Positions 1-64,000 of a DNA stretch of 64,000 nucleotides are shown piece after piece. The stretch lies in the IMG/VR virus record IMGVR_UViG_3300033076_001341, positions 32,001 through 96,000 of that record; one strand, written 5' to 3'. Position numbers and translations under genes: made by a program. Numbering within the stretch: position 1 is the first letter of the stretch; every line of letters begins with the position of its first letter. Below the pieces are notes generated by a model that did no database searches, was not told the origin of the DNA, and worked only from the letters and a program-made list of their open reading frames with translations. This DNA comes from a virus. Taxonomy: Duplodnaviria; Caudoviricetes.

Positions 1-2
1 TT

Positions 3-605
3 GAGAGCGTTCGCAATTCAATTGTAAATGCATTAACTTTGAAGCGTGAGTCTGAAGTAGATGGAGCGTTGATGGATGAGCTTGAATACGCTCTTGAATA
101 TGACCTCAATAATTTAAATACTAAGTACCCACCTGATGAAAGACCCAAGAATGAACCCGCTGCTAAAAATACAAAACCCCGAAAGGCAAAGCGAAGAGCA
201 AAAGAAGCAAGTGAAGAATCTGCTGTTGATGCGAGTGCTGCCCCTAAAAAGCAAACTAAGAATTCTCGCAAAAGCAAAAGTAAACCAGATTCTCTCCAGG
301 AGAGCATTGAACAATTAGAGATTCAATTCGAGGAAGCAAAAGCTGACGTTCGTGTACAAACGGAGAACGCAAACATTACTCCTGTCGTTCCCGTAGAGCA
401 ATACGAAACCACGCTGGATTCACTAGTTACAGATTTACTGCAGAACCCGGAGGAGCTTGTCCGCCTGGTTGAATTTGTAGAAAGTTCACCTAGAACTACA
501 AAAAAGTCTACAAAAAATCGTAAATTTGAAGTAGGAAGCACTTATACTCAGGACGATAATAATCCCTTCGATTCCCTGGGTGAAGGCATCTTCTGCAAAC
601 TGTAG
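3..605 (+). CDS. C-terminal part of a large (probably virion/ejection) protein, truncated by the window start
   Basis: Frame is open from nt 3 to TAG at 605; Lys/Glu-rich low-complexity tail ending GIFCKL; lies directly upstream of the giant RNAP gene. Confidence 0.7.
   Translation, partial: ESVRNSIVNALTLKRESEVDGALMDELEYALEYDLNNLNTKYPPDERPKNEPAAKNTKPRKAKRRAKEASEESAVDASAAPKKQTKNSRKSKSKPDSLQESIEQLEIQFEEAKADVRVQTENANITPVVPVEQYETTLDSLVTDLLQNPEELVRLVEFVESSPRTTKKSTKNRKFEVGSTYTQDDNNPFDSLGEGIFCKL
521..528 (+). promoter_or_regulatory. Bacteroidota-type -7 promoter box (TAAATTTG) preceded by TCTACA boxes, upstream of the RNAP gene
   Basis: Matches TAnnTTTG; TGTAGA at 476, ACTACA at 495 and TCTACA at 507 just upstream; about 100 nt before ATG 625. 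Confidence 0.45.
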
Positions 606-624
606 TATCCCATCCCCTTGAATA

Positions 625-3600
625 ATGTCTTGCACTATAGATTCCAAGGTGCTGCGCACCGCGCTTGAAAAAGCTCTACGTACCAATCCTGAAAAATATC
701 GCAACCTTGAAAACTCGGTTCGCGACGTTATGCGATTGTCAAACCTGACTGATGAAGTCAAGGTAAAGGTTATAGCTGCATACAGCGAACTGTACAAACA
801 CCTATCTAGAAAGTCTACAGCTTTTGAATTAAACAACCTCGATACATTCCTGGACGCCCGCGTGGTTCCCATGATTGATGATACTTCTCTGAGCGCCTCG
901 CGTTTCACTGAAGCATTGTCTATGATCCAGGAGCAACTCGGAGTGACTCCCGCCACCGGTACTACGCAGAACATCCGCGCTAAAGAACTGGCGGTTGCGT
1001 TATCGGAAGCTATCGAGAGTCCACTGGTTGGACGTTACGCCCGCATCAAAGCAGTAGCGGACACCGTGGTTCAAGAGCGCAGTCTGCTGGACGCCGGGAT
1101 GAACGACTCCCAGGAACTCAACAGTGTAAAATTGCTGGAGAACGCCATTGACAAATTGCAGAACAGCGGTATGGACAAAAACACTGTCCGCAACCTGATG
1201 AAAGCATTGTCTCCCGCACTGGCGCAACTGCGTACTCCAAACAGCGAAAACGGATACATTGACCTTCGCTTAATCCCGGAACTTTCCTCCAATCGTTTTG
1301 AAGCGTACCTCTCTGACGGATCTATTGTCGATCTGCTTAAAGAAGGTGAGAGCTACATGATTCTCGATGAGAACCTGCAGAGCACCGGTGAAGTCTATGA
1401 CCTTAGTGCAAACCCTGCACCTAAAGCGGTCTTCCCTGTACCCAGCTCCTGGATTGCCAACGACGGCGCTACACTCCTGATCAACGGTGATGAGATCAAC
1501 ACCGGTCTGGTAATGATTGGTGCAGACCTGGAGGCATTCAGTAACGAAGTAATGAGTTCGACCAACAATCCGGTCAACACCGTTACCGTAGTTGCTAATA
1601 ACAGCAACGCTGCCCGCAATGCTGCCCGCTTTAATATCATTCGTCAGGCAGTAGCTCAATACCCTGCACTTGCTAACCGTACCATTGAAACCCGCGAAAG
1701 TGCTGCGCAGGTACGTGCCCTGCAGAGTGGTAAACCCGTGCTGACCCGTGCTCGCCTGAGCGATGGATTTTCCCTTCAATTGGTTTCTCCTTCCGGAAAG
1801 ATGGTCACTGTCCTGAACTACAACGATTACGTCGTGGTATTCCCAGACAACACTACCCGCAGACTGGATCTTGAAAACGAAGAGGATCTGAATCTCTTTG
1901 CGCAGCTGACCAATATCCGCTACACCAAGGGAGCAGCTAAGAACACCGTGCGTCCAACGACGATGGATGACTTGTACATGTTGCGTGATGGTGCCCGCCG
2001 CTATAAAGCGTTCGAAGCAGAAGTCAACGCATTGCTTGACAAAGGAGAGACAACCATTCCAACATCTGTATTCAGCAAGTACTTCGAGTTGCAAAACCAG
2101 GTGTACTACAATGACTTTACTAATTCATACGACACCATGGAGAAAGTCTATGGAGAGCGTTTTGATCAGTTCGTCAATAAGCACAACGGCGGATTCTCCG
2201 TAGACGTTGTAAACATCAACGATAAAACCAATCCTACCAAGCGTCAGTTGCCGGCAATCTTTGCACCGGTATACACGACCCGCAATGCTCGTCGCGGTGA
2301 TGCGTGGAGACCCATCGAACTATTGGGTCCCGATGAATACGTACTGCACGAGGGTAAGATTTACAAGTGGAAAGAATACGTAGAAAAAGTATTGATGAGC
2401 ACCATGGGTGACTCGATCTCTAAACTGAGTTTGCTTTCCGGTCACCGCTACGCCAGTTTGTTTCCTGTCAGCGGAACCAAGCATGCTGTGATTCCACTCA
2501 TCCGTAACAAGCAACCCAAAGTAACCGCCCAGTACGCTGATGTACTGCTGAACCTCGGACGCTTCGTTGCAAACTTTACCTCGACCACTCCTACTAAAAC
2601 ATACACCAACAACTTCAACAATGAAGTATTTGGTTTTGAAATTGTCAGCGGTGTACGTGCCGACTTCTTTACCAACATTGGTAAGAACGGTAAGCCGTAT
2701 CTGGCGGTGCAGTTCAATGCAAAAGACACGCATGCAGATGCTGCCTTCTTTAACGAGAATGCCAGCTTGCTGAACTTTGCCGTGAGCAGTGATCCACTGG
2801 ATAAGATCATGGAAACCGTTAAGGCGTTCTATGAATCCCAGGGTCTTGATTTTGTTTACGAGTCTGCAGCAGATGCCAAGCGTATCGCTGAAGAACTCAA
2901 TGGTCTGTTCACCAATGCTGCCGGCAAAGAAGCGGTGCAGAAACTGCAGGAAGAGATTGATAACATCTATCAAAAGTTTACCAAGGACGTACACACGAAG
3001 TTTGGTAAGAAGCTGGATAGTTTGCTCAACCATCCTGAAGCAGAAACCCGTGAGATGGCGCAGCAGATGATCGGCACCAAGGAGAAGTTCATGTTCCAGC
3101 TCTTTGAACAGGTTGAAAATAAACCCGTGCTCAAAGTTCAGAACAAGGAAACCACCTACCGTGACCTGAGTAGCTACTACACGTATAAGTCCAACATGTT
3201 TAGCCGCCTGTCACTTCGTTACAACATGGTTAGTCCATTTGAGCGCAGTGAGTTCAGCGATGCACTCGATGAGATGGAGACTCTTGTTGTACCACCGATT
3301 GACTTGTTTACTACTGAGCAAGACGTTGAAAATAATTTCACCATGTTCCCCGGTGCTACTCCAGAGAGTGGCAGCAGCAGACTGGATGACTTTGATATGT
3401 TTGATCCCTTTGAAGGAGGTGCAGCTTCGCTGGGTGATGCCTTGCAGCTTGCCGCTTTTGAACAGGGTGAATTCCAACGCCAGGTTGATTACATCCGCGA
3501 GCGTCTTCCCAAAGACATTGCTATTGATGATCTGGATAAGATTGTCCGTAACCTGGACGCTGAAGGTAACGTGCTTGGATACATCAAAGACAAGGTGATT

Positions 3601-6600
3601 TACCTAAATGAGAATCTTTCTCGTCCTGGAACTGCCTATCACGAAGCATTCCACGCCGTGTTCCGGTATTTGTTATCTCCTGAAGAGCGTGCAAACCTGT
3701 TGAGTCGCGAGTACGAGAGCATGGGTATTATTTCTGAGTCAGCAATTGCTGAATTCAGAAAGCAACGCCGTGGTCTTGCACACATGAGCAACACCGAAGT
3801 GATCGAGCTGATGGCGGAAGAACGTATGGCGGACAAGTTTCAGTCCTACGCGATTAAGAAAACGAAACCACAGACATGGTATGCCAAGTTGTTTAATCTC
3901 ATTCAACGTCTGATTGAGTTTTTCACGAAACACAAAAATGAAATCGAACAGACCTTTGACAGAATCCACAGCGGGTTCTACTCCAGTGCGTCTGCCAAAG
4001 AATACAGCGGTGTAGAAGGTGCTTACCAACTGATCAAGACCGTTCCGACCATGGGTCTGCTGGATGGTAAGATCAAAGGATTTACCGAAAGCATGAACGC
4101 TGCAGACATGATGGAGCTGCGTAACATGATGGTCTATGAAATGCTGCGCACCAAGAATGCTGCTGGCATGACAGCTGATCAGCGTTACGACGAAGTTGCC
4201 AACATGCTGCGCTCTTATTACAACATTGACAATTTCATCCGTCAGCGTCCCGATGCGGAGTCTTTCATCCGCAGTAAGTATGAAACTAAGTTGCGTGACT
4301 TCCGTTACGTTTTGGGTGGACTACAGAACGGTGAGAAGTATGCGGTTCTGAACCTCACAGGTGATCCTCGTTATGACAACAAGTTTATCGATGGTACCAA
4401 CGAAGGAGTGATTGCCCAGAATGCACAAGAGAGCTACCGTCAGATGAAGCAGATGGTCCTGGAGATTGTTGAGAATCTGAACACCACCGACACCATTGAA
4501 AACGCCTTGGCAACAGGTGCGATCAACGAGACGGACAGCGGTGATGTGGTGATGCAGGCAAAAGCTGACGTGGAAGAGACGGGCGCAAAAGATCCGGATA
4601 TCTCTCTTCTGGAAACAGGAACCTCTGATGGTGATCGTGAATTCAGAAAGATATTCCAGTTCCTGGTCTATGAGCAGGAAGACTTCGGAGTGGGAATCAC
4701 CATTCGCAGACCTGTTGACGCAGATAAGTTATTTGACTCCGTAAAGAAGATTACGGTAAATACTCCCAAGGCAGAGATTCTGCCTCAGATCCGTCAGCGC
4801 ATTGAAACGCTGGAGCAGGATCTGGAGCACATCAACCGACTCCTCGGTCGGATCAGCGGCTATCCTGCTGAACGGGATAACACTTACGAACTGGCGCAGA
4901 GTTTAAAGGCGATGATGAACATGCTCACTACCACCTGTGGTATTGAGAACAACATCCCGACCCGCAACGAAGCAATGTTCAACCAGTTCCACAGTGTCTT
5001 CTATGTCGCCTCTGGAGAGATCTCCCGGGTAGACATCAAGACCAAACGGGAGTTTGATGCTGCCGGTGTAGCGATTTCCAGTGAGATGCGCGTCGTAGAC
5101 GTAGCACAAACCCAGGATAATTTTGCTGCGCTTAATAAAGTTATTGACGGATACAACAACACCTACCGTTTACTACCGGAGACCAGCGACGGAGGATACT
5201 TCCGCGCCAGCAAGAAGCAGATTCAAGCGGATCTGAAAGAGACCATGGACATTATCCTGGAACGTGGATCAAAAGAGATCAGCACGTTCTACCTGGAAAA
5301 CGGAGAGTTCTCCGATGCCATGGTAAACAAACTTGCCGATGACCTGTATGTCATCTCCAGTTCTGCCGGTCTGGGTCTTCCCCGACATTTCTTCCATTTC
5401 TCCCTGGTTGCTATGATCCAGGCGAGCGGTTATCGTATTCCTGAAGGAAGCGAAGCGCGCTCGATCCTGATGGCAAATACTGACATCTACAAGGAGAAAG
5501 GATACATGACGCCCAGCATGCTGACAGCAATGCGCTACATGTTCAGCTACTCCGACAAAGTGCCGTTGTTTGAAAACACCGCTAACAAAACCCGCAAGTC
5601 AGTCGTTGCCAGCTTCCTGCCGGCAATGATGTACGTGACCCGCTATGATCAGTCAATTGGTCAGCCGGTAGTGATGAACACCACCGGTAATAAGATCTAC
5701 CGCTTTACGCTCTACTCGCCCAACATGCAGGTGGTGCAGGATCTTCAGCAGCTGGGTCTCAACGAGTTTGTCAAGGACGTCTATGGTCAGGACTTCGTAA
5801 GTTGGTTTAATGACAACCCTTACTTACAGGAAGGTGTACTCAGCGATTTGTTACAGGAGTACCTGAAGGTCGGATACCTCAATGGACTTTCTCAGCAGAT
5901 TGACGAAGGAGATAACATTAACACCGACGTCAGCAAAATTGACAAAAAAGGATACCATCTTTCTAACCTGGCGTTGTTTGCAGACCGCAAGTCTTACAGT
6001 CGTGCGGGACAGAAGCTGACAACGTTCAAGCGGATTACGTCTCAGAACGATGCGACCGGCACCGTGTTCCATGTAACGGGTCGTTACGAGGAATACATGA
6101 CCACCGTTGGAAACGCAAAGACAGAGTTCAACGGAAAGAAAGTCAGCATGATCAGTGCGCGTCTTGCCGGCTTGATTCAGCAGGAATACAACCGTATCCA
6201 AAAAGAATACCAGGAGCGGGACGTCAACAAGACCCGCTACAATGATTACAACGGTAAGTTACTTGCCGATGGAACCGTAGATACGACCAGTGCAAAGTTG
6301 CGTGCGTATAACTTCCATCACCTGGACAGTTTCTTCTTAAATGAGATTGGTGCAACAGACTCCAGCATTGTGGATGAGAATGTAGCTGCCAGGGTGTACA
6401 TGCGCGAGCAGTTGATTGCTGCAGCTAAAGAAGGAAAGTCTTTTGCAGATACGTTGAGTAGTCCTGCACTGGCACCGCTGTTTGAACAACTGGACTTGTA
6501 CGCACAAGATGAATTTGAGTTCTTCCTGGAGAACCTGGAGAATGAAAAGATCATTGAAAAAGTTGGAGCTGATTACAGCACTGCTTTCTTTGACACTTCC

Positions 6601-9600
6601 TACAAACTTAATGGGGAGAACAAAACGGGTGCGCTGGGTAATTCACTGAAGACGCACCTGAACGATTACTTTTTCAATGACTGGGTGAACCGATTGCTTG
6701 TTAACCAACTCTTTGATGGTGACAAGGCAGTAGGTATCAAGAGCGCCGTGGATTACTACAAGCGTTTGAAGTCTCAGGCTGCTGCCGGCAAAAACGCCGA
6801 GAGCGCCAGCCGGATCATCAAGCACGGTACCAGCACCTATCGCCATGTGGTGATTACCACTCCTGGAAATAAAGAAATTCCTGTGTACTTCGATCCCAGT
6901 GACCTGACTAAACCTCAGCAGCACTCCAGCGAAGGCATGGAAAACTATAAAGCATTTGAGATCATGGATGGTCACGTCTACCAGACACTGAACCACCGCA
7001 TGAAGTTCCTCAGTGCTGAAGGCAAGCTTGATGCCCGCAGTGAAGAGATCATTCGCTCTTTGCGATACAAGCGTGCAAGCTTTGAGGAGATTGAATACCT
7101 GGAGAGTCGTGGTATCCAGCTGAACCCGCAAAAGACGGTAACAGCGCACCCGATTCACTACCTCAAGATGAGTGAGCACTACATCAACCGTCTGACCGTG
7201 AGCTACTACCGCGCCGCTGACAAGCGTGCTGCCAGGGACCGTGTCGCTGAAATGTACAAGCTGCTCGATCTGTACGAAGGTCAATTGGATTTAGGCATCG
7301 AGGTGAACGAAAACGGTGAGTCTATCGAAAGACTTTACCGCGATACAGTGACCAAGATCCACCAGGAGTTTGCACCGATCAACGGCAGACAGATGCTGCA
7401 CAGCATGCTCAACAACATGGAGTATCATCGCCTGGGACAACTGAGTGATAACAGTGCTTCCAAGCGGGGAACTATTATTCCTGCCAGCGTCACCATAGAG
7501 CAATTAGAATCAGGTGATACTTACTGGGATCTCGATAATCACGTAGCGACCATTCCGATGCGATATGCGTACAACCAGGTAGCAACTGAAATGCATCACC
7601 ATGATGTAACGGATTCTATTCAGCCAAAGTTGCTTATTGATACGGACATTGACCTGAAGGACCCCAATGTTCCGGAAGACCTTAAGAAGCTGGTGCGTAC
7701 GTACCGTACCCTGCTGAACAACATGTCAGTGAACTCCCGCAAGAAGTTCGAGCGCGTAGTTAAAAAAGGCGGAAAGATTGACACAGCAAACTTCTACAAG
7801 ATGATCCAGGAGTCCCTGCAGAAACAGGGTGCTCCCCAGCACATGCTCAAGATGTGGGACGTTGTAGACGGAGAACCGGTGCACAGTGCAAACTTGCCAG
7901 GTATTACCGAGGCGTTGAAATACTATGTATTCAGCAGCGCCAATGCAAGCTTGTTCCAACCAAAAGCACCTGGTTACAAGTTCTACCACGGTTCCTCTTT
8001 CGGATACAAGATCATCGTTGATGAAAACGATGTGCCGGTACCGGACGAAGAGATCCGCAAGAACCCTGAGAAATATAATAATTACGAAACCCGGTATCCA
8101 TCGTTCCGCAAGACTATCAATGCCGAAGGTGTTGAAGAGTATTACGTAGAGGTATTGATTCCAAGACCAACCAGCACCAACCCCAAGAAGTTGCGTGTGC
8201 TGGAGAAGTCCCTGGAGGAGTTCTTTGGTACCCGTATCCCTACGGAGGATAAACGCTCCATGGTGCGGGTGAAAGTGGCTGGTTATATTGACGCTACCTA
8301 TATCAATACGATTGTCGTTCCAGAACAGATTCACTATTTGTCCGGATCAGATAAAGATATCGATGCGTTGTACGTACGTATGCTCGGCACCTATGACAAC
8401 GTCCTGGGTGAATTGAACATCTACGGGGATTACTCCGAGTACGAGGATCGCTACGGCATGGATGCAAAGACTGCACGCTTTGTGGAGTACCTGCATTACA
8501 TGATGAACGATCCATTCTTCGGACCGCTGGTGAGCAAGGAACTCCGTCGTATGAAAGAAGACGCCGGATACAAAGTAGAGAACCTCAAAGAAAGCGCTGC
8601 CATGTTTGGTCCTAAAGTGCAGGAGTTCTTTACCCGCTCTATGGACGACATCATGAGCGCTATGCAGAGTCGTTTCAGGGACCTCAAAGAATCTAAACAG
8701 ATCCAGACAACCGGCAAGAAGTTTACTTCTTTTGAAGACCTGCGTGACATCGTGGATGCACAAGGCGACGAGAGCAGTGTAGAGCTTCAGCGTCAGCTTC
8801 GTCTCCTGGAAAAGATGGCGGCAGTTGTCAACGTATTGCAAGGTACGGACATGCCGGTGACTGCAGAGGAGCTGATGAAGTATGAGAAAGCAAACGGCTC
8901 TCCTGTGATTCCGATTATCCAGAACGAGATTACCTCGGTGATGAACAAGATCCTGGGTCACAATTATGTCTTTGATAATCTGTACAGCAAGGAATTCTCC
9001 AACGCAGATATTTATAAAAACGCCGTAGACAAACTGGGTCGCGATGAAAAGGACACCATTGGTCAGAGCAATTTTGCAACGATCACGTCGGTATCGAACG
9101 TGCGTGACTCCAACAAGAGCGCCAAGCGTGGTATCGAGATCTTTGCAGCGTTCAACAAAGGATTGAGTATTGCCGTAAAGCACGGTCTGAAGCTGCAGGA
9201 ACCAATCTGGAACATCAACGGTAAAACGTACAAGAGCTTCAGTATCGAGGATGGTGATGACCCAAGCAGACAGCGTGCACATGCATTGATCGGAAACTCC
9301 CTGGGTATGAGCGCCGATGCGGCGAAGAACCCTTATCCTGCCGTACTGAGTCTGAATCAGTACAACATGGCGGTGACTGCTACGATGCTGAGTCTGGGTA
9401 TTGATCCTTATCTGAGCATCTACATCAACCTGATGCCTTCAGTCAAAAATGCCGTGAGTGTGTACGAAGCAGAAGCAGAAGGATCTGTGCGACGCAGTTA
9501 TAAAAACGGTACAAGCTTATCGACGCACCTCTTCAATACGCTGACCTATAAGTTAAATGAACTCTCTGTTGGCGATGCTGCACAGCAAGCGTTTGCCAAG

Positions 9601-12408
9601 GACTTTACCCTGAGCGACTACACGTTCAATTTTGATGTGGAGAATGTTGATCCAAACATCGTGAACAGCGATAACCCAACGGTTGATTCCATGGGTGTGG
9701 AAGTGGTGAACACGAAGGGTCTGGAGTTGACGGCAGAGATGAAAGACGTGGTGATGCTGGCAATGTTTATCGAACAGCAAAAGCAGGCAGAAGCGATTCG
9801 CTACGAACTGGGTCCGTTGACAGATGCACAGAAATCACTGTCACCGGATTTCAACACGATTGATCGTTTGAAGAACGTATACAGCAAAGACCGCGACGAA
9901 AGTGTGTTTGAAGGATACAAAAACATCTTTAGTGAGAGTCCTGTATACAACGACCTGGGTAAGAGTATTGAACTCTTTGATGAGATGACCTCGGAAGTGT
10001 TCCTGGAAAGAACACCTCTGGTAAAAGAATTGACCAAACAAATCAATGCGGCAATCTATGCAGCAAACCCGCAGCAGATCTCTTCGCATATAAAAAGCTA
10101 CCTGGCGCTGAACGTACTGAAAAATACGATCACCACCGCCATGCAAGATCCGGAGCTGGAGAAAAACTCTCCGGTAGTACATGCCCGCTACAGCAGCTTC
10201 CTGAGCATGCTCAACGCGGACTACTGGTATAACAACAACATGCCCAACACAATCAACCGTTTGAAGCGTGAGTTCCGTGGCAATGCATTTCTGGATGCTA
10301 TTGATGTGTTTAATGGAAAGAACGGACTAAAGCTTGTGCGCAGTGTAAGCAAAGCAAAGGTGAGTCCTGAACGGGAGATCATGATCATGAACGGACTGGA
10401 TCAGTTGTTGACCAACTCCGATGCAACGGTTCGTGAAGCAGCTTACCAGATCTTTTATTATTCTATCGTCAAAGACGGAATGTCGGCAGCTCCTTACAGC
10501 TTGCGCCGATTCCTGAACCCGGATAACTTCCGCGAGGTAAGTAACCAGCTTAAGAAAGTAGAGAAAGCATTTGACACACTTAACCAGGCGTACCAAGAAA
10601 ATGCTGGTATGGATTTCCGCAAAGCATTCGAGTCAGAATTCAAATCCTTGTTGGGTGAGAATTCTAGTCTGGACTTTGTGATTGAAGACGTGATGGAGAA
10701 GATCATCAGTATTTATGATCCGACGGCTGATGAGAGTAAAGTTAAGGTGCTGAACTATACCAATGAGCGTGGTAAGTTTACCGGCTATGGTGTCAAAGCA
10801 ATGCAAGAAGCAATTGAAAGCATGCGTCCTTCCATGGGTGCAGAGATCTTTGCAGAAGCGGAAGCAAATGCACACGAGAGCCGCAACCTCAAGCGTAAGT
10901 TCAAACTAAACAAGAAGCGTGCAGAAGATACAGGTAAACCTGTTTCCAACAACGACCTCTTCCTTCCGGATAGCAACGACGAAGTAGTCCTGAACATGGC
11001 AAACGCTTCCAAGTTAAACAACGAAATGTTTGACAAGATTGCGATGCACAACAGCATCTATCCTCGTCGCGTCAACGCCGAAACCCTGACCAAAGAGTAC
11101 AGCTTCCCGCTGTATGTAACCAATACGTACGGAGACCTGATGGTCCTAAACGAAGTGGACGGTCAGAAGCTGGGTAGCAAACTCTTTGATAAGATTGAAG
11201 AGCAGATGAGTAACGATGCATCGCAGATAAATGGTAATCCGTTTGTGGGAACCAAAGCGGTGTACAAGATCGTGAAACGCCAGGGTGATGCAAACATCAA
11301 CCCCATTGCATTCTCTACCAAGGAGGCAGTGAAGTTAAACGACTATGCAACCGGTGCGTTAACACCTTCTATCACCACCATTGATGAGACAGGCGGAACC
11401 TACAAAGGCATTACGGTACTGAGTGCAAAAGATATGGTGCGCCAGGGCACTGGTGAACCCGGAGCAGCAAAGTTCCGTCGTGCTGACAACACTATTGTGA
11501 TTGACCGCGATACGCTTTATGACAAGTACTACGAGAAAGCGTGGACGAGTCCCTTGAAGCAGCGTGATGGAAGTTTTGCTACGGCATTCCCGGAGAACAC
11601 GTTCAACAACTACAACGACTGGGAAACTTTCGTTCTGGAGCACGAGCGTCAGCACATGGTGCTTGGTCCAAAGCAATTGAATGAAGAGTACGGTGCGTAT
11701 GAGGATCGGGTGAATCGTGCAGCACTTGCTGCATTATTTCCCGGAATGGATCTGACATTTCTGGATGCAGCAACACAAGCTCCTGCAGACCAGAGTGTAA
11801 ATGAACCCATCCTGGTTTCTACTCCAGAGCAACCCCTTGAGATCTATGTCGATGGATCGCACATCAAAGGAACCGGTATGCTGGGATACGGCGCTGCTGT
11901 AAAACACAACGGCAGAACGCTCAGCATGAGCGGAACAGAGGAGAGCAAAGCGTTCAAGTCGTTCCAGGCTAAGTTCCCGTCTGCGAAGTTCTCTAATCCA
12001 ACAATGGAGATGCTTGGACTGGTGATGACGCTCAACACGTTTAAGGACACTGCCGAGCACCTGGTGATCAAGCAGGATTACAAGGGTGTTGTAAACTACG
12101 GTGCACTTTGGAATCGCTCAGAAGGATCGTTGCAGCGTGAACCTAAACCATGGAACGCGAAGGAAACCTACATCCAATACCTGGTCGACAAAGCGGTGGA
12201 GATGATCGAGCGCATCGAGAGCAACGGTGGTACCGTTAAACTTCAATGGGTGAAGGGTCACAGCAAAGACGTGATGAACGACGCTGCAGACGCTGCTGCC
12301 AAAGACAGAAGTGTATTTAACCAGTTCGGATTGTTATTCGAACAGAATTCAGTAGAGAAGGTCATTCAGTCAAAGACTGAGGAGTCCAAAGAATGTAACA
12401 ACAACTAA
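625..12408 (+). CDS. Giant crAss-like virion RNA polymerase polyprotein with two zincin-like motifs and a C-terminal RNase H domain
   Basis: 3927 aa; RIPTEDKRSM (nt ~8233) then GSDKDID (DxDxD, nt 8350-8364) as in crAss-type two-barrel virion RNAPs; YHEAFH...EERMADKF (nt 3640); HERQH (nt 11641); RNase HI motifs YVDGS, NPTMEML, QDYKGV, WVKGHS, NDAAD (nt ~11839-12303). Confidence 0.85.
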   Translation: MSCTIDSKVLRTALEKALRTNPEKYRNLENSVRDVMRLSNLTDEVKVKVIAAYSELYKHLSRKSTAFELNNLDTFLDARVVPMIDDTSLSASRFTEALSMIQEQLGVTPATGTTQNIRAKELAVALSEAIESPLVGRYARIKAVADTVVQERSLLDAGMNDSQELNSVKLLENAIDKLQNSGMDKNTVRNLMKALSPALAQLRTPNSENGYIDLRLIPELSSNRFEAYLSDGSIVDLLKEGESYMILDENLQSTGEVYDLSANPAPKAVFPVPSSWIANDGATLLINGDEINTGLVMIGADLEAFSNEVMSSTNNPVNTVTVVANNSNAARNAARFNIIRQAVAQYPALANRTIETRESAAQVRALQSGKPVLTRARLSDGFSLQLVSPSGKMVTVLNYNDYVVVFPDNTTRRLDLENEEDLNLFAQLTNIRYTKGAAKNTVRPTTMDDLYMLRDGARRYKAFEAEVNALLDKGETTIPTSVFSKYFELQNQVYYNDFTNSYDTMEKVYGERFDQFVNKHNGGFSVDVVNINDKTNPTKRQLPAIFAPVYTTRNARRGDAWRPIELLGPDEYVLHEGKIYKWKEYVEKVLMSTMGDSISKLSLLSGHRYASLFPVSGTKHAVIPLIRNKQPKVTAQYADVLLNLGRFVANFTSTTPTKTYTNNFNNEVFGFEIVSGVRADFFTNIGKNGKPYLAVQFNAKDTHADAAFFNENASLLNFAVSSDPLDKIMETVKAFYESQGLDFVYESAADAKRIAEELNGLFTNAAGKEAVQKLQEEIDNIYQKFTKDVHTKFGKKLDSLLNHPEAETREMAQQMIGTKEKFMFQLFEQVENKPVLKVQNKETTYRDLSSYYTYKSNMFSRLSLRYNMVSPFERSEFSDALDEMETLVVPPIDLFTTEQDVENNFTMFPGATPESGSSRLDDFDMFDPFEGGAASLGDALQLAAFEQGEFQRQVDYIRERLPKDIAIDDLDKIVRNLDAEGNVLGYIKDKVIYLNENLSRPGTAYHEAFHAVFRYLLSPEERANLLSREYESMGIISESAIAEFRKQRRGLAHMSNTEVIELMAEERMADKFQSYAIKKTKPQTWYAKLFNLIQRLIEFFTKHKNEIEQTFDRIHSGFYSSASAKEYSGVEGAYQLIKTVPTMGLLDGKIKGFTESMNAADMMELRNMMVYEMLRTKNAAGMTADQRYDEVANMLRSYYNIDNFIRQRPDAESFIRSKYETKLRDFRYVLGGLQNGEKYAVLNLTGDPRYDNKFIDGTNEGVIAQNAQESYRQMKQMVLEIVENLNTTDTIENALATGAINETDSGDVVMQAKADVEETGAKDPDISLLETGTSDGDREFRKIFQFLVYEQEDFGVGITIRRPVDADKLFDSVKKITVNTPKAEILPQIRQRIETLEQDLEHINRLLGRISGYPAERDNTYELAQSLKAMMNMLTTTCGIENNIPTRNEAMFNQFHSVFYVASGEISRVDIKTKREFDAAGVAISSEMRVVDVAQTQDNFAALNKVIDGYNNTYRLLPETSDGGYFRASKKQIQADLKETMDIILERGSKEISTFYLENGEFSDAMVNKLADDLYVISSSAGLGLPRHFFHFSLVAMIQASGYRIPEGSEARSILMANTDIYKEKGYMTPSMLTAMRYMFSYSDKVPLFENTANKTRKSVVASFLPAMMYVTRYDQSIGQPVVMNTTGNKIYRFTLYSPNMQVVQDLQQLGLNEFVKDVYGQDFVSWFNDNPYLQEGVLSDLLQEYLKVGYLNGLSQQIDEGDNINTDVSKIDKKGYHLSNLALFADRKSYSRAGQKLTTFKRITSQNDATGTVFHVTGRYEEYMTTVGNAKTEFNGKKVSMISARLAGLIQQEYNRIQKEYQERDVNKTRYNDYNGKLLADGTVDTTSAKLRAYNFHHLDSFFLNEIGATDSSIVDENVAARVYMREQLIAAAKEGKSFADTLSSPALAPLFEQLDLYAQDEFEFFLENLENEKIIEKVGADYSTAFFDTSYKLNGENKTGALGNSLKTHLNDYFFNDWVNRLLVNQLFDGDKAVGIKSAVDYYKRLKSQAAAGKNAESASRIIKHGTSTYRHVVITTPGNKEIPVYFDPSDLTKPQQHSSEGMENYKAFEIMDGHVYQTLNHRMKFLSAEGKLDARSEEIIRSLRYKRASFEEIEYLESRGIQLNPQKTVTAHPIHYLKMSEHYINRLTVSYYRAADKRAARDRVAEMYKLLDLYEGQLDLGIEVNENGESIERLYRDTVTKIHQEFAPINGRQMLHSMLNNMEYHRLGQLSDNSASKRGTIIPASVTIEQLESGDTYWDLDNHVATIPMRYAYNQVATEMHHHDVTDSIQPKLLIDTDIDLKDPNVPEDLKKLVRTYRTLLNNMSVNSRKKFERVVKKGGKIDTANFYKMIQESLQKQGAPQHMLKMWDVVDGEPVHSANLPGITEALKYYVFSSANASLFQPKAPGYKFYHGSSFGYKIIVDENDVPVPDEEIRKNPEKYNNYETRYPSFRKTINAEGVEEYYVEVLIPRPTSTNPKKLRVLEKSLEEFFGTRIPTEDKRSMVRVKVAGYIDATYINTIVVPEQIHYLSGSDKDIDALYVRMLGTYDNVLGELNIYGDYSEYEDRYGMDAKTARFVEYLHYMMNDPFFGPLVSKELRRMKEDAGYKVENLKESAAMFGPKVQEFFTRSMDDIMSAMQSRFRDLKESKQIQTTGKKFTSFEDLRDIVDAQGDESSVELQRQLRLLEKMAAVVNVLQGTDMPVTAEELMKYEKANGSPVIPIIQNEITSVMNKILGHNYVFDNLYSKEFSNADIYKNAVDKLGRDEKDTIGQSNFATITSVSNVRDSNKSAKRGIEIFAAFNKGLSIAVKHGLKLQEPIWNINGKTYKSFSIEDGDDPSRQRAHALIGNSLGMSADAAKNPYPAVLSLNQYNMAVTATMLSLGIDPYLSIYINLMPSVKNAVSVYEAEAEGSVRRSYKNGTSLSTHLFNTLTYKLNELSVGDAAQQAFAKDFTLSDYTFNFDVENVDPNIVNSDNPTVDSMGVEVVNTKGLELTAEMKDVVMLAMFIEQQKQAEAIRYELGPLTDAQKSLSPDFNTIDRLKNVYSKDRDESVFEGYKNIFSESPVYNDLGKSIELFDEMTSEVFLERTPLVKELTKQINAAIYAANPQQISSHIKSYLALNVLKNTITTAMQDPELEKNSPVVHARYSSFLSMLNADYWYNNNMPNTINRLKREFRGNAFLDAIDVFNGKNGLKLVRSVSKAKVSPEREIMIMNGLDQLLTNSDATVREAAYQIFYYSIVKDGMSAAPYSLRRFLNPDNFREVSNQLKKVEKAFDTLNQAYQENAGMDFRKAFESEFKSLLGENSSLDFVIEDVMEKIISIYDPTADESKVKVLNYTNERGKFTGYGVKAMQEAIESMRPSMGAEIFAEAEANAHESRNLKRKFKLNKKRAEDTGKPVSNNDLFLPDSNDEVVLNMANASKLNNEMFDKIAMHNSIYPRRVNAETLTKEYSFPLYVTNTYGDLMVLNEVDGQKLGSKLFDKIEEQMSNDASQINGNPFVGTKAVYKIVKRQGDANINPIAFSTKEAVKLNDYATGALTPSITTIDETGGTYKGITVLSAKDMVRQGTGEPGAAKFRRADNTIVIDRDTLYDKYYEKAWTSPLKQRDGSFATAFPENTFNNYNDWETFVLEHERQHMVLGPKQLNEEYGAYEDRVNRAALAALFPGMDLTFLDAATQAPADQSVNEPILVSTPEQPLEIYVDGSHIKGTGMLGYGAAVKHNGRTLSMSGTEESKAFKSFQAKFPSAKFSNPTMEMLGLVMTLNTFKDTAEHLVIKQDYKGVVNYGALWNRSEGSLQREPKPWNAKETYIQYLVDKAVEMIERIESNGGTVKLQWVKGHSKDVMNDAADAAAKDRSVFNQFGLLFEQNSVEKVIQSKTEESKECNNN

Positions 12409-12409
12409 G

Positions 12410-15400
12410 ATGGCTTGCAGTATTATACGTAACAAATCAGGAGAAATTAAAACAGTCCTTGCATCAAACGGTAAGGACTCTATCCTGTACAAAGAGATTC
12501 TTCAACTTCCCACTATTGCGGGAGACAAGGAAACAGCACTGAGGATGTGGGCGATTGCTTACACCCCGGAGTTCAAGACCCGTCATGGAGATTGGGAACA
12601 AGCTAAAAGTACCATCAACCTGGACGCCAACGGTGAACCGGTGGTTGGATACGTGGGTGCTTTTGCTAACCTGGCAGCTGTCAACTACAGCCTGAATGCA
12701 GAGACTGTGACCTATGACAAGGAAAAGCAGCGACTGGAGCAGCAGTTCAAGCTGCGCTTTGGGGCGTCTAACACGGACAGCCAGCGCAAAGCAATGGACA
12801 TGGTTCGCCAGATCAACGCCGTCGCACTGACCGGTGAGGCGTCGCTGTACACGTTTACGGATACCCAAGGCAAACCGATGTACATGATTCACTTCACCGA
12901 GGTGAGTTATGACCAGATGAAAGACATCAACGGGTTTGACACCAGTGATTCGTCATATCGTGCTGAAAAAGAGCAGGTGCAGCAAGTGCTGGACCGGTTG
13001 ATGAAGTCTGTTCCTGGAGTAAAGGCACAATGGATACACCCCACGGAATTGCAGGCAGCCGATCACCCCAATAAGAATCTACGTTCTATCAACGCTTATG
13101 TAAAGGGAGACACCGTGTACCTGGTGGAAGGACGGGTGACTCCGGACATTGCCATGGAAGAAGTGTTGCACTTTGTAGTGGAGATGCTCAAAGTAGATCG
13201 TCCTGCACTGGCAATGCGTTTGTTCAACCAGGCAAAAGCAGCAGTGCCTGCCCTGTGGAACGAGATTGAAACAACCTACACCGATGAGCGTGGGTTTACT
13301 GCAGCCAACCGCAAGAGTGAGCTGATCACCCGGATGTTGCAGAAAGAATACCGCAACGAGATTGAGACCAACCCTGCCCGTGAGTTTGCAGAGATGCGCA
13401 CGGTACTGGGAAACATATTTAAGTGGTTGACAGATTTACTTAACAAAGTATTTGTCGACAAAGCATACGGCGACACAGCTGTGGTGGATTTGCGCGAGCT
13501 GCCACTAAACACTACGTTCAACGAGCTGGCAGTGATTCTGAACACCCGCAACGTCGTGATTGAAGCATTCAGCATTGATGATGTACTCTACAACCTGGAA
13601 GAAGCAGAGAATGAAGATCTGGAAAAAGAACTTCCTGTCCCCGGTGAAGAAGAGAAGCGTGGAGACGCTGTCTGGAAAAAGAAAATCCTGGAGCGACAAC
13701 TGGAGCGTGTGGACAAGCAGCTGGACTACTTAGCACTGGCAGAAAAGAACTACCGTCCCAACCCCGCACAGAAACTTACGCTGGGTAAACTGCGCACGCA
13801 GCTGGAGGAGTACAAGCAGATCCTGATCAATACCCCCAATAAGACACGTCGCGTGTCCCGGGTGATTGGGCAGACGGATGTAACCGGCGCAGAAAACTAC
13901 GCAAACTTTGGAACTTTCGTGCACAACATGCTGGAGGAACTGCAGGTACGGTCTCTGGAGACCAAGCAGGCACCTATCGTATTGTTCGAGCGGGAGGATT
14001 TTGATATTCGTTACCGGGAAACCATGGATAATCCCAAGACTGCGTTTGAATTCAAGGGGATGACGCAGGAGGATGTCTATAAGATGACCAAGGAGATTAT
14101 CGGTTTCCTGGGTGACGTGTACGCTCAGGGACAGATCCTGATCCCGGAGATGACCATGATCAGCAAGGACCCGCTTCGTGGTGCCATTGTGGGTCGTATT
14201 GACTTTATGGCGGTAGACAAGAAAGGTCGTGTCACCGTGTACGATTTAAAGACTGCTCGGATTAATGCCGGGGACCTGCCGCACAACAAACTGAACAAGG
14301 AGTTCAAGAAGGAGACGTTTCTTCCAGGAGTAACTCCTGAATTCGGGATGCTCAAGATGCGCAGTAAGTTCATGGATTACGATGCACAGCTCAGCGTGTA
14401 CGAGCGCATGATGAAGCAAGCAGGTATTGAAGTCAACGAACGCATTATCCTGAGTTTGATTTACGCAAACAAGAACAAGAGCGTTGTTGCCAGCGGAAAG
14501 GAATTTGAATTCGCCAGCGCACGCGTGCACCGCTACAGTGAGTTTGACTATGCGTACCGCACCGAGTATGAGTATGACCAGGAAGGCAACGTAACAGGCG
14601 AATTCAGAGTGCTTCGCCGTGAATTCATGCGTATCCGGGAGGCAGCTAAAGATGCTGTTCCCATTGAAGGAGAAACGTTCGAGGAATACAACCAGGACCA
14701 GATGCGCGAAGGCGTAAACTACTTTGGGGTGTTTAACGATCAGACCCTCGATGAGTTTGTGGACATGATGGTAGAAGGTATTGACGATCAGCTGGCGCAG
14801 CTTCGCAACGAACTCAAGAAGAGTGATGCGTACTTCAGCGATCCGAAAGTAAAAGAATATTACCAGGACCGCAGCAAGCAACTCTACCAGATCAAAGAGG
14901 AGATGCTTAAAGCAAACGACGAAGAGAAACTAGCACTTGCTAAAGGGATCAAGTTGTCGGCTGCTGTAGCGAGTCTGAATTTGAGTGCTAAACAGATCGA
15001 AGAAGAAGCAGCGCGTCTGGAAGGATTGAATCTGTCGTTGGAAGAACGCCTCAAGCGTCTTAGTCAGATCAAAAACGAAGCAGAACACCTCGATGAAGTG
15101 CTCGGTGTAATTCAGGAAGTGGGTGAGCGCACCAAGCTTGCCAGTACCGATCCGTTGATGCAGGTACTGAGCAGTTCAAGATCTGCGCTCAAGAGTGCTA
15201 TTAGCAAGTACCGCAAACAGGGTGAGGAGATTATGATCGAGGTAATCAAAGAATCGGTCCCTGAAGAACTCATCAGTGAAATCTATAAAGACCGGGGTGA
15301 ATACCTGCAAGGGGTTGTCCGTGGACTGGAGCGAGAGATTGCTGAACTGGAGAACCCAGAATGGCGTCCGCCGGTATGGCAGCTGCACAAGCGTTTTGCA

Positions 15401-18400
15401 TACAAACCAGAAGACATCAACCAGATCCGCCAGGAGAAACTTGCAGAGAAAAAGAAGGAACTCGCTACAGCAATTGCCGATCAAAGCAAAAAGACGCTGA
15501 GCGAAAAGGATATTCAGGACTATGTCCATGCACTGACCAACAACAAGGACGCAGCGCTTTACATTGGTAGCAACACCAGCACTACCCGTATTGGTTTTGG
15601 TTTGGGTGACTTGATCAGTAACTCGACCAACCCGGAGTTGATTGTGTTTGCTGTGTTTAACAAACTCAGAAACCTGACCAACGATGCACAGAACAATGCA
15701 ATGAACAACTTCTATGAGATGGATTTTGACGGTAAAGTCAAGTCGTTCGTCTCCAGGAAGGGAGGAGAATCTGCTGCCAACGCTGTACTGCGTGAACGTA
15801 GAACGGTGACGTACTTCAACGAAGACGGTACTACTTACACCAAGGATCACTATTCGTTTAAGAATCCGGTGACCCAGGAGTACTTTGACTACATCGACCA
15901 GCAACGTCGACTCATTAGTGACAAGCGTAAGTTACTGCGTGATCTGCGCAAGCAGCGTAATGCTGATCCTTCCAACACGGAAATCAAAGACCAGGTGGAA
16001 GCGCTTGATGCAGAACTAAACAATGACGTCGCTACTTACAACCAATGGTTGAAGGAAAACACCGAGCGTGAATTCGTGGACGATTACTATGAGTTGAGTG
16101 TGAGTCTGCCGGCAAACGTGCAGAACGAACTCAACGAGATCGACGATGAGATCAGCCGTGTTCGCTCCACCAAGGTCGGTGCAGAGGAATTGCTCACTGA
16201 GCTGGAACTCGAAAAGATCGATGAGTTGGAACTGAAGAAGAACAAACTCTTCCAGGATGCAATTAAGGCAGATCCGGAGTATCAGGAAAAGATGCAGCGC
16301 TACCGCGAGCTGAAGACCTACGATGAGAACTGGGGACTGTATAACAAGTTCCGTGCAGAGAAGATGGCTGCCTACGGTGCAAACTCTGAGGAGTTCAAGC
16401 GTTGGGAGAAACTTAACAAATTCAGACGTCCTTCTGAGAAATACTACAAAGAGATCGAGCGTATCTATAGCCGGATCAACAAGATCATGGGTGAGCAGGA
16501 CGAGGAACTTAACATGCTCATGGGAGAGCGTGCAAAGATCCGACGCAAGTACAAGCTGAACGGAACGTTCTTCTCCGGTAACATGGACGCCGCTGACATC
16601 GAGGCGTACGATAAACTCGAAGCAAAGATTGAAGCGATCCGTGAGAAAGCTGCCATGGAACAGGAAGAGTTTGGTGAAGAAGGTGGATTGTCCCTGGAGG
16701 TACGCAAGCAACTGGCACCTCTTTATGATCGCCTGAGCAAGCTGCGCAGTAAGAAGAACACGGAGAGCTATACCAATGAGCTGAACAAGCGTGTGAACGA
16801 ACTGGAGGTTGCTGGTAACATCCTGCGTTCTTATGAGTCCATGATGGATCAGGACGGTACCTCTTCGTTCAAGAATGAAAAAGACCTGGAAGAGAAATAC
16901 CATGCTGCCGAGCAGAACTACAATACGATTGAAGATCAGTTTGAGCAGTGGTACAACAAGAACCACGCAAACACCTACACGGTGGGTACATTCCGTAACG
17001 GAGAAGCGCTTGATCCAAAACCCAAGACGTTCCACTACGAGTTTGTTCCCCGGGAAGATCTGGCTGATGAGTACTTCGAAGAAGTATTGCACCGCCGCTA
17101 TCGTTTGTCCCGTCCGACAGAAGCTGCCAAGAACGACAAGTTCCAGCTGACTCCGGAAGGATACCCTGTACCCAAAGGACTGCAGTTAAAAGACAACCGC
17201 TGGGAGATCAGTGGATCGAACCCATACATCAGCAATGACTTTATTGAGCTGACACAGAATCAGCAGGATTACGATTTCTACAACTGGTTGGTAATGGATA
17301 ACTACATTGCCCGCCAGGACGGTACTGCCGGCAGAAAACTTGGATTCCTCTTTCCAGGAGTGCAGATGAATAAGATCGACAACGTCAAGCAGTTTGGCAT
17401 GATGCAGGGAATTCGTCGGGAAATAGAAGAGACCACAGCAGAAGTTACGTTGGGTAAAAACAAAAGTGACATTGATCTAGCGTCTAACGAGTACAATACG
17501 ACCGGGCGGATGCGTGTGCGTTTCAAGTACAACTTCCCGATGGAAGCGGACATTACCACGACCAATGGTATCACTGCCGTGGGTATGTGGATGGTGGAGC
17601 GTGAGATCAACCACGAGATGGGTAAGGCGGATGTTGCCTTCAGTGCAATCATTGATGCAATGGAAGCCATGCGTGACCACGTGCATGACACCAACAAACT
17701 CAACCAGCTTAACAAAGCAATTGAATTAGTCACCTTCGAGCGTGACAAGTTTATCTACGGTAAACGCATGAAAGGTGATGACGGAGATGTCAACAAGATG
17801 AAGGCATTGCGGATGTTCATGAAGGCAGTGAGTTTTGGTCGATTGGGTTTTGACTTTGCAGCGCAGACCGGTAACATGCTTTCCGGTAACGTGCAGACGT
17901 TCCTCAATGCGCAGGACGGTGATTACACGTTGTCGAACCTGGCTACAGCTAAGAAGCAGACCTATAACATCCTGATGAACATGGTGCGTGACTATGGTAA
18001 AGTGAGCGACGTGTCGTTCGAAACCAAGTTTGTGCGTTTCATGAACCCTTCACAAAAGGAACTTTCTGAACTCATTGACCTGAACACCAAGACACAGCTG
18101 GATCGTTTCCTGACAAAGAGTATGGACCTGGGTAATCTGAGTTACATGCTCCAGGATAAAGGGGAAATGGAAATTGCGATTACCACCATGACCGCCGTAC
18201 TGGATCACCACAAGTTCAAAGTGTTTGACCTGGACAGCAGCGGCAACAAACAGTACGATGCCAACGGAGAAGTGCTGTACAAGATGAAAGATGGTGAAGT
18301 GGAACTGGCTACTGGTTGGACAGCGTTTACTGAAGACGCCAGTGGGCGGATCGTTTCTCGTCCGGATGTAGACATCACTGAGCAACAGGTCAAGATGCTG

Positions 18401-19165
18401 CGCAACAAAGTCTACTCACAGATCCTTAAGTCCCAAGGTAACTATGCAGACTGGACCTCTACGCACATCAGCTCTACGCAGTTCGGGGTTATGATGGAGT
18501 ACTTTAAGAAGTACTTCGTGCACATGGCGCTTCGTCGCTTTGGTAAACACCAGGAAGACTTTGAAGGCATGAAGTATGCCGCTGGCTGGTACCGCATTCT
18601 CTTTGACATGTTCCGTCGCTACGGATTTAAGGAAGGTGTTAAAGCAATGATTCCAGGAGCAAACAAAAGTGAGGTCAACGAATACTACCGCACCGGTTCT
18701 ATGCAGGCAGCTCGTGAGATGCTTACCGGTATGGTAATGATGATGCTCTACGGATATCTCCGAGGACTTGCCTACAGCGATGACGATGATGATAAAGAAC
18801 TCAACTGGATGCAGATGCAGATCATGCGTACGTTCGCCAAGGTGATTTCAGAATCCCGTTCGATGATCCCTGTTCCATACATTGGTAACGTGGATACATA
18901 CATTGACTCGTTCTCTAACTTTACGTCGGTGTTCCGGGAGGCAAAGACTGCCTGGAAGCTTATTGAGAACAGCATGTCGCTGCTTGGATATGAGATCTTT
19001 GGTGATGCCTTCGAGGAAGCAGCCTTTTACCAGAAAGCATACGGTATGTATGAAGCAGGTGATGCAAAGGCACTGAAAAACTTCCATGACCTGGTTGGTT
19101 ACGACAACATCGTTGGAATCTTTGATCCGCAGTACAAGTTGAAAGAACAGTACCGGAACAAATAA
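12410..19165 (+). CDS. Giant virion/ejection protein with a PD-(D/E)xK nuclease domain and a degenerate zincin-like motif
   Basis: 2251 aa; GTFVHNMLE...GRIDFMAVDKKGRVTVYDLKT...YDAQLSVY (nt ~13900-14410); MEEVLH in place of HExxH (nt ~13154); long helical coiled-coil regions; adjacent to the RNAP gene as in crAss-like phages. Confidence 0.75.
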   Translation: MACSIIRNKSGEIKTVLASNGKDSILYKEILQLPTIAGDKETALRMWAIAYTPEFKTRHGDWEQAKSTINLDANGEPVVGYVGAFANLAAVNYSLNAETVTYDKEKQRLEQQFKLRFGASNTDSQRKAMDMVRQINAVALTGEASLYTFTDTQGKPMYMIHFTEVSYDQMKDINGFDTSDSSYRAEKEQVQQVLDRLMKSVPGVKAQWIHPTELQAADHPNKNLRSINAYVKGDTVYLVEGRVTPDIAMEEVLHFVVEMLKVDRPALAMRLFNQAKAAVPALWNEIETTYTDERGFTAANRKSELITRMLQKEYRNEIETNPAREFAEMRTVLGNIFKWLTDLLNKVFVDKAYGDTAVVDLRELPLNTTFNELAVILNTRNVVIEAFSIDDVLYNLEEAENEDLEKELPVPGEEEKRGDAVWKKKILERQLERVDKQLDYLALAEKNYRPNPAQKLTLGKLRTQLEEYKQILINTPNKTRRVSRVIGQTDVTGAENYANFGTFVHNMLEELQVRSLETKQAPIVLFEREDFDIRYRETMDNPKTAFEFKGMTQEDVYKMTKEIIGFLGDVYAQGQILIPEMTMISKDPLRGAIVGRIDFMAVDKKGRVTVYDLKTARINAGDLPHNKLNKEFKKETFLPGVTPEFGMLKMRSKFMDYDAQLSVYERMMKQAGIEVNERIILSLIYANKNKSVVASGKEFEFASARVHRYSEFDYAYRTEYEYDQEGNVTGEFRVLRREFMRIREAAKDAVPIEGETFEEYNQDQMREGVNYFGVFNDQTLDEFVDMMVEGIDDQLAQLRNELKKSDAYFSDPKVKEYYQDRSKQLYQIKEEMLKANDEEKLALAKGIKLSAAVASLNLSAKQIEEEAARLEGLNLSLEERLKRLSQIKNEAEHLDEVLGVIQEVGERTKLASTDPLMQVLSSSRSALKSAISKYRKQGEEIMIEVIKESVPEELISEIYKDRGEYLQGVVRGLEREIAELENPEWRPPVWQLHKRFAYKPEDINQIRQEKLAEKKKELATAIADQSKKTLSEKDIQDYVHALTNNKDAALYIGSNTSTTRIGFGLGDLISNSTNPELIVFAVFNKLRNLTNDAQNNAMNNFYEMDFDGKVKSFVSRKGGESAANAVLRERRTVTYFNEDGTTYTKDHYSFKNPVTQEYFDYIDQQRRLISDKRKLLRDLRKQRNADPSNTEIKDQVEALDAELNNDVATYNQWLKENTEREFVDDYYELSVSLPANVQNELNEIDDEISRVRSTKVGAEELLTELELEKIDELELKKNKLFQDAIKADPEYQEKMQRYRELKTYDENWGLYNKFRAEKMAAYGANSEEFKRWEKLNKFRRPSEKYYKEIERIYSRINKIMGEQDEELNMLMGERAKIRRKYKLNGTFFSGNMDAADIEAYDKLEAKIEAIREKAAMEQEEFGEEGGLSLEVRKQLAPLYDRLSKLRSKKNTESYTNELNKRVNELEVAGNILRSYESMMDQDGTSSFKNEKDLEEKYHAAEQNYNTIEDQFEQWYNKNHANTYTVGTFRNGEALDPKPKTFHYEFVPREDLADEYFEEVLHRRYRLSRPTEAAKNDKFQLTPEGYPVPKGLQLKDNRWEISGSNPYISNDFIELTQNQQDYDFYNWLVMDNYIARQDGTAGRKLGFLFPGVQMNKIDNVKQFGMMQGIRREIEETTAEVTLGKNKSDIDLASNEYNTTGRMRVRFKYNFPMEADITTTNGITAVGMWMVEREINHEMGKADVAFSAIIDAMEAMRDHVHDTNKLNQLNKAIELVTFERDKFIYGKRMKGDDGDVNKMKALRMFMKAVSFGRLGFDFAAQTGNMLSGNVQTFLNAQDGDYTLSNLATAKKQTYNILMNMVRDYGKVSDVSFETKFVRFMNPSQKELSELIDLNTKTQLDRFLTKSMDLGNLSYMLQDKGEMEIAITTMTAVLDHHKFKVFDLDSSGNKQYDANGEVLYKMKDGEVELATGWTAFTEDASGRIVSRPDVDITEQQVKMLRNKVYSQILKSQGNYADWTSTHISSTQFGVMMEYFKKYFVHMALRRFGKHQEDFEGMKYAAGWYRILFDMFRRYGFKEGVKAMIPGANKSEVNEYYRTGSMQAAREMLTGMVMMMLYGYLRGLAYSDDDDDKELNWMQMQIMRTFAKVISESRSMIPVPYIGNVDTYIDSFSNFTSVFREAKTAWKLIENSMSLLGYEIFGDAFEEAAFYQKAYGMYEAGDAKALKNFHDLVGYDNIVGIFDPQYKLKEQYRNK

Positions 19166-19186
19166 GGATTTCTGAATTCTTTATGT

Positions 19187-19226
19187 TATATTATATATAG
19201 GGGTGTTCTCTACAGTCACCCCTATA
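19187..19226 (+). promoter_or_regulatory. Putative late-gene promoter motif TATATTATATATAG overlapping a 10-bp hairpin
   Basis: Identical 14-mer at 34779; stem TATAGGGGTG/CACCCCTATA; immediately precedes the tail gene cluster. Confidence 0.45.
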
Positions 19227-19239
19227 TCCGTAGTCTACC

Positions 19240-22200
19240 ATGTCTGGCAAATTCATAGTTCCAATTCAGCTACCGCTTTTATTTGTAAAGCCGGATACCA
19301 ATCCTGCGGAAGGATACTTTAAAGTCTATTTCCGAAACGGTAAGCTCAAGAAACTTGACCACCTTGGCGTGGAAGAAGACATTGAGATGGACCTGGTAGA
19401 ATCCGATCCTATATTCTCTGCCTCCCCTGCAGCATCTATTACAACGACCAACATTGCGCAATGGAATGCAGCGTTCAACTGGGGCGATCATGCTGATGTC
19501 GGGTATGTTACTCTTGACACGGTGCAGGAGATATCTGCATCGAAAACATTTCTGCAAGGACTCACGGTCCGCAACACCTTTACGGTTGCACCAAGTGTCT
19601 TAGAAAACAACTTTGTTGAAGCAGGCAACGACCGCTGGTTTAGAATTCACCATGCGACGACAGACTGGGTAAATTCCCATCTGTTTCGTGCAGTAGAAGG
19701 ATTTAACCGGGTGGATCATTACGGCGCATTTAACGGTACGTACAACACCGGTCACCAATATAATTTTTATGACTCCGGGGATCTTTCTACAACTGCAGGT
19801 CTTTGGAACATTAGTTTCTTCAAAGGAAACACCGGGATCACCAACCGTCCGCTGATCACTATTAATAACGGACAGGGTGCCGGCGTTTTCAATACTCCGT
19901 TGCTGAAGATGTTTGCCAACGGCAACTTGACCCTTGGAATCTCTACAGATGTCGGCTACAAGTTTGCTGTCAACGGAAGCATCCGGGCGACGTCTTATGT
20001 CGTTACTGGCGGCACCTCGTCTCAGTTCTTAAAGGCGGACGGTACACTGGACTCAAATACTTACCTGACAACAGGTAGCGCCAGTGGAGCGTATGTATCA
20101 CTGAGCGGTTCGTATGCTAATCCTTCCTGGATTACTGCACTTGCCTGGACAAAGATTACAGGAGCACCTGCATTTTTAACGGCAGAAACTGATACGCTAA
20201 GCTCAGTAACTGCTCGGGGTGCAACCACGGCTACCACGATTGTTTATACAGGTACTGCTGAAGCAATCCGACCCAATACAGATTCTATCGGTGTACTCGG
20301 TGCGTCTAACTTTAGATGGGCAACTGTTTACACAAGGGGACTTAGTGCTGGTGCAAACACTTTAGATCTTGCAGGTCCGGCTATCAACCTGAATGATGCT
20401 TCTGGAAACATAAAACTCAAACTCTTCGGTTCTACGGGTAACGTAGTTATTCAGAATGGTGGCACGTTTACTGATGGTGGATTCAGACTAGATGTAAATG
20501 GTACAACTCGCATACAAGGAGATATCACATTAAACGTAATCTCTGCATTGTTAAAAACAAGTGCAGCTGGTTTAGTGTCCGCAGCTGTTGCAGGTACAGA
20601 TTATGTTGTACCTGGAACCCTTAGCTCTTATGTACCAACAACTCGTACATTGACAATCAACGGTACAACCTTTGATTTAAGTGCAAACAGAAGCTGGACA
20701 ATTGCTACTTCGACCTTAGACGCGGTTACTGCCGCAGGAAACACTACTACTAATGCGATTACTGTAGGTGGAGTAAGTTCAACTGCTGACTATGCTTTAA
20801 GAGCAGATAATGCACTGGCAAACGTAAGACTAGGTAGATTCAAGTTTATTCGTTCTTCGTATGATCCAACAGGTGTAGCAGCGTCTATTGATTTCTGGAG
20901 AGGACCAGGCGCCAATGAAGGTGTTCTTGCCTTCTCCACCAACCCAGGAACAGCAGGAGATAACGCAGCAGAAAGAATGCGTATTACCACAGGAGGTAAT
21001 ATACTCATTGGTACAACTACGGATTCGGGTTACAAATTAGATGTAGCAGGAAACACAAGAGTTTTCGGAGGTAATACAAGTGCAGATGTTCCATTCATCA
21101 TTAACAGCCGTTTTCAGTTTAGAGGTGATGGTGTACTTAGTTATGGAAATAGTGCCAATCACGGCAGATTGACTTGGGGTGCAAGTGGTGTATACTTCCA
21201 CGCATTATCTGGATATGGTGTTGGTATTGGAGCAAACGGAACCTTAGATCATCTGTTTATAAATACAGCTGGAAGAGTAGGTATAGGTACTACTACTGCA
21301 TCTGATTTGTTAGATGTACAGGGTGTTATACGATTCAGTTCTTCGGCAAACCCATCAGTAAACGGTTATGCTAGAATATATACTAGTTATAATTATGCAA
21401 AAGGAGAAGTTTACATTGAACCAGAAGGTAGTACTAACCCGACAAGGTTCTGTCCTAATGGTGGTGTAGTTATAGGTACTACTACCCAGCAACCTCCAAC
21501 AAACGGATTAATTGTATCAGGAAACGTAGGCATCGGTACTATAAGTCCAACATCTAGACTTCATGTTTCTGGTGGGAGAATTGAGATAGATAACGGGTTC
21601 AATCTGGAGTCTAGAACAACTACAGGAACTGCTTTAACAAATCTCATTGGTATGTCCACTAACGCCATAAATGTTGGCGTTTGGGAAGGAAACTACATGG
21701 CTGACCTGTTTCTGAAGGGAGGTAATGGATCTGTTTTTGCTGATTTCTCTCAAGGTAACAGTAAGTTTTTTGCTGTTCGGGGAGTCGCTTCAGCTACACC
21801 GACTGAGTACATGCGTGTCAATCACCTGGGGAATGTTCTTATAGGAACAACTACCGATTCCGGTTTTAAGTTTGATGTCAATGGTACGGGACGTTTCTCA
21901 GGAGCATTGACAGCTGCAAGCACCTTGGCGGTAACAGGAGGTGTGACATTTTCAAGTTCCAGCTTCCGGGTATCACCGAATGAATTCAGAGGCGTTGTGT
22001 CCATTCCAAATACACTGGACGCTACCAACAATACAGCATACATTAACATTGGAACGTTTAGCGACAGCTTTACGCACATTGTCGTGGAAGTCGAAATTGT
22101 TCCATGGTTACTTAATACCAGTAACATCGGAAGTTATTCTAAGACTTATGTGATTAGAATGACAAGCGCTGCCCCTGGAGTAGCGGATGTTTATGACAGC

Positions 22201-24330
22201 CGCGTTACAAAAGACATTGGACCAACCGGTGCAAAGTATCAATTGGGTACTGCTATTGCCAATGCAAGTGTACTGCAGATCCCGGTTCATTATATTGGTA
22301 CAGGTACTGGAAACCAGCTGACGGTAATAGTTCGGGTTACAGGAAACGTTACCGGAAATATAGACAAGGTGTCTCTTTCTACTACAGCTCCTGCAGCGGT
22401 CATTGCCGGTACACAAGAGTATGTAGGATTCAGAAACAGAATTGGTGTAAACAACACTGCTCCTACTGAAGCATTGCATGTTACAGGAAGAGGACGATTT
22501 GAAACGATTGACAACGGTGTTGGTGATTTTATAACCAGGACTGCTGCAGGGGTGCTTACCCGTAGAACCGCTGCAGAGACATTATCTGATATCGGTGCGG
22601 CACCATCTTCAGGAAGTGCTAACTATATCCAGAACCAAACTGCCGCTGCTCAGACTGCCAGCTACAGAATATCAGGTACTGCTACAGCGCTTAGTTTCCA
22701 GATTGGAAACTACAACTCAACTACTAGTTTTGGTTCAGCGCTTGACAGTACCGGTTCATTAGTTTTCTCATTACCTACTACGTTTACTGGTGGGTTTGCC
22801 AGAGGTCTGTTTTTTAATACGGCGGTTTCCGCTGTTCAACAGGCATCTATTGGAATTCATGGTACCAATACCACTGCTGAGCGTCTTTACTTTGGATTTG
22901 GAACAGCTCCCTGGACGGGTACTACAAGTCTGGTCATTCTTCCTTCTGGAAATGTCGGCATTGGAACCACAAGTCCTGGAGCAAAACTTCATGTTTTTGG
23001 AACGGATGAACTTTTAAAGTTCGGTGATGGTACTTCAGGGAATAATGCTTTTATGTCGTTTAACGACAGAGGGTACATAGGATTTAATGGATCTGCGGGT
23101 TTGAATTTTATTGCAAACTCTACACGACCAATTGTGTTTGGAACTGGAGGCACGTTTTCAACCTACACTGAGTGGGCAAGATTTGCAACAACTACGGGCA
23201 ACTTCCTTGTAGGCACAAATACTGATGCAGGATACAAGTTAGATGTTAATGGGACTCTTCGCACTACAAATGTCGCTACCCTGGGTGGAATTGTTGCTTC
23301 AAAATCTTCGTTGGCAGACGATGTCATTCGCATCACTCAGAATACAATGGGTGCAGCGGCTTATCTCTACAGTACAGGTAATGGAGCACTCGGATGGATC
23401 GGAGAAAACGCTTCAGCTGAAAAACGATTTAGGATTTACTCTGATGGCACAGATATCGGTGGGAAGAATCTTTACTTCCAAATCTATGACAACACTGGTA
23501 CAAATCCTGTAACAGTATTGTCACTTAGGCGTGACAGAGTAAGCATAACCGGAGAGTTGTTTCATTACGCAGCACTTAGTGCATCGGGTGGAATTAGTCA
23601 GGGTGCACGTTTTTATTCAAATCATACTGCAACTGCAAACAATGATTTGTTGGTGGGTGTTGATATTTACCCATCGTTTAACAACGCTGGATTTAGTTCA
23701 GTAACCGCGCTGCCTATGCGTGTTCGCGGACTAATGACTGAACTGGCACGCTTTGAAAGTTACATGGCGTACGCACCAGCTAGGATTGGAGTAACTACAC
23801 AGATTGGAGCTAACTACACAGTCGTAGAATCTTCTCCCGACAGAGGATCAGCATTCGGAAGCATCACTGAAACCATCGTCTCTTTTATTGTCAACGATCA
23901 GACACGCATGCGGATCTTCCAAAGCGGTAATGTGCGTATTCAAAACGGGGGAACTTTCACTGATAACGGATATCCGTTTTCTGTGGAGGGAAATTCTTTC
24001 TTTAATGGAACTGTAGAAGTCACTGGTACGATTTACGCTGATTCTATTTATTTGGCAGCGGCTGTTAATACTTCTGTAGTCAATGCGTCCAATATCTATA
24101 CTTCTGCGATTTCTACATCGTCAATCTATGTTGCCAACGTTGTTGAGACCAACAGTGTGACGGCAAACGTTGTAAACACCGATGTGGTGAATAGCAATGT
24201 TACAAACGCAAACAGTGTTGTGATTAACGGCGGAACTTCTAATCAGTTCATGAAAGCTGACGGAACACTGGATAACACCTCATACGCGACAAGCAATCTA
24301 AGCATCGCTTACGCTATAGCACTCGGATAA
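19240..24330 (+). CDS. Long tail fibre / receptor-binding protein
   Basis: 1696 aa, Gly/Thr/Ser/Asn-rich; repeated GNVGIGTTxP and GNxLIGTTTDxGYKLDVxG modules; GGTSSQFLKADG; ends SIAYAIALG. Confidence 0.75.
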   Translation: MSGKFIVPIQLPLLFVKPDTNPAEGYFKVYFRNGKLKKLDHLGVEEDIEMDLVESDPIFSASPAASITTTNIAQWNAAFNWGDHADVGYVTLDTVQEISASKTFLQGLTVRNTFTVAPSVLENNFVEAGNDRWFRIHHATTDWVNSHLFRAVEGFNRVDHYGAFNGTYNTGHQYNFYDSGDLSTTAGLWNISFFKGNTGITNRPLITINNGQGAGVFNTPLLKMFANGNLTLGISTDVGYKFAVNGSIRATSYVVTGGTSSQFLKADGTLDSNTYLTTGSASGAYVSLSGSYANPSWITALAWTKITGAPAFLTAETDTLSSVTARGATTATTIVYTGTAEAIRPNTDSIGVLGASNFRWATVYTRGLSAGANTLDLAGPAINLNDASGNIKLKLFGSTGNVVIQNGGTFTDGGFRLDVNGTTRIQGDITLNVISALLKTSAAGLVSAAVAGTDYVVPGTLSSYVPTTRTLTINGTTFDLSANRSWTIATSTLDAVTAAGNTTTNAITVGGVSSTADYALRADNALANVRLGRFKFIRSSYDPTGVAASIDFWRGPGANEGVLAFSTNPGTAGDNAAERMRITTGGNILIGTTTDSGYKLDVAGNTRVFGGNTSADVPFIINSRFQFRGDGVLSYGNSANHGRLTWGASGVYFHALSGYGVGIGANGTLDHLFINTAGRVGIGTTTASDLLDVQGVIRFSSSANPSVNGYARIYTSYNYAKGEVYIEPEGSTNPTRFCPNGGVVIGTTTQQPPTNGLIVSGNVGIGTISPTSRLHVSGGRIEIDNGFNLESRTTTGTALTNLIGMSTNAINVGVWEGNYMADLFLKGGNGSVFADFSQGNSKFFAVRGVASATPTEYMRVNHLGNVLIGTTTDSGFKFDVNGTGRFSGALTAASTLAVTGGVTFSSSSFRVSPNEFRGVVSIPNTLDATNNTAYINIGTFSDSFTHIVVEVEIVPWLLNTSNIGSYSKTYVIRMTSAAPGVADVYDSRVTKDIGPTGAKYQLGTAIANASVLQIPVHYIGTGTGNQLTVIVRVTGNVTGNIDKVSLSTTAPAAVIAGTQEYVGFRNRIGVNNTAPTEALHVTGRGRFETIDNGVGDFITRTAAGVLTRRTAAETLSDIGAAPSSGSANYIQNQTAAAQTASYRISGTATALSFQIGNYNSTTSFGSALDSTGSLVFSLPTTFTGGFARGLFFNTAVSAVQQASIGIHGTNTTAERLYFGFGTAPWTGTTSLVILPSGNVGIGTTSPGAKLHVFGTDELLKFGDGTSGNNAFMSFNDRGYIGFNGSAGLNFIANSTRPIVFGTGGTFSTYTEWARFATTTGNFLVGTNTDAGYKLDVNGTLRTTNVATLGGIVASKSSLADDVIRITQNTMGAAAYLYSTGNGALGWIGENASAEKRFRIYSDGTDIGGKNLYFQIYDNTGTNPVTVLSLRRDRVSITGELFHYAALSASGGISQGARFYSNHTATANNDLLVGVDIYPSFNNAGFSSVTALPMRVRGLMTELARFESYMAYAPARIGVTTQIGANYTVVESSPDRGSAFGSITETIVSFIVNDQTRMRIFQSGNVRIQNGGTFTDNGYPFSVEGNSFFNGTVEVTGTIYADSIYLAAAVNTSVVNASNIYTSAISTSSIYVANVVETNSVTANVVNTDVVNSNVTNANSVVINGGTSNQFMKADGTLDNTSYATSNLSIAYAIALG

Positions 24331-24331
24331 T

Positions 24332-24832
24332 ATGAAAATTCAAATAAGAAATTACGGGTTCGACCCAATCGCAAAAACAGTTACGTTTAAAGACTACACT
24401 AGTGTGTCTTTAGACTCTGTACTGTTGGTAGTCAATGTCACTACCAACACAATCATCTACAACTTTGCCAACCCTGCAACAGGAGGAACCATCAGTGGAA
24501 ACGTGCTCACACTGCCGGCAATAGATGAACTCACCATGGCAAGCACTGACAAGCTGTTGATCTACTACGATGTAGACAGTACACCTGCTAGTGATGAGTC
24601 GGTCCTGCTTCTTCGACGACTGGTACAGATCCTTGCACCTATTGCAACACAGGATATCAACCAACGTCAAAGGGTGACCGTAGATGGTATGACAGCCGGT
24701 ATGACTTTAACGACTGTTACTACTGTTGGTAACATCGGCGGATTGGGTGGTGTTGATCCAAGATATCAACTCATGGATGCGGCAAGAAACATGTACGCAA
24801 ACGGAATCAGACAAAATTTAATATTCTCATAA
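24332..24832 (+). CDS. Putative tail/fibre-associated structural protein
   Basis: 166 aa, tightly coupled between fibre genes, beta-rich N-terminus. Confidence 0.55.
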   Translation: MKIQIRNYGFDPIAKTVTFKDYTSVSLDSVLLVVNVTTNTIIYNFANPATGGTISGNVLTLPAIDELTMASTDKLLIYYDVDSTPASDESVLLLRRLVQILAPIATQDINQRQRVTVDGMTAGMTLTTVTTVGNIGGLGGVDPRYQLMDAARNMYANGIRQNLIFS

Positions 24833-24833
24833 G

Positions 24834-27650
24834 ATGCCTTTACAAAACAACATAAAACCAATCGTAGATCAACCTGTTTGGGAATGGGGAAGATTTGCTC
24901 CTTTAGCCAGTACTGCAACAAGCGCCTGGACAACCTCTGAAGATGGACTGGACGAGTACATTTATTACATGAACGGTGCTTCGTTCTTTAGGTATTCTGT
25001 AAAAACAGATACCTGGATTCAGTTGCAAAGTTACCTGTACACACCCGCTACTACCATAACGTTGAGATACTCTAAGTTTGGAGGTCAGCGCGGTCGAATC
25101 ATCAGTGCAGTGAACGCCTCTACTTACAAGATTCCATTCTTTAAGCAGGGAACTGCCATGGTAGGTAAGACCTTCCGTGTAACCGCTGGTCCAGGAGCAG
25201 GACAAGAGAGAACGATTACCGCAGTGGGCGATGAATTGATCGAAGACTTCGGTGTAGCAACTGCGGGTACTACTGTACAAATCAGTGACAGTAACAAGAA
25301 GTGGAAGATTAACCAATGGGTGGGATATACAGTTCGTGTCTCTTTTGGTACAAACGTAACGCAGCAGCGTACCGTTATTTATAATAACGATACAACTCTC
25401 TATTTCCAGGACTCCAACTTACAGCTTCATGAACCCTTCGATAACCAAGGTTTTCTGGCAGCTCCAACACTGGCAGGTGCTGCAGCAGCTACTCACTATG
25501 TAATCGTTTCTCAAACCATCACGCTTAATTCACCATTGAGTCCTGCTTTGACTGACAAGTCCCGTTTCATGATCATGACGGGTGGTGTGTGGGCATTGAC
25601 TGGTCAGGCAGCTGCACCCTTTGCAGCACTTGCCTGGTATGATCTCTTAACAGATACCTGGATACCCAAGACAGTTCCCAATGGTTTGTTTACAGCTGCT
25701 TTAGGTACAGACTTCACGCTGGAACGTACAGGAGAAATTGCAGGTAGTTATGCTTCTGGAACAGTTAGTAGCGCTACACCCAGAACGATCATTGATACAA
25801 CCAAGTCTTTTACAGTAGACCGGTATAGAAATTACCAGATTCGTATTGTATCAGGTACAGGTGCCGGACAACGCCGACGCATCCAGGCAAACCAGGGTAC
25901 GCGAATTGAGATTAACCGTAAATGGGATATTACCCCTGATGCCACTTCTCAGTATCAAATATTTGCAAACACAGACAACATCTGGTTTGCTGGTAACGGT
26001 TTGAGTGCCATGTTCAAGTACCATGTTGAAATGGATAACTGGTTAACCGGGAACATGTTTGACTATGGTATCATGGCAAACATTACAGCAACGGTAGACG
26101 GATCACAACCCTTTGGTGTCAACTCAGGTGTTCGTAACACCGGTGGTGTGACAGCTGTGGCTGCAACACCTGTTGCTGCAGGATCAGGTTACAGAATTGG
26201 TGATGTAATTACATTAACTACTACGGGTTCGAACGGTAGAGTGACCGTTGAAAACGTTTCTTCAACTGGTCAGGTTTTATCTGTGTCTCTTCGTCGCTGT
26301 GGTTCTGGATATGCTACAGGTACTTCTGCTACAACAGGTGGTACGGGAACAGGTTGTACTATCAATATTACAACTGTGGGTGTTGTTGGATTTGTAACGA
26401 CCGCTGTTGCCAACTTCTTAAAGATTGGTGATACTGTGACTATTGCCGGCTGTACAGAAGCAGCATGGAACGGAAACTTTACGATTCTGGGTCTGGATCA
26501 ATCAACAAACACCACGTTTGATATTGCGATCACCGCTACTGCCAACATGGTGAACACATTGACCCTGTCTACGACACTCATAACTGATCCGACTGCTACC
26601 TGGGACGTCAACGAGCACGTTGGTCGATTGGTTGGAACATTTGCGGCTGGTCCTACAGGTGCTGTATCCTGGATGCGTATTGCCTCCAACACGGCTACTG
26701 CACTGACACTCGTTACAGCAACCGGTAACGTGGCTGTCGGTAACCGTTATGTCATTCAGGACTGTGCAGCGTTTGGTCGTGATTCACAATACCGCCAGAC
26801 CAACATGCAGCCTTTCGGATACTCCACTTCAGGTACTACCACGACACTGACCGATTCTACCAAAGCGTGGATACCTGGTGTGTGGGTCAACAACAAGGTG
26901 CGTATTGTTGCAGGTACCGGTCTTGGAAACGAAATGACCATCACTGCCAACGATGCAACGACACTTACCTATTCTGCTCCTGGATTTACCCCCGATACAA
27001 CTACCCGCTATGAGATCATGGATACGTTTGGTGTTGCAACCGGTGGTTCTACTACCACACTGGTTGACTCTACCAAGAACTGGATTGTAAACCAATGGTC
27101 AGGAAAGCGTTTCCGTTACCTGAGTTCAACTGGTCAGATGATTGAACAAACGGTGTTATCCAATACCGCCAACACGTTGACCTTCTCAGCTGGTACCGCT
27201 CCGGCAACTACCACTAACTACGTGATCTATTCAGTGCCGGTGCGAGGTGCTAGTATCGAACTGATCTGGACATTTGGAAACGGATACGACAAGTACCTGG
27301 TTAGTCCAAGAGGGTCGGGAGGTAACACGTTTGATATCTATGACATCACGACAGAGAAGTTTGACTTCGGTTTGATGTTGTCTCCGCAGTTTGAAACCTT
27401 TACCACAGGTACCATGTACGCCTACGATGGTGGAAAATACATCTACATCAACAAGGAATCTGTCAACAGGATTTATCGACTGAACCTGGACACCCGTGAA
27501 ATTGAAGCGTCCGGTACCATTCCTTATGGACACTCCACAGCATTTATTGGTAATCGTATGGAGATTATTAGTACTACAGACGGTCTGGAATATTTGTACC
27601 TGATGAGACACAACGCTCAGGAAGTATTTAGAACACTTATTTTCTGGTAA
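24834..27650 (+). CDS. Putative receptor-binding/tail protein with propeller-like ends and internal beta-rich repeats
   Basis: 938 aa; Kelch-like segments (YIYYMNGASFFRYSVKTDTWIQL; KYIYINKESVNRIYRLNL) flanking about 5-6 repeats of DSxKxWxxNxWxxxxVRIxxGTG. Confidence 0.6.
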   Translation: MPLQNNIKPIVDQPVWEWGRFAPLASTATSAWTTSEDGLDEYIYYMNGASFFRYSVKTDTWIQLQSYLYTPATTITLRYSKFGGQRGRIISAVNASTYKIPFFKQGTAMVGKTFRVTAGPGAGQERTITAVGDELIEDFGVATAGTTVQISDSNKKWKINQWVGYTVRVSFGTNVTQQRTVIYNNDTTLYFQDSNLQLHEPFDNQGFLAAPTLAGAAAATHYVIVSQTITLNSPLSPALTDKSRFMIMTGGVWALTGQAAAPFAALAWYDLLTDTWIPKTVPNGLFTAALGTDFTLERTGEIAGSYASGTVSSATPRTIIDTTKSFTVDRYRNYQIRIVSGTGAGQRRRIQANQGTRIEINRKWDITPDATSQYQIFANTDNIWFAGNGLSAMFKYHVEMDNWLTGNMFDYGIMANITATVDGSQPFGVNSGVRNTGGVTAVAATPVAAGSGYRIGDVITLTTTGSNGRVTVENVSSTGQVLSVSLRRCGSGYATGTSATTGGTGTGCTINITTVGVVGFVTTAVANFLKIGDTVTIAGCTEAAWNGNFTILGLDQSTNTTFDIAITATANMVNTLTLSTTLITDPTATWDVNEHVGRLVGTFAAGPTGAVSWMRIASNTATALTLVTATGNVAVGNRYVIQDCAAFGRDSQYRQTNMQPFGYSTSGTTTTLTDSTKAWIPGVWVNNKVRIVAGTGLGNEMTITANDATTLTYSAPGFTPDTTTRYEIMDTFGVATGGSTTTLVDSTKNWIVNQWSGKRFRYLSSTGQMIEQTVLSNTANTLTFSAGTAPATTTNYVIYSVPVRGASIELIWTFGNGYDKYLVSPRGSGGNTFDIYDITTEKFDFGLMLSPQFETFTTGTMYAYDGGKYIYINKESVNRIYRLNLDTREIEASGTIPYGHSTAFIGNRMEIISTTDGLEYLYLMRHNAQEVFRTLIFW

Positions 27651-27671
27651 TAGAAGGGAACCTCTCCGGGT

Positions 27672-28019
27672 ATGAATCCAACATTTCTGTTAAATGTTCA
27701 AGGTGTAGTTTATAAAGACGGGTTGCTCTACCGAATCCCAACAAACGGTGGAGCACCTGTTGAATTGACTATTGCCGGAGGAGGAAGTTCTTACAAGACT
27801 GACTATACCTATAACGTACTGGGTGTAAAGAACAATGTCAACATGGTGTTTAACACCACCAGCAACTTTACAGCCGGAACGACAAAAGTGTACCTCAATG
27901 GTGTTCGGCTTACTCCAGGAGTCGGATACGATTACCAGGAAACAGGTGTAAACCAGATCACGTTTGCATTTGCTCCACATCCCACCGACCAAATTACCAT
28001 TGACTATCAACTACCTTAA
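27672..28019 (+). CDS. Small tail-associated beta-sandwich protein
   Basis: 115 aa; VYLNGVRLTPGxxxDY...ITF domain paralogous to the C-terminus of 28032..29729. Confidence 0.6.
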   Translation: MNPTFLLNVQGVVYKDGLLYRIPTNGGAPVELTIAGGGSSYKTDYTYNVLGVKNNVNMVFNTTSNFTAGTTKVYLNGVRLTPGVGYDYQETGVNQITFAFAPHPTDQITIDYQLP

Positions 28020-28031
28020 CCACTAACTATA

Positions 28032-29729
28032 ATGGCACTAACTAAAATTAAAAAATCCCAACTCGACTCGCTGAATATCACCAACAGTGATATTGATGCC
28101 GCAGCAGCGATTGCGAGTTCCAAGCTTGCGGATGGCGCAAATTTTCTAAAGAAAGACGGATCGGTTGTCATGACCGCCGACTTACAAATGGGCAGCAACA
28201 AGATCACTGGTCTTGCGACTCCCACTGCTAATACCGATGCAGCAACTAAAGCATACGTAGACGGTGTTGTACAAGGTCTCGACGTAAAGAACTCTGTTCG
28301 TGCCGCTACTACCGCCAACATTACGCTGTCCGGTACCCAAACCATTGACGGTGTTGCCTTGTCTGTCGGCGACCGCGTATTGGTAAAAGATCAGACTACC
28401 GGTTCTCAGAACGGTCTTTATAACGTTGCTTCTGGTGCATGGACCCGCACTATCGATGCAGAAGTAGATGCTGAAGTAACTGCCGGGTTGTTTGTCTTTG
28501 TTGAAGAAGGTACTGCAAACGCAGACTCCGGATGGGTATTGACAACCAATGCTCCGATCACCCTGGGTACAACTGCTCTGACGTTCTCCCAGTTCTCCGG
28601 AGCTGGATCTGTCATTGCCGGTGACGGTATGACTAAGACGGGTAACACGCTCAACGTAGTTACTGCCTCTGCTTCCAGGATTGTTGTAAACGCTGATAGC
28701 ATTGATTTGGCAACTGTCGGAACTGCTGGATCTTACAGTCGTGTCACTGTCGATGCGTATGGTCGCGTCACTGCCGGCACAAACGACAACACCGACAACG
28801 TAACAGAAGGTACGACCAACCTGTACTTTACCAACGCGCGTGCGCAGGCTGCGATCACAGGTGGTGCAAGTTCTATTGTTACTTCAAACTTAACCATCAA
28901 CCGTGCATTGCTTTCTGATGCTTCCGGTAAAGTGGCTGTGTCTGCAGTAACCTCTACTGAACTTGGATATCTCTCTGGTGTGACCAGTGCAATCCAAACG
29001 CAGTTGGGTGGTAAGCAGAACTTGGATGCTACATTGACTGCACTGGCTGGTTTGACTACCGCTGCCGATCAGTTGATCTACTCTACCGGTGTGGACGCAT
29101 TTGCCATGGCAAGTTTGACTGCGTTTGGTCGCAGTCTGATTGACGACGCGGATGCCTCTGCTGCAAGAACTACTTTGGGTCTTGCTATTGGCACCAACGT
29201 ACAAGCGTGGGATGGTGACTTGGATGCAATTGCAGCATTGGCTGGCACTTCAGGGTTACTCAGAAAAACCGCCGCTAACACCTGGTCATTGGATACCAGT
29301 ACCTACCTGACCAGTAACCAAACAATCACGTTGTCTGGTGATGCCTCTGGTTCTGGAACTACTGCAATCACTGTCACCTTGGCAAGTGTTGGTACAGCCG
29401 GTACATATACCAAAGTAACTACAGACGCTAAAGGTCGTGTAACTGCAGGTACAACCCTCAGTGCTTCAGATCTTCCGAGTGGAACTTTGACCAGCTCTAA
29501 GTTGGTAACGCGTGAAACCCTTTCACCTGCTCCTAACGGGGTTGTTACTACGTTTACTGCTACACAGAACGCAGTTGCTGGTAGTGAGAACGTGTACTTC
29601 AACGGTGTATTGATGGAACCAGGTGCTGGTAACGATTACACAGTAGGAACCAACACACCTTTGACAATCACTTTCCTGTTCACTCCTACACCTACTGATA
29701 AAATCAGAGTCTCTTACCTCGTACCATAA
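28032..29729 (+). CDS. Tail fibre protein
   Basis: 565 aa; DAATKAYVD, VRAATTANITLSGTQTIDGV...GDRVLVKDQT, and GTYTKVTTDAKGRVTAG fibre repeats. Confidence 0.8.
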   Translation: MALTKIKKSQLDSLNITNSDIDAAAAIASSKLADGANFLKKDGSVVMTADLQMGSNKITGLATPTANTDAATKAYVDGVVQGLDVKNSVRAATTANITLSGTQTIDGVALSVGDRVLVKDQTTGSQNGLYNVASGAWTRTIDAEVDAEVTAGLFVFVEEGTANADSGWVLTTNAPITLGTTALTFSQFSGAGSVIAGDGMTKTGNTLNVVTASASRIVVNADSIDLATVGTAGSYSRVTVDAYGRVTAGTNDNTDNVTEGTTNLYFTNARAQAAITGGASSIVTSNLTINRALLSDASGKVAVSAVTSTELGYLSGVTSAIQTQLGGKQNLDATLTALAGLTTAADQLIYSTGVDAFAMASLTAFGRSLIDDADASAARTTLGLAIGTNVQAWDGDLDAIAALAGTSGLLRKTAANTWSLDTSTYLTSNQTITLSGDASGSGTTAITVTLASVGTAGTYTKVTTDAKGRVTAGTTLSASDLPSGTLTSSKLVTRETLSPAPNGVVTTFTATQNAVAGSENVYFNGVLMEPGAGNDYTVGTNTPLTITFLFTPTPTDKIRVSYLVP

Positions 29730-29732
29730 ACA

Positions 29733-32399
29733 ATGGCTAGAACCCAGCTACCCACCACGCTTATTGCTGATGAAACTATCGTCCGTGCTGACTTGAACGT
29801 TAGCACGGCAGGTAGTGCTGTAATCCGTAAACTGATCCAAGGAACAGGCATAACCATTTCTTCAACCGGAGCTGATTCCGGAACGGGAGACGTAACGGTT
29901 AGCATTAACAGTTCTTCTGTTGTAACGAGTTTTAATACCCGTACCGGAGCAGTGACACTGAACAGTTCAGATGTGACCACTGCACTCGGGTTTACTCCCA
30001 TCAGTTCATATACTGAAACGGACACTTTAGCTACAGTTACAGGTAGAGGAGCTATTACGACTAATGCTATTACAGTAGGTAACCTAACTGCTACTTCTTT
30101 TATAAAAAGCGGAGGAACCTCTTCCCAGTTCTTAAAGGCTGATGGATCTGTAGATAGTAATACTTATTTGACTTCGGTAACTGATATTAGTGGATATTCA
30201 GGAAGACTTCTAGGAGAAGATAATAGAACTATAAGTCCAAGTGAAGGTGTAGCAGGACAATTAAAATTTGGATTTACTTCTTGGAATAACAACAACAATT
30301 CTCCTTATGCTGACTTTTTACATTTACGTTCTTATACAGATGCATCAGGAGGGTTAGATAATTTAGTTCTTTTCCGTAAGGATGTAATTGGTATGCGCAT
30401 TTACCAACAAAGTTGGGGTTCTGCGTCTGCTTATGCTACTTATAAAGATGTTGCATTTACAGATAGCAGTATTACTGGTAACGCTGCAACCGCAACTACT
30501 TTACAAACAGCAAGAAACATTAATGGTACTTCTTTTAATGGTTCTGGAAACATTACTACTGCTGTTTGGGGTAACGCTAGAAACTTAACAATTGGTAACA
30601 CAGCAAAAGCTGTAGATGGTTCTGGAAACGTTTCCTGGACACTCGCAGAAATACAGGCTGAGTACCAAGTTCCCAATAATACCCTAAGGAATAACTTAGG
30701 TGATCCTACCGTGCGAGAAGCTGCCATGTTTCATGGGCAGTTCAATAATAAGTTTAGGTTTATTTCTCCGACTCTTCAAGAAGAAAGTACGGATGGAGTT
30801 ACTTGGACAACTTCTACAAGAGCTTCGGCAGCCACTTTGGGTGATATGATGCGTGGAGAAGGAGAAGGAACTAGTTTTGCTGCAATACCTACTGGAACAA
30901 TAGGAACATATGGTGGCTATCGTCTTACTTGGAATGTAGTAGGAACTGTAGGTTACGTGTTCTTAAATGCTCTTTACGTTTACAATTCTACCAATGGTAA
31001 TAACGTAACGATTAAAATTGAGGCTTACCATAATACTAATGGTTGGGTAACTATTACAGGACCGCTTGCAACGAATAACTGGCCTGGTCATGCTTATATT
31101 CCACACTCACCTATTTATTACAGTAACAATGCTACTCAATACAGTCAAGTAAGAATTACTTTTGAAACCACTCATAATGCTTTTACAAATGCTTTTTCTA
31201 TATACTCTATTGAGTGGGTAGGAGGATATCCGGCAGGTAAGAGAAATGTTGAGTCTTACGATAGAGATAAAAACGTTACTTTTCCTGCGATAATCTATGC
31301 GACTGGAGGAAGTTCGAGTAACTGGAATACTGCCTACACAAACAGAATCTCGTCTCTAACCACTACTGGTTCAAGTGGTGCCGCTACTCTGTCTTCTAAC
31401 GTACTTAACATCCCTAACTATACACTAGCAGGATTAGGAGGACAAGCTCAACTCAATGGTACTGGGTTTGTAAAGATTAGTGGAACAACTATCAGTTATG
31501 ATAACGCTACTTACTACTTAGCTTCTAACCCTAGTGGTTACACAAACAACACAGGTACAGTTACGTCTATCATAGCAGGTACTGGATTGAGTGGAGGAAC
31601 TATCACTACAAGTGGAACTATAGCTTTGGCTAATACATCTGTAACTGCTGGTTCCTATACAAATGCTAACATAACAGTAGATGCTCAGGGAAGAATCACT
31701 GCTGCTTCTAATGGTAGTGGAGGAAGTACCCCTACATTAGCAGCAGTTACAACTGCAGGTAATACTACAACCAACGCGATAACTGTAGGAGGACTAACAG
31801 TCGATACAGACACTTTGTATGTAGATACTACCAATAACAGAGTAGGTATCGGCACTACGTCTCCCACTGATAAGTTGCACATCATTGACTCAAACAACGC
31901 CAACATCTTCGGAAGAATTACTGCTACAGGTACAAATGCTTCTGCTGCTTGGGTTGCTATGAACAACCTGAATGATAACGTGGTTTATCGTGTATTTGGA
32001 AATGGAGTTTCGGGGTCTCAGATGGGAATCTCCCTTGTAAGAAGTGCATCTTTGATGGCTAACTTAGGAGGATCGGGTGCATTCCTGATTGGAACGTACT
32101 CTGGAACTGATATGGTCTTCGGAACAGCCAACGTAGAGAACATGCGTATCTCCAACAATACAGGAAACGTTCTTATAGGAACTACTGTTGACAGTGGATT
32201 TATGCTTGATGTAAACGGTTCTGCCCGTGTGCAGGGAAATATCACCTGTGCTGCTTTGACAAACAATGGACCAGTATTGTCTTTGTCTGGGGTGTTAACT
32301 TCTGTAGTTGGATACACAGGCATGTTTACTGTACCTACAAACCCTCCTGGACAGCAGACATTGGTCATCCAAGATGGTATTATTGTCAATGTAATGTAA
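29733..32399 (+). CDS. Tail fibre protein
   Basis: 888 aa; VTSFNTRTGAVTL, LQTARNINGTSFNGS, ITVDAQGRITAA and NNRVGIGTTSP fibre motifs; shares modules with 19240..24330. Confidence 0.8.
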   Translation: MARTQLPTTLIADETIVRADLNVSTAGSAVIRKLIQGTGITISSTGADSGTGDVTVSINSSSVVTSFNTRTGAVTLNSSDVTTALGFTPISSYTETDTLATVTGRGAITTNAITVGNLTATSFIKSGGTSSQFLKADGSVDSNTYLTSVTDISGYSGRLLGEDNRTISPSEGVAGQLKFGFTSWNNNNNSPYADFLHLRSYTDASGGLDNLVLFRKDVIGMRIYQQSWGSASAYATYKDVAFTDSSITGNAATATTLQTARNINGTSFNGSGNITTAVWGNARNLTIGNTAKAVDGSGNVSWTLAEIQAEYQVPNNTLRNNLGDPTVREAAMFHGQFNNKFRFISPTLQEESTDGVTWTTSTRASAATLGDMMRGEGEGTSFAAIPTGTIGTYGGYRLTWNVVGTVGYVFLNALYVYNSTNGNNVTIKIEAYHNTNGWVTITGPLATNNWPGHAYIPHSPIYYSNNATQYSQVRITFETTHNAFTNAFSIYSIEWVGGYPAGKRNVESYDRDKNVTFPAIIYATGGSSSNWNTAYTNRISSLTTTGSSGAATLSSNVLNIPNYTLAGLGGQAQLNGTGFVKISGTTISYDNATYYLASNPSGYTNNTGTVTSIIAGTGLSGGTITTSGTIALANTSVTAGSYTNANITVDAQGRITAASNGSGGSTPTLAAVTTAGNTTTNAITVGGLTVDTDTLYVDTTNNRVGIGTTSPTDKLHIIDSNNANIFGRITATGTNASAAWVAMNNLNDNVVYRVFGNGVSGSQMGISLVRSASLMANLGGSGAFLIGTYSGTDMVFGTANVENMRISNNTGNVLIGTTVDSGFMLDVNGSARVQGNITCAALTNNGPVLSLSGVLTSVVGYTGMFTVPTNPPGQQTLVIQDGIIVNVM

Positions 32400-32439
32400 C
32401 ACACATATATTTTGATCTCACCTTTAAATTTTGTATTTT

Positions 32440-32754
32440 ATGTCTAACACACTCATGAATTATGTACATATTGAACCCGTAACAGTACCTATCAAAGGCG
32501 AAGGTACTTTCATGGAAGTCCGGTCACTTGGATTTCCTTTAAACCCCTCAAGTGTCAGCTGGTACTATGCCATCCGAAAAGCTCAGGTTATTGAGCATGA
32601 AGGTGTAAGTGTCTCTGTTCCTGGAGAAGTAGTTCTGGAAGGTAACCTGCTGATGGACCGTTCTACCTACGACTTGTGGTCAACAGACGACAACTACGTT
32701 TTCGAATGGGCTGCGCAGGAGTTAAGTCTCACTATCATTGACGATCCTGCATAA
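32440..32754 (+). CDS. Hypothetical protein (possible fibre-associated)
   Basis: About 104 aa from ATG 32440, follows the fibre genes. Confidence 0.55.
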   Translation: MSNTLMNYVHIEPVTVPIKGEGTFMEVRSLGFPLNPSSVSWYYAIRKAQVIEHEGVSVSVPGEVVLEGNLLMDRSTYDLWSTDDNYVFEWAAQELSLTIIDDPA

Positions 32755-32909
32755 TGGCATCTGTAAAGAAAACGAAAAGCAGCGGTGCACCTGCTGGTAA
32801 ATTTCAAGTTAAAGCTAAGATTCGTCGCCCAGGAGTACACTCCAAGAACAAGGCGAGTAAATCAAAGAACAGTAAAAATTATCTGAAACGCTCACGCGGA
32901 CAAGGATAA
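32754..32909 (+). CDS. Small highly basic protein ending RGQG (absent from the ORF track)
   Basis: ATG overlaps the upstream TAA; 51 aa MASVKKTKSS...KNYLKRSRGQG; 16 K/R and no D/E. Confidence 0.7.
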   Translation: MASVKKTKSSGAPAGKFQVKAKIRRPGVHSKNKASKSKNSKNYLKRSRGQG

Positions 32910-32952
32910 TTAATTCATATTAACTATATTTGTAATATAATAACCGACACCC

Positions 32953-33438
32953 ATGGCAACGTTAAACAAAATCACTCTTTCACTCAGCGAGATTCTTGAG
33001 CTGGAAGTGGAATTGAATGGTTCCAGAAACCAGAAGACTGGTGAAGTTCTCTTCACAGGTTTGCTCAATCAGAAGCTTCCCATTAAGACTAAGTATTGGC
33101 TGAGTCGACTTGGAGAAACAGTGCAGAGCGAGAAAAAGACGATTGACAGCTTGCGCGATGAACTAGTAAAGAAGTACGGCAACGAAACAGAAGACAAATC
33201 CGGATGGACTATTCCTCTTCGTATTGAAGACAAGAATGCAAAATCTGCTGATGGTGCTCCTGTTCTTGTACCAAACCCTGCGTTTGTTGAGTTTAACAAA
33301 GAGTATGCTGACTTGTTGGATACTACCAAAGAAATCGAGCATGCGACCATTAGCTTTGACGAGCTTGCAAACATCGAAACCACTGACAACTACGCAGTTC
33401 TTTTCAAACTGTTGACTATTACTGAGACGGCGTCTTAA
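32953..33438 (+). CDS. Hypothetical phage protein (helical)
   Basis: 161 aa; TATATTTG box at 32925 upstream, terminator downstream. Confidence 0.7.
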   Translation: MATLNKITLSLSEILELEVELNGSRNQKTGEVLFTGLLNQKLPIKTKYWLSRLGETVQSEKKTIDSLRDELVKKYGNETEDKSGWTIPLRIEDKNAKSADGAPVLVPNPAFVEFNKEYADLLDTTKEIEHATISFDELANIETTDNYAVLFKLLTITETAS

Positions 33439-33470
33439 CCTGGTTTATTTTAATTAGTTCTAGTCTAGTA

Positions 33471-33499
33471 ATCCCCGCAGCAATGTGGGGATTTTTTTT
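33471..33499 (+). terminator. Intrinsic terminator
   Basis: ATCCCCGCA-GCAA-TGTGGGGAT followed by a T-tract. Confidence 0.75.
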
Positions 33500-33589
33500 G
33501 TAGATAATTTGTAGTTATAAATTATTGATCTACATTTGGGAGTACCCCTCTCGTTTTTCGGTACTGCAACGTAAAGTAACGGTTACAAA

Positions 33590-33634
33590 ATCAGGAAACC
33601 CCGCTTGTCTAGGCGGGGTTCTTTGTTTCCTGAT
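33590..33634. terminator. Hairpin/terminator-like structure between convergent units
   Basis: AACCCCGC/GCGGGGTT inner stem and ATCAGGAAAC/GTTTCCTGAT outer stem. Confidence 0.6.
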
Positions 33635-33649
33635 ATGTACGTGTTGGTA

Positions 33650-34246
33650 TTATACCACTCGGTATAATCCGGAGTAGTCTATGTCCGGACGTACACTTGC
33701 CGGATCGTCCAACTCCTGCTGGATAAGTTCACACCAATGACCCAGATCACTGATGTCTACCTTCGATGAATCCTGCTTGCGAATAAAGTACGCACTCGTT
33801 CTCATGTAGGTCAGATCGTCTTTGCGACTCTCTACATAACGCCTGGTTGCTTCGAGGACTACGTCCCAGCTGTACTGGTAATTTTGGAAAAACCATTCAA
33901 AGCGGGGAAGCAGTTCCCGAACAGGGGAACGAAATGCTTTTCCGGAACCGTGACCGGTTGGAAAGATGGTGCGGTAGGTTTCAATCTGGGTAGACCAGTC
34001 TCCGTGTTGCGCTGCTTTTTTCTTCTTGGGCGCATCAATGGTTCTGCACTCCTGGAGAATAGCAGTACCTGCCGGCGTCAAATTGAACGCATCGTCCAGG
34101 AAACCCTTGTCCTGCAAGCGCATCAGCTCAATCTTGGTATTGGGGATGTAACTCCCGTAATCAAGATGTTGTTCAATGCTATCAAGCAAGAACAGCTGGT
34201 TGGGCGTCATCCGTTTGGACAGCAGTAGCGTGAATAAATTTTTCAT
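33650..34246 (-). CDS. Putative winged-helix DNA-binding / replication-initiation-associated protein
   Basis: About 198 aa; N-terminal wHTH-like pattern (LMRLQDKGFLD..FNLTPAG); overlaps the DnaA-domain gene. Confidence 0.45.
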   Translation of the reverse strand: MKNLFTLLLSKRMTPNQLFLLDSIEQHLDYGSYIPNTKIELMRLQDKGFLDDAFNLTPAGTAILQECRTIDAPKKKKAAQHGDWSTQIETYRTIFPTGHGSGKAFRSPVRELLPRFEWFFQNYQYSWDVVLEATRRYVESRKDDLTYMRTSAYFIRKQDSSKVDISDLGHWCELIQQELDDPASVRPDIDYSGLYRVV

Positions 34247-34700
34247 AATCCAATGCAAATTTTACGTTGTGGTACATGCGACGGAAATCACTATCGGTTT
34301 CCATCAGGTTCTCAGCACTCGTCAGACTATGAATGATCGTGCTGTGATCCTGATCCATAATCAACCCTATTGTGTTCAGGGTGAACTTCTTTTCCCGAAG
34401 GATCATAGAAGCAAGCTTGCGACCGTCGACCAGTTCGCGTTTGCGTGATTTGACAAACAGTGTGCGCTTGCCGGCAGCTTTCCAGATGTCGCGGAGCTTG
34501 TCAGTCAATGGTAGCTGGTCGCAGATCAACTGATCTAATTGTTCTATAAAACGAGTGCTTCGGAAAAAACTGGGATCAACGGCTTCGCGGATCTCAATGT
34601 TGGTCTTAAAGAGTTCCTCATACATGGTGGTAAACCACTGAGTGAACCGTTGGGGCGTGCGAATAGAAGACGCCGGAATCGTTATTTCTTGTGTGTTCAT
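34182..34700 (-). CDS. Stand-alone DnaA C-terminal (domain IV) HTH protein
   Basis: SRKRELVDGRKLASMILR..FTLNTIGLIMDQDHSTIIHS matches the DnaA domain IV signature (SRxxxxxxxRxxAMYLxR...SLxxIG..GRDHSTVIHA); no AAA+ domain. Confidence 0.75.
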   Translation of the reverse strand: MNTQEITIPASSIRTPQRFTQWFTTMYEELFKTNIEIREAVDPSFFRSTRFIEQLDQLICDQLPLTDKLRDIWKAAGKRTLFVKSRKRELVDGRKLASMILREKKFTLNTIGLIMDQDHSTIIHSLTSAENLMETDSDFRRMYHNVKFALDYEKFIHATAVQTDDAQPAVLA

Positions 34701-34732
34701 TAAATAATAGGGTAAGGTTAGTAACGGACCGG

Positions 34733-34762
34733 GTCTACAAAGATATCAAGTAATTTGTAGAC
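34733..34762. promoter_or_regulatory. Inverted repeat GTCTACAAA-N12-TTTGTAGAC overlapping a minus-strand TATCTTTG promoter box
   Basis: Perfect 9-bp inverted repeat in the divergent intergenic region between the DnaA-domain gene and the lysis cassette. Confidence 0.6.
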
Positions 34763-34778
34763 TTTCGGCATTTCTTCG

Positions 34779-34809
34779 TATATTATATATAGCAGCTGTG
34801 CTACGCTGC
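34779..34809 (+). promoter_or_regulatory. Putative late-gene promoter motif TATATTATATATAG plus hairpin
   Basis: Same 14-mer as at 19187; followed by a GCAGC/GCTGC stem; precedes the lysis genes. Confidence 0.45.
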
Positions 34810-34849
34810 AAACTTCTCTTTTTGTCATTTATGTTACTGATTTTCTGAC

Positions 34850-35179
34850 ATGTCTACCGCACCCAAGAACGACATCATTTCAACTGTAAAGGAGTGGGCT
34901 TCTCCTGCGTTGATCGCCATTGTAGGAACGCTGTTATACAGCGATCTGAGTGAACTCAAAAGCGATGTAAAAACATTGCTCATTCAACAAAGCGTCGACA
35001 GGACCCGCATCGAAATGCTTGAACGTGATCTTCAGATCCTGGAGCAGAATCGTTCGGCAGTCGCATCAGACAGCTCACGCAGTGTTGCTTTTGGATTGAG
35101 TATATGTCCGGTCTGGATGCGCATAGGACCCTTCAAGAAAGAAGACGAGATCTCGCTAGAAGAGAAGAAACTGTCGTAG
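34850..35179 (+). CDS. Membrane-anchored coiled-coil protein (holin/antiholin-like)
   Basis: One TM segment (WASPALIAIVGTLLY) then coiled coil; first gene of the lysis cassette. Confidence 0.5.
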   Translation: MSTAPKNDIISTVKEWASPALIAIVGTLLYSDLSELKSDVKTLLIQQSVDRTRIEMLERDLQILEQNRSAVASDSSRSVAFGLSICPVWMRIGPFKKEDEISLEEKKLS

Positions 35180-35206
35180 CAGACTCCACCCTGCAAACCA
35201 ACACCA

Positions 35207-35494
35207 ATGCGAGGTTTAAAATCCCTGTACATGAAAACGAAATCCATTCTTTTAGAGATGCTGCGCGACGAACGCGGCAGTGTATCTGTAAAACCGGTGT
35301 TAGGTTTTTTATTAGGAATTACTATGGGTGTCACCCTGGTGATCAACACCATTCATCCCAAAGAATATCAACCCAGTGACGGACTGATCTGGGGTGTCGT
35401 GACGGTGGTCGTTGCCTGCATAGGTGCCGACACAGTAGACAAGTTCTCCATCAAAGACCTGGTCTCAGGTTCCAAAAAGAAAACAGAAGATTAA
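35207..35494 (+). CDS. Putative holin
   Basis: 95 aa, two TM helices, charged C-terminus, directly upstream of the lysin. Confidence 0.6.
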   Translation: MRGLKSLYMKTKSILLEMLRDERGSVSVKPVLGFLLGITMGVTLVINTIHPKEYQPSDGLIWGVVTVVVACIGADTVDKFSIKDLVSGSKKKTED

Positions 35495-35505
35495 TCACAT
35501 AACTC

Positions 35506-36093
35506 ATGTTCACAAGAGAAAAAATCGAAGCAGCTGTAAAAGCTAAAGGATACAAGTACTTTGAAAACGGCGAGTATAACGTCAACATCATTGGTATCCG
35601 AAATTCAGCAACTGGCAACAAAGTAACGAACGCATTCGACGACTGGATGTCGATCTCCTACAAAGAGAACGGTGTCTGGAAGTTTTTCATCTGGTCTGCT
35701 ACCACGGACCCTGGAAAAGACCCCATGCTGCGTGGAAACAACGGACGCGGTACAGCGAGAGTTGTTCCCGGACAGTATCCAGGAAGTCACAACATTGATC
35801 TGCACCAGGGCAAGTACCGTGCACTCAAGCAGAAAGGTAAGCTCCGCCTTTACAGAGACGCTGACAAGGACATGGAGTACGACGTAGACAAAATCGTTGA
35901 CAGCTTCGGTGACGGGATCAACATCCACCACGCCGGTGAAGACTCTGTTCTTATTGGTGAATGGTCGCATGGATGCCAGGTGTTCAAGCGGATCAAAGAT
36001 TTCAACGCGTTCATGGTCATTGTCGAGAAGGCAGCAAAACTGCAGGGTAATTCATTTACCTACACGCTTCTGGAGTCTAAAGACATCGTTTAA
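35506..36093 (+). CDS. Putative endolysin with a YkuD/L,D-transpeptidase-like catalytic motif
   Basis: GINIHHAG...WSHGCQV (H...SxGC); located between holin and spanin-like genes. Confidence 0.6.
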   Translation: MFTREKIEAAVKAKGYKYFENGEYNVNIIGIRNSATGNKVTNAFDDWMSISYKENGVWKFFIWSATTDPGKDPMLRGNNGRGTARVVPGQYPGSHNIDLHQGKYRALKQKGKLRLYRDADKDMEYDVDKIVDSFGDGINIHHAGEDSVLIGEWSHGCQVFKRIKDFNAFMVIVEKAAKLQGNSFTYTLLESKDIV

Positions 36094-36108
36094 TCAGCAG
36101 GCAAACCA

Positions 36109-36678
36109 ATGAAAACACTCGCTCGATTATGCATGCTGGTATTCATATTGATATCAGGATGCTCCCCGGTCAGACAGGTCCTCAAGAATCCACGCTACTT
36201 CCAGGAAGTAGCTGACAGTGTTGTTAAACGTGGATACTGTATCAACGATACTGTGCTGGTTCTGGACACTATTGTCGAAGAACATGTGGTGGATAAACCC
36301 AGCTACATCCATGACACTTTGCGTGTTGCTGGTCTTGCTTCCGTTTTACATTTTGATACGATGCTTTCCAACGGGACCAAAGTCACCATACACCAGGGTC
36401 AACTCAGTGTTGCCTGTCCGCAGGTCCAGCAAAAGACCGTCTATATTAAAAAAGAAGCGGTGGTTCGTGATCGCAGACTGGAGGACATACTTAACAAAGA
36501 AATCAAGTTCTGGTCAGCGCACAGTGATTCGTTGCAACAGGTTATTAAAAAGCGTGATCTGCAGATTGAAGAAGTGGAGTTAAGACTCACCATAGCAACG
36601 GCAAAGTTCTATACGTTGCTGGCACTCTTACTGGGTGTCATCGGTGTAAATCTACTGCGCACGTTCAAGATTATATAA
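36109..36678 (+). CDS. Putative unimolecular spanin
   Basis: N-terminal lipoprotein signal (LISG|C), coiled coil, C-terminal TM helix (FYTLLALLLGVIGVNLL). Confidence 0.6.
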   Translation: MKTLARLCMLVFILISGCSPVRQVLKNPRYFQEVADSVVKRGYCINDTVLVLDTIVEEHVVDKPSYIHDTLRVAGLASVLHFDTMLSNGTKVTIHQGQLSVACPQVQQKTVYIKKEAVVRDRRLEDILNKEIKFWSAHSDSLQQVIKKRDLQIEEVELRLTIATAKFYTLLALLLGVIGVNLLRTFKII

Positions 36679-36699
36679 TATACTTACTACCTAAACATT

Positions 36700-36731
36700 A
36701 AACCCCGAAGTGTATGCTCCGGGGTTTTTTG
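36700..36731. terminator. Bidirectional terminator between the late and replication modules
   Basis: AAACCCCG...CGGGGTTTTTT at the convergence of + and - strand genes. Confidence 0.75.
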
Positions 36732-36732
36732 T

Positions 36733-36984
36733 TTATAGTTCTGCGGGACTATCCACCAGTTCCAGGAAGGATACCTGTTCGGTCTCCGGTAAATAGTCAA
36801 TCATCAAATTGATTGCTCCGTCAACCTTGAGGATCTGGTAGAACAATTCATCCAGCGCGGTGAGGTCTTTCTCCATCATGTCCTGTTGGATCTGATTGAG
36901 AAATGCATCCTGCAAGCGGGCAAGACGAACTGCTTTGTCGTTGGCATCGATGATGCGCTGGTCACTGTTAGCTAACTCGTTCAT
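36733..36984 (-). CDS. Hypothetical protein
   Basis: 83-aa ORF coupled to the upstream gene. Confidence 0.6.
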   Translation of the reverse strand: MNELANSDQRIIDANDKAVRLARLQDAFLNQIQQDMMEKDLTALDELFYQILKVDGAINLMIDYLPETEQVSFLELVDSPAEL

Positions 36985-37612
36985 GGTGTTGTAAATTAAA
37001 ATGCTCCATCATCTGGACGATCTTCTCATAGAATTCCTGGATTGTTCCGTTGTTGTCAATGACGTAGTCAAATTCAAAGTCATCCAGGTCGTTCTCACTC
37101 GGGTGTACTTCTCCTGGAACAGGGATACTTGAGTTGTTGATACGAACGACGATCCCACCATGGCGTTTCACAGCTGCCGCTTCATTCTTAAACCGGCAAT
37201 CTGTAATCAACCAACGGGAGAGCGTCGTGTGGTAATCAGCAAACAAGGCGTTTACCCAAGCTTCCGGATGAATGCCGGTGCGGATCGCTTCAGTTCCCAG
37301 GCGTTGTAAAAACTCCCGGTACGTCATGAAGTTCCACTCCTTACCCATCTTGCGCTTCTTGAAGTCCTGGTCTTCCAGTTCTGAAATGCTTGCACCCGTC
37401 AGGATGCCGGCAATCTCTTTGAGTTTGTACGCAAACTTCTTGATCTGCCAGGCACCACTGGTTACATAACCCCGGAGGGAAACATCCAGCAGTTCGCTGG
37501 ACATCTCCTTCAGAGTGTTGTTGGTTAATGCCAGCAGAAACAATTCTGCGGCGGTGTCTTTTCCTGCACCCATCCTTCCGGAGAATGCAATCAGGTTTGG
37601 TTTAGAGTTCAT
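36968..37612 (-). CDS. Deoxynucleoside monophosphate kinase
   Basis: IAFSGRMGAGKDT P-loop, FAYKLK, REFLQRLGTE, ITDCRFKNE, HPSE. Confidence 0.85.
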   Translation of the reverse strand: MNSKPNLIAFSGRMGAGKDTAAELFLLALTNNTLKEMSSELLDVSLRGYVTSGAWQIKKFAYKLKEIAGILTGASISELEDQDFKKRKMGKEWNFMTYREFLQRLGTEAIRTGIHPEAWVNALFADYHTTLSRWLITDCRFKNEAAAVKRHGGIVVRINNSSIPVPGEVHPSENDLDDFEFDYVIDNNGTIQEFYEKIVQMMEHFNLQHHERVS

Positions 37613-38447
37613 AGTCATCGTTTTGTTCACGTAAGGTGTCCCAAGTTGGTTCTTCTTCCACGCTCACCAGTTCTTCTTCTGGTTCGCTGGTAGTCTTCGT
37701 TGCACCAGTCATTGCTACTCCTGCTTTGAGGTAGAAGAGTTCATTGAAGATCTCATAGACTTTTAGGTGGTCGGTCAACCAGGTGTTAGGGTGAGAGTTC
37801 TTCAGTGCACTGGCAATGTGGTTATACCAGTTCCAGGCGTTCTCAAAGTCAGCATGCCAGCTTACCGCAGGGTTCTTCAAACTTTTGCGCAGCTGGGTCA
37901 TCTGTACAGAATCCAGTACATCGTTCATGATGAGCTTACCAAATGTGCGCTCCATGGCGACTGTACTCATGCGGTGGTCTTTGAGGATGTCCTTGATACG
38001 CACCAGTTCGTCCCAGTACACACCTGCCTGCTTGATGCTGTCCTTGATGTGGGTGTGAATGATGTTGAGAGCATCACCGGTATGCTTGCGCACCAAGGAC
38101 TCATCCTCCTGCTGACTGATGATCAGGTTAGTCATCCCATGTTTTACCAGTGCACCCAGCGAAAACTGGAAGCGGGTGGATTTATCATAGGAGTTGATGA
38201 AGGTTGCCGACAGGATGACGTCGGGGTCCAGCTTGTAGGTGATACCGAAGTTGATAGCAACCACCGCACCGTTCACGGTACTGCGGCACTCTTCGCTTTG
38301 GATGGTAAATCCAGCTTTGTAAAGCTCCTGACGCACCAGCGTCAGAACGTGGTGGTGCGCAACAGGAGTGTATGTTTTAGTCTGTTCGGGAACAGCGGCG
38401 GATAACATGGTGTTGTAGGCGTCAATGCCGTTTAAAGCTCTTTGCAT
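37602..38447 (-). CDS. DUF932/DUF945-like phage protein
   Basis: TYTPVAH, FINSYDKS, RKHTG, NAWNWYNH motif pattern. Confidence 0.5.
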   Translation of the reverse strand: MQRALNGIDAYNTMLSAAVPEQTKTYTPVAHHHVLTLVRQELYKAGFTIQSEECRSTVNGAVVAINFGITYKLDPDVILSATFINSYDKSTRFQFSLGALVKHGMTNLIISQQEDESLVRKHTGDALNIIHTHIKDSIKQAGVYWDELVRIKDILKDHRMSTVAMERTFGKLIMNDVLDSVQMTQLRKSLKNPAVSWHADFENAWNWYNHIASALKNSHPNTWLTDHLKVYEIFNELFYLKAGVAMTGATKTTSEPEEELVSVEEEPTWDTLREQNDDYEL

Positions 38448-38456
38448 GATTGTCGG

Positions 38457-40442
38457 TTAAAATAGTTGGAATTGTAATGGTTGTGCAGTCGTCTGAGACG
38501 ATTCAATTTTCTGTATTTCCTGGTTGATTTTGTCCAGGTAATAGCTTTGGTCAATGTCAAAGTCCTCAAAGGGTTTACTCTTGGCACCGCGTGCATCGTT
38601 AAAGGCAGTAGTCATCCATTTACCGGATTCTATCTGCATCTCCCGACCGTCCGGGTGCACCTTGTAGAGTTTCATACCTTTCTTGGAAATGTAATACCGC
38701 ATCATTTTCTGAAGCGGTTCATCGTGGAAGACGCTCTCTTTGACGTAGCGTGCGTAAAGCTTCCATTCACCTTTGGTTTTCACCCCTCCGCAGTAGTCGA
38801 AGATGTTGGTGTTGCTCCGGAGATAATCTTCCGGTTTGATACCGTCAATGAAATACGCGTAGATCGCTTTGGGGATAACCGCAAAGGATTTGTTTTTGTG
38901 TAAAGCGAGGTCCTGGAATTCAAAACGACCTTTACACTTTGTTTTACCACCGATGAATTGACCGATGTAATTGTTCACATCACCAATGATGAGTTGCTTG
39001 TACTCTTCAAACTCCAGCTGAAGCGTAGTCATGGTCTCCCACTCTTTGCAGATCTCGGTGAATACACTCTCGAACTCTACGGGAATCGAAAACTCCAGAC
39101 CGTCGGTGTTCTGCATCAGCGGGATGGCATCCGGAATACGCAGCATGACCTGTTCGTATAGCATTGCCAGCAGCAGCTGACCGTTCACTGTAATCCTAAA
39201 CGTAAGTTCAGGATCGTACAGGAATGAGTGACGGTTCTTGCTCAGTCCGTAGGTAGCGTTCAGGATAATCTTGAACAGGTAGTTCAGCGCAGATCCTTTC
39301 GGATACTTCTTACGCTCTTCAAACATCCACTCGTACAGATCGCAGAACATCTCGCGGTTCAGGTGTGCCGGTGACCACTTGTTACGGATCGCCAGGTTGG
39401 GATAGAAACTGGTAACGTCCGCACTTTTGATCATGCGTCCATTGCCTTTCTTGTAGATCCCGCTGTCGATGCAACCGTGCAGTCCACCCAGACCAAAGAC
39501 AGTCTTAACGCCGCCATAGTGCATCGTGTACTTGGGACCTTTGCGTCCTTCGTCATCCAGGGCGTCTTCATCAAAGCTGATGGGTACGACCTGTGCTTTG
39601 AACCACTCATGCATCTGTTGGAACTCAGGCGTCTCAAACTTTACATACGGCAGGATGATGTCGTTAATGCGCACTTCAGATCGAAGCGTACGCATCTCCC
39701 GCAGCTCGCGCTTGGGGATACCCGTGCGTTCACTTAAGAGGTGCATGAATACTTCCTTACTGATCCGTGGCTCGCTTGCACTGTGCAAACTCAGACCATA
39801 CTGATCAGAGAGTTCTTTACGAAGCATGATCCCCTCTTTCATCGGGAACTTACCCTTGGCGTCCTTGAAGTGAAAGATTGCTTTGGTGGAGGATACGTCA
39901 TTGCGGCAATAGTCGACCAGTTCAAAGAGTGTCTTGTCATCAAGCACGGGTTTGTCGTGCGGATGAGGCATCTCCTCGACGTTCTCCCAGTCCATGGTAT
40001 ATTGTATCCACTTCAGGGAAGAACTCTTGGCAGCGTTGTCCCAGTGATTCAGACGGAAGATATCCAGGTTCTTCATCGTCAGCTTCCATTCCGGGAAGGG
40101 TGTACGCTCTCCGCTGCGTTGAGAAGAAATCACACGCTGTGCAAAGTCATGAATCTCTTTGGTGATTTTGTCAGCATCGGTTTCTTTGGCAAGCCGAGCG
40201 GCATTGCGCAGAATGTGCTCGGTAATCTGTCCGTCAAAATTGATGTTGTTAAAACCGAAGTGCCAGGAGTCTGAAGCGACGTTCTGTTGCAGAAACCCGA
40301 TCAGCTCCGGCATTTGGTTGATGTGCCGGTTGATAATGAAGGTACCCTTCTCCGCACTACCATAGTCCTCTACACATAAGATTGTGCAGTTGACGATGGT
40401 TTCATAGTCAATGACCCATTGACGTTTGTGTAATGGTTCCAT
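38457..40442 (-). CDS. Family B DNA polymerase with 3'-5' exonuclease
   Basis: Exo motifs DYET, FNNINFD, YCRNDV; polymerase motifs DVTSFYPN, KIILNATYG, NTDG. Confidence 0.92.
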   Translation of the reverse strand: MEPLHKRQWVIDYETIVNCTILCVEDYGSAEKGTFIINRHINQMPELIGFLQQNVASDSWHFGFNNINFDGQITEHILRNAARLAKETDADKITKEIHDFAQRVISSQRSGERTPFPEWKLTMKNLDIFRLNHWDNAAKSSSLKWIQYTMDWENVEEMPHPHDKPVLDDKTLFELVDYCRNDVSSTKAIFHFKDAKGKFPMKEGIMLRKELSDQYGLSLHSASEPRISKEVFMHLLSERTGIPKRELREMRTLRSEVRINDIILPYVKFETPEFQQMHEWFKAQVVPISFDEDALDDEGRKGPKYTMHYGGVKTVFGLGGLHGCIDSGIYKKGNGRMIKSADVTSFYPNLAIRNKWSPAHLNREMFCDLYEWMFEERKKYPKGSALNYLFKIILNATYGLSKNRHSFLYDPELTFRITVNGQLLLAMLYEQVMLRIPDAIPLMQNTDGLEFSIPVEFESVFTEICKEWETMTTLQLEFEEYKQLIIGDVNNYIGQFIGGKTKCKGRFEFQDLALHKNKSFAVIPKAIYAYFIDGIKPEDYLRSNTNIFDYCGGVKTKGEWKLYARYVKESVFHDEPLQKMMRYYISKKGMKLYKVHPDGREMQIESGKWMTTAFNDARGAKSKPFEDFDIDQSYYLDKINQEIQKIESSQTTAQPLQFQLF

Positions 40443-40513
40443 GTTAAGGGGATTAAAAAAGAAAAGGGGAACTTGCGATTCCCCCTCTCTCCTGGTTGGT
40501 TTTTGACAGGGGT

Positions 40514-40882
40514 TTAAGCTGTCAAAGCGTTCTTGAACTCAAAAGAGTCCGCATTAAATGCAAACCGCTCGATAAAAGCAGTTATCTCTACAGCATCCGT
40601 AATGAAATACTCATAGTAGGTCTCAAGAAGCTTACGCTCTTCAGCAAACTTGCGTCCGTTAGCACCTGGTTTTCTCAGCGGTGTAAGGTCACCGTTAGAG
40701 TCCAACTTGGGTAAGAATTGAAAGGTCTCTTTCTTTTCTTTAGATACAATTGCTAAAGCTTTCAGCTCGGTGTCGAAGATGACTTCGTTGTAAGGACAAG
40801 AAGTTTCTACGGGGATCAGTCGGAAACTGGGTTTTTCATTCCAGCTTGATGTGATCAGCATCATTGATTTTTCAGAAGACAT
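40514..40882 (-). CDS. Hypothetical protein
   Basis: 122 aa; TAGATTTG box (40908-40915, minus strand) upstream; hairpin plus T-tract downstream at ~40456-40490. Confidence 0.7.
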   Translation of the reverse strand: MSSEKSMMLITSSWNEKPSFRLIPVETSCPYNEVIFDTELKALAIVSKEKKETFQFLPKLDSNGDLTPLRKPGANGRKFAEERKLLETYYEYFITDAVEITAFIERFAFNADSFEFKNALTA

Positions 40883-40889
40883 TTTTTGG

Positions 40890-41522
40890 TTATTCTAATT
40901 GGTTGTTCAAATCTACAAAATTTCCGGGAAAATTCTCTAAGTTGTCGTCTCTTTCGCCTGTAAATGTTTCTTTTTCAATACTTGGACTCTCGCAGAGTTC
41001 TACACCTTCTCGGAGTATTTGTTCTTCCACATCCAGGATTTTAGCATACTGACTGTAGTATTTTTCCGGATACAGGAAAGACTCCATGTGTGCCCACTCA
41101 GGGGTGTGGTAACCGTAATAGGCACGGACCTTGTTCTTGAGTTTGTCACTGACCTTGGAGTACTGACCTTTCAGGACCCGTTCGACATCCTCTCGGTGAA
41201 AGCTTAGATCAAAGACAATCACGTCCACCATACGCTTGGCAGCAGTGCCGTCCAGCATCGTAAAATGTTCGGTGCTGGCAATGTGCTCGCTGAACATTTC
41301 GTGGGGATAGATTTCATCTTCGAGGAACTTCTTCCATTCAGGAGTGTCCAGGTATAAGTCAAAACTCACCATCAGCTTACAATCCTGGGGAACATAGAAG
41401 TTCTTCCAGGCGACGTAAGATTGACGGGGAGGGAACGGCATGTTCCGTTTAAAGTTGAGCAGTGGGTACAGAAAGGATTTGGACTTTTGAAAGTAACGGG
41501 TGTACAAATGATTCAGGATCAT
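40890..41522 (-). CDS. Hypothetical protein
   Basis: 210-aa ORF within the replication operon. Confidence 0.7.
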   Translation of the reverse strand: MILNHLYTRYFQKSKSFLYPLLNFKRNMPFPPRQSYVAWKNFYVPQDCKLMVSFDLYLDTPEWKKFLEDEIYPHEMFSEHIASTEHFTMLDGTAAKRMVDVIVFDLSFHREDVERVLKGQYSKVSDKLKNKVRAYYGYHTPEWAHMESFLYPEKYYSQYAKILDVEEQILREGVELCESPSIEKETFTGERDDNLENFPGNFVDLNNQLE

Positions 41523-41534
41523 AGTTGGTCAGGA

Positions 41535-42587
41535 TTAAATTTCGTAATCATCTTGGAGAGCGTACTCATAGGGAAGGTCGAAGCGTCGGTTGTCAAAGTG
41601 CCATTGACACTCATCGAGCTTTTCTTCGAGCACCTGCAGGTTCTTTGCCATAGTTTGCTCGCTTACTTTGAATGCTTTGACCTGCATGTACGGATCTACA
41701 ACGATGAAACGGAATTCAATCTTGTACCCTTTGTGTTCAACTTCAGGAAGTCCGGAGACCAGCTTGTAGTACATCGCTGCCTGGATGTTGTAATTGTACA
41801 GATCGATGCTCTCTTTGAAACGCGTGATGTCCTTAGAGGTTGTCTTGAGGTCATTGACACGAATGACCTGGTTCTCGTGGTCGAAGACAAGGTTGTCGAC
41901 GATTCCATGAATACCAAATCCAGGACGTACGTCGCTGAGACCCAGGTGGATCTCGTTGTGTTTCTTAACGCCTTCGAAAGATTGCTGGTAAGATTCGCCC
42001 ATCAGGTTCATGATGTACCCGTTTGTGCGGATCATGTGTACCATGTTAGCGACGCTCATCATCAGTTCCTGACTCACCAGGGTTTTACCCTTGGCAGACC
42101 ACATGTGGTTCCAGTACTGGTATGCCTCCGGAGTCAGCATCTTGGCAACGCGTTTCTCCTGGTCGGTAATCTTTTGATAGTATTCCGCTTCATCCATCAG
42201 CTGCAAAATCTCTTTCTTGAGGTCTTCCAGCAAGGATTGTTCGGGTTCGTCTGCACCTTCGATGGTAAAGCTTTGCTGTTCGAATAGCATGTCCAGAACG
42301 ATCTTGCCCTTACCGGACATCACGTTCTCATCTGCCAGCACGAACTGCTCACTGAACCGCTCAGGCGTCAGTAGTTGACAATGGATAAGCCTGCCTTCCA
42401 GTCCTTTGGTGTCATCAAGTTCCCGCTGCTGCAGGATGTAATGATTGTAAAACAACGTTGGACTGTATAGCAACTTATTTAATCCGCTGTACGATAGAAA
42501 GAACTTTGAACTAAAAAATTCAGCTTCTTTCTCACGCATCAGTCTCGCATCCGGTATCGTCACCGGGGTTTTCTTCAATAGTGCCAT
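41535..42587 (-). CDS. PD-(D/E)xK exonuclease (RecE/Exo VIII-like)
   Basis: LSYSGLNKL, GRLIHC, HGIVDNL...NDLKTT, YNIQAAMY. Confidence 0.8.
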   Translation of the reverse strand: MALLKKTPVTIPDARLMREKEAEFFSSKFFLSYSGLNKLLYSPTLFYNHYILQQRELDDTKGLEGRLIHCQLLTPERFSEQFVLADENVMSGKGKIVLDMLFEQQSFTIEGADEPEQSLLEDLKKEILQLMDEAEYYQKITDQEKRVAKMLTPEAYQYWNHMWSAKGKTLVSQELMMSVANMVHMIRTNGYIMNLMGESYQQSFEGVKKHNEIHLGLSDVRPGFGIHGIVDNLVFDHENQVIRVNDLKTTSKDITRFKESIDLYNYNIQAAMYYKLVSGLPEVEHKGYKIEFRFIVVDPYMQVKAFKVSEQTMAKNLQVLEEKLDECQWHFDNRRFDLPYEYALQDDYEI

Positions 42588-43014
42588 TGTGTGTTAATTC
42601 TTCTAGTGTAAAATGGTTGTCGCACATATCGTCCAGGACGGTTATGTAGACACCTGCTTGGGGTTTATTCAATGTCCAGAAGCGGTCATTGATTTTTAAA
42701 GGGACAGGGATCATCTCAAAGATGTTGTCATCTGAAATGTACCCGTGTTTGACCATCTCGTCCTGGATGGTCTGACAAGGATTGTTAAAGTCCCAGGCGT
42801 GACGGGTCGCACGTACAAAGTGCATTCCGATCACATAGGGTTTTTGTTTGCCGTGGAGCATCTTGAGAAACTCCGCTTTGTGCATCTTGAAGTACCAGGG
42901 TGTAATCTTGCGATACTTCTGTGTTGCTTTGCTGGCAATAAATCCGTTGTTCTTGGTCATCATCCGGCTGTTCTTCGACGAAGGAACACTTCCGGGTATA
43001 AACAGTAGTTTCAT
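42532..43014 (-). CDS. RusA-like Holliday junction resolvase
   Basis: VPSSKNS...DFNNPCQTIQDEMVKHGYISDDN resembles the RusA DxDN...D...GxxxDD pattern. Confidence 0.6.
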   Translation of the reverse strand: MKLLFIPGSVPSSKNSRMMTKNNGFIASKATQKYRKITPWYFKMHKAEFLKMLHGKQKPYVIGMHFVRATRHAWDFNNPCQTIQDEMVKHGYISDDNIFEMIPVPLKINDRFWTLNKPQAGVYITVLDDMCDNHFTLEELTHNGTIEENPGDDTGCETDA

Positions 43015-43019
43015 AGTTG

Positions 43020-44033
43020 TCACACTTGGGATAAAGCTTCGGTGCGACTGGCACGAAGGTTTTCAATTTGACGCATGATGATCGGCGCTACCGTGTTGCG
43101 GACTTTCATGGGTCCGTGAACCTTTACGGCATCAGCAAGGTCCTTCTCCATTTGCAACCAGGCAAAGGGGAGCTGATACTTGTCGCGGTATGCTTTCATG
43201 TTCTTGATGCCGGCAGCATCGTTGTCAAAAAGGGTAATGACGGCTTCATAACTTTCCTTCCAGATGTCAATGACTTCCGGGGAGATCATTACGTTCTCGC
43301 TGTCAGGAGCAACCACGTCCAGTTCCATCTTCATGGAGCGCAGACACATCGCGTCCTTGAGGGAAGCGCAGATAACCAGGTAAGGTTTCTTGTACGTCAT
43401 CTGATCAGAACCCTGCAGGTAGTCTTCCACTTTGAAAAACTTGCGGTCCGGGTTCATGGGTTGATAGATCTTGCGGAGCTGTCCATCGGCGGAATAATAG
43501 CCGTAGATGTGCTTGGCAGATACGGTAAATGAGGAGACGTCTCCGTCTTCATTCTTTGTCATGTTGTAGCTGGCAATAGGAACCACTCGGTAGTGTTCCA
43601 ACATATTGCTACTGATTTTGTACTGTCCCCAATACCACGCATCGTCGGTGTTCCAGGTGCGGGTCCGGATGTGATCAAATTGCCAGCGTGCTGCTGGTTT
43701 GATCTCCCGGTCTCCCTGTCCACCCTTCATCTTGAAGGCAGCGTAGTCACTGAGTACTCGCTGAGCGGCACGACCGAAGTCCAGGTTCCAAAGCTTCATG
43801 ACCAGATCCATCGCACTGCCTTTGTTCCCACTGGAGAAATCCTGAAACCAGTACTGGTTCAGCTTCAGTGAAAAGAAAATGTTCATGCTGGGATTAGAGT
43901 CCTTAGGGTTGAAGACCGACTTGATTTTGACACTCTGCCCGGTAAGGGTTTCACCAAGTCCCAGGTAGTGCTCGAAGATCCAGGCACTTGGGACGTCTTT
44001 GACGGAATCAGATAAATCTTTGCTGCAAAACAT
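43020..44033 (-). CDS. DNA primase (TOPRIM)
   Basis: N-terminal nucleic-acid-binding-like region (FQDFSSGNKGSAMDLV), SLKDAMCL, LFDNDAAG, EKDLAD. Confidence 0.75.
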   Translation of the reverse strand: MFCSKDLSDSVKDVPSAWIFEHYLGLGETLTGQSVKIKSVFNPKDSNPSMNIFFSLKLNQYWFQDFSSGNKGSAMDLVMKLWNLDFGRAAQRVLSDYAAFKMKGGQGDREIKPAARWQFDHIRTRTWNTDDAWYWGQYKISSNMLEHYRVVPIASYNMTKNEDGDVSSFTVSAKHIYGYYSADGQLRKIYQPMNPDRKFFKVEDYLQGSDQMTYKKPYLVICASLKDAMCLRSMKMELDVVAPDSENVMISPEVIDIWKESYEAVITLFDNDAAGIKNMKAYRDKYQLPFAWLQMEKDLADAVKVHGPMKVRNTVAPIIMRQIENLRASRTEALSQV

Positions 44034-44040
44034 ACGAAGA

Positions 44041-44075
44041 AAAAAAAGCAGGGATGGTATTAGCACCCCTGCTTG
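44041..44075 (-). terminator. Intrinsic terminator after the SSB-like gene
   Basis: AAGCAGGG/CCCTGCTT stem with a T-tract on the minus strand. Confidence 0.6.
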
Positions 44076-44081
44076 TATTGA

Positions 44082-44819
44082 TTAGAGATCCAGATCCGAA
44101 GCAAACGGGTTAGCAACACTTGGTGCAACAGCAGGCGTTGCTGCCATGCTTGGAGATGCACCAAATCCATCGTCACTACCGCTACCAAAACCGGCTACAG
44201 CTTCAGCAACTTTCTTCTTCTTGATGTGCAATTCAGGATTAAACATGACGAAGTTTGGATCTTCGCTGTTCAAGCTGAATGCTGTCTCACGACCTTTGGT
44301 TTTAGGGATCACCAAACGGTAGCTGGTGTACACCTTACCATCAGAAGCAACATTGTCATACTCCTCACCACCGATGGTAGCAAAGAACCAGTTGTTGCGA
44401 TCACACAAAACCACCTTGGCTTTCTCTACGTACTCCTCGATAGAGCTGGCGTTTACTTTGTCCAGCATCTCACGCTTGCCAATGTTGTCAGCAAGTTTGA
44501 TGAGGTAGCGGAACACCTGCTGCTCCTTGGGAGTCACGTTGCCGTTGTACTCGTAATCGGTGAACAAATACGGCTGCGACTTCACACGTGCTGCCTGACC
44601 AGAGTAATTACCTCTGCTTGGGTCATTCTTGTCAATTTGCAATCCCACAAATCCTTCTTCAAGAATCGGAGAAGTTTCTAACTGCAGGTGCAATTGGTAT
44701 GCTCCGTTACCGAAGCTAGGTTGCTCAAGGATTAAATCCAGCAAATGAACTTTAACGGTTCCTGGGTTGATTACTTTGGCGATTCCGCCAGTGGTCTTAA
44801 CGTCTTTTGAATTAAACAT
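44082..44819 (-). CDS. Putative single-stranded DNA-binding protein
   Basis: Located between the ATPase and primase; flexible Ala/Pro/Gly tail ending FASDLDL. Confidence 0.5.
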   Translation of the reverse strand: MFNSKDVKTTGGIAKVINPGTVKVHLLDLILEQPSFGNGAYQLHLQLETSPILEEGFVGLQIDKNDPSRGNYSGQAARVKSQPYLFTDYEYNGNVTPKEQQVFRYLIKLADNIGKREMLDKVNASSIEEYVEKAKVVLCDRNNWFFATIGGEEYDNVASDGKVYTSYRLVIPKTKGRETAFSLNSEDPNFVMFNPELHIKKKKVAEAVAGFGSGSDDGFGASPSMAATPAVAPSVANPFASDLDL

Positions 44820-44840
44820 GGTTGTTATTAATTAGGTGGT

Positions 44841-45683
44841 TTATTTTGATAATTCTACATAAATGGTTTCCCAGAAAGTTTTCAGACCTTCTTCGGTCAT
44901 CTCAGAGATTACAATCTCTTTATTACGCAAGTGCTCGGGACGTGCACCGCATGATACTTCGTCAGTGGTTTTGAATGAAAGGATGTTTTGATCACCCTTA
45001 CGATAGAGGTATCCGATTGCATCGGAGTTCGAAGAACTGATACGCTTCAGTTTACCCGTCAGGTCAAGATCCATGGCAGTAAACTCTGCACCGTTCTTCT
45101 CCAGGAGGGTATCTTTGATGTGACCAACCAAGATCACGTGCGGCGCAAGGGTCTTCACATAGTCAATCACCTTGGTAAATGCCTGACGCAACCAGGGATA
45201 ACCGGCACCGTTAGGAAGATTCAGGATGTTGCCATACTTGGGTTTACCCTCAACCGCCCAGTTCTTACCCATAGGAGTAGCACTGTAGAGTTGCTCAGCA
45301 AAAGGAATACACATTTCTTCCAATGCGGTGATGGTATCCACTGCAATAAAAGAATACGGATTACCCGCTGCTTTGATCTCGCGACCGATCTCACGGATAT
45401 CGTCAATCGAAGATGCTTTGATCTTCAATGCGTCTACGTAATCAGTACCTGATTCCAAATCCAGGATCAGACAGTTTGGTAGTTGTGCCAGCAAGCTGGT
45501 CTTACCCACTTTGGGTTTAGCGAAAATGATCAGGTTCTTGGGTGACTGTCTCACGGCTTTTACGGGAGCTGTTGGTAGGACAAACTTCTTTGCTGCCGGC
45601 GTCTCAATTGCCGGTACGGCTGCTGCGGGTGTTGCAGGTGTTGCAGTCGTCTTTGCGGTTGATTTTATTTCTGTTGTTGCCAT
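44841..45683 (-). CDS. Sak4/AAA_24-like ATPase (single-strand annealing family)
   Basis: AKPKVGKT Walker A, ILDLESG, IAVDTIT, ILVGH. Confidence 0.8.
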   Translation of the reverse strand: MATTEIKSTAKTTATPATPAAAVPAIETPAAKKFVLPTAPVKAVRQSPKNLIIFAKPKVGKTSLLAQLPNCLILDLESGTDYVDALKIKASSIDDIREIGREIKAAGNPYSFIAVDTITALEEMCIPFAEQLYSATPMGKNWAVEGKPKYGNILNLPNGAGYPWLRQAFTKVIDYVKTLAPHVILVGHIKDTLLEKNGAEFTAMDLDLTGKLKRISSSNSDAIGYLYRKGDQNILSFKTTDEVSCGARPEHLRNKEIVISEMTEEGLKTFWETIYVELSK

Positions 45684-46267
45684 TTTTGTCCTTCTTTAAT
45701 TAGGTTGTTTAACCATGATTTTTGGGAAAGCGGTACGTTGTGCGTAATGCAGTAGTAATCGCGAAGTGTCATTGTGTTGTAGTGAGCATCCACATCACCA
45801 ATTTCCTGTTCCTCACTGTCAAACGTCAGTTCACTGGGAACTGCTTCTGTTGAAGAAGAGAGGCGGGGGGTATCCCAAGGAGCGGGTGTGGAGGGAATGG
45901 CAGCACCGAGATCCACTACAAGATTCAGTGCGCTGAACGGTACGATGAAGCTCATCCCGGAGGCGCCTTCAATCGATTCATAAGCGGTGTTAAAGTCACC
46001 ACGGTGGGTCAGTTTGTACAATCGTCGCGGTGTATACAGCGGCGTGTACTCAAAGTCTACCAGCTCGATGTAAACATCACCGCGCGTCAGTTCACTGGGG
46101 AACATGCGGATGATGCGTTCGATTTTGTCTTTGGGTTTGTAACAAACCTTCTGGACATGGTAGGGTTTTACTACACCAAGTTTGGCGTAGGTGTCGCTGA
46201 AGAGTTTTTCACTCTCCGACAACAGCGATTGACGTAACTCGGGAGTTACTGTTTTTGTTGTGCTCAT
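45665..46267 (-). CDS. Hypothetical protein
   Basis: 200-aa ORF, C-terminal MTLRDY motif. Confidence 0.65.
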   Translation of the reverse strand: MSTTKTVTPELRQSLLSESEKLFSDTYAKLGVVKPYHVQKVCYKPKDKIERIIRMFPSELTRGDVYIELVDFEYTPLYTPRRLYKLTHRGDFNTAYESIEGASGMSFIVPFSALNLVVDLGAAIPSTPAPWDTPRLSSSTEAVPSELTFDSEEQEIGDVDAHYNTMTLRDYYCITHNVPLSQKSWLNNLIKEGQKWQQQK

Positions 46268-46276
46268 TTAGATTAC

Positions 46277-47266
46277 TTACTTAGAAGAAAATGTTGCTTT
46301 GCCTTTGCACGGAGGGGGTTCTGTTTCCACAATCCTCATTTTGTCAAATTGCGCTTCAAAGAAGCTCATTCGAGGGTCACCGTTACGAACTTTCAGAAAG
46401 TGCATCACAAGCGTGTTGGGCGTCATGATGTACTGGTCCGGACCATAAACAGGCAGGTGCAACTTGTAGGGACGGTTCAGTCCGATTACCATGTCTGCGT
46501 GCTGTAGCATCGCATCGGCACCGAAGATGTCCGTGTCCTTTACATAGTTGCCGGCGGTTCCTTCCTTCAAGCGGTCCTTGTCTTGGATGTCGCGGTTAAG
46601 CTGAGAGAGCACAATGAAAGTCACTGGCAGCTCTTTCTTTAGTTCAGTGAGCGCTTCACCTAAATTGTAAAGCATCTCGAATTTGTCTTTCTCCGAAGCA
46701 TTCTTACGGAAGAGTACCGAGTGGTCAATGGTGACCATCACGGGTTTGCCAATGTGTTTGCAGAAGTTGCGGACAGTTCGTTTGAACTCATCTACGGTAA
46801 CAGGTTTGTCAACCACATAGATCTGACGATTTTCATTGGCTTTGCAATAGTTGTAAGCAGCCATGATGTCTTCGTTCAAGACAGGACCGTAGATTTTGTC
46901 AGCACTGGCGATTTGTTTCATACTCTTACCCAGGTGTGCACTAAATTCTCGCATCGCCATGGTTCGACCCAGCATCTCGAACTGAAAGTCCAGGACGGCA
47001 AAGTCTTGCGTAGGATTGCGATAGTGCGCCTCGCGGGTAATCTGTGAAGTCAAAAGTGTCTTGCCGGCAGCAGGTCTCGCAGCGATCACCGTAATGGTGT
47101 TCCACTCGATGCCTCCCATACCAGCGTCATTAAATCGTTCCCAAGGAGTTTCAATTGAACGAATGATTCCCTTCTTACGGTTCACCATGTAATCCAAACC
47201 CTCTTGGTACACCTGGGATATATGCTTCCAGGGATACGCTCCACCGATCAATTTACCGTCGCTCAT
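46277..47266 (-). CDS. dnaB: DnaB-like replicative helicase (ATPase domain only)
   Basis: AARPAAGKT, FQFEM, VTIDH, LSQLNR, KVRNG. Confidence 0.85.
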   Translation of the reverse strand: MSDGKLIGGAYPWKHISQVYQEGLDYMVNRKKGIIRSIETPWERFNDAGMGGIEWNTITVIAARPAAGKTLLTSQITREAHYRNPTQDFAVLDFQFEMLGRTMAMREFSAHLGKSMKQIASADKIYGPVLNEDIMAAYNYCKANENRQIYVVDKPVTVDEFKRTVRNFCKHIGKPVMVTIDHSVLFRKNASEKDKFEMLYNLGEALTELKKELPVTFIVLSQLNRDIQDKDRLKEGTAGNYVKDTDIFGADAMLQHADMVIGLNRPYKLHLPVYGPDQYIMTPNTLVMHFLKVRNGDPRMSFFEAQFDKMRIVETEPPPCKGKATFSSK

Positions 47267-47326
47267 ATTTTATTGGGGCGGTAAATTTACTAAGTTCTAC
47301 AAAATTTTCCAACACTTCTGTAGAAT

Positions 47327-48070
47327 TTACCATATTACTTGCTCACCATAAATCTGGTCAAGTAGTACGTTTATTTGGTTGAACATGTCCTTGCAATCCC
47401 ATTGCTTTTGCTTGGCATAAGCAGCGCTTGCAGGGTGTGAAACGAATAATTTGTGATGTGCAATGTCCGGAACAAGATCCGCATATTGCTGTGCTGCTTT
47501 TCCAAGGAACGCCCAGATGAGCGCTGAATTGGAATTAGCAATGACGTCAATGACATGCTGCGTAAATGGTTTCCAAAGCTCCTGGTGCACACCGATTTTA
47601 CCAACTTCAGTAGTCAGTGCGGTGTTTAACATCAGGATACCTTGTTTGGACCACCGGCTGAGGTCATTGGTCAAAGCGTACTCCTCATCGCTGTTGTAGA
47701 CGGTTCGGTACACTGCTTCCGTGATATAGCGAAGCGATGCTTCCATCTTGTTATCGGGTTTGTTGGCGTTGCAAAAAGCAATACCGTTGGCGATACCAAT
47801 TTGCGGATAAGGGTCCTGACCAATGATGATCACCTTGACCTCATTAACAGGAGTCAGTTCGAATGCGCGAAACAAATCTTTGATTACTGGTGTGAACCTT
47901 TTCTCCTCAACGGAGTTGTTGACAAGGGTGTAAATGATTTTGTGAAACTCCTGTGAGGTAAGTAACCCGTGGAGGCGATTGTACCAACCGGAGGGTTTCA
48001 AACGCTCCTGGAGCTTGTGAACAATCTCATCAGTTTTTTGTAGAATTTCTGTAGATAGGATGGTTGTCAT
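47327..48070 (-). CDS. ung: Uracil-DNA glycosylase (family 1)
   Basis: IIGQDPY, ANGIAF, WSKQGILMLNTALT, SHPAS. Confidence 0.9.
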   Translation of the reverse strand: MTTILSTEILQKTDEIVHKLQERLKPSGWYNRLHGLLTSQEFHKIIYTLVNNSVEEKRFTPVIKDLFRAFELTPVNEVKVIIIGQDPYPQIGIANGIAFCNANKPDNKMEASLRYITEAVYRTVYNSDEEYALTNDLSRWSKQGILMLNTALTTEVGKIGVHQELWKPFTQHVIDVIANSNSALIWAFLGKAAQQYADLVPDIAHHKLFVSHPASAAYAKQKQWDCKDMFNQINVLLDQIYGEQVIW

Positions 48071-48109
48071 TATGTTAAAGCATTATATTTGAAGCTTGTA
48101 AAAAATCCA

Positions 48110-48424
48110 ATGGAAAACACGCAACCCCAAACCGTGGAAATGATACGCAAGGATGCGATCATTCCAATTGAAATTGGTGCAGGTTTTTATGCGCGATTGC
48201 AACAGTTGCTTGCCTTCATGGTTGAAGACAAAACCGATGAAGAAATCAAAGAGATGCAGCAGGCGTTGAACAGTGATACCGTGAATGCAAATTCTTGGCA
48301 TTACCATTACAACACCACGCTCTCTCTGTGTCAGGCACTTGACAAGCAAGCGCAGGAACTTAAACTTACCGTTACCGTACCAATGGACAGCTTGATCTCC
48401 CAGATGGATGATCAGGCTAACTGA
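48110..48424 (+). CDS. Hypothetical protein, lone + strand gene inside the - strand module
   Basis: About 104 aa from ATG 48110; TATATTTG box at 48084; fills the gap between - strand genes. Confidence 0.65.
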   Translation: MENTQPQTVEMIRKDAIIPIEIGAGFYARLQQLLAFMVEDKTDEEIKEMQQALNSDTVNANSWHYHYNTTLSLCQALDKQAQELKLTVTVPMDSLISQMDDQAN

Positions 48425-48801
48425 CAATTAAATAACTCTCCCAGGTGGATGCACGCATCAATCGCTTGGGAGAGTTCTTGTCTGGAACAGTAAGCAAAAC
48501 TTTTAAGTTCGTAGATTTCTTTCTCGTCTTCGACTTTGTGAACCACCAAACCAGTGCGTTCTTTTACCATTGACTTTAACTCTTCAAACCCATGACCGGT
48601 GTATGCACTTAGCTCACGCAGCATAGCGTGTATTCGTGCAATTTGTGCTACCGTGGCATTGTTACCACGGATTTCGGTGAACTCTTCGACAATGTCCCCT
48701 TCTTTGAGGTTGGAGAGAAAACGTTGATAACGGACCTGGTCTGCAGCGCTTGCAAACTCAAGCTTGCCATTCACCATCTTTCGCTTGATGATTGAATACA
48801 T
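48412..48801 (-). CDS. Hypothetical protein (NinB/Orf-like pattern)
   Basis: AQIARIHAMLRELSAYTGH...S..ELSQAID resembles NinB-family motifs. Confidence 0.45.
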   Translation of the reverse strand: MYSIIKRKMVNGKLEFASAADQVRYQRFLSNLKEGDIVEEFTEIRGNNATVAQIARIHAMLRELSAYTGHGFEELKSMVKERTGLVVHKVEDEKEIYELKSFAYCSRQELSQAIDACIHLGELFNCQLA

Positions 48802-48803
48802 TC

Positions 48804-49925
48804 TTAGAATTGAATAGGGTCGCTGAAAATAATCTTGGCGGAATCAAGTTCACCCAGCGCTTGCATTACCCAGTGTTCATCTACGGTACCTGCATACATG
48901 AGCAGGTGCACGGTAGCTGTTTCATTGGGGTTCAAACGCAGGAAACGACCAATGCGTTGATTGGTCTTGCGTTCGTTGCTGTAAGCGTGCATGATTAAAC
49001 CACTACGAAGATTGGGGATGTTTACTCCCTCGTTCAATTGCTGTACGCAACTGAGTTTGTCAATAAGACCGTTTTTGAAAGCGGTGAGATTCTCTGCACT
49101 CAGCGGGTTGGAACTATGAAAGGAATGATTGCACAGACGATCAGCCTGTTCCTGAGTGTTAGCAAAGATCAGACACTTGTTGTGAATGTTCTCCAGCAGA
49201 TTCTTTGCATAGCGTTCCTTGGTTTTGAAATCCATCAGAACCCGCATGCGCATGATACGTGCGTGCTGCATCTCCTGGAAGCTACCGCCATCTGCAATCT
49301 TTCGATCCCAGTAGTCATACTGTTCACGCTCCGAAGTCATCCAGCTCTTGCCGGACTTGGTAGAGATGAGCACATCTTTCTTCTTGGAGAGTTCCATGGT
49401 ATGAATAATGATCTTGTAATTGTTTAAGATCCCGTCGTCTACCGCATCATCGGTGATGTAGGTATAGACCATGGGACAAAACATATTGACCATCTCCCCT
49501 TTTTCGCTGTTGGCATGACGGGGTGGTGTACCAGTCAGTCCGAGGATCTTACCCCAGAAGGTTTGTAACCAGAACTGATGAGAGTACAGTAAACTGTGAC
49601 ACTCATCCAGGTAGGCAACCGCGTAGGATTGCTTTTGTTTTTCTAAAGAGCGGTACGTACTGAAGGTGATTACCTCCAGCAGCTCATCAAGTCCAAACTT
49701 CACTGCGTCGTCTTTCCAGGATTGAAAGATCGAAACCTTGGGAGCGACCACAAGAAATTCAGCACCTGGATGTTCGTCCAGATGCTGTTTCATGTGTCTC
49801 AGTCCTATTAAGGTTTTACCGACGCCCATGCTGACGCTCAGACCTGCCCGGTGACGCAGTGCTACAGCCTGGAGTGCTTCCTGCTGTACCTTGTCCCGAA
49901 CCTCGGTTTGTAATTCGGTTGTCAT
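48804..49925 (-). CDS. Superfamily 2 helicase
   Basis: MGVGKT, LDECH, GLTGT, LNEGVNIP, QRIGRFLR. Confidence 0.9.
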   Translation of the reverse strand: MTTELQTEVRDKVQQEALQAVALRHRAGLSVSMGVGKTLIGLRHMKQHLDEHPGAEFLVVAPKVSIFQSWKDDAVKFGLDELLEVITFSTYRSLEKQKQSYAVAYLDECHSLLYSHQFWLQTFWGKILGLTGTPPRHANSEKGEMVNMFCPMVYTYITDDAVDDGILNNYKIIIHTMELSKKKDVLISTKSGKSWMTSEREQYDYWDRKIADGGSFQEMQHARIMRMRVLMDFKTKERYAKNLLENIHNKCLIFANTQEQADRLCNHSFHSSNPLSAENLTAFKNGLIDKLSCVQQLNEGVNIPNLRSGLIMHAYSNERKTNQRIGRFLRLNPNETATVHLLMYAGTVDEHWVMQALGELDSAKIIFSDPIQF

Positions 49926-49940
49926 GCGCTCGATTTTAAT

Positions 49941-50150
49941 TTACACCTTGGGTTTGCGCCCGGTTTTCACGCGCTGCGCTCGTTCTGAAGGGTGCATCTC
50001 CATAATTTTGTCATACCACTTCATGTTCAGAAACACGCGGGCAGCCGTACGTTGAATGAATGATGGTTTCTTGGGGAGGCGGATGGTCATGATGTCAATC
50101 TTACCATGCACGTTAGTGACCTCCATTTCGTAAAATCCTACGTAAGTCAT
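49941..50150 (-). CDS. Hypothetical protein
   Basis: About 69 aa from ATG 50150. Confidence 0.5.
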   Translation of the reverse strand: MTYVGFYEMEVTNVHGKIDIMTIRLPKKPSFIQRTAARVFLNMKWYDKIMEMHPSERAQRVKTGRKPKV

Positions 50151-50166
50151 GTTGTTGTTAGGTTGT

Positions 50167-50562
50167 TTAATTAAGGTTGGATAAATAGTGTTCGCATCGC
50201 TCTTTCCAATCATCAGATAGGGAGTCAATAGCGGGTACACGGGTTAATTCGTTGATGTCAGAGAGTTCAACTTCATCGTCATCAAGATGCCACAGCACAT
50301 GAGGAGTATGTTTGAACGTCTCGTATTTTGCTTCCATGTTCGTAAAATGAACACGGCGATGGGGGATTCCCAGTTTGTCAATGATCTCCCACAAATCTTC
50401 GTTGTGTGGTGAGGTAGTCCAGCGATGCTTCTGCAATTCACTGAACCTGGCTGTGACAACATGCACGTTGAAACCACGTTTAAGTAGTTCAGCAGCGTAC
50501 TCCTGAACTTCAGGTCTGCTTAGTGTCTTGTCAAAGTCAAAGGATACAGTTCTTGATTCCAT
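50167..50562 (-). CDS. HAD-superfamily hydrolase
   Basis: SFDFDKTL motif I, VVTAR motif II, HLDDD motif IV. Confidence 0.75.
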   Translation of the reverse strand: MESRTVSFDFDKTLSRPEVQEYAAELLKRGFNVHVVTARFSELQKHRWTTSPHNEDLWEIIDKLGIPHRRVHFTNMEAKYETFKHTPHVLWHLDDDEVELSDINELTRVPAIDSLSDDWKERCEHYLSNLN

Positions 50563-50564
50563 AA

Positions 50565-50984
50565 TTAGATGCGGGTCTCGGAATAACCCAGTGCTTTCGC
50601 TTCTTCAGGATGTGTCTCCACATACATGTGACAGTGAATGCACAGTGCTTTCCAGGTAGTCGTATCAAGCAGGTACTTTCCACGACCTTTAGAATGGTGA
50701 ATGGTCAGCTCTTCAGAGCAGCCGGTACACTCGGGGACAAGTCTTGCACGACAACACTTATTTCCCGAACGGGAAAGAAACTCCTTGCGTGCAATTGCAT
50801 ACACGACATTGAGCTTCGACTGTTTGTCGGACACTTGTTTGATGGGAGTGCGTTTGGTCAGAGTGGTTGTGCTGGTTGGCTTTACGAGAGACCAACAGGT
50901 TTTGCAGTAACGAGTTCCCCGATCATTTTTCCAGATGGGTTTGATTTCGTTGCAGTGAGCACAGAGTTTTGGTTTAGCAAGCAT
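50565..50984 (-). CDS. Zn-finger / HNH-like protein
   Basis: CxxC...CxxC N-terminus; TIHHSKGR...LCIHCH. Confidence 0.65.
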   Translation of the reverse strand: MLAKPKLCAHCNEIKPIWKNDRGTRYCKTCWSLVKPTSTTTLTKRTPIKQVSDKQSKLNVVYAIARKEFLSRSGNKCCRARLVPECTGCSEELTIHHSKGRGKYLLDTTTWKALCIHCHMYVETHPEEAKALGYSETRI

Positions 50985-51037
50985 AGACAGCTGGTCATAA
51001 ATGACCACTACGGATAAGGGTGATACGGCTGTAAGTG

Positions 51038-51304
51038 TTATTCGTCTTCGAACAGATCAATCTCTTCGTCGGCGGGGTCGATGACTTCCAAATCGGAAAC
51101 ATCGTCTACACCGAGTTCTTCGAGGTCTTCGTCTGAGAGCACGGTAGGTTGCTCACCGAGAGATAATACGGATGAGTGGAAAGGGTCCTCAAAATGTTCA
51201 CCCCAGTTGATAGCCAGGAGATATTCGAAGTCTTCATCGGTCATTCGTAAGTATGTCTCTATCGAAACTTCAATACACTTACCGTTTGGTAAACTGACTA
51301 TCAT
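51038..51304 (-). CDS. Small acidic hypothetical protein
   Basis: 88 aa, Asp/Glu-rich C-terminus; TCTACA boxes and a TATATTTG box upstream. Confidence 0.65.
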   Translation of the reverse strand: MIVSLPNGKCIEVSIETYLRMTDEDFEYLLAINWGEHFEDPFHSSVLSLGEQPTVLSDEDLEELGVDDVSDLEVIDPADEEIDLFEDE

Positions 51305-51454
51305 TACAATTAATGATGCAAATTACCAAATTTTGTAGATCAAATATACAACAGTTCTACAAATTAAAACACTATATCGCTATCAGGAAATAAAAAAACC
51401 GGTCACTACGAGAGCAACCGGCTTACACCAATACAGTAGACACTGTATTATATC

Positions 51455-51802
51455 TTAGTAGATGGTGATCACGTCACCGTCGATGGAAAAGTTTGCAGTA
51501 GATTTGGCGATCTGGATTGTTACTCCTTTGACAACCAGTATAACAAATTTGCTGTCATCAGGTTTTTCGACAGACGACGGTGTCATAGGTACATTATTAA
51601 CGGCTAGTGCATTAACACCAACCGGACGTTTACCGCGCAAGTTGGTGAGAACTATTCCTTCGTCTTTCATTTTCTTTTTAAAGTTGTGAACGCTTGAGAT
51701 TGCAATGCCGAAATACTTGCTGATGTCTTCAGGTGTTACACCTTGCAGCACCATTCCTTGCAACTTTTCCTTTTCTTCAGGAGTCAACCGTTTTTGATTC
51801 AT
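51455..51802 (-). CDS. HTH DNA-binding protein (candidate regulator/excisionase)
   Basis: LTPEEK...GVTPEDISKYFGIAISSVHNF HTH; lies just downstream of the integrase. Confidence 0.7.
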   Translation of the reverse strand: MNQKRLTPEEKEKLQGMVLQGVTPEDISKYFGIAISSVHNFKKKMKDEGIVLTNLRGKRPVGVNALAVNNVPMTPSSVEKPDDSKFVILVVKGVTIQIAKSTANFSIDGDVITIY

Positions 51803-51954
51803 GCGTACTGATTGGGTTATTGTATTATTGATTTTTGTCAAGCAATTTAGAAAAATTTGTCAAATATTCGTTGTGCTCTTGTAGAGTATTAATAAAAACA
51901 CACAATATTGTTGAATTTATAGAATTGTATTGACTTATCAATCAAGTGTTAATG

Positions 51955-53079
51955 CTAAATCTGAGGTAAATCTTGCTCGTTGATATTTAATAGAACTCCT
52001 AAAGACCTTAAATATACAATAGTTATACTAACATCACCATGTCCCATAAGTTGAGACAACTTTGGAAGGTCCTGAGTTCTTCTAAATAGCAATACGGCAG
52101 CCGTATGTCGTATACTGTACAGGGTGTGGTCTTTAGTTACTACTTTGTCCTTCAACAGCTTACGCTTTACTTTTTTCCATATCGTTGAAAAGTATTCTTC
52201 GCTTTGATATGGTTTTTTCTTTTTGGTGAATATGTTATAATCCGGTGGAAGCTCGTCAATCTGACGTTTAATTAACTCTTCCCGGACAAATCCAGGGACT
52301 GGTACAACGCGAAGTTGTCTGTTTTTAACTTCGTCCCCATCCATTGAAATCATGGTTAACTGCTCGTTAAAGTGATCTCGATTAAGGTTTCTGATCTCTT
52401 TATGTGGTCTCAAAAAGCTTCCGTACATCAATAAAGCGCACAGATAAAGATTGCTGTTTTCTGCTTTGATGTACTCTAATACTTGTTTGAATTGTTTTTC
52501 TGTAAACGCTCGGTTACGTTTAGGACTTTTCTTTTTTACACTGGTTAATGTTACGGGATTAACTCCGATCATTTTGTTCTCGACAAAAAGTGTAAATATC
52601 CCGCTAAGTCGATTGCGAACAATCATGTAATAAGCTGCTGATGATGTAATTGTATTTAAGTACGTTTGAATATCATCTTTAGTAATCAATGCTGTTCGAA
52701 GATGTTTGAGGTTCTTTATGTCCAGGTATTTGCGAAACTTTCTTGCCGCGTATTTAAAATCTTTCTTGTGGCGTTCCGAAAAACTTGCTGGATAAAGGCG
52801 CTCTAGATTCTCCTCCTGGAGATCCGTAGTCAATAAACTACGGGGATGGTCAACACTATCAACAGGTTCCCAGCCGGCAAGCAACAGCTTATGGAGATGG
52901 TATTGCAACCTCTCCAATTCCTGCTGTCGATGTTTAAGAGTTGTACACGTTATCGGTGAACAATCCAATCCGACCTGGGACCCGTCATAGTAGCGTTTAC
53001 GTTTTTTGTTGTAATAGAAAAAAACAAACCCGCGCTGGGTGAGTTCCTGAGGATTGTACACCTCCGGTTTTGTAAACAT
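51955..53079 (-). CDS. int: Tyrosine recombinase / integrase
   Basis: FLRPHKEI (R), VKN (K), LYSIRH, LMGH, TIVYL (Y); AT-rich; adjacent to a tRNA-derived att core. Confidence 0.9.
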   Translation of the reverse strand: MFTKPEVYNPQELTQRGFVFFYYNKKRKRYYDGSQVGLDCSPITCTTLKHRQQELERLQYHLHKLLLAGWEPVDSVDHPRSLLTTDLQEENLERLYPASFSERHKKDFKYAARKFRKYLDIKNLKHLRTALITKDDIQTYLNTITSSAAYYMIVRNRLSGIFTLFVENKMIGVNPVTLTSVKKKSPKRNRAFTEKQFKQVLEYIKAENSNLYLCALLMYGSFLRPHKEIRNLNRDHFNEQLTMISMDGDEVKNRQLRVVPVPGFVREELIKRQIDELPPDYNIFTKKKKPYQSEEYFSTIWKKVKRKLLKDKVVTKDHTLYSIRHTAAVLLFRRTQDLPKLSQLMGHGDVSITIVYLRSLGVLLNINEQDLPQI

Positions 53080-53164
53080 TTGCAGTAAATTTTGTCTCTT
53101 TGAAAAAATAGTAATCAAGCAAAACGCTTGACAGCAGAGAGTTTGAAGGCAGTATCATGGGAAA

Positions 53165-53207
53165 CTCATAACCCGAAGGTCCCAGGTTCGATCCCTGGCT
53201 TCGCAAC
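53165..53207 (+). mobile_element. attP core: 3' half of initiator tRNA-Met(CAT)
   Basis: CTCATAA anticodon loop, CCCGA, variable loop, CCAGG-TTCGATC-CCTGG T-arm, CTTCGCA-A acceptor 3' strand; no matching 5' half upstream. Confidence 0.8.
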
Positions 53208-53210
53208 AAA

Positions 53211-53246
53211 ACAAGACCCACTACTACAGTGGGTTTTGTCGTTTTT
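53211..53246 (+). terminator. Terminator hairpin after the tRNA fragment
   Basis: ACAAGACCCACT-ACTAC-AGTGGGTTTTGT then a T-rich run. Confidence 0.7.
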
Positions 53247-53277
53247 ATGAGGTTCTGATTTTTGCTTCATTTTACTG

Positions 53278-53296
53278 TCTCTGCTGTCTCTGCTGT
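53278..53296. repeat. Tandem TCTCTGCTGT repeat with an inverted copy at 53131-53140 (candidate integrase arm sites)
   Basis: Exact 10-mer twice (overlapping by 1 nt) downstream of the core; reverse complement ACAGCAGAGA upstream. Confidence 0.55.
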
Positions 53297-54187
53297 TTAG
53301 TACTCCGAATTTAGTAAATCTACCTCTTTGGTACGGTAACTGTCGGAGGTCGTGTAATAAGTAAATTCATTGAAGGTCAACTCCACGTCTTTTGCACGGT
53401 CTTCGATGGAAAATCCTTGATCATCATAGCAATGATCCGCCTCGTATTTGTCCATCAAGTCTCTAAAAAATTCAGCTAACGCATTCTCCAGTTCCTCGAT
53501 GCATTTCGCTGCTTCAGCGCTTAACTCGTCGTTGTGGCGCCTCCAATCTCCCCTGACACGTAGTGAAATGTTTACCTCCGGAAAGCTCCCATCGTAACCA
53601 TCCTGAATGCTTACATATACCTCGTTGATGTGCTCGGGTATGAGTGCAATAGGGATTGTAAAGGTGCAGGGTTCAATGCCCACGTGATGGTAATCGTACT
53701 GGGAGTAATTGTCCGTTCCTCTGAACCCTACAAATCCGTCTTCAATAATGAAGTCGGCGGTTCCAGAAGCGGAGAATTCACCTGCCCAGCTTCCGTAATC
53801 CAGGTTGTCATACATTTCGTTGATGACAAATTGGTGGATGCGGTCATAGAGCGTTTGTTTGTCACCGTCCCAAATTTCGTCTATTTGCTTGTTGTTGATG
53901 TTTAACCAGACAGATCCACTGTCTCCTCCGCCACTCCATTCCAGCTGAATCCTGTTGCCGGCAAGGTGTAGGGAGCTGTAATAATCCATGGCAAGTTGAC
54001 TGGTAATCACGACGTCATCGGTTTCCTTGTAAGGAAACTTGATTTCACCAGGTTCTATGTTAATGGATGGTTCTTTTGTCAACGGTGTTCCCATCATTTT
54101 GGCATGCAGAGCTTCACCCGCTGCTGCGTATTTTGAAAATACTTCACTAGGGGTAAAAGGATGTGTTGTTTTTTCATCTGGTTCCAT
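53297..54187 (-). CDS. DUF6878-like acidic protein
   Basis: WSGGGDSG and YGSWAGEFSASG motifs; paired with a DUF6915-like gene. Confidence 0.5.
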   Translation of the reverse strand: MEPDEKTTHPFTPSEVFSKYAAAGEALHAKMMGTPLTKEPSINIEPGEIKFPYKETDDVVITSQLAMDYYSSLHLAGNRIQLEWSGGGDSGSVWLNINNKQIDEIWDGDKQTLYDRIHQFVINEMYDNLDYGSWAGEFSASGTADFIIEDGFVGFRGTDNYSQYDYHHVGIEPCTFTIPIALIPEHINEVYVSIQDGYDGSFPEVNISLRVRGDWRRHNDELSAEAAKCIEELENALAEFFRDLMDKYEADHCYDDQGFSIEDRAKDVELTFNEFTYYTTSDSYRTKEVDLLNSEY

Positions 54188-54551
54188 TTTCTTGTTTATC
54201 AATATTGTGTAACTGTCTACCAACTTTCATCATCCACTTGGTAGGTGTAAAATTGTCAAAGTACTGTTTGGCGGACGGGATAAATCCACAGTCCTCCTGG
54301 ACATGCTGCTCTGCAATGACACGGGTAGGGACATTCTTGATGCTGCCGTCCGTCATGGTAATGGGTGTCACGATACCGAATAAGGATTCGCATTGGAAGA
54401 TCCCTTCGGAGTGGTGACGGAACGCGCGGTGACGAATGTCACCCACCCACGCCTTGGTTTCATCGAACCAGTTGTGGATGTGGATGTACTGCTCCCAGGT
54501 ACCTCCATGTTTCTTTACAGATGATACTGCGTGATGATACGGTGTTGCCAT
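54174..54551 (-). CDS. DUF6915-like His-rich protein
   Basis: PYHHAVSSVKKHGG...IHNWFDETK...RHRAFRHHSEGIF...AEQHVQEDCG. Confidence 0.65.
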   Translation of the reverse strand: MATPYHHAVSSVKKHGGTWEQYIHIHNWFDETKAWVGDIRHRAFRHHSEGIFQCESLFGIVTPITMTDGSIKNVPTRVIAEQHVQEDCGFIPSAKQYFDNFTPTKWMMKVGRQLHNIDKQENGTR

Positions 54552-54781
54552 TAGAAGTGATCTTTAATTGCTGCTACGGCAGCACGCTTGTTGATAGGTT
54601 CTCCTTCGGTAAAGGTGATGTCAGTTACCAGTTCGGGAGCACCGGTCTCAGGGTTTTCCTGGGTAGTCATGGTAAAGGGGAACTCCTCGTCGTCTTCGGT
54701 GAGTGTTCCGGCATATACCCGGGTAACCGCAAAGGGTTCGCGTTCCAGGTACACAGCTTCAGGTCCTAATATCTTACTCAT
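54551..54781 (-). CDS. Hypothetical protein
   Basis: 76-aa ORF coupled to the downstream gene. Confidence 0.55.
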   Translation of the reverse strand: MSKILGPEAVYLEREPFAVTRVYAGTLTEDDEEFPFTMTTQENPETGAPELVTDITFTEGEPINKRAAVAAIKDHF

Positions 54782-54891
54782 ATTCTTTGTTGTTTACAGT
54801 GTTGGATTGTAGATTATCCGTAGTTTATTAGCGATAATCCATAAAAAAACCGGGACGTTGATCATCCCGGTTTACTCACATGTGTTGCCTC

Positions 54892-55245
54892 TTACTTAAT
54901 CCTCCAGACTCGCCGGTATTTGTTGAGCTGGAGACGAGTAGTTACTGTAAATCCCGGCTTCATTTTCGCAAACTGGTTTGCTGCATAATGAATGGAGTTT
55001 GGATTTTCAGCATGCTTGTCTCCTGGAGGGATCAAAAAGCTGTCACCGACGTTCATTTGGTCAAATGGAAAGCGGTTCAGATTTGTGATCGACCGTACCC
55101 CACCAATGGGTACATTCTTGTCTACTATGTAAGGCGCTTCATCGGGTACCGCAATAGGTTGCGTTTTTACTTCGACTTTAACCGGTGGTTTCACTTTGGA
55201 TTTAGTGGAAACCTTTCGTTTAGACTTTGACTTAACAGTAGACAT
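54892..55245 (-). CDS. Putative small DNA-binding protein
   Basis: Basic N-terminus; FPFDQMNVGDSFLIP...RVWRIK; TCTACA boxes upstream and a terminator (54843-54873) downstream. Confidence 0.55.
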   Translation of the reverse strand: MSTVKSKSKRKVSTKSKVKPPVKVEVKTQPIAVPDEAPYIVDKNVPIGGVRSITNLNRFPFDQMNVGDSFLIPPGDKHAENPNSIHYAANQFAKMKPGFTVTTRLQLNKYRRVWRIK

Positions 55246-55334
55246 CGTGTAGAGTTTAGGTTATTGTCTACAAATAAATGCATTTTAGTATATCAACCAA
55301 TAAATGTTTACACTTTGTATTGAAATACCAGTGT

Positions 55335-55622
55335 TTACTTGTAGGCATCCATCAAAATCTGGTTCGCAAATGTCATCATCGCACTAGCCGCCTCTTGCAA
55401 AACTTCCAGAAACTCCTCCTTGGTGCAATCGTCGTATTCCTTGATGGAATCAGCAATTCCGCTGACGTCGTCGAATTCGTAGGGGATACATGGTCTCCAG
55501 GAATTCTTTTTACAACGAATCACAAACCCGGCACCACTCTCGGTAAAAGCGTAGTAATTGAAATATTCCGTGGACCTATCCGGTTTCCACTTCTTAAACA
55601 TGACAAGGTTGAATCGTGTCAT
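55335..55622 (-). CDS. Hypothetical protein
   Basis: 95-aa ORF in the operon. Confidence 0.55.
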   Translation of the reverse strand: MTRFNLVMFKKWKPDRSTEYFNYYAFTESGAGFVIRCKKNSWRPCIPYEFDDVSGIADSIKEYDDCTKEEFLEVLQEAASAMMTFANQILMDAYK

Positions 55623-56173
55623 AATTTGTCCAAGTGTTTACCGGTAAATGATTGGAATGTCTGTAGGAATTCCTCGTCTAGCGCTCTCTTTTTATCATGC
55701 TGTGCTTTCCATTCAGCAACCTGAGCAAAGTAGTGCTCGGTAAAGGGTTTGTCATCCAGGACAGTCAACACCTCTTCCAGCCCCCAGGTGTGATACTTGC
55801 TGAGTAAACACTCCGGATCAGCACCAATTTGCGCTGCCTGTAGAAGCGCTTTGACCCCATCTCCAATCGAGTTGAGTTCCCAGTACGCTTCGACAAATGA
55901 ACTCTCCATCAGCTCTTCAAAATCTGCCAAGCTGGTGACTTGCTTAGTGATCAGTCGTTTGTTTTCCGCGTGCAGGTACATGACCGGAAACGGAAATGTT
56001 TTGTTACTGGTCAATGGTTTGGCAGTCACGCGACATAAGTCTACCTGCTGCAGAAAAGCCTCCAGCACGCGGTTAAGCTTCTCGCTGTTAAACGATTTGT
56101 GCATCAACAGCATTTCCTGTGTCAGATTGATCAACTCGTTGAGTCGTGGAAATTCTCTTGGATCGGGTTTCAT
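55619..56173 (-). CDS. Hypothetical protein
   Basis: About 184 aa from ATG 56173, overlapping the upstream stop. Confidence 0.6.
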   Translation of the reverse strand: MKPDPREFPRLNELINLTQEMLLMHKSFNSEKLNRVLEAFLQQVDLCRVTAKPLTSNKTFPFPVMYLHAENKRLITKQVTSLADFEELMESSFVEAYWELNSIGDGVKALLQAAQIGADPECLLSKYHTWGLEEVLTVLDDKPFTEHYFAQVAEWKAQHDKKRALDEEFLQTFQSFTGKHLDKL

Positions 56174-56655
56174 AGTCGTATGATTAGTTCTTCTAACGTA
56201 ATTGGTTTGTATGCCACTCGTTCGCAGGAGACGCACCAGTAATTGGGTTCCCCTACTTCTTTGTCATGAATGTGACCATGGATGTTACCCCGCACATCCC
56301 GGTAGGTAAGCTCCGTAGGGTGTACCGGACAGTGAGTCAGGAAGAATCCTTTGTAATGAACCATGCCGCCGACGCTTTCCACGTGATTTAGCAACTCCCG
56401 GGTATGCTGCCGGCGATCATGATTACCTAGTACGACGTGCTTGATCCCGTTGAGACGATCCAGCAGTTTATAGGGTTCTTTCTTTTCCATGGTGACGTCA
56501 CCCAGGATATAGGTAACGTCTCGTTTGTCCACGATTTTGTTCCATTCCTGGATGAGGTGCTCATCGTGTGCTTCGACTGAATCGAAACCACGACGCTTTG
56601 CCATGTTCTGGTGACCAAGATGCAGGTCAGCGATAAAACGTACAACGCCTGCCAT
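56170..56655 (-). CDS. Calcineurin-like metallophosphoesterase
   Basis: DLHLGH, GD, GNHD, THCP, HGHIH. Confidence 0.85.
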   Translation of the reverse strand: MAGVVRFIADLHLGHQNMAKRRGFDSVEAHDEHLIQEWNKIVDKRDVTYILGDVTMEKKEPYKLLDRLNGIKHVVLGNHDRRQHTRELLNHVESVGGMVHYKGFFLTHCPVHPTELTYRDVRGNIHGHIHDKEVGEPNYWCVSCERVAYKPITLEELIIRL

Positions 56656-56879
56656 TACTCCGATGCGATGTCAAATTGGTCACCAATACCACGAAGGGAT
56701 TTTCCCAGTTGTTTAGCAAGATTTCTCAATGCATTAGGTTTCAGGGATGCTAACCATTCGTCTTGTTTTGCTTCCGTGCAATCTTCAAAGCACGTGGGTT
56801 GTCTTTTTTCTTCACCTTCGAACTGTTCAAAGATGTAGATACCGGACAGGTTTCTGCGTTTAGGTTCTGGATTCGTCAT
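56655..56879 (-). CDS. Hypothetical protein
   Basis: 74-aa ORF, coupled. Confidence 0.55.
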   Translation of the reverse strand: MTNPEPKRRNLSGIYIFEQFEGEEKRQPTCFEDCTEAKQDEWLASLKPNALRNLAKQLGKSLRGIGDQFDIASE

Positions 56880-57183
56880 GGAATGTGTTCATTACAAGCT
56901 CCCTTTTGAGCTTTTGGTTTTCTTTTGATAGTTCTTCAATTCGGTCAATAGGTCCGTCTGGTCCTACACCGCACCACAAAGAGAGCAATACGATTTGGTC
57001 TTTCTCTCCTCCTTTTTCCCAGTATACACTGGCAAGTTTGGTTATGCGGGGACTGTTGGTTTCAGCAACTTCTTTCAAGAAATTGATCTGACCGTTCAGG
57101 ATCTGCAGCATGTTCTCATTGAACGTTTGAGGACGGCGGTAAACCGTCCACGCCCACTTGATTGCGTTAAGGACTCGTTTCAT
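56860..57183 (-). CDS. Hypothetical protein
   Basis: About 107-aa ORF, coupled. Confidence 0.55.
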   Translation of the reverse strand: MKRVLNAIKWAWTVYRRPQTFNENMLQILNGQINFLKEVAETNSPRITKLASVYWEKGGEKDQIVLLSLWCGVGPDGPIDRIEELSKENQKLKRELVMNTFHDESRT

Positions 57184-57907
57184 ACTGTTCACGTTTGATT
57201 TCTCCCACAGAGGTTACACCGTCTTCATAGATCAGGAACTGACCATGCTTGTTGTGTAATTTGTCGATGAAGTGATAGCGACCGTTGGTCAACTCATGCT
57301 CAATGATGTCAATCTTTACCGCTGTATGACCAACAACCTGTACTAAACTGGGTTCCAGTGAATCACGGTTGACAGCAATCAAACTTGCTGGTCTGATCCA
57401 TACAGGAGTCTGGTACGTGTTGTCACCATAGGGGTTTGTACCGTTGTGATCAAAGAACGTTTTGTTTTCTTCATACAGCTCATTGACAATGTCTGCAATC
57501 TTGAGAGTGTCAACCTCTTTAAACCCCATCATGCTCAACCACTCGACGCTCACACCGGCATGCGTGCACAAGAATCCTTCGAACTGGTAAGCCATTTGCA
57601 GATGCTGCTTGTTGCTGTCCAGTTGGTGTCGGATCTCCAGGGCATGCTTGGATTGATATCCGCTGTACTGAGCGGGAAACCCGGGCATGTAGTGGATGTC
57701 GTGGTTACCGATCAGCATGATGACTTCACACTGTCCGGACTCTTTAAAAGCGATGATGTCTTTAAAGTTTGCAAGCTGCACGGCAGCAGAGAGGTCAAAA
57801 GAATCAAAGTAGTCACCGATAAAGATGACTCGGTCGGGTTGTTCCTGTGAGACGATATCTTTCCAGATATCACGACCATGTATGTCTCCGATAAAAATTG
57901 TTTTCAT
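57167..57907 (-). CDS. Calcineurin-like metallophosphoesterase
   Basis: GDIHG, GDYFD, GNHD, THAG, VGHT. Confidence 0.85.
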   Translation of the reverse strand: MKTIFIGDIHGRDIWKDIVSQEQPDRVIFIGDYFDSFDLSAAVQLANFKDIIAFKESGQCEVIMLIGNHDIHYMPGFPAQYSGYQSKHALEIRHQLDSNKQHLQMAYQFEGFLCTHAGVSVEWLSMMGFKEVDTLKIADIVNELYEENKTFFDHNGTNPYGDNTYQTPVWIRPASLIAVNRDSLEPSLVQVVGHTAVKIDIIEHELTNGRYHFIDKLHNKHGQFLIYEDGVTSVGEIKREQYETSP

Positions 57908-58782
57908 TAAAATATGTAGCGGATTTTGCACCACGGGATGCTGAATTCCAATAGATTTTTAAACATGTTAATGTAGGATGCTTTAAGACCAGCTTTGTAG
58001 CGCAGGTTCTTGCCTCCGTACTCGCTTGTCTTACTCTCCTGGATGTCCGGACGCCATAGCAAGTATTCACCAGGTAAATCATGCTTGACATTGTACTCGT
58101 GTTTCTCCCGGTTATGCGTTAGAAAGATTACCTCCGCTTTTACAAACCGTTTGTATTCCTCTTTCACTTTCCAGTCTATTTCCTGGAACAGTTTGGTATA
58201 GAGGTCCAACCAGTTGCTGGAGACGATGACCGGAGAGAAATTGATGTGCACGTCGTATCCTGCTTCAATGAAATCATTGATCGCAGCAATCCGCTCAGAG
58301 ATAAGACTGGTGTTTGGTTCCAGAATGGTACTGAAATACTGAGGCATCAGAGAAAAACGAATACGTACTTTTTTGTTCGGATTGTAGGAAAGCAAATCAC
58401 GGTTCACATACTTGGTAGCAAATGATCCGACCGCATGGGCGTGACCATTGAAGAACTCAAAGATCTCTTCCCACTTGTGATACTTGGCATGAAGCGCAAA
58501 GTCTTCATTACACGAGATGTCATAGGTAATGAACTCATCGTGTGTTTGATTGGGTTTGTCCACTACTGCAAAGTGGGCATGGTTGTTAATCATCGTCAGG
58601 ATCTCCCAGTGGTTCTTAGCAATGCTGAGACCTTCCGGGAGATGACGTTTCATGTAGCAGTAAGTACAATTGTACAGGCACCCATATCCGAAGCTGGGTG
58701 CGATAAAGTCCGTTGACCGCCCGCTTGGACGGATCAACATGGACTTGCGTACAACGTTCTCGATAAGGGGTTTTGTGTGCAT
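57907..58782 (-). CDS. Spore photoproduct lyase-like radical SAM protein
   Basis: PSFGYGCLYNCTYCY (CxxxCxxC), FATKYVN, RIRFSLMP, LEPNTS..ERIAAIN...AGYDVHINFSPVI, characteristic of the SplB family. Confidence 0.75.
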   Translation of the reverse strand: MHTKPLIENVVRKSMLIRPSGRSTDFIAPSFGYGCLYNCTYCYMKRHLPEGLSIAKNHWEILTMINNHAHFAVVDKPNQTHDEFITYDISCNEDFALHAKYHKWEEIFEFFNGHAHAVGSFATKYVNRDLLSYNPNKKVRIRFSLMPQYFSTILEPNTSLISERIAAINDFIEAGYDVHINFSPVIVSSNWLDLYTKLFQEIDWKVKEEYKRFVKAEVIFLTHNREKHEYNVKHDLPGEYLLWRPDIQESKTSEYGGKNLRYKAGLKASYINMFKNLLEFSIPWCKIRYIF

Positions 58783-59021
58783 TAACGAATGTTTCTGACC
58801 ACTGAAATCTTCGTGCTACTGAATGGGTAGTACGAGAGTGCATAGATCTGTTTAGTAATGGTGTCTTCTACCATAATCTCGTAACCCTGGTTAGCTAAAA
58901 TGCTGGTAGAAGGTGTTACGATTGAATTGGGATACTTTTTCTGAGCATCGGCAAGTCTGTCGAAGTCTGATACGCATGATGTCGTTCCGATCACCAATAG
59001 CGCGATTAATAATTTTTTCAT
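58782..59021 (-). CDS. Small lipoprotein
   Basis: MKKLLIALLVIGTTS|C lipobox. Confidence 0.65.
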   Translation of the reverse strand: MKKLLIALLVIGTTSCVSDFDRLADAQKKYPNSIVTPSTSILANQGYEIMVEDTITKQIYALSYYPFSSTKISVVRNIR

Positions 59022-59506
59022 AGGTTTTGTTCTGAATCAATTTTACGTCCTACGTTGCGCAGGAATTCACTGTGGGGAAACCAAGCTTTTGCAAGTTCTT
59101 GCTTTGAAAATTTAGGATCGTCAAAACTGCACATGCGGTTCGCTTTAGGAACAAGCGCTCTACACTGTGCAGGACGGGTAATCCAATCGAGTTGACAACC
59201 GGTGTCTCCAAGAAATACACATTGTCCACCCCAGCTAAAATCAAATACTTGGTTTCTTGCTTTAATAGTTTGCGGACGCAGGTAAAACACTTGAGTTATG
59301 TCACGACCATCATTAAACGGGTTGTTTTCCCAACAGTCAATAGCGTAACCTCCTTCGGAGATTAGATGTGTCAAAAATTCTTCGCTCATCTCAATGTCAT
59401 CGGGATGCACGATACCTGGCATTTTCTTGCAGCATTGACCCCCGCAGGGACCGCAGATGTCAGGATTTTGATTGTCAATGATAAAGGGTTTGCTAAGAAT
59501 GTTCAT
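59018..59506 (-). CDS. YkgJ-like CxxCxxCC Cys-cluster protein
   Basis: CGPCGGQCC...CVFL...C...RPAQCR. Confidence 0.7.
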   Translation of the reverse strand: MNILSKPFIIDNQNPDICGPCGGQCCKKMPGIVHPDDIEMSEEFLTHLISEGGYAIDCWENNPFNDGRDITQVFYLRPQTIKARNQVFDFSWGGQCVFLGDTGCQLDWITRPAQCRALVPKANRMCSFDDPKFSKQELAKAWFPHSEFLRNVGRKIDSEQNL

Positions 59507-60585
59507 TAGTTACTAAGAGGCGCTTTGATAGCAGGGTGTGAACTGTAGTTTAACAAGTCGAAGTCGTTCAGTTCGTGATGAGCAATGTCATCCAGCGGAC
59601 CTGAAGAGATACGGATCTGAGGTAAGTCGTACGACTCTCTGTAGATCTGCATCTTGGCTTGCTCAAGGTGGTTCAAATAGAGGTGTGTATCACCAAGGTT
59701 TCCGATGAGTTCATCTGGAATCATGTTAACATGCTTGGCGATGATCTCCAGGAGAAGACCGTACGATGCAATGTTAAACGGGAGACCGAGAAACGTGTCG
59801 ACACTGCGCTGATTCCACATTAGAGAAATTGCTCGAGTAGGGATGTGTAATTCATCATAATATTTATCAGACTTAATATCATCAGTACCCACTGGATATT
59901 TTGTATAATAAATATCAGTTCTTTCACCCCAACTCAACTCCCTGGTGTACAACTGAAACCCGTAGTGACACGGTGGTAGCACCATGTTCTGGATCTCTCC
60001 TACATTCCAGGCAGATACCATCAACCTTCTTGAGTCTGGGTTTGTTTTAAGGTCGTTGATTAGGTTTTGAATTTGGTCCAAATAGATTGGCTGATCATCA
60101 TCAGTTAAATCTTGTAAACCACCCCACTGTCTCCACTGCTTACCATAAATTGGTCCTAATTCACCCCACTTCTTAGCAAACTCATCATCGGTTTTGATTT
60201 TGTCAATGAATTCTTCTATTGTAAATGGTTCAGTTAATGTTCTATTTTTCTTAGAATTCTCTAATAATTTGGTTTTACCAACATATTCACCTTTATTATA
60301 TCTTTTAATATAGGCTTGGTAAGCATCACCATTCCAGATGTTGCAGTTGTTGTCAACCAGGAACTTGATGTTGGTGTCACCACGCAGGAACCAAATGAGT
60401 TCCGTAACGATTTGTTTCCACGCCATCTTCTTGGTAGTCAGCAACGGGAACCCCTCCCGCATGTTGTGGCGGATTTGCCGACCAAATACAGATTTTGTTC
60501 CTGTACCGGTGCGGTCCTGCTTGGTCACCCCGTTATCAAGGATATCCTGTAGCAAGTTCTGGTAGTCTTTATCTAGTTTGTTCAT
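59506..60585 (-). CDS. thyA: Thymidylate synthase
   Basis: DRTGTGT, FPLLTTKK, GPIYGKQWR, PDSRR, LPPCH, QRSVDTFLGLPFNIASY, HLYLNH. Confidence 0.95.
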   Translation of the reverse strand: MNKLDKDYQNLLQDILDNGVTKQDRTGTGTKSVFGRQIRHNMREGFPLLTTKKMAWKQIVTELIWFLRGDTNIKFLVDNNCNIWNGDAYQAYIKRYNKGEYVGKTKLLENSKKNRTLTEPFTIEEFIDKIKTDDEFAKKWGELGPIYGKQWRQWGGLQDLTDDDQPIYLDQIQNLINDLKTNPDSRRLMVSAWNVGEIQNMVLPPCHYGFQLYTRELSWGERTDIYYTKYPVGTDDIKSDKYYDELHIPTRAISLMWNQRSVDTFLGLPFNIASYGLLLEIIAKHVNMIPDELIGNLGDTHLYLNHLEQAKMQIYRESYDLPQIRISSGPLDDIAHHELNDFDLLNYSSHPAIKAPLSN

Positions 60586-61220
60586 TAGTGTCCGTAGTAG
60601 ATTAGTACGTTGTTCTCGAAATCAAAGTTTCGGTAGAGACTGACCATCTGAAAGATCGAGTGTTCAAACTTCCAGCTGCTGATCATTTCGCTTTCGGGAT
60701 CTAGTGAGTAAGGACGTTGTTCGTTACCACCCCATCCTCCGATACCCCACTCACCTGCTATGTCTTGAACATGTTTAAATATTTCAAAGAGTGCACCGTT
60801 GCTTGTGTCATCGGGTACCAGCTCATTTAAGAAGTCTGCTTTGTACTCACCGCTTGGATTCTTAAATGGTTCCAGCAGGGCTGTGTAGTAAGACCGGACC
60901 TTTTCGGAGTAGTACTCAATCAGTTCCGCTAGAAACTCTTTCTCTACTTTGACAAACTCGCAGTCACTATTGTGAAACATCTCATTCAGTTCTGGATCAG
61001 AAAAGGCAGGAGTAAAAAACTTCTCGTCAAAAGAGTCAACGTATTTACCAAGTTCCAGCAGATCGTCTTTAATTACAGAACGAAATGATAAATAATCACG
61101 TTCTTCCGGATCTTCATGGTAAGTGTGCCCTTTGTGTTTGTAAAACTCTTCTAGAGTCATGTCTTTGATAGTCTCGTAGTCCGCCTTCGGCAGTGTTCCG
61201 AGGTAATTTCTGTAACCCAT
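60585..61220 (-). CDS. Hypothetical protein
   Basis: 211-aa ORF, coupled. Confidence 0.65.
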   Translation of the reverse strand: MGYRNYLGTLPKADYETIKDMTLEEFYKHKGHTYHEDPEERDYLSFRSVIKDDLLELGKYVDSFDEKFFTPAFSDPELNEMFHNSDCEFVKVEKEFLAELIEYYSEKVRSYYTALLEPFKNPSGEYKADFLNELVPDDTSNGALFEIFKHVQDIAGEWGIGGWGGNEQRPYSLDPESEMISSWKFEHSIFQMVSLYRNFDFENNVLIYYGH

Positions 61221-61429
61221 TATGTTGTTTCCTTGATTGTGTGAATAGATACAGCGTCAAAATTGTTACGGATGTACAACTTTGCCTGCTTGAGGTGATC
61301 GTCTGTATGATGTTGTTCTCTGAACAACTCATAGTGTGCACCTTGAGGTCCGGTGAGGAAGCTGCGGTAGAAGAAATCTTCATGTTCTGGACCTGTTACT
61401 CCTTCGGGTCTGAATTCTTTAAGAGTCAT
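61220..61429 (-). CDS. Hypothetical protein
   Basis: 69-aa ORF, coupled. Confidence 0.55.
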   Translation of the reverse strand: MTLKEFRPEGVTGPEHEDFFYRSFLTGPQGAHYELFREQHHTDDHLKQAKLYIRNNFDAVSIHTIKETT

Positions 61430-61444
61430 AGTGTTAAAATTTAG

Positions 61445-61488
61445 AACTGGTGCAGGGAGTCGAACCCTGCACGTGTACCATACCAGTT
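61445..61488 (-). ncRNA. Minimal tRNA-like element (acceptor-like stem plus T-arm)
   Basis: Minus strand: AACTGGT-ATGGTACACGT-GCAGGG-TTCGACT-CCCTGC-ACCAGTT. Confidence 0.5.
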
Positions 61489-62050
61489 ATTTTGATTTAA
61501 GATAATTGCGCAATACGCGGGAAAAGCGTCCTTCAGTGGAGCCGGTTTGACCGTCAACGGTACCTGCAAACCCGGGGTGATCTTCCAGGATTACATTCTC
61601 AATGAGTTTACCGTCCCGGTTGACAACATTGCCGTCGCGCTTGACCAGTTTAATGACTGTCTGAGAGTTGTCTTTGGTTTCAATGTGAATCATTACACCT
61701 TCTGTCTTGGGAATGTCTTTCCAATCCTGAGGAACAGATGGTGTACGGGTTTCACGCAACCATACTTCGGTGATCCAACTGAACACGAGAATCTCTTTGA
61801 ACCCATCGCTTTCCATGGAACCAAAAACAGTTGGAAACAACTTGGTTGCCAGCGCTTCTTTTGTTTCATCACTTTGCAGGAACTGTCCGGGAACAGGAAT
61901 AAATCCTACTTCCAGTTTGTCTGTGACTTTGTCATGTAGTAAAACAGCACCCAGAGGGGGTAATTGTCCCTCGTCTGTCATTACTTTGGTGATCAGTCTA
62001 AGCTGATCTTCTTTGAATTCGTTTAGAATTTCAGGGGTTAACTGTTTCAT
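61487..62050 (-). CDS. Hypothetical protein
   Basis: 187-aa ORF. Confidence 0.65.
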   Translation of the reverse strand: MKQLTPEILNEFKEDQLRLITKVMTDEGQLPPLGAVLLHDKVTDKLEVGFIPVPGQFLQSDETKEALATKLFPTVFGSMESDGFKEILVFSWITEVWLRETRTPSVPQDWKDIPKTEGVMIHIETKDNSQTVIKLVKRDGNVVNRDGKLIENVILEDHPGFAGTVDGQTGSTEGRFSRVLRNYLKSK

Positions 62051-62544
62051 TTGATTGATTTAATCAGATTGAGGTAGTCTTTGGACTCCGCGTACTTACC
62101 ATCAATGTTTTTGAGATAGCGATTCTGAATGCGGATGTAGTCGCGCAGACAATCGCGGTAGGTAGTGTATGCACAGTGTCCGTTTTTAACACCGATGACA
62201 TACTCTGAACGCGATGTGCGAATGCCGGCAATGTTCTTGTTCTCCTTGCAGATCTTGCTGGTGAAATGACCAGTCTCAATCTTCATTTGAGCAAGAGCAA
62301 CATTGGGTAGCACACAACCCAGGGTGACAAGTTCATGCGTAATAGCACTGTCGGTAAGAGGAAGATCATCTACCAACTCTTTTACCACAACTTGTTTGTA
62401 ATGATGAACAACGTTTGCTTCCTGGAAAACAAACAGTACAACCAGTACTACATTGAGTAGCACCGATAAAATCAATACTGAAGTGAAATCCCTTCCGGAT
62501 CTCACGCAGAGGTCTTTGTCGATGACAGTGATCTTCTTTACCAT
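62047..62544 (-). CDS. Membrane-anchored glucosaminidase/muramidase-like protein (GH73/FlgJ-like)
   Basis: TM segment then ALAQMKIETGHF...NIAGI...YxTYRDCLRDY...YAE. Confidence 0.6.
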   Translation of the reverse strand: MVKKITVIDKDLCVRSGRDFTSVLILSVLLNVVLVVLFVFQEANVVHHYKQVVVKELVDDLPLTDSAITHELVTLGCVLPNVALAQMKIETGHFTSKICKENKNIAGIRTSRSEYVIGVKNGHCAYTTYRDCLRDYIRIQNRYLKNIDGKYAESKDYLNLIKSIK

Positions 62545-62569
62545 AGTTTTTGAACGGTTACGTTTAAAT

Positions 62570-62596
62570 AAACCCCGGTTTGACCCCCGGGGTTAA
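62570..62596 (-). terminator. Intrinsic terminator
   Basis: AACCCCGG/CCGGGGTT stem downstream of the VWA gene. Confidence 0.55.
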
Positions 62597-62600
62597 AGGG

Positions 62601-64000
62601 TTAGTGAATGGTGACGTGTTCTTTGATGGTCTTGTTCACACGCACGCGCAGGAAATTGACCAGGTCGTTTGGAAACGTCTTCATGTCTTTCATGTTCACG
62701 AAGTGCTTGAACATCCGGTGAGACGCTACTGAATCGATAGCGACCTGGATGACCTGCATACCAAGTGCTTCTGCTTTAAGTACCATCTTGCGGGTGTGTT
62801 CAATACCCACGTTGCCGCCGTAGCCTTGTGCTGCCGGCTGACCATCACTGATCACGATAAACACCACAGCGTTCTGGGTAAACTTGCGAATGCGTTTGGC
62901 AACTTCAATGATCGCCTGACCATCGCGGTTGTTCGAGCGTGCTCGCACTTCGCCCAGGGAGTGCTTGTTAGCAAATCCGGGTTCGCGGTAGATTGCTATC
63001 TCACACGTCCCGTAACCTTTATCATCATCAGCGGTGTGACCGTAGATGTACAACTCCACGTCCGGTTGTTTACCGAATGCTTCGTTGAGGAAAATGGCTG
63101 CCTGGCGTGCTTTGTCAATCTTGGTCCCACTCATCGAACCGGATTCATCGATTAGGATGCAGACGGCAAGCTTGTCGGTCTTCACCTCACCCATACGCTC
63201 ATAGACCGTTGGGACATGCTGTCTTGCTTCTACTAGTTTATTGGTATCGAGTCGACCTGAACGCATGCCGCGTACCGAGAACTTGAAGTCCCTGGACTTG
63301 CGCTTCAGCAGGTTGGCAACCGTGTTCGCTTTGGCGCGGTCGATACTGCCCAATACCCTTTCATAGACTGAACGATTGTTTTCCTGCTTGATCCAGTGTA
63401 CTTTCTCCGGAGAGCAGCCTTCTTCGCTTTTGATGACGCGACCGTTTTCTTCCATCTCATCGGTGAGCGACTTCATGATCGCATCTGATCCGGCGGATTC
63501 AGATTCGGATTCACTGAGCATGTTCTCTGCGTAGGACTTTGCCATCTCTGACAATGATTCCTCCGATCCCGGAGGTGGAGGTGTACCTTCGCCTTCACCA
63601 CCACCGCCGCCACCACCGCCTGGTGGTTCCTCTTCTGGAGGAGGAAGCATATTGATGATGTAATTGGCGATGCGATTGCTCAGCAATTGAGTGTCTCTGT
63701 AGGTCTCCGGAATTCCCCCGTAGTAGTCCATCATCTCACGCATTTCTTCTACGTGTGGTGCGAACTTGTCGAGTTCTTCCTGCTCTACAGTACCCGGGTG
63801 CTGGATCATGCGCATGGTCAGATCCATGAACTCTTCCGCTTCGTTTTTGAAGTCCGTTTTCTTTTCGAACTTGGTCTCGAACTTGTATTCCTTGTACTTG
63901 GAAATGAAGCGTGAGTAACCGGGGAACTTCTCGGCTACCTTGCGGTCGGTGCGCTCGTCGTGCAGGATGGTTTCAAACATCGCTGATACGCGCTCCGTAG
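62601..64000 (-). CDS. VWA (MIDAS) domain protein, CobT/MoxR-partner-like; 5' end lies outside the window
   Basis: ILIDESGSM MIDAS, SGRLD, ISDGQP; Pro/Gly/acidic linker; frame open to the window end. Confidence 0.8.
   Translation of the reverse strand, partial: TERVSAMFETILHDERTDRKVAEKFPGYSRFISKYKEYKFETKFEKKTDFKNEAEEFMDLTMRMIQHPGTVEQEELDKFAPHVEEMREMMDYYGGIPETYRDTQLLSNRIANYIINMLPPPEEEPPGGGGGGGGEGEGTPPPPGSEESLSEMAKSYAENMLSESESESAGSDAIMKSLTDEMEENGRVIKSEEGCSPEKVHWIKQENNRSVYERVLGSIDRAKANTVANLLKRKSRDFKFSVRGMRSGRLDTNKLVEARQHVPTVYERMGEVKTDKLAVCILIDESGSMSGTKIDKARQAAIFLNEAFGKQPDVELYIYGHTADDDKGYGTCEIAIYREPGFANKHSLGEVRARSNNRDGQAIIEVAKRIRKFTQNAVVFIVISDGQPAAQGYGGNVGIEHTRKMVLKAEALGMQVIQVAIDSVASHRMFKHFVNMKDMKTFPNDLVNFLRVRVNKTIKEHVTIH

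Follow-up and report, generated by a model that had tools for sequence, protein, structure and literature searches.

The last ~190 amino acid residues of a giant protein of an uncultured crAss-like phage are predicted, from sequence and a structural model, to form a catalytically competent type-1 RNase H joined to a crAss-type virion RNA polymerase (RNAP). The protein is encoded in a 64,000-nucleotide stretch of viral DNA, referred to here as the window, by an open reading frame (ORF) at positions 625..12408 (+ strand) that comprises the crAss-type virion RNAP body and accessory C-terminal modules. Sequence comparisons place the RNase H in a distinct clade found nearly exclusively in giant phage proteins that contain a virion RNAP, and they mark it as an accessory module spread by domain shuffling rather than a part of the conserved polymerase body. 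A literature search found no paper describing an RNase H-virion RNAP fusion, which is thus apparently undescribed, as the preliminary description of this DNA had supposed.

Architecture of the giant protein

The ORF is a single frame of 3,927 amino acid residues with 0 internal stops, and no stop or frameshift separates the RNase H from the RNAP. The independent Logan assembly L086 has the identical 3,927-codon frame at ~1.7% nucleotide divergence from the window copy, and the architecture of three relatives from JGI and ENA assemblies (P0002, P0003 and P0004) matches that of the window protein; the fusion is therefore not an assembly artefact. Over the whole giant gene, pN/pS between the window and L086 is 0.018.

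The RNAP catalytic core region (7531..8640, + strand; residues 2303-2672) was defined by tblastn, BLASTP and motifs. It contains both the RIP motif (window 8233-8241, + strand; residues 2537-2539) and, as DKDID, the DxDxD motif (window 8350-8364, + strand; residues 2576-2580), each of which had been claimed for the same ORF. In tblastn searches the core matched 65 records from crAss-like phages that carry the annotation RNAP catalytic subunit, and its motif is kept across relatives. In BLASTP, gp66 of phage phi14:2 aligns with the giant (E 2e-10), the DFDID of gp66 lying opposite DKDID, and this alignment together with the unbroken ORF bears out the proposed in-frame fusion to a crAss-type RNAP homologous to gp66. 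Homology and gene order suggest that the window RNAP is probably packaged in the virion.

The type-1 RNase H domain (11836..12309, + strand; residues 3738-3895) was identified by Pfam, PHROG, PDB-chain alignment and modeling. The Pfam RNase_H model (PF00075, cut-off 25.8 bits) scores 41.1 bits against the 402-aa C-terminal piece and 36.8 bits against the whole protein, and residues 3738-3895 match PHROG 531 'Rnase H' (E 5e-16) and E. coli RNase HI chains (E 4e-5). In the alignment with E. coli RNase HI each of the five catalytic residues stands where it had been claimed: D3743 in YVDGS corresponds to D10, E3795 in NPTMEM to E48, D3818 in QDYKG to D70, H3879 in VKGHS to H124, and D3889 in NDAAD to D134. 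The AlphaFold2 model of the domain (mean pLDDT 95.1, first ~13 residues unstructured) has the RNase H fold suggested earlier, matching the solved type-1 RNase H 2ehg with Z 14.6 (rmsd 2.6 A, 133 residues) and those of E. coli, human and HIV with Z 13-14. Differences between the window and L086 in this region are 11 synonymous and 0 non-synonymous. The RNase H core is followed by a C-terminal helix (model residues 183-201) and a tail ending in KECNNN (12310..12405, + strand).

Directly upstream of the RNase H lies a small HExxH module (11380..11736, + strand; residues 3586-3704, with HERQH at 3673-3677), in which H99, E100, H103, E119 and D120 are invariant and a conserved YED follows HERQH after ~16 residues. 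Its model has pLDDT 79.5 and gave weak scores in a fold search (all Z <= 6.7), the best being YbeY, PprI/IrrE, abylysin, selecase and ArdC; the module is a candidate minimal zincin-type metallohydrolase. It recurs with HExxH kept: just upstream of RNase H in P0001-P0004, P0010 and P0074, with a NADAR domain in between in P0005, and without RNase H in P0037, P0038 and P0042. The low-complexity linker from this module to the RNase H (11737..11835, + strand) was recognized from the model and from insertions in relatives, which have 100-165 extra residues at this junction, those of P0002 and P0003 being inserted exactly there. An N-proximal conserved block found by BLAST (3490..4104, + strand; HEAFH at residues 1006-1010) is possibly a zincin-like domain common to many crAss-type RNAP giants; in distant giants (P0024, P0037, L041, L042, L055 and others), residues ~950-1160 are matched separately by BLAST.

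Distribution of the RNase H clade

This RNase H is carried by 71 non-redundant giants, 51 of which have a crAss-type DxDxD core in the same chain (called at E<1e-10, with false matches in 0/355 shuffles and 0/131 other ORFs). At least seven further giants with the RNase H are N4-type vRNAPs, all metagenomic (P0020, P0022, P0025, P0028, P0039, P0041 and P0078). N4 gp50 matches P0020 (E 2e-45) and P0028 (E 2e-38), the PDB N4 vRNAP matches P0028 (E 2e-35), and hhalign to the N4 polymerase domain gives a probability of 81%. The RNase H of the N4-type giants falls in the same clade, at up to 60% identity, which lends indirect support to a link with virion RNAP. The DEDD residues are kept in 70/71 giant-embedded copies; 68/71 keep the His in addition. 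In P0005 and P0007-P0009, identity is 55-62% for the RNase H versus 25-27% for the carrier.

A search of 1.84 billion representative proteins gave 42 matches at E<1e-30, mostly giants of 2,000-6,400 aa; the remaining ones are short, and some of these, at least, represent pieces of giants, while stand-alone RNases H have mainly far weaker scores. Most stand-alone RNases H are placed opposite all giant-embedded copies in the tree (SH-like support 84 for the split), and a length-unbiased IMG/VR scan found the RNase H inside the RNAP ORF at 10 of 13 loci. Its position is variable: N-terminal, internal or C-terminal, downstream of the RNAP core in 51 cases and upstream in 8. In L095 it resides on a neighboring cargo protein instead of the RNAP chain. 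Covalent tethering is thus dispensable, and tight spatial coupling to RNA exit is unlikely to be required.

Among the closest RNAP relatives in IMG/VR, only 2 of 80 have the fusion, and 32 whole fusion-free relative records (phi14:2 and, among the others, 26 that are at least 90% complete) contain zero RNase H anywhere, which means that most crAss-type polymerases manage without it. The survey of RNAP homologues that had been proposed thus shows a fusion that recurs elsewhere but is rare among close relatives. The preliminary description stands as to the RNase HI domain, the in-frame fusion and the gp66 and N4 background. The fusion is neither confined to this phage, the RNase H being present in no fewer than 58 non-redundant giant RNAP proteins, nor integral to crAss-type transcription.

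Possible roles of the RNase H module

Published work confirms two premises of the earlier reading: gp66 transcribes ssDNA efficiently, and also denatured dsDNA (bioRxiv 10.1101/2020.03.07.982082), and N4 vRNAP leaves RNA:DNA hybrids on single-stranded templates, EcoSSB being needed for template recycling (PMC4496689). The phage RNase H Rhc supports transcription, probably via R-loop removal (bioRxiv 10.64898/2026.10.01.755736).

Because the module is found in two unrelated kinds of injected polymerase, yet in few phages, it is probably an optional tool that removes RNA stuck to incoming phage DNA. The RNase H would be packaged and then ejected together with the polymerase, which would copy single-stranded or unwound DNA without an efficient RNA-displacement element; persistent hybrids or R-loops left behind would be the likeliest substrates, and cutting them would free the template for more rounds of early transcription and for replication. 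The RNase H might do so while still tethered, or the neighboring HExxH module might release it by cutting at the flexible linker. Taken as a whole, a specialized RNase H clade acting as an accessory virion-RNAP module that clears hybrids is the best explanation, and we consider its chances to be about even. RNase H destroys the hybridized part of a transcript, so that the template but not the message would be rescued, which counts against this explanation. Also against it, close relatives are rarely fused (2/80 IMG/VR RNAP loci). Giant ejected proteins gather co-delivered modules of every kind, and the link to RNAP chains may stem from this route of delivery, not from function.

The RNase H might instead be one of the interchangeable anti-immunity modules on ejected polyvalent proteins, destroying RNA:DNA hybrids that defence requires, for example guide-RNA/target-DNA duplexes of Argonaute and CRISPR effectors or the RNA-DNA intermediates formed by retrons and by defence reverse transcriptases. 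Its patchy, accessory distribution and the shuffled module positions are consistent with such a role, as are hallmark polyvalent-protein domains in its carriers: ART-PolyVal, LPD23 and a SprT/DUF6782-like zincin in P0036, NADAR directly before the RNase H in P0005 and P0026, and ART-PolyVal in the gene following P0026. NADAR has been established as an antidote that phages use against DarTG1 (PMC11825919). In further relatives, other enzymes occupy the C-terminal slot of the RNase H (AAA_33/zeta-toxin-like kinase in L040, DUF7831 in L013), and the gene that follows the giant ORF encodes a PD-(D/E)xK nuclease. However, guide:target hybrids are mostly buried within effectors, and the literature search found no paper on a phage RNase H as an anti-defence factor. 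The clade also shows a strong association with chains that contain RNAP of two unrelated types, and RNase H is missing from the published catalogue of phage and conjugative-element polyvalent proteins (PMC5512222), both of which are unexpected for a generic anti-defence module. In that 2017 catalogue (Iyer et al.) 'RNase H' and 'crAss' each have 0 occurrences; the proteins listed are mostly without RNAPs, so the absence fits a polymerase-linked role and not that of generic cargo. We regard counter-defence as unlikely.

A role in replication seems quite improbable. Here, polymerase and RNase H would make or trim RNA primers for the PolA-type DNA polymerase of the phage, either in origin priming (in the manner of ColE1 RNA II or mitochondria) or in removal of Okazaki primers. 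The phage does encode a 660-aa family-A DNA polymerase; the RNase H of the giant is the sole PF00075 match in the complete 127,939-bp genome, where neither a FEN/5'-3' exonuclease (PF02739) nor an RNase HII (PF01351) was found. On the other hand, a primase and a helicase are encoded by the phage itself, relatives of the same replication style have zero RNase H, so the lineage needs no phage-encoded one, and a late-made packaged protein delivered in few copies is ill-suited to bulk primer removal. A passenger domain, whether in decay or purely structural, and an error of assembly or gene prediction are both effectively refuted: the rarity of the RNase H among relatives is the sole point in favor, against the intact catalytic residues of the window copy and the DEDD retained by nearly all embedded copies, the exclusively synonymous differences from L086, the same frame in independent JGI, Logan and ENA assemblies, and the confident model (pLDDT 95).

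Comparison with known systems

Like the window protein, phi14:2 gp66 is a single-chain RNAP whose DxDxD motif has I in fourth position (DFDID in gp66, DKDID here), and both phages have a neighborhood of giant virion protein genes. gp66 is virion-packaged and transcribes ssDNA (10.1101/2020.03.07.982082). At 2,180 aa, gp66 has no RNase H or other Pfam domain, unlike the 3,927-aa window giant with its two HExxH blocks and C-terminal RNase H, and PF00075 has no match in the whole phi14:2 genome. N4 gp50 is likewise an ejected giant polymerase that uses a single-stranded template, leaves hybrids and depends on a helper for recycling of the template (PMC4496689). However, N4 vRNAP is a T7-like single-subunit polymerase, its fold unrelated to the crAss type, and host SSB displaces the hybrid RNA without cutting; N4 lacks such an RNase H domain, since 0/50,697 GenBank phage records matched it.

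Polyvalent proteins resemble the window giant in being giant and co-delivered, with interchangeable enzymatic modules and zincin-like peptidase domains (PMC5512222), and relatives of the window giant share ART-PolyVal, LPD23 and NADAR with them; their catalogue has neither RNase H nor crAss-type RNAP (PMC5512222). In the reverse transcriptases (RT) of retroviruses and retroelements, too, a single polypeptide joins a polymerase to a type-1 RNase H, and HIV RT RNase H domains match our model with Z 13.3-13.7. Their RNase H clears away the template RNA once DNA has been made and is obligatory in the replication cycle, whereas the window module is optional and the RNA that it cuts would have been made by a DNA-templated RNAP. 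In Rhc (RNase H-clamp) of Chimalliviridae jumbo phages, an RNase H is similarly fused to another nucleic-acid module, and this protein supports both replication and, apparently via R-loop removal, the transcription carried out by a non-canonical phage RNAP (10.64898/2026.10.01.755736). In contrast to the window domain, Rhc has a sliding-clamp-derived domain as its partner and serves as a subunit of a DNA polymerase, not within a virion RNAP; it is essential, whereas the window RNase H is accessory.

The RNase H domain of the giant

The RNA polymerase (RNAP) giant is encoded by ORF 625..12408 (+), a single frame of 3,927 codons without interruption. Its C-terminal domain matched the Pfam family RNase_H (PF00075) with 41.1 bits when a 402-aa C-terminal piece was used, 36.8 bits with the whole protein and 43.3 bits when the whole genome was scanned (cut-off 25.8). 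It also matched PHROG 531 "Rnase H" (E 5e-16) and, among PDB chains, E. coli RNase HI (E 4e-5). The preliminary description had placed a complete RNase H at window positions 11839-12303, and both its location and its five motifs were borne out exactly: D3743, E3795, D3818, H3879 and D3889 align on E. coli D10, E48, D70, H124 and D134. When the domain was aligned with 33 short relatives (34 sequences), the four catalytic carboxylates (DEDD) did not vary and the histidine varied hardly at all; of 71 giant-embedded copies, 70 retain the tetrad.

The same 34-sequence alignment was the input for an AlphaFold2 model, which has a mean pLDDT of 95.1 and which Foldseek placed on E. coli RNase HI with a probability of 1.00. 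A structural aligner superposed 133 residues of the model on archaeal RNase HI 2ehg, with a Z of 14.6 and an rmsd of 2.6 A, and returned Z 13-14 for the E. coli, human and HIV enzymes. The predicted structure has the RNase H alpha/beta fold, with a five-stranded mixed sheet and flanking helices. A 13-residue insertion, EGSxQRxPKxW, is conserved in giant-embedded copies and absent from most stand-alone relatives; it sits where E. coli-type RNase HI has the basic protrusion, or handle, that serves hybrid binding. Judged by sequence and predicted fold, the domain is an intact, conserved and specialised enzyme.

The Pfam model IPI_T4 (PF11634) also matched the first RNase H strands (residues 3737-3779, window 11836-11960) with 25.8 bits against a cut-off of 25, and PDB entry 2jub matched the same strands with E 4e-4. 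IPI_T4 is an injected internal protein of T4 that inhibits a restriction nuclease. Chance could account for the match, or the N-terminus of RNase H could genuinely resemble this injected inhibitor over a short stretch; we judge a local resemblance the likeliest.

Independent assemblies carry the same fusion. The same gene of 3,927 codons was recovered in L086, a Logan assembly of a different run (pS 0.073, whole-gene pN/pS 0.018), and its RNase H differs from that of the window by 11 synonymous and no non-synonymous changes. Three relatives from JGI and ENA assemblies (P0002-P0004) have the same architecture, with 58-63% identity overall and 70-76% within RNase H. Four others (P0005, P0007-P0009) are collinear but more distant, with 25-27% identity in the body and 55-62% in RNase H. 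By these sequence comparisons the fusion is genuine and under selection. We reject an assembly artefact or a pseudo-domain in view of the shared frame in independent assemblies and the lack of non-synonymous changes.

The carrier polymerase and its genome

The preliminary description assigned a crAss-type RNAP to the same ORF, and our searches agree. A tblastn search with residues ~2125-2925 returned 65 GenBank phage records, almost all crAss-like, whose matched regions are annotated as RNAP catalytic subunit and include crAssphage gp44 and phi14:2 g066. A BLASTP alignment with gp66, the virion RNAP of Cellulophaga phage phi14:2 (E 2e-10), sets GTRIP...GSDKDID on GYRIP...GSDFDID, so that DKDID at residues 2576-2580 corresponds to DFDID at 1361-1365 of gp66. 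The fourth position of the DxDxD motif, reported to be I or V in crAss-like RNAPs (bioRxiv 10.1101/2020.03.07.982082), is isoleucine in the giant and fits this rule. Further downstream, residues 2881-2928 aligned weakly and not significantly with gp66 1595-1642. PHROG searches returned no family for the RNAP body or for the neighbouring giants.

The virus record of this genome comprises 127,939 bp, is rated 100% complete and contains TerL, portal and MCP. In tblastn searches, the MCP (13128-14741 in record L091, genome position 125128-126741) matched crAss-like phages, Cellulophaga phages and an Azobacteroides phage at 21-24% identity; its best GenBank match, covering 99% of the query at 29% identity, was Leptolyngbya phage Lbo-JY46. 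Identities this low mark the phage, by sequence, as a distant environmental crAss-like relative outside the named Crassvirales families. Lbo-JY46, a cyanophage, outranks every Bacteroidota crAss-like phage as a relative of this MCP, which may hint at the hosts that this environmental lineage infects. The genome also encodes a tyrosine integrase-family ORF of 387 aa (window 51955-53118 (-); PHROG 1, E 1e-31; PHROG 216, E 7e-23), which is unusual here because crAss-like phages are generally regarded as non-temperate.

The gene for the giant lies among giant structural and cargo genes. From this gene order and from homology to gp66, which has been verified by mass spectrometry, we infer that the giant is probably packaged in the virion and ejected. 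The next giant gene (window 12410-19165 (+)) encodes 2,251 aa and contains a weak match to a PD-(D/E)xK nuclease (PF12705, 24.4 bits, cut-off 22) at residues 497-617, window about 13898-14260. The same weak match appears in its orthologue beside P0004, so a putative second nuclease sits on the adjoining probable cargo protein. The RNAP giant starts with MSC (window 625-633) and ends with KECNNN (12388-12405), and the next giant starts with MAC (12410-12418), with a cysteine near each of these termini.

Accessory modules and distribution of the RNase H clade

The giant contains two HExxH motifs. The C-terminal one belongs to a conserved block at residues 3586-3704, in which HExxH is followed about 16 residues on by YED. 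This block lies immediately upstream of RNase H in P0001-P0004, P0010 and P0074, whereas P0037, P0038 and P0042 have the block but no RNase H. The linker that follows it (residues 3705-3737) is variable, with 100-165 extra residues in P0002 and P0003. Its structural model (pLDDT 79.5) resembles small zincin-type metallohydrolases, namely YbeY (Z 6.7), PprI/IrrE (5.4), abylysin (5.0), selecase (4.9) and ArdC (4.6), all with Z values below the safe level. Pfam gave no match for the module at E<=1 and Foldseek none for its model at E<=0.001, and Atlas yielded sub-threshold leads alone, to M85/M78 peptidases. A reasonable guess from the model is that the module may be a self-processing protease.

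Whether the fusion is found in other RNAP homologues, a question raised by the preliminary description, has a divided answer: it recurs in relatives, but among the best 80 IMG/VR loci for the RNAP core only two (L006 and L033) encode RNase H within the RNAP ORF. One further locus of the 80 (L050) has a small RNase H-like ORF near the RNAP. PF00075 was detected in 2 of 34 whole relative records, phi14:2 included, and these were the same two; the other 32, 26 of which are at least 90% complete, contain no RNase H anywhere. The RNase H module is optional for these polymerases.

The conserved body of the giant stops at about residue 3300-3570, beyond which relatives have unrelated tails of 150-900 aa, most of them with nothing recognisable; the tail of locus L013 carries DUF7831. 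In L040, an IMG/VR contig of 68 kb and a close RNAP relative, the same C-terminal slot (12593-15361) is occupied by an AAA_33/zeta-toxin-like P-loop kinase (PF13671, E 1e-15). NADAR immediately precedes RNase H in P0026 and also in P0005, where it lies between the HExxH block and RNase H, and P0036 contains ART-PolyVal, LPD23 and an SprT-like zincin. A TAG-recoded phage on a 45.5-kb Logan contig (L095), which translates only with TAG=Q, has three consecutive giants: an RNAP-motif protein (1-9996), a PIF1-like helicase-DUF1848-NADAR-RNase H protein (10001-17266) and an ART-PolyVal protein (17279-24418). Since RNase H here ends the gene after the RNAP giant, co-delivery is probably conserved and covalent tethering is not.

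When the RNase H domain was searched without a profile against 1.84 billion representative proteins, 203 matches were obtained. Of these, 42 had E < 1e-30 and were mostly giants of 2,000-6,400 aa, the remainder being short entries, at least some of which are fragments of giants; stand-alone RNases H (150-260 aa) mainly had far weaker scores. A FastTree phylogeny of 162 domains put 63 of 76 short proteins on one side and every giant-embedded copy, alongside 13 short entries and 14 of middle length, on the other, a split with SH-like support of 84, so that deep nodes of the tree are weak. By an HMM of the RIP...DxDxD region, which matched none of 355 shuffled giants and none of 131 other long ORFs, the crAss-type motif and RNase H occur in one chain in 51 of 71 non-redundant RNase H giants (E<1e-10). 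Among 78 giants, redundant cluster members included, the core precedes RNase H in 51 and follows it in eight. A scan of IMG/VR free of length bias used a six-sequence RNase H alignment, a single protein having found only one locus; it returned 13 loci, ten of them with RNase H in the RNAP ORF. Several RNase H giants are already labelled "ribonuclease HI" in JGI's automatic annotation. A tblastn search of 50,697 GenBank phage records gave no match to the C-terminal 402 aa, and the fusion therefore has no cultured model phage. The signatures of the clade (SNPTME, QDYxG and the EGSxQR insertion) provide a metagenome marker for such giant proteins.

At least seven other RNase H giants (P0020, P0022, P0025, P0028, P0039, P0041 and P0078) are virion RNAPs (vRNAPs) of the type found in coliphage N4. 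P0028, a protein of 4,092 aa encoded at 10001-22279 of a 63-kb ENA contig (L094), matched solved N4 vRNAP chains with E 2e-35 across ~1,250 residues in the C-terminal domain and connects the remaining five N4-type giants. A query with N4 gp50 matched P0020 (E 2e-45) and P0028 (E 2e-38), and the middle region of the N4-type giants aligned with the N4 polymerase domain by hhalign (probability 81%, E 1e-5). A weak precomputed vRNAP_dom_2 match in P0028 and P0025 was not reproduced by Pfam; the N4 assignment therefore rests on C-terminal-domain homology and hhalign. RNase H of P0028, at residues 975-1145 and before the polymerase domain, is 60% identical to that of the giant and has the clade-specific EGSxQR insertion. 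In P0020 and P0022 it follows the polymerase and precedes the C-terminal domain. N4-type copies are scattered among crAss-type copies at no fewer than three places on the tree, which suggests that one RNase H clade moved between unrelated ejected polymerases. By homology of their carriers, these RNases H are associated with polymerases of the ejected kind.

Proposed function and relation to known systems

Virion RNAPs of crAss-like and N4-like phages begin infection on single-stranded or locally unwound DNA. To our knowledge, clearance of the RNA:DNA hybrids that such enzymes make is known for N4 only, where it is carried out by host SSB. The phi14:2 enzyme gp66 strongly transcribes ssDNA and denatured DNA (bioRxiv 10.1101/2020.03.07.982082). 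On single-stranded templates N4 vRNAP, which lacks the RNA-separation element of T7 RNAP, forms RNA:DNA hybrids, and its template recycling depends on EcoSSB (PMC4496689). An RNase H fusion in a jumbo phage supports transcription, in a pattern that suggests R-loop removal (bioRxiv 10.64898/2026.10.01.755736).

The RNase H module would be ejected together with the polymerase and would cut RNA in hybrids on the incoming phage DNA, those left by the polymerase itself being the most likely substrates; this reading commands about half of our confidence. A role in counter-defence would agree with the patchy distribution of the module and with its NADAR and ART neighbours, and we consider it unlikely but worth retaining. 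Replication priming or primer removal is a still poorer candidate: FEN and RNase HII are absent from the genome, which would leave room for such an enzyme, but the phage encodes its own primase and relatives manage without any RNase H. An artefact or a decaying domain is scarcely credible. A canonical SSB (PF00436) was found in none of 38 records, with no contrast between RNase H carriers and non-carriers. The presence of intact RNase H in a subset of both polymerase types offers a natural experiment in which carriers can be compared with non-carriers.

The preliminary description knew of no report of this fusion. We likewise found no account of a virion RNAP that carries an RNase H in the openly accessible full-text literature on crAss-like phages, vRNAPs, N4-like phages and polyvalent proteins. 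What appears to be new is an undescribed accessory module on a polyvalent virion RNAP, and RNase H would join the known modules delivered by giant ejected phage proteins. Polyvalent proteins (Iyer et al. 2017, PMC5512222) resemble the giant in having unrelated enzymatic modules that vary between orthologues; the catalogue of that study never mentions RNase H. They differ in their signature PolyVal/LPD domains, none of which was found in the giant, though its relative P0036 has ART-PolyVal and LPD23. Sequence comparison suggests that the giant works like a polyvalent protein without the signature domains of that family.

Going beyond hybrid cutting as such, we tentatively propose that one RNase H clade was recruited repeatedly, by two evolutionarily unrelated classes of ejected polymerase that copy single-stranded DNA, the crAss-type two-barrel and the N4-type T7-like enzymes, as a built-in solution to the hybrid problem, a proposal that we consider less likely than not. 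The benefit would be template recycling or the turning of early transcripts into primers. If the recruitment reading is true, these transcription-coupled RNases H would mirror the RT-RNase H fusion of retroelements.

Follow-up and report, generated by a model that had tools for sequence, protein, structure and literature searches.

A probable site-specific integration module in a crAss-like phage, with an attP core identical to the 3' part of the initiator tRNA-Met gene of Chitinophagaceae

Phages of the crAss-like group are usually described as unable to integrate, and their mode of persistence is an open topic. The viral DNA described here raises the question of whether a member of this group can enter the chromosome of its host: a gene for a tyrosine integrase lies next to a short piece of DNA that looks like the 3' part of a tRNA gene. 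Integrative lysogeny has been reported for Crassvirales at very low rates (PMC10983915), epsilon crAss-like phages possess repressor and antirepressor genes and no integrase was found in them (PMC11054128), and cultured or gut crAss-like phages persist via a carrier state, host phase variation or a phage-plasmid state (PMC8375218, PMC10983915, PMC11054128). The original prediction, which was made from the DNA, had called a temperate lifestyle uncommon in the group, in line with the description of integration as rare in two of these sources (PMC10983915, PMC11054128). It has also been remarked that integrases occur in a subset of crAss-like phages (PMC9980608), yet the word is absent from the main text of the paper cited for it (PMC7886860). 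A literature search yielded no crAss-like phage paper that describes an attP of the kind presented here or that deals with Chitinophagaceae. Here we present the locus, its relatives in viral and bacterial genomes and the arguments for considering it, with good though not complete confidence, a working site-specific integration module, the attP of which would recombine with the initiator tRNA-Met gene of Chitinophagaceae. The phage can very probably insert into the host chromosome, and it may in this way become a prophage.

The window, i.e. the whole stretch of 64,000 nucleotides that was analysed, comprises the bases 32001-96000 of a 127,939-bp record from IMG/VR, the completeness of which is 100% according to CheckV. 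The two ends of the record (1-1361 and 126527-127917) show a DNA identity of 81%, and the proteins encoded by the next genes are 88% identical; the assembly seems to have closed on itself around a genome of approximately 126.5 kb by way of a second strain variant. A part of the capsid gene recurs exactly in the first 77 bases of the record. No bacterial flanks are present in the record, and phage genes are found on both sides of the module. Because the ends overlap and bacterial flanks are absent, the site is regarded as an attP within a free genome. A prophage junction, against which the original prediction had already decided, is ruled out by the overlapping contig ends, the phage gene order on both sides and the number of core copies, which is one in the entire record.

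Regarding the affiliation of the phage, the major capsid protein (MCP) matched Pfam family PF23898 (Crass_capsid) with 122 bits (cut-off 27), and the portal protein, the large terminase subunit (TerL) and the MCP matched PHROG head-and-packaging profiles with E values from 1e-34 to 1e-96. A tblastn search with the portal protein yielded 149 GenBank records, mostly from crAss-like phages or phages of Bacteroidota hosts; the best match was Leptolyngbya phage Lbo-JY46 (33% identity), and many gut crAss-like phages were hit at 22-27% identity. A giant protein of 3927 aa (window positions 625-12408, plus strand) contains a stretch (residues 2258-2701) that weakly matches proteins of crAss-like phages annotated as the catalytic subunit of an RNA polymerase (RNAP; 23-27% identity, best E value 3e-12); the search with this stretch returned 66 records, those listed being crAss-like. 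The stretch includes two DxDxD motifs, the C-terminus of the protein is an RNase H domain (residues 3732-3918), and no match to a solved RNAP structure was obtained by sequence. Taken at the level of sequence comparison, the phage is a crAss-like phage (Crassvirales in the broad sense), and the original assignment to the crAss-like group is borne out by the Crass_capsid MCP, the portal protein and TerL; the giant protein with its RNAP-like stretch is a candidate for the virion RNAP named in the prediction.

The features of the putative module are listed in Table 1.

Table 1. Features of the putative integration module, with positions counted from the first base of the window
Feature	Position	Strand	Remarks
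Protein of 115 aa with N-terminal three-helix HTH	51455..51802	minus	directly downstream of the integrase gene
Tyrosine integrase, 374 aa	51955..53079	minus	ATG at 53079; Pfam PF00589 and phrog_1
Whole attP region (P arm, core, P' arm)	53080..53296	plus	from the integrase start to the stop of the next gene
Candidate arm-type site P, TGTCTC	53093..53098	plus	72 nt before the core; adjoins the integrase start
attP core	53165..53207	plus	corresponds to tRNA-fMet positions 32 to 73 and one further base, 43 nt
Anticodon-loop heptamer CTCATAA	53165..53171	plus	left edge of the identity block; probable region of strand exchange
Terminator-like hairpin	53211..53249	plus	12-bp stem followed by a T run; directly past the tRNA 3' end
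Candidate arm-type sites P'1 and P'2, tandem CTGTCTCTG x2	53275..53292	plus	9-bp spacing; 110 and 119 nt past the core start

The attP core is composed of the anticodon loop, the 3' strand of the anticodon stem, the variable loop, the T arm, the 3' acceptor strand, the discriminator A and a C. It is identical to complete tRNA-Met genes of Chitinophagaceae in 43 of 43 positions, which is far beyond chance. The identity between phage and tRNA opens with the first base of the anticodon loop (tRNA position 32) and ends one base beyond the discriminator; the phage bases 5' of the block are unrelated to the tRNA. In all seven distinct phage sequences the identity starts at the same base, with the preceding 5 nt being different in each of them. 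Between the core start (53165) and the ATG of the integrase gene, which are on opposite strands, there are 85 nt. A complete tRNA at the site is ruled out by ARAGORN, which found no tRNA anywhere in the window, and by Rfam, which yielded no tRNA match in 52900-53450. The original prediction, i.e. a tyrosine integrase about 85 nt from a partial tRNA gene that runs from CTCATAA through the acceptor 3' strand and is followed by a terminator, thus corresponds to the annotated features.

Possible hosts were sought among the genomes of 185,579 species (one genome per species) by exact matches to the last 39 nt of the core. This search yielded 31 matches in 30 loci, all of them from Chitinophagaceae, a family of bacteria from soil and water (genera Niabella, Flavihumibacter, Paraflavitalea, Pseudoflavitalea, Niastella, Ferruginibacter, Flavisolibacter and Pseudobacter), and each of the 31 is located within a complete tRNA-Met(CAT) gene of 73-75 nt. 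The tRNA-fMet genes of Bacteroidota had been proposed as a guide to the host, and the exact matches among them single out this one family. Initiator tRNAs of bacteria are marked by C1 opposite A72, by A11:U24 and by GGG/CCC in the anticodon stem. Since all three marks are present in most of the host genes, the tRNA from which the core derives is considered an initiator tRNA, as had been read from CCC and a C1:A72 mismatch; a few tRNA copies of Niabella start with T instead of C1.

The motif TAnnTTTG is a promoter motif of Bacteroidota. In the host loci L011-L040 such a box is located directly 5' of the tRNA-fMet genes (e.g., TATATTTG). In the phage, TAnnTTTG boxes were not found upstream of the integrase gene and are not enriched in the window (32, compared with 40 +/- 7.5 in shuffled sequences), and no sigma-70-like promoter was detected in 52800-53500.

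The integrase matched Pfam family PF00589 (Phage_integrase) over residues 192-359 with 50.9 bits (cut-off 27.1), the PHROG integrase profile phrog_1 with an E value of 9e-32 and XerA (4A8E) with an E value of 3.6e-9. The catalytic set R224, K252, R324, H347 and Y356 is aligned with that of XerA (4A8E) and invariant in 14-15 relatives, all of which are full length. Pfam recognises the catalytic domain alone, and the preceding 190 residues are conserved within the family. Tyr321 occupies the position three before R324 in the HxxR box, where His is usual, and is invariant across the integrase family. Because members of the family border inserted bacterial elements, this Tyr is taken as a family trait rather than a defect, and judging from the alignment it seems compatible with activity. 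No relative of the integrase is detectable in GenBank phages at an E value of 1e-5. Close relatives (47-71% identity) were obtained from about a dozen contigs, several of which measure 96-128 kb.

The attP region has the same spacing in seven distinct phage sequences. The tandem pair to the right of the core is found at +109 to +111 and +118 to +120 in eight of eight distinct phages, in five motif variants, and the single P site at -71/-72 in seven of the eight; its hexamer changes jointly with the pair. The motif reads TGTCTC in the phage of the window and in a relative with 71% integrase identity, and TGACAC, TGGCGC, TGGCGA or ACCTCTG in the others. All three copies share one orientation and always change together. 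Fixed positions combined with a co-varying hexamer are the behaviour expected of arm-type sites, to which the integrase would bind; the argument is comparative because 8-mers of this kind are not rare within the window alone. The exception regarding the P site is IMGVR_UViG_3300043399_000927, which has no -72 site and a shorter left arm, the integrase start being just 33 nt from the core. The same contig carries a third copy of the arm motif at +214.

An inverted repeat (53130-53140 versus 53278-53288) was also considered as a site and was rejected, as it is absent in the relatives, which show no reverse-strand hexamers. Within the left arm (window 53120-53145), an AAACGC-like and a GAGTTT-like block, approximately 43 and 22 nt before the core, are kept in seven phages; they could be sites for accessory factors or elements of the integrase promoter. 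The hairpin that follows the core can also be read as a minus-strand terminator for the gene at 53297-54187 and is maintained in the relatives by compensatory changes (CCCAC/GTGGG, CCCGC/GCGGG and GTCGC/GCGAC).

When seven distinct sites are aligned, no long block other than the core is invariant, the flanks having diverged. In the relatives with 62-71% integrase identity the core is unchanged and both flanks differ. Relatives at approximately 50% integrase identity have a core with a different T stem (GGGAG/CTCCC versus CCAGG/CCTGG), in which every change is paired. Exact matches to the variant 43-mer were present in 9 of the 401 Chitinophagales genomes sampled; six of the loci were obtained and scanned, and each proved to be a complete tRNA-Met gene. 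Among viral contigs the variant 43-mer occurs in the known relative only. As the variant core equals real host genes, the site appears to follow the alleles of the hosts, which implies exchange with host chromosomes.

The relatives that were fetched share the gene order DUF6915, a gene for 251-297 aa, the site, the integrase gene, an HTH gene for 113-116 aa, small genes, helicase, uracil-DNA glycosylase (UDG) and DnaB. The group to which these phages belong is far larger: the portal protein has more than 6,000 related clusters, many of them on contigs of 118-127 kb. Regarding the 80 IMG/VR loci found via the DUF6915 neighbour, only one, the known relative with 71% integrase identity, has an integrase gene and the core within 6 kb. 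In the nearest relatives without an integrase, DUF6915 is directly followed by the genes that in the present phage lie beyond the HTH gene. Because they are missing at 79 of the 80 loci while the flanking genes are adjacent, the site, the integrase gene and the HTH gene are interpreted as a cassette of a small subclade. The 115-aa HTH protein was seen among the relatives solely together with the integrase; its HTH matches are weak and under the Pfam cut-offs, and in the structural model the helices of residues 8-47 have a pLDDT of approximately 80, whereas the remainder is poor.

The 296-aa protein encoded on the other side of the site (53297-54187, minus strand) has conserved GGGDSG and LDYGSWAGEF motifs and a confidently predicted fold (pLDDT 80), with no match among solved structures except for a weak EsaG-like one. 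Its gene was left out of the module because homologues occur in some of the relatives without an integrase. A related viral contig, IMGVR_UViG_3300030098_004828, measures 245,646 bp, roughly double the length that is usual for genomes of this group, and could be a concatemer or a misassembly.

Distant relatives of the integrase (34-36% identity), which have the same invariant residues, reside in bacterial chromosomes. In Segetibacter koreensis an integrase with 34-35% identity is located at the end of a 36.8-kb element, beside a partial copy of tRNA-Met(CAT), in front of which there are two arm-like sites (-80/-68). The complete tRNA-Met(CAT) gene is found 36.8 kb away on the same strand, and after it, inside the element, these sites recur in two copies. 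This element represents a real attL/attR pair with the architecture that is predicted for the phage. The half of the Segetibacter layout that is next to the integrase recurs, with partial tRNA copies, on three other bacterial contigs. Two still more distant members of the family (L055 and L059) lie beside 3' parts of tRNAs with the loops CTGAAAA (Phe-like) and CTGTTAA (Asn-like), and in L055 (G089:C21) tandem arm-like repeats adjoin the integrase start. It seems that the family can switch from one tRNA gene to another as its target, with the layout of the site preserved.

The Chitinophagaceae elements (Segetibacter, L008, L045 and L056) thus belong to the same family as the phage integrase, with all catalytic positions in common, and resemble the phage in the succession of integrase start, arm-like sites and tRNA 3' part as well as in the paired sites inside the other end. 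They differ in being located in chromosomes, in using a non-initiator tRNA with the anticodon CAT, in a repeat that extends back to the D loop and in two P-arm sites, whereas the phage has a free 127-kb genome, an initiator tRNA as target and one P-arm site.

These features are consistent with the following course of integration. In a host from the Chitinophagaceae, the integrase would recombine attP with the gene for the initiator tRNA-Met within the 43 bp that phage and host DNA share, a block that begins with the anticodon loop and includes one base beyond the discriminator. To judge from the left edge of the identity block, strand exchange would most likely occur there, in the anticodon loop; the T loop, in which the block contains a perfect inverted repeat, may be an alternative position. 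Insertion would leave the host with a whole tRNA-fMet gene, composed of its own 5' part and the 3' part from the phage and ended by the phage terminator, and a partial tRNA copy would remain beside the integrase gene at the other end of the prophage. As in an attP of the lambda type, the N-terminal part of the integrase would bind to arm-type sites, namely the -72 hexamer and the tandem repeats at +110/+119. The HTH protein encoded downstream of the integrase gene is a candidate directionality factor for excision, or a candidate regulator.

A module that is able to recombine would not necessarily yield stable lysogens. Integration might be rare, transient or abortive if a maintenance repressor is missing, and the phage might live lytically or in a carrier state like cultured crAss-like phages. 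Inserted copies were accordingly looked for at several levels. The attL-type pattern (tRNA 5' side, core and phage terminator) had no match in the species genomes, and there were no attR-like remnants, every exact core copy in these genomes being a whole tRNA. Neither an integrase of the family nor an arm pair was present near the host tRNA-fMet gene at the 36 loci examined; a tandem repeat in L033 was rejected as an arm pair, as it lies beside an aldo/keto-reductase-like gene. A total of 401 Chitinophagaceae genomes yielded a single distant match to the portal protein (26% identity, in a fragmentary genome) and a single match to the integrase (36%). In metagenome contigs, the pattern of core and arm pair had no match and the integrase profile distant matches only, results that carry little weight because the collections contain almost none of these phages. 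The core had no match in viral contigs, where near relatives were possibly hidden from the search. No repressor family was recognised among 17 neighbouring proteins, and no excisionase was recognised either, a weak HTH being all that was seen; all 12 contigs with an integrase of the phage type show the attP arrangement, i.e. the free form. Such findings, like the very low rates of integrative lysogeny in Crassvirales (PMC10983915), are what a phage without stable lysogens would show. However, core, arm sites, spacing and terminator are constrained across integrases that have diverged to 47-71% identity, and the core has been swapped for another real host allele, and neither observation would be easily understood if the module were not regularly used in host chromosomes. 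Profile searches, moreover, often fail to recognise the repressors of phages as divergent as these. We therefore regard recombination without stable lysogens as improbable.

The distribution of the cassette would also suit a separate small integrative element, consisting of attP, integrase gene and HTH gene, that merely rides in the phage genome: it is missing from most related loci, its flanking genes are directly adjacent in the nearest relatives without an integrase, and the nearest relatives of the integrase outside the clade are located in bacterial islands. Such an element would be expected to be bordered by attL/attR-like repeats, but the core is present in a single copy; the cassette occupies the same place in all carriers and has diverged along with the neighbouring phage genes. 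As an integrase and a single attP in a circularising genome would cause the whole genome to integrate, the idea of a passenger element is given very little credence. The tRNA-like piece could, finally, be a functional or leftover tRNA fragment and the recombinase could serve otherwise, e.g. in resolving genome multimers. Yet the piece breaks off precisely at the anticodon loop, without a 5' half, is identical to host genes instead of being merely tRNA-shaped, has a fixed distance from the integrase start and lies between co-varying repeats, and relatives of the integrase border a real inserted element at a tRNA gene; this explanation is hardly credible. A site-specific integration module hence remains the preferred interpretation of the locus.

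That heterobivalent tyrosine integrases insert DNA into the 3' part of tRNA genes is textbook knowledge; for the integrase of mycobacteriophage L5, the common core measures 43 bp and is located at the 3' end of a tRNA-Gly gene. Williams is said to have distinguished, in 2002, sublocation classes of integration into tRNA genes that include a crossover in the anticodon loop. In the present phage the block runs from position 32 to the 3' end of the tRNA and adjoins the integrase gene, as in that class. With the systems of the lambda Int and L5 Int type the phage shares a tyrosine recombinase gene adjoining an attP of approximately 220 bp, a core that restores the 3' part of a tRNA gene and, as in a lambda-type attP, the position of the host-identical core between repeated non-core sites, of which one is close to the integrase gene and two are arranged in tandem on the opposite side. 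The sequence relation to the lambda and L5 integrases, in contrast, is confined to the catalytic domain, and the phage has Tyr for the His of the second box. Arm binding, bending factors and excisionase are features of lambda-type systems, the counterparts of which in the phage are candidates at most.

With crAss001, crAss002, Carjivirus communis and the epsilon crAss-like phages the phage has the Crass_capsid MCP, the portal protein, TerL and a part of the giant protein in common, whereas those phages are without integration genes (PMC8375218, PMC10983915, PMC11054128). The genome of approximately 127 kb encodes a portal protein that is 22-33% identical to those of GenBank crAss-like phages. 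The mechanism of integration as such is classical; distinctive are the host family, the initiator tRNA as target, the arm sites as defined by clear comparison among relatives and the distribution in the manner of a cassette.

A more far-reaching view would be that a subclade of this environmental group of crAss-like phages, which is very abundant and has genomes of about 125 kb, took a lysogeny cassette from integrative elements of Chitinophagaceae and truly lysogenises its hosts at the initiator tRNA gene. We put this forward as a tentative and rather doubtful proposal. The attP is defined to the base and candidate arm sites have been named, and attB is an exact 43-bp stretch that is present in cultured strains of Niabella, Flavihumibacter, Paraflavitalea and Flavisolibacter, which permits a prediction of the host of an uncultured phage and a simple recombination assay. 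As a cassette that is special to a minor branch within a very large group of phages, the module is useful for studies of changes in lifestyle. If integration is true, a phage that relies on an injected virion RNA polymerase would have to start from the chromosome without it, and a second entry into the early genes, driven by the polymerase of the host, would be implied.
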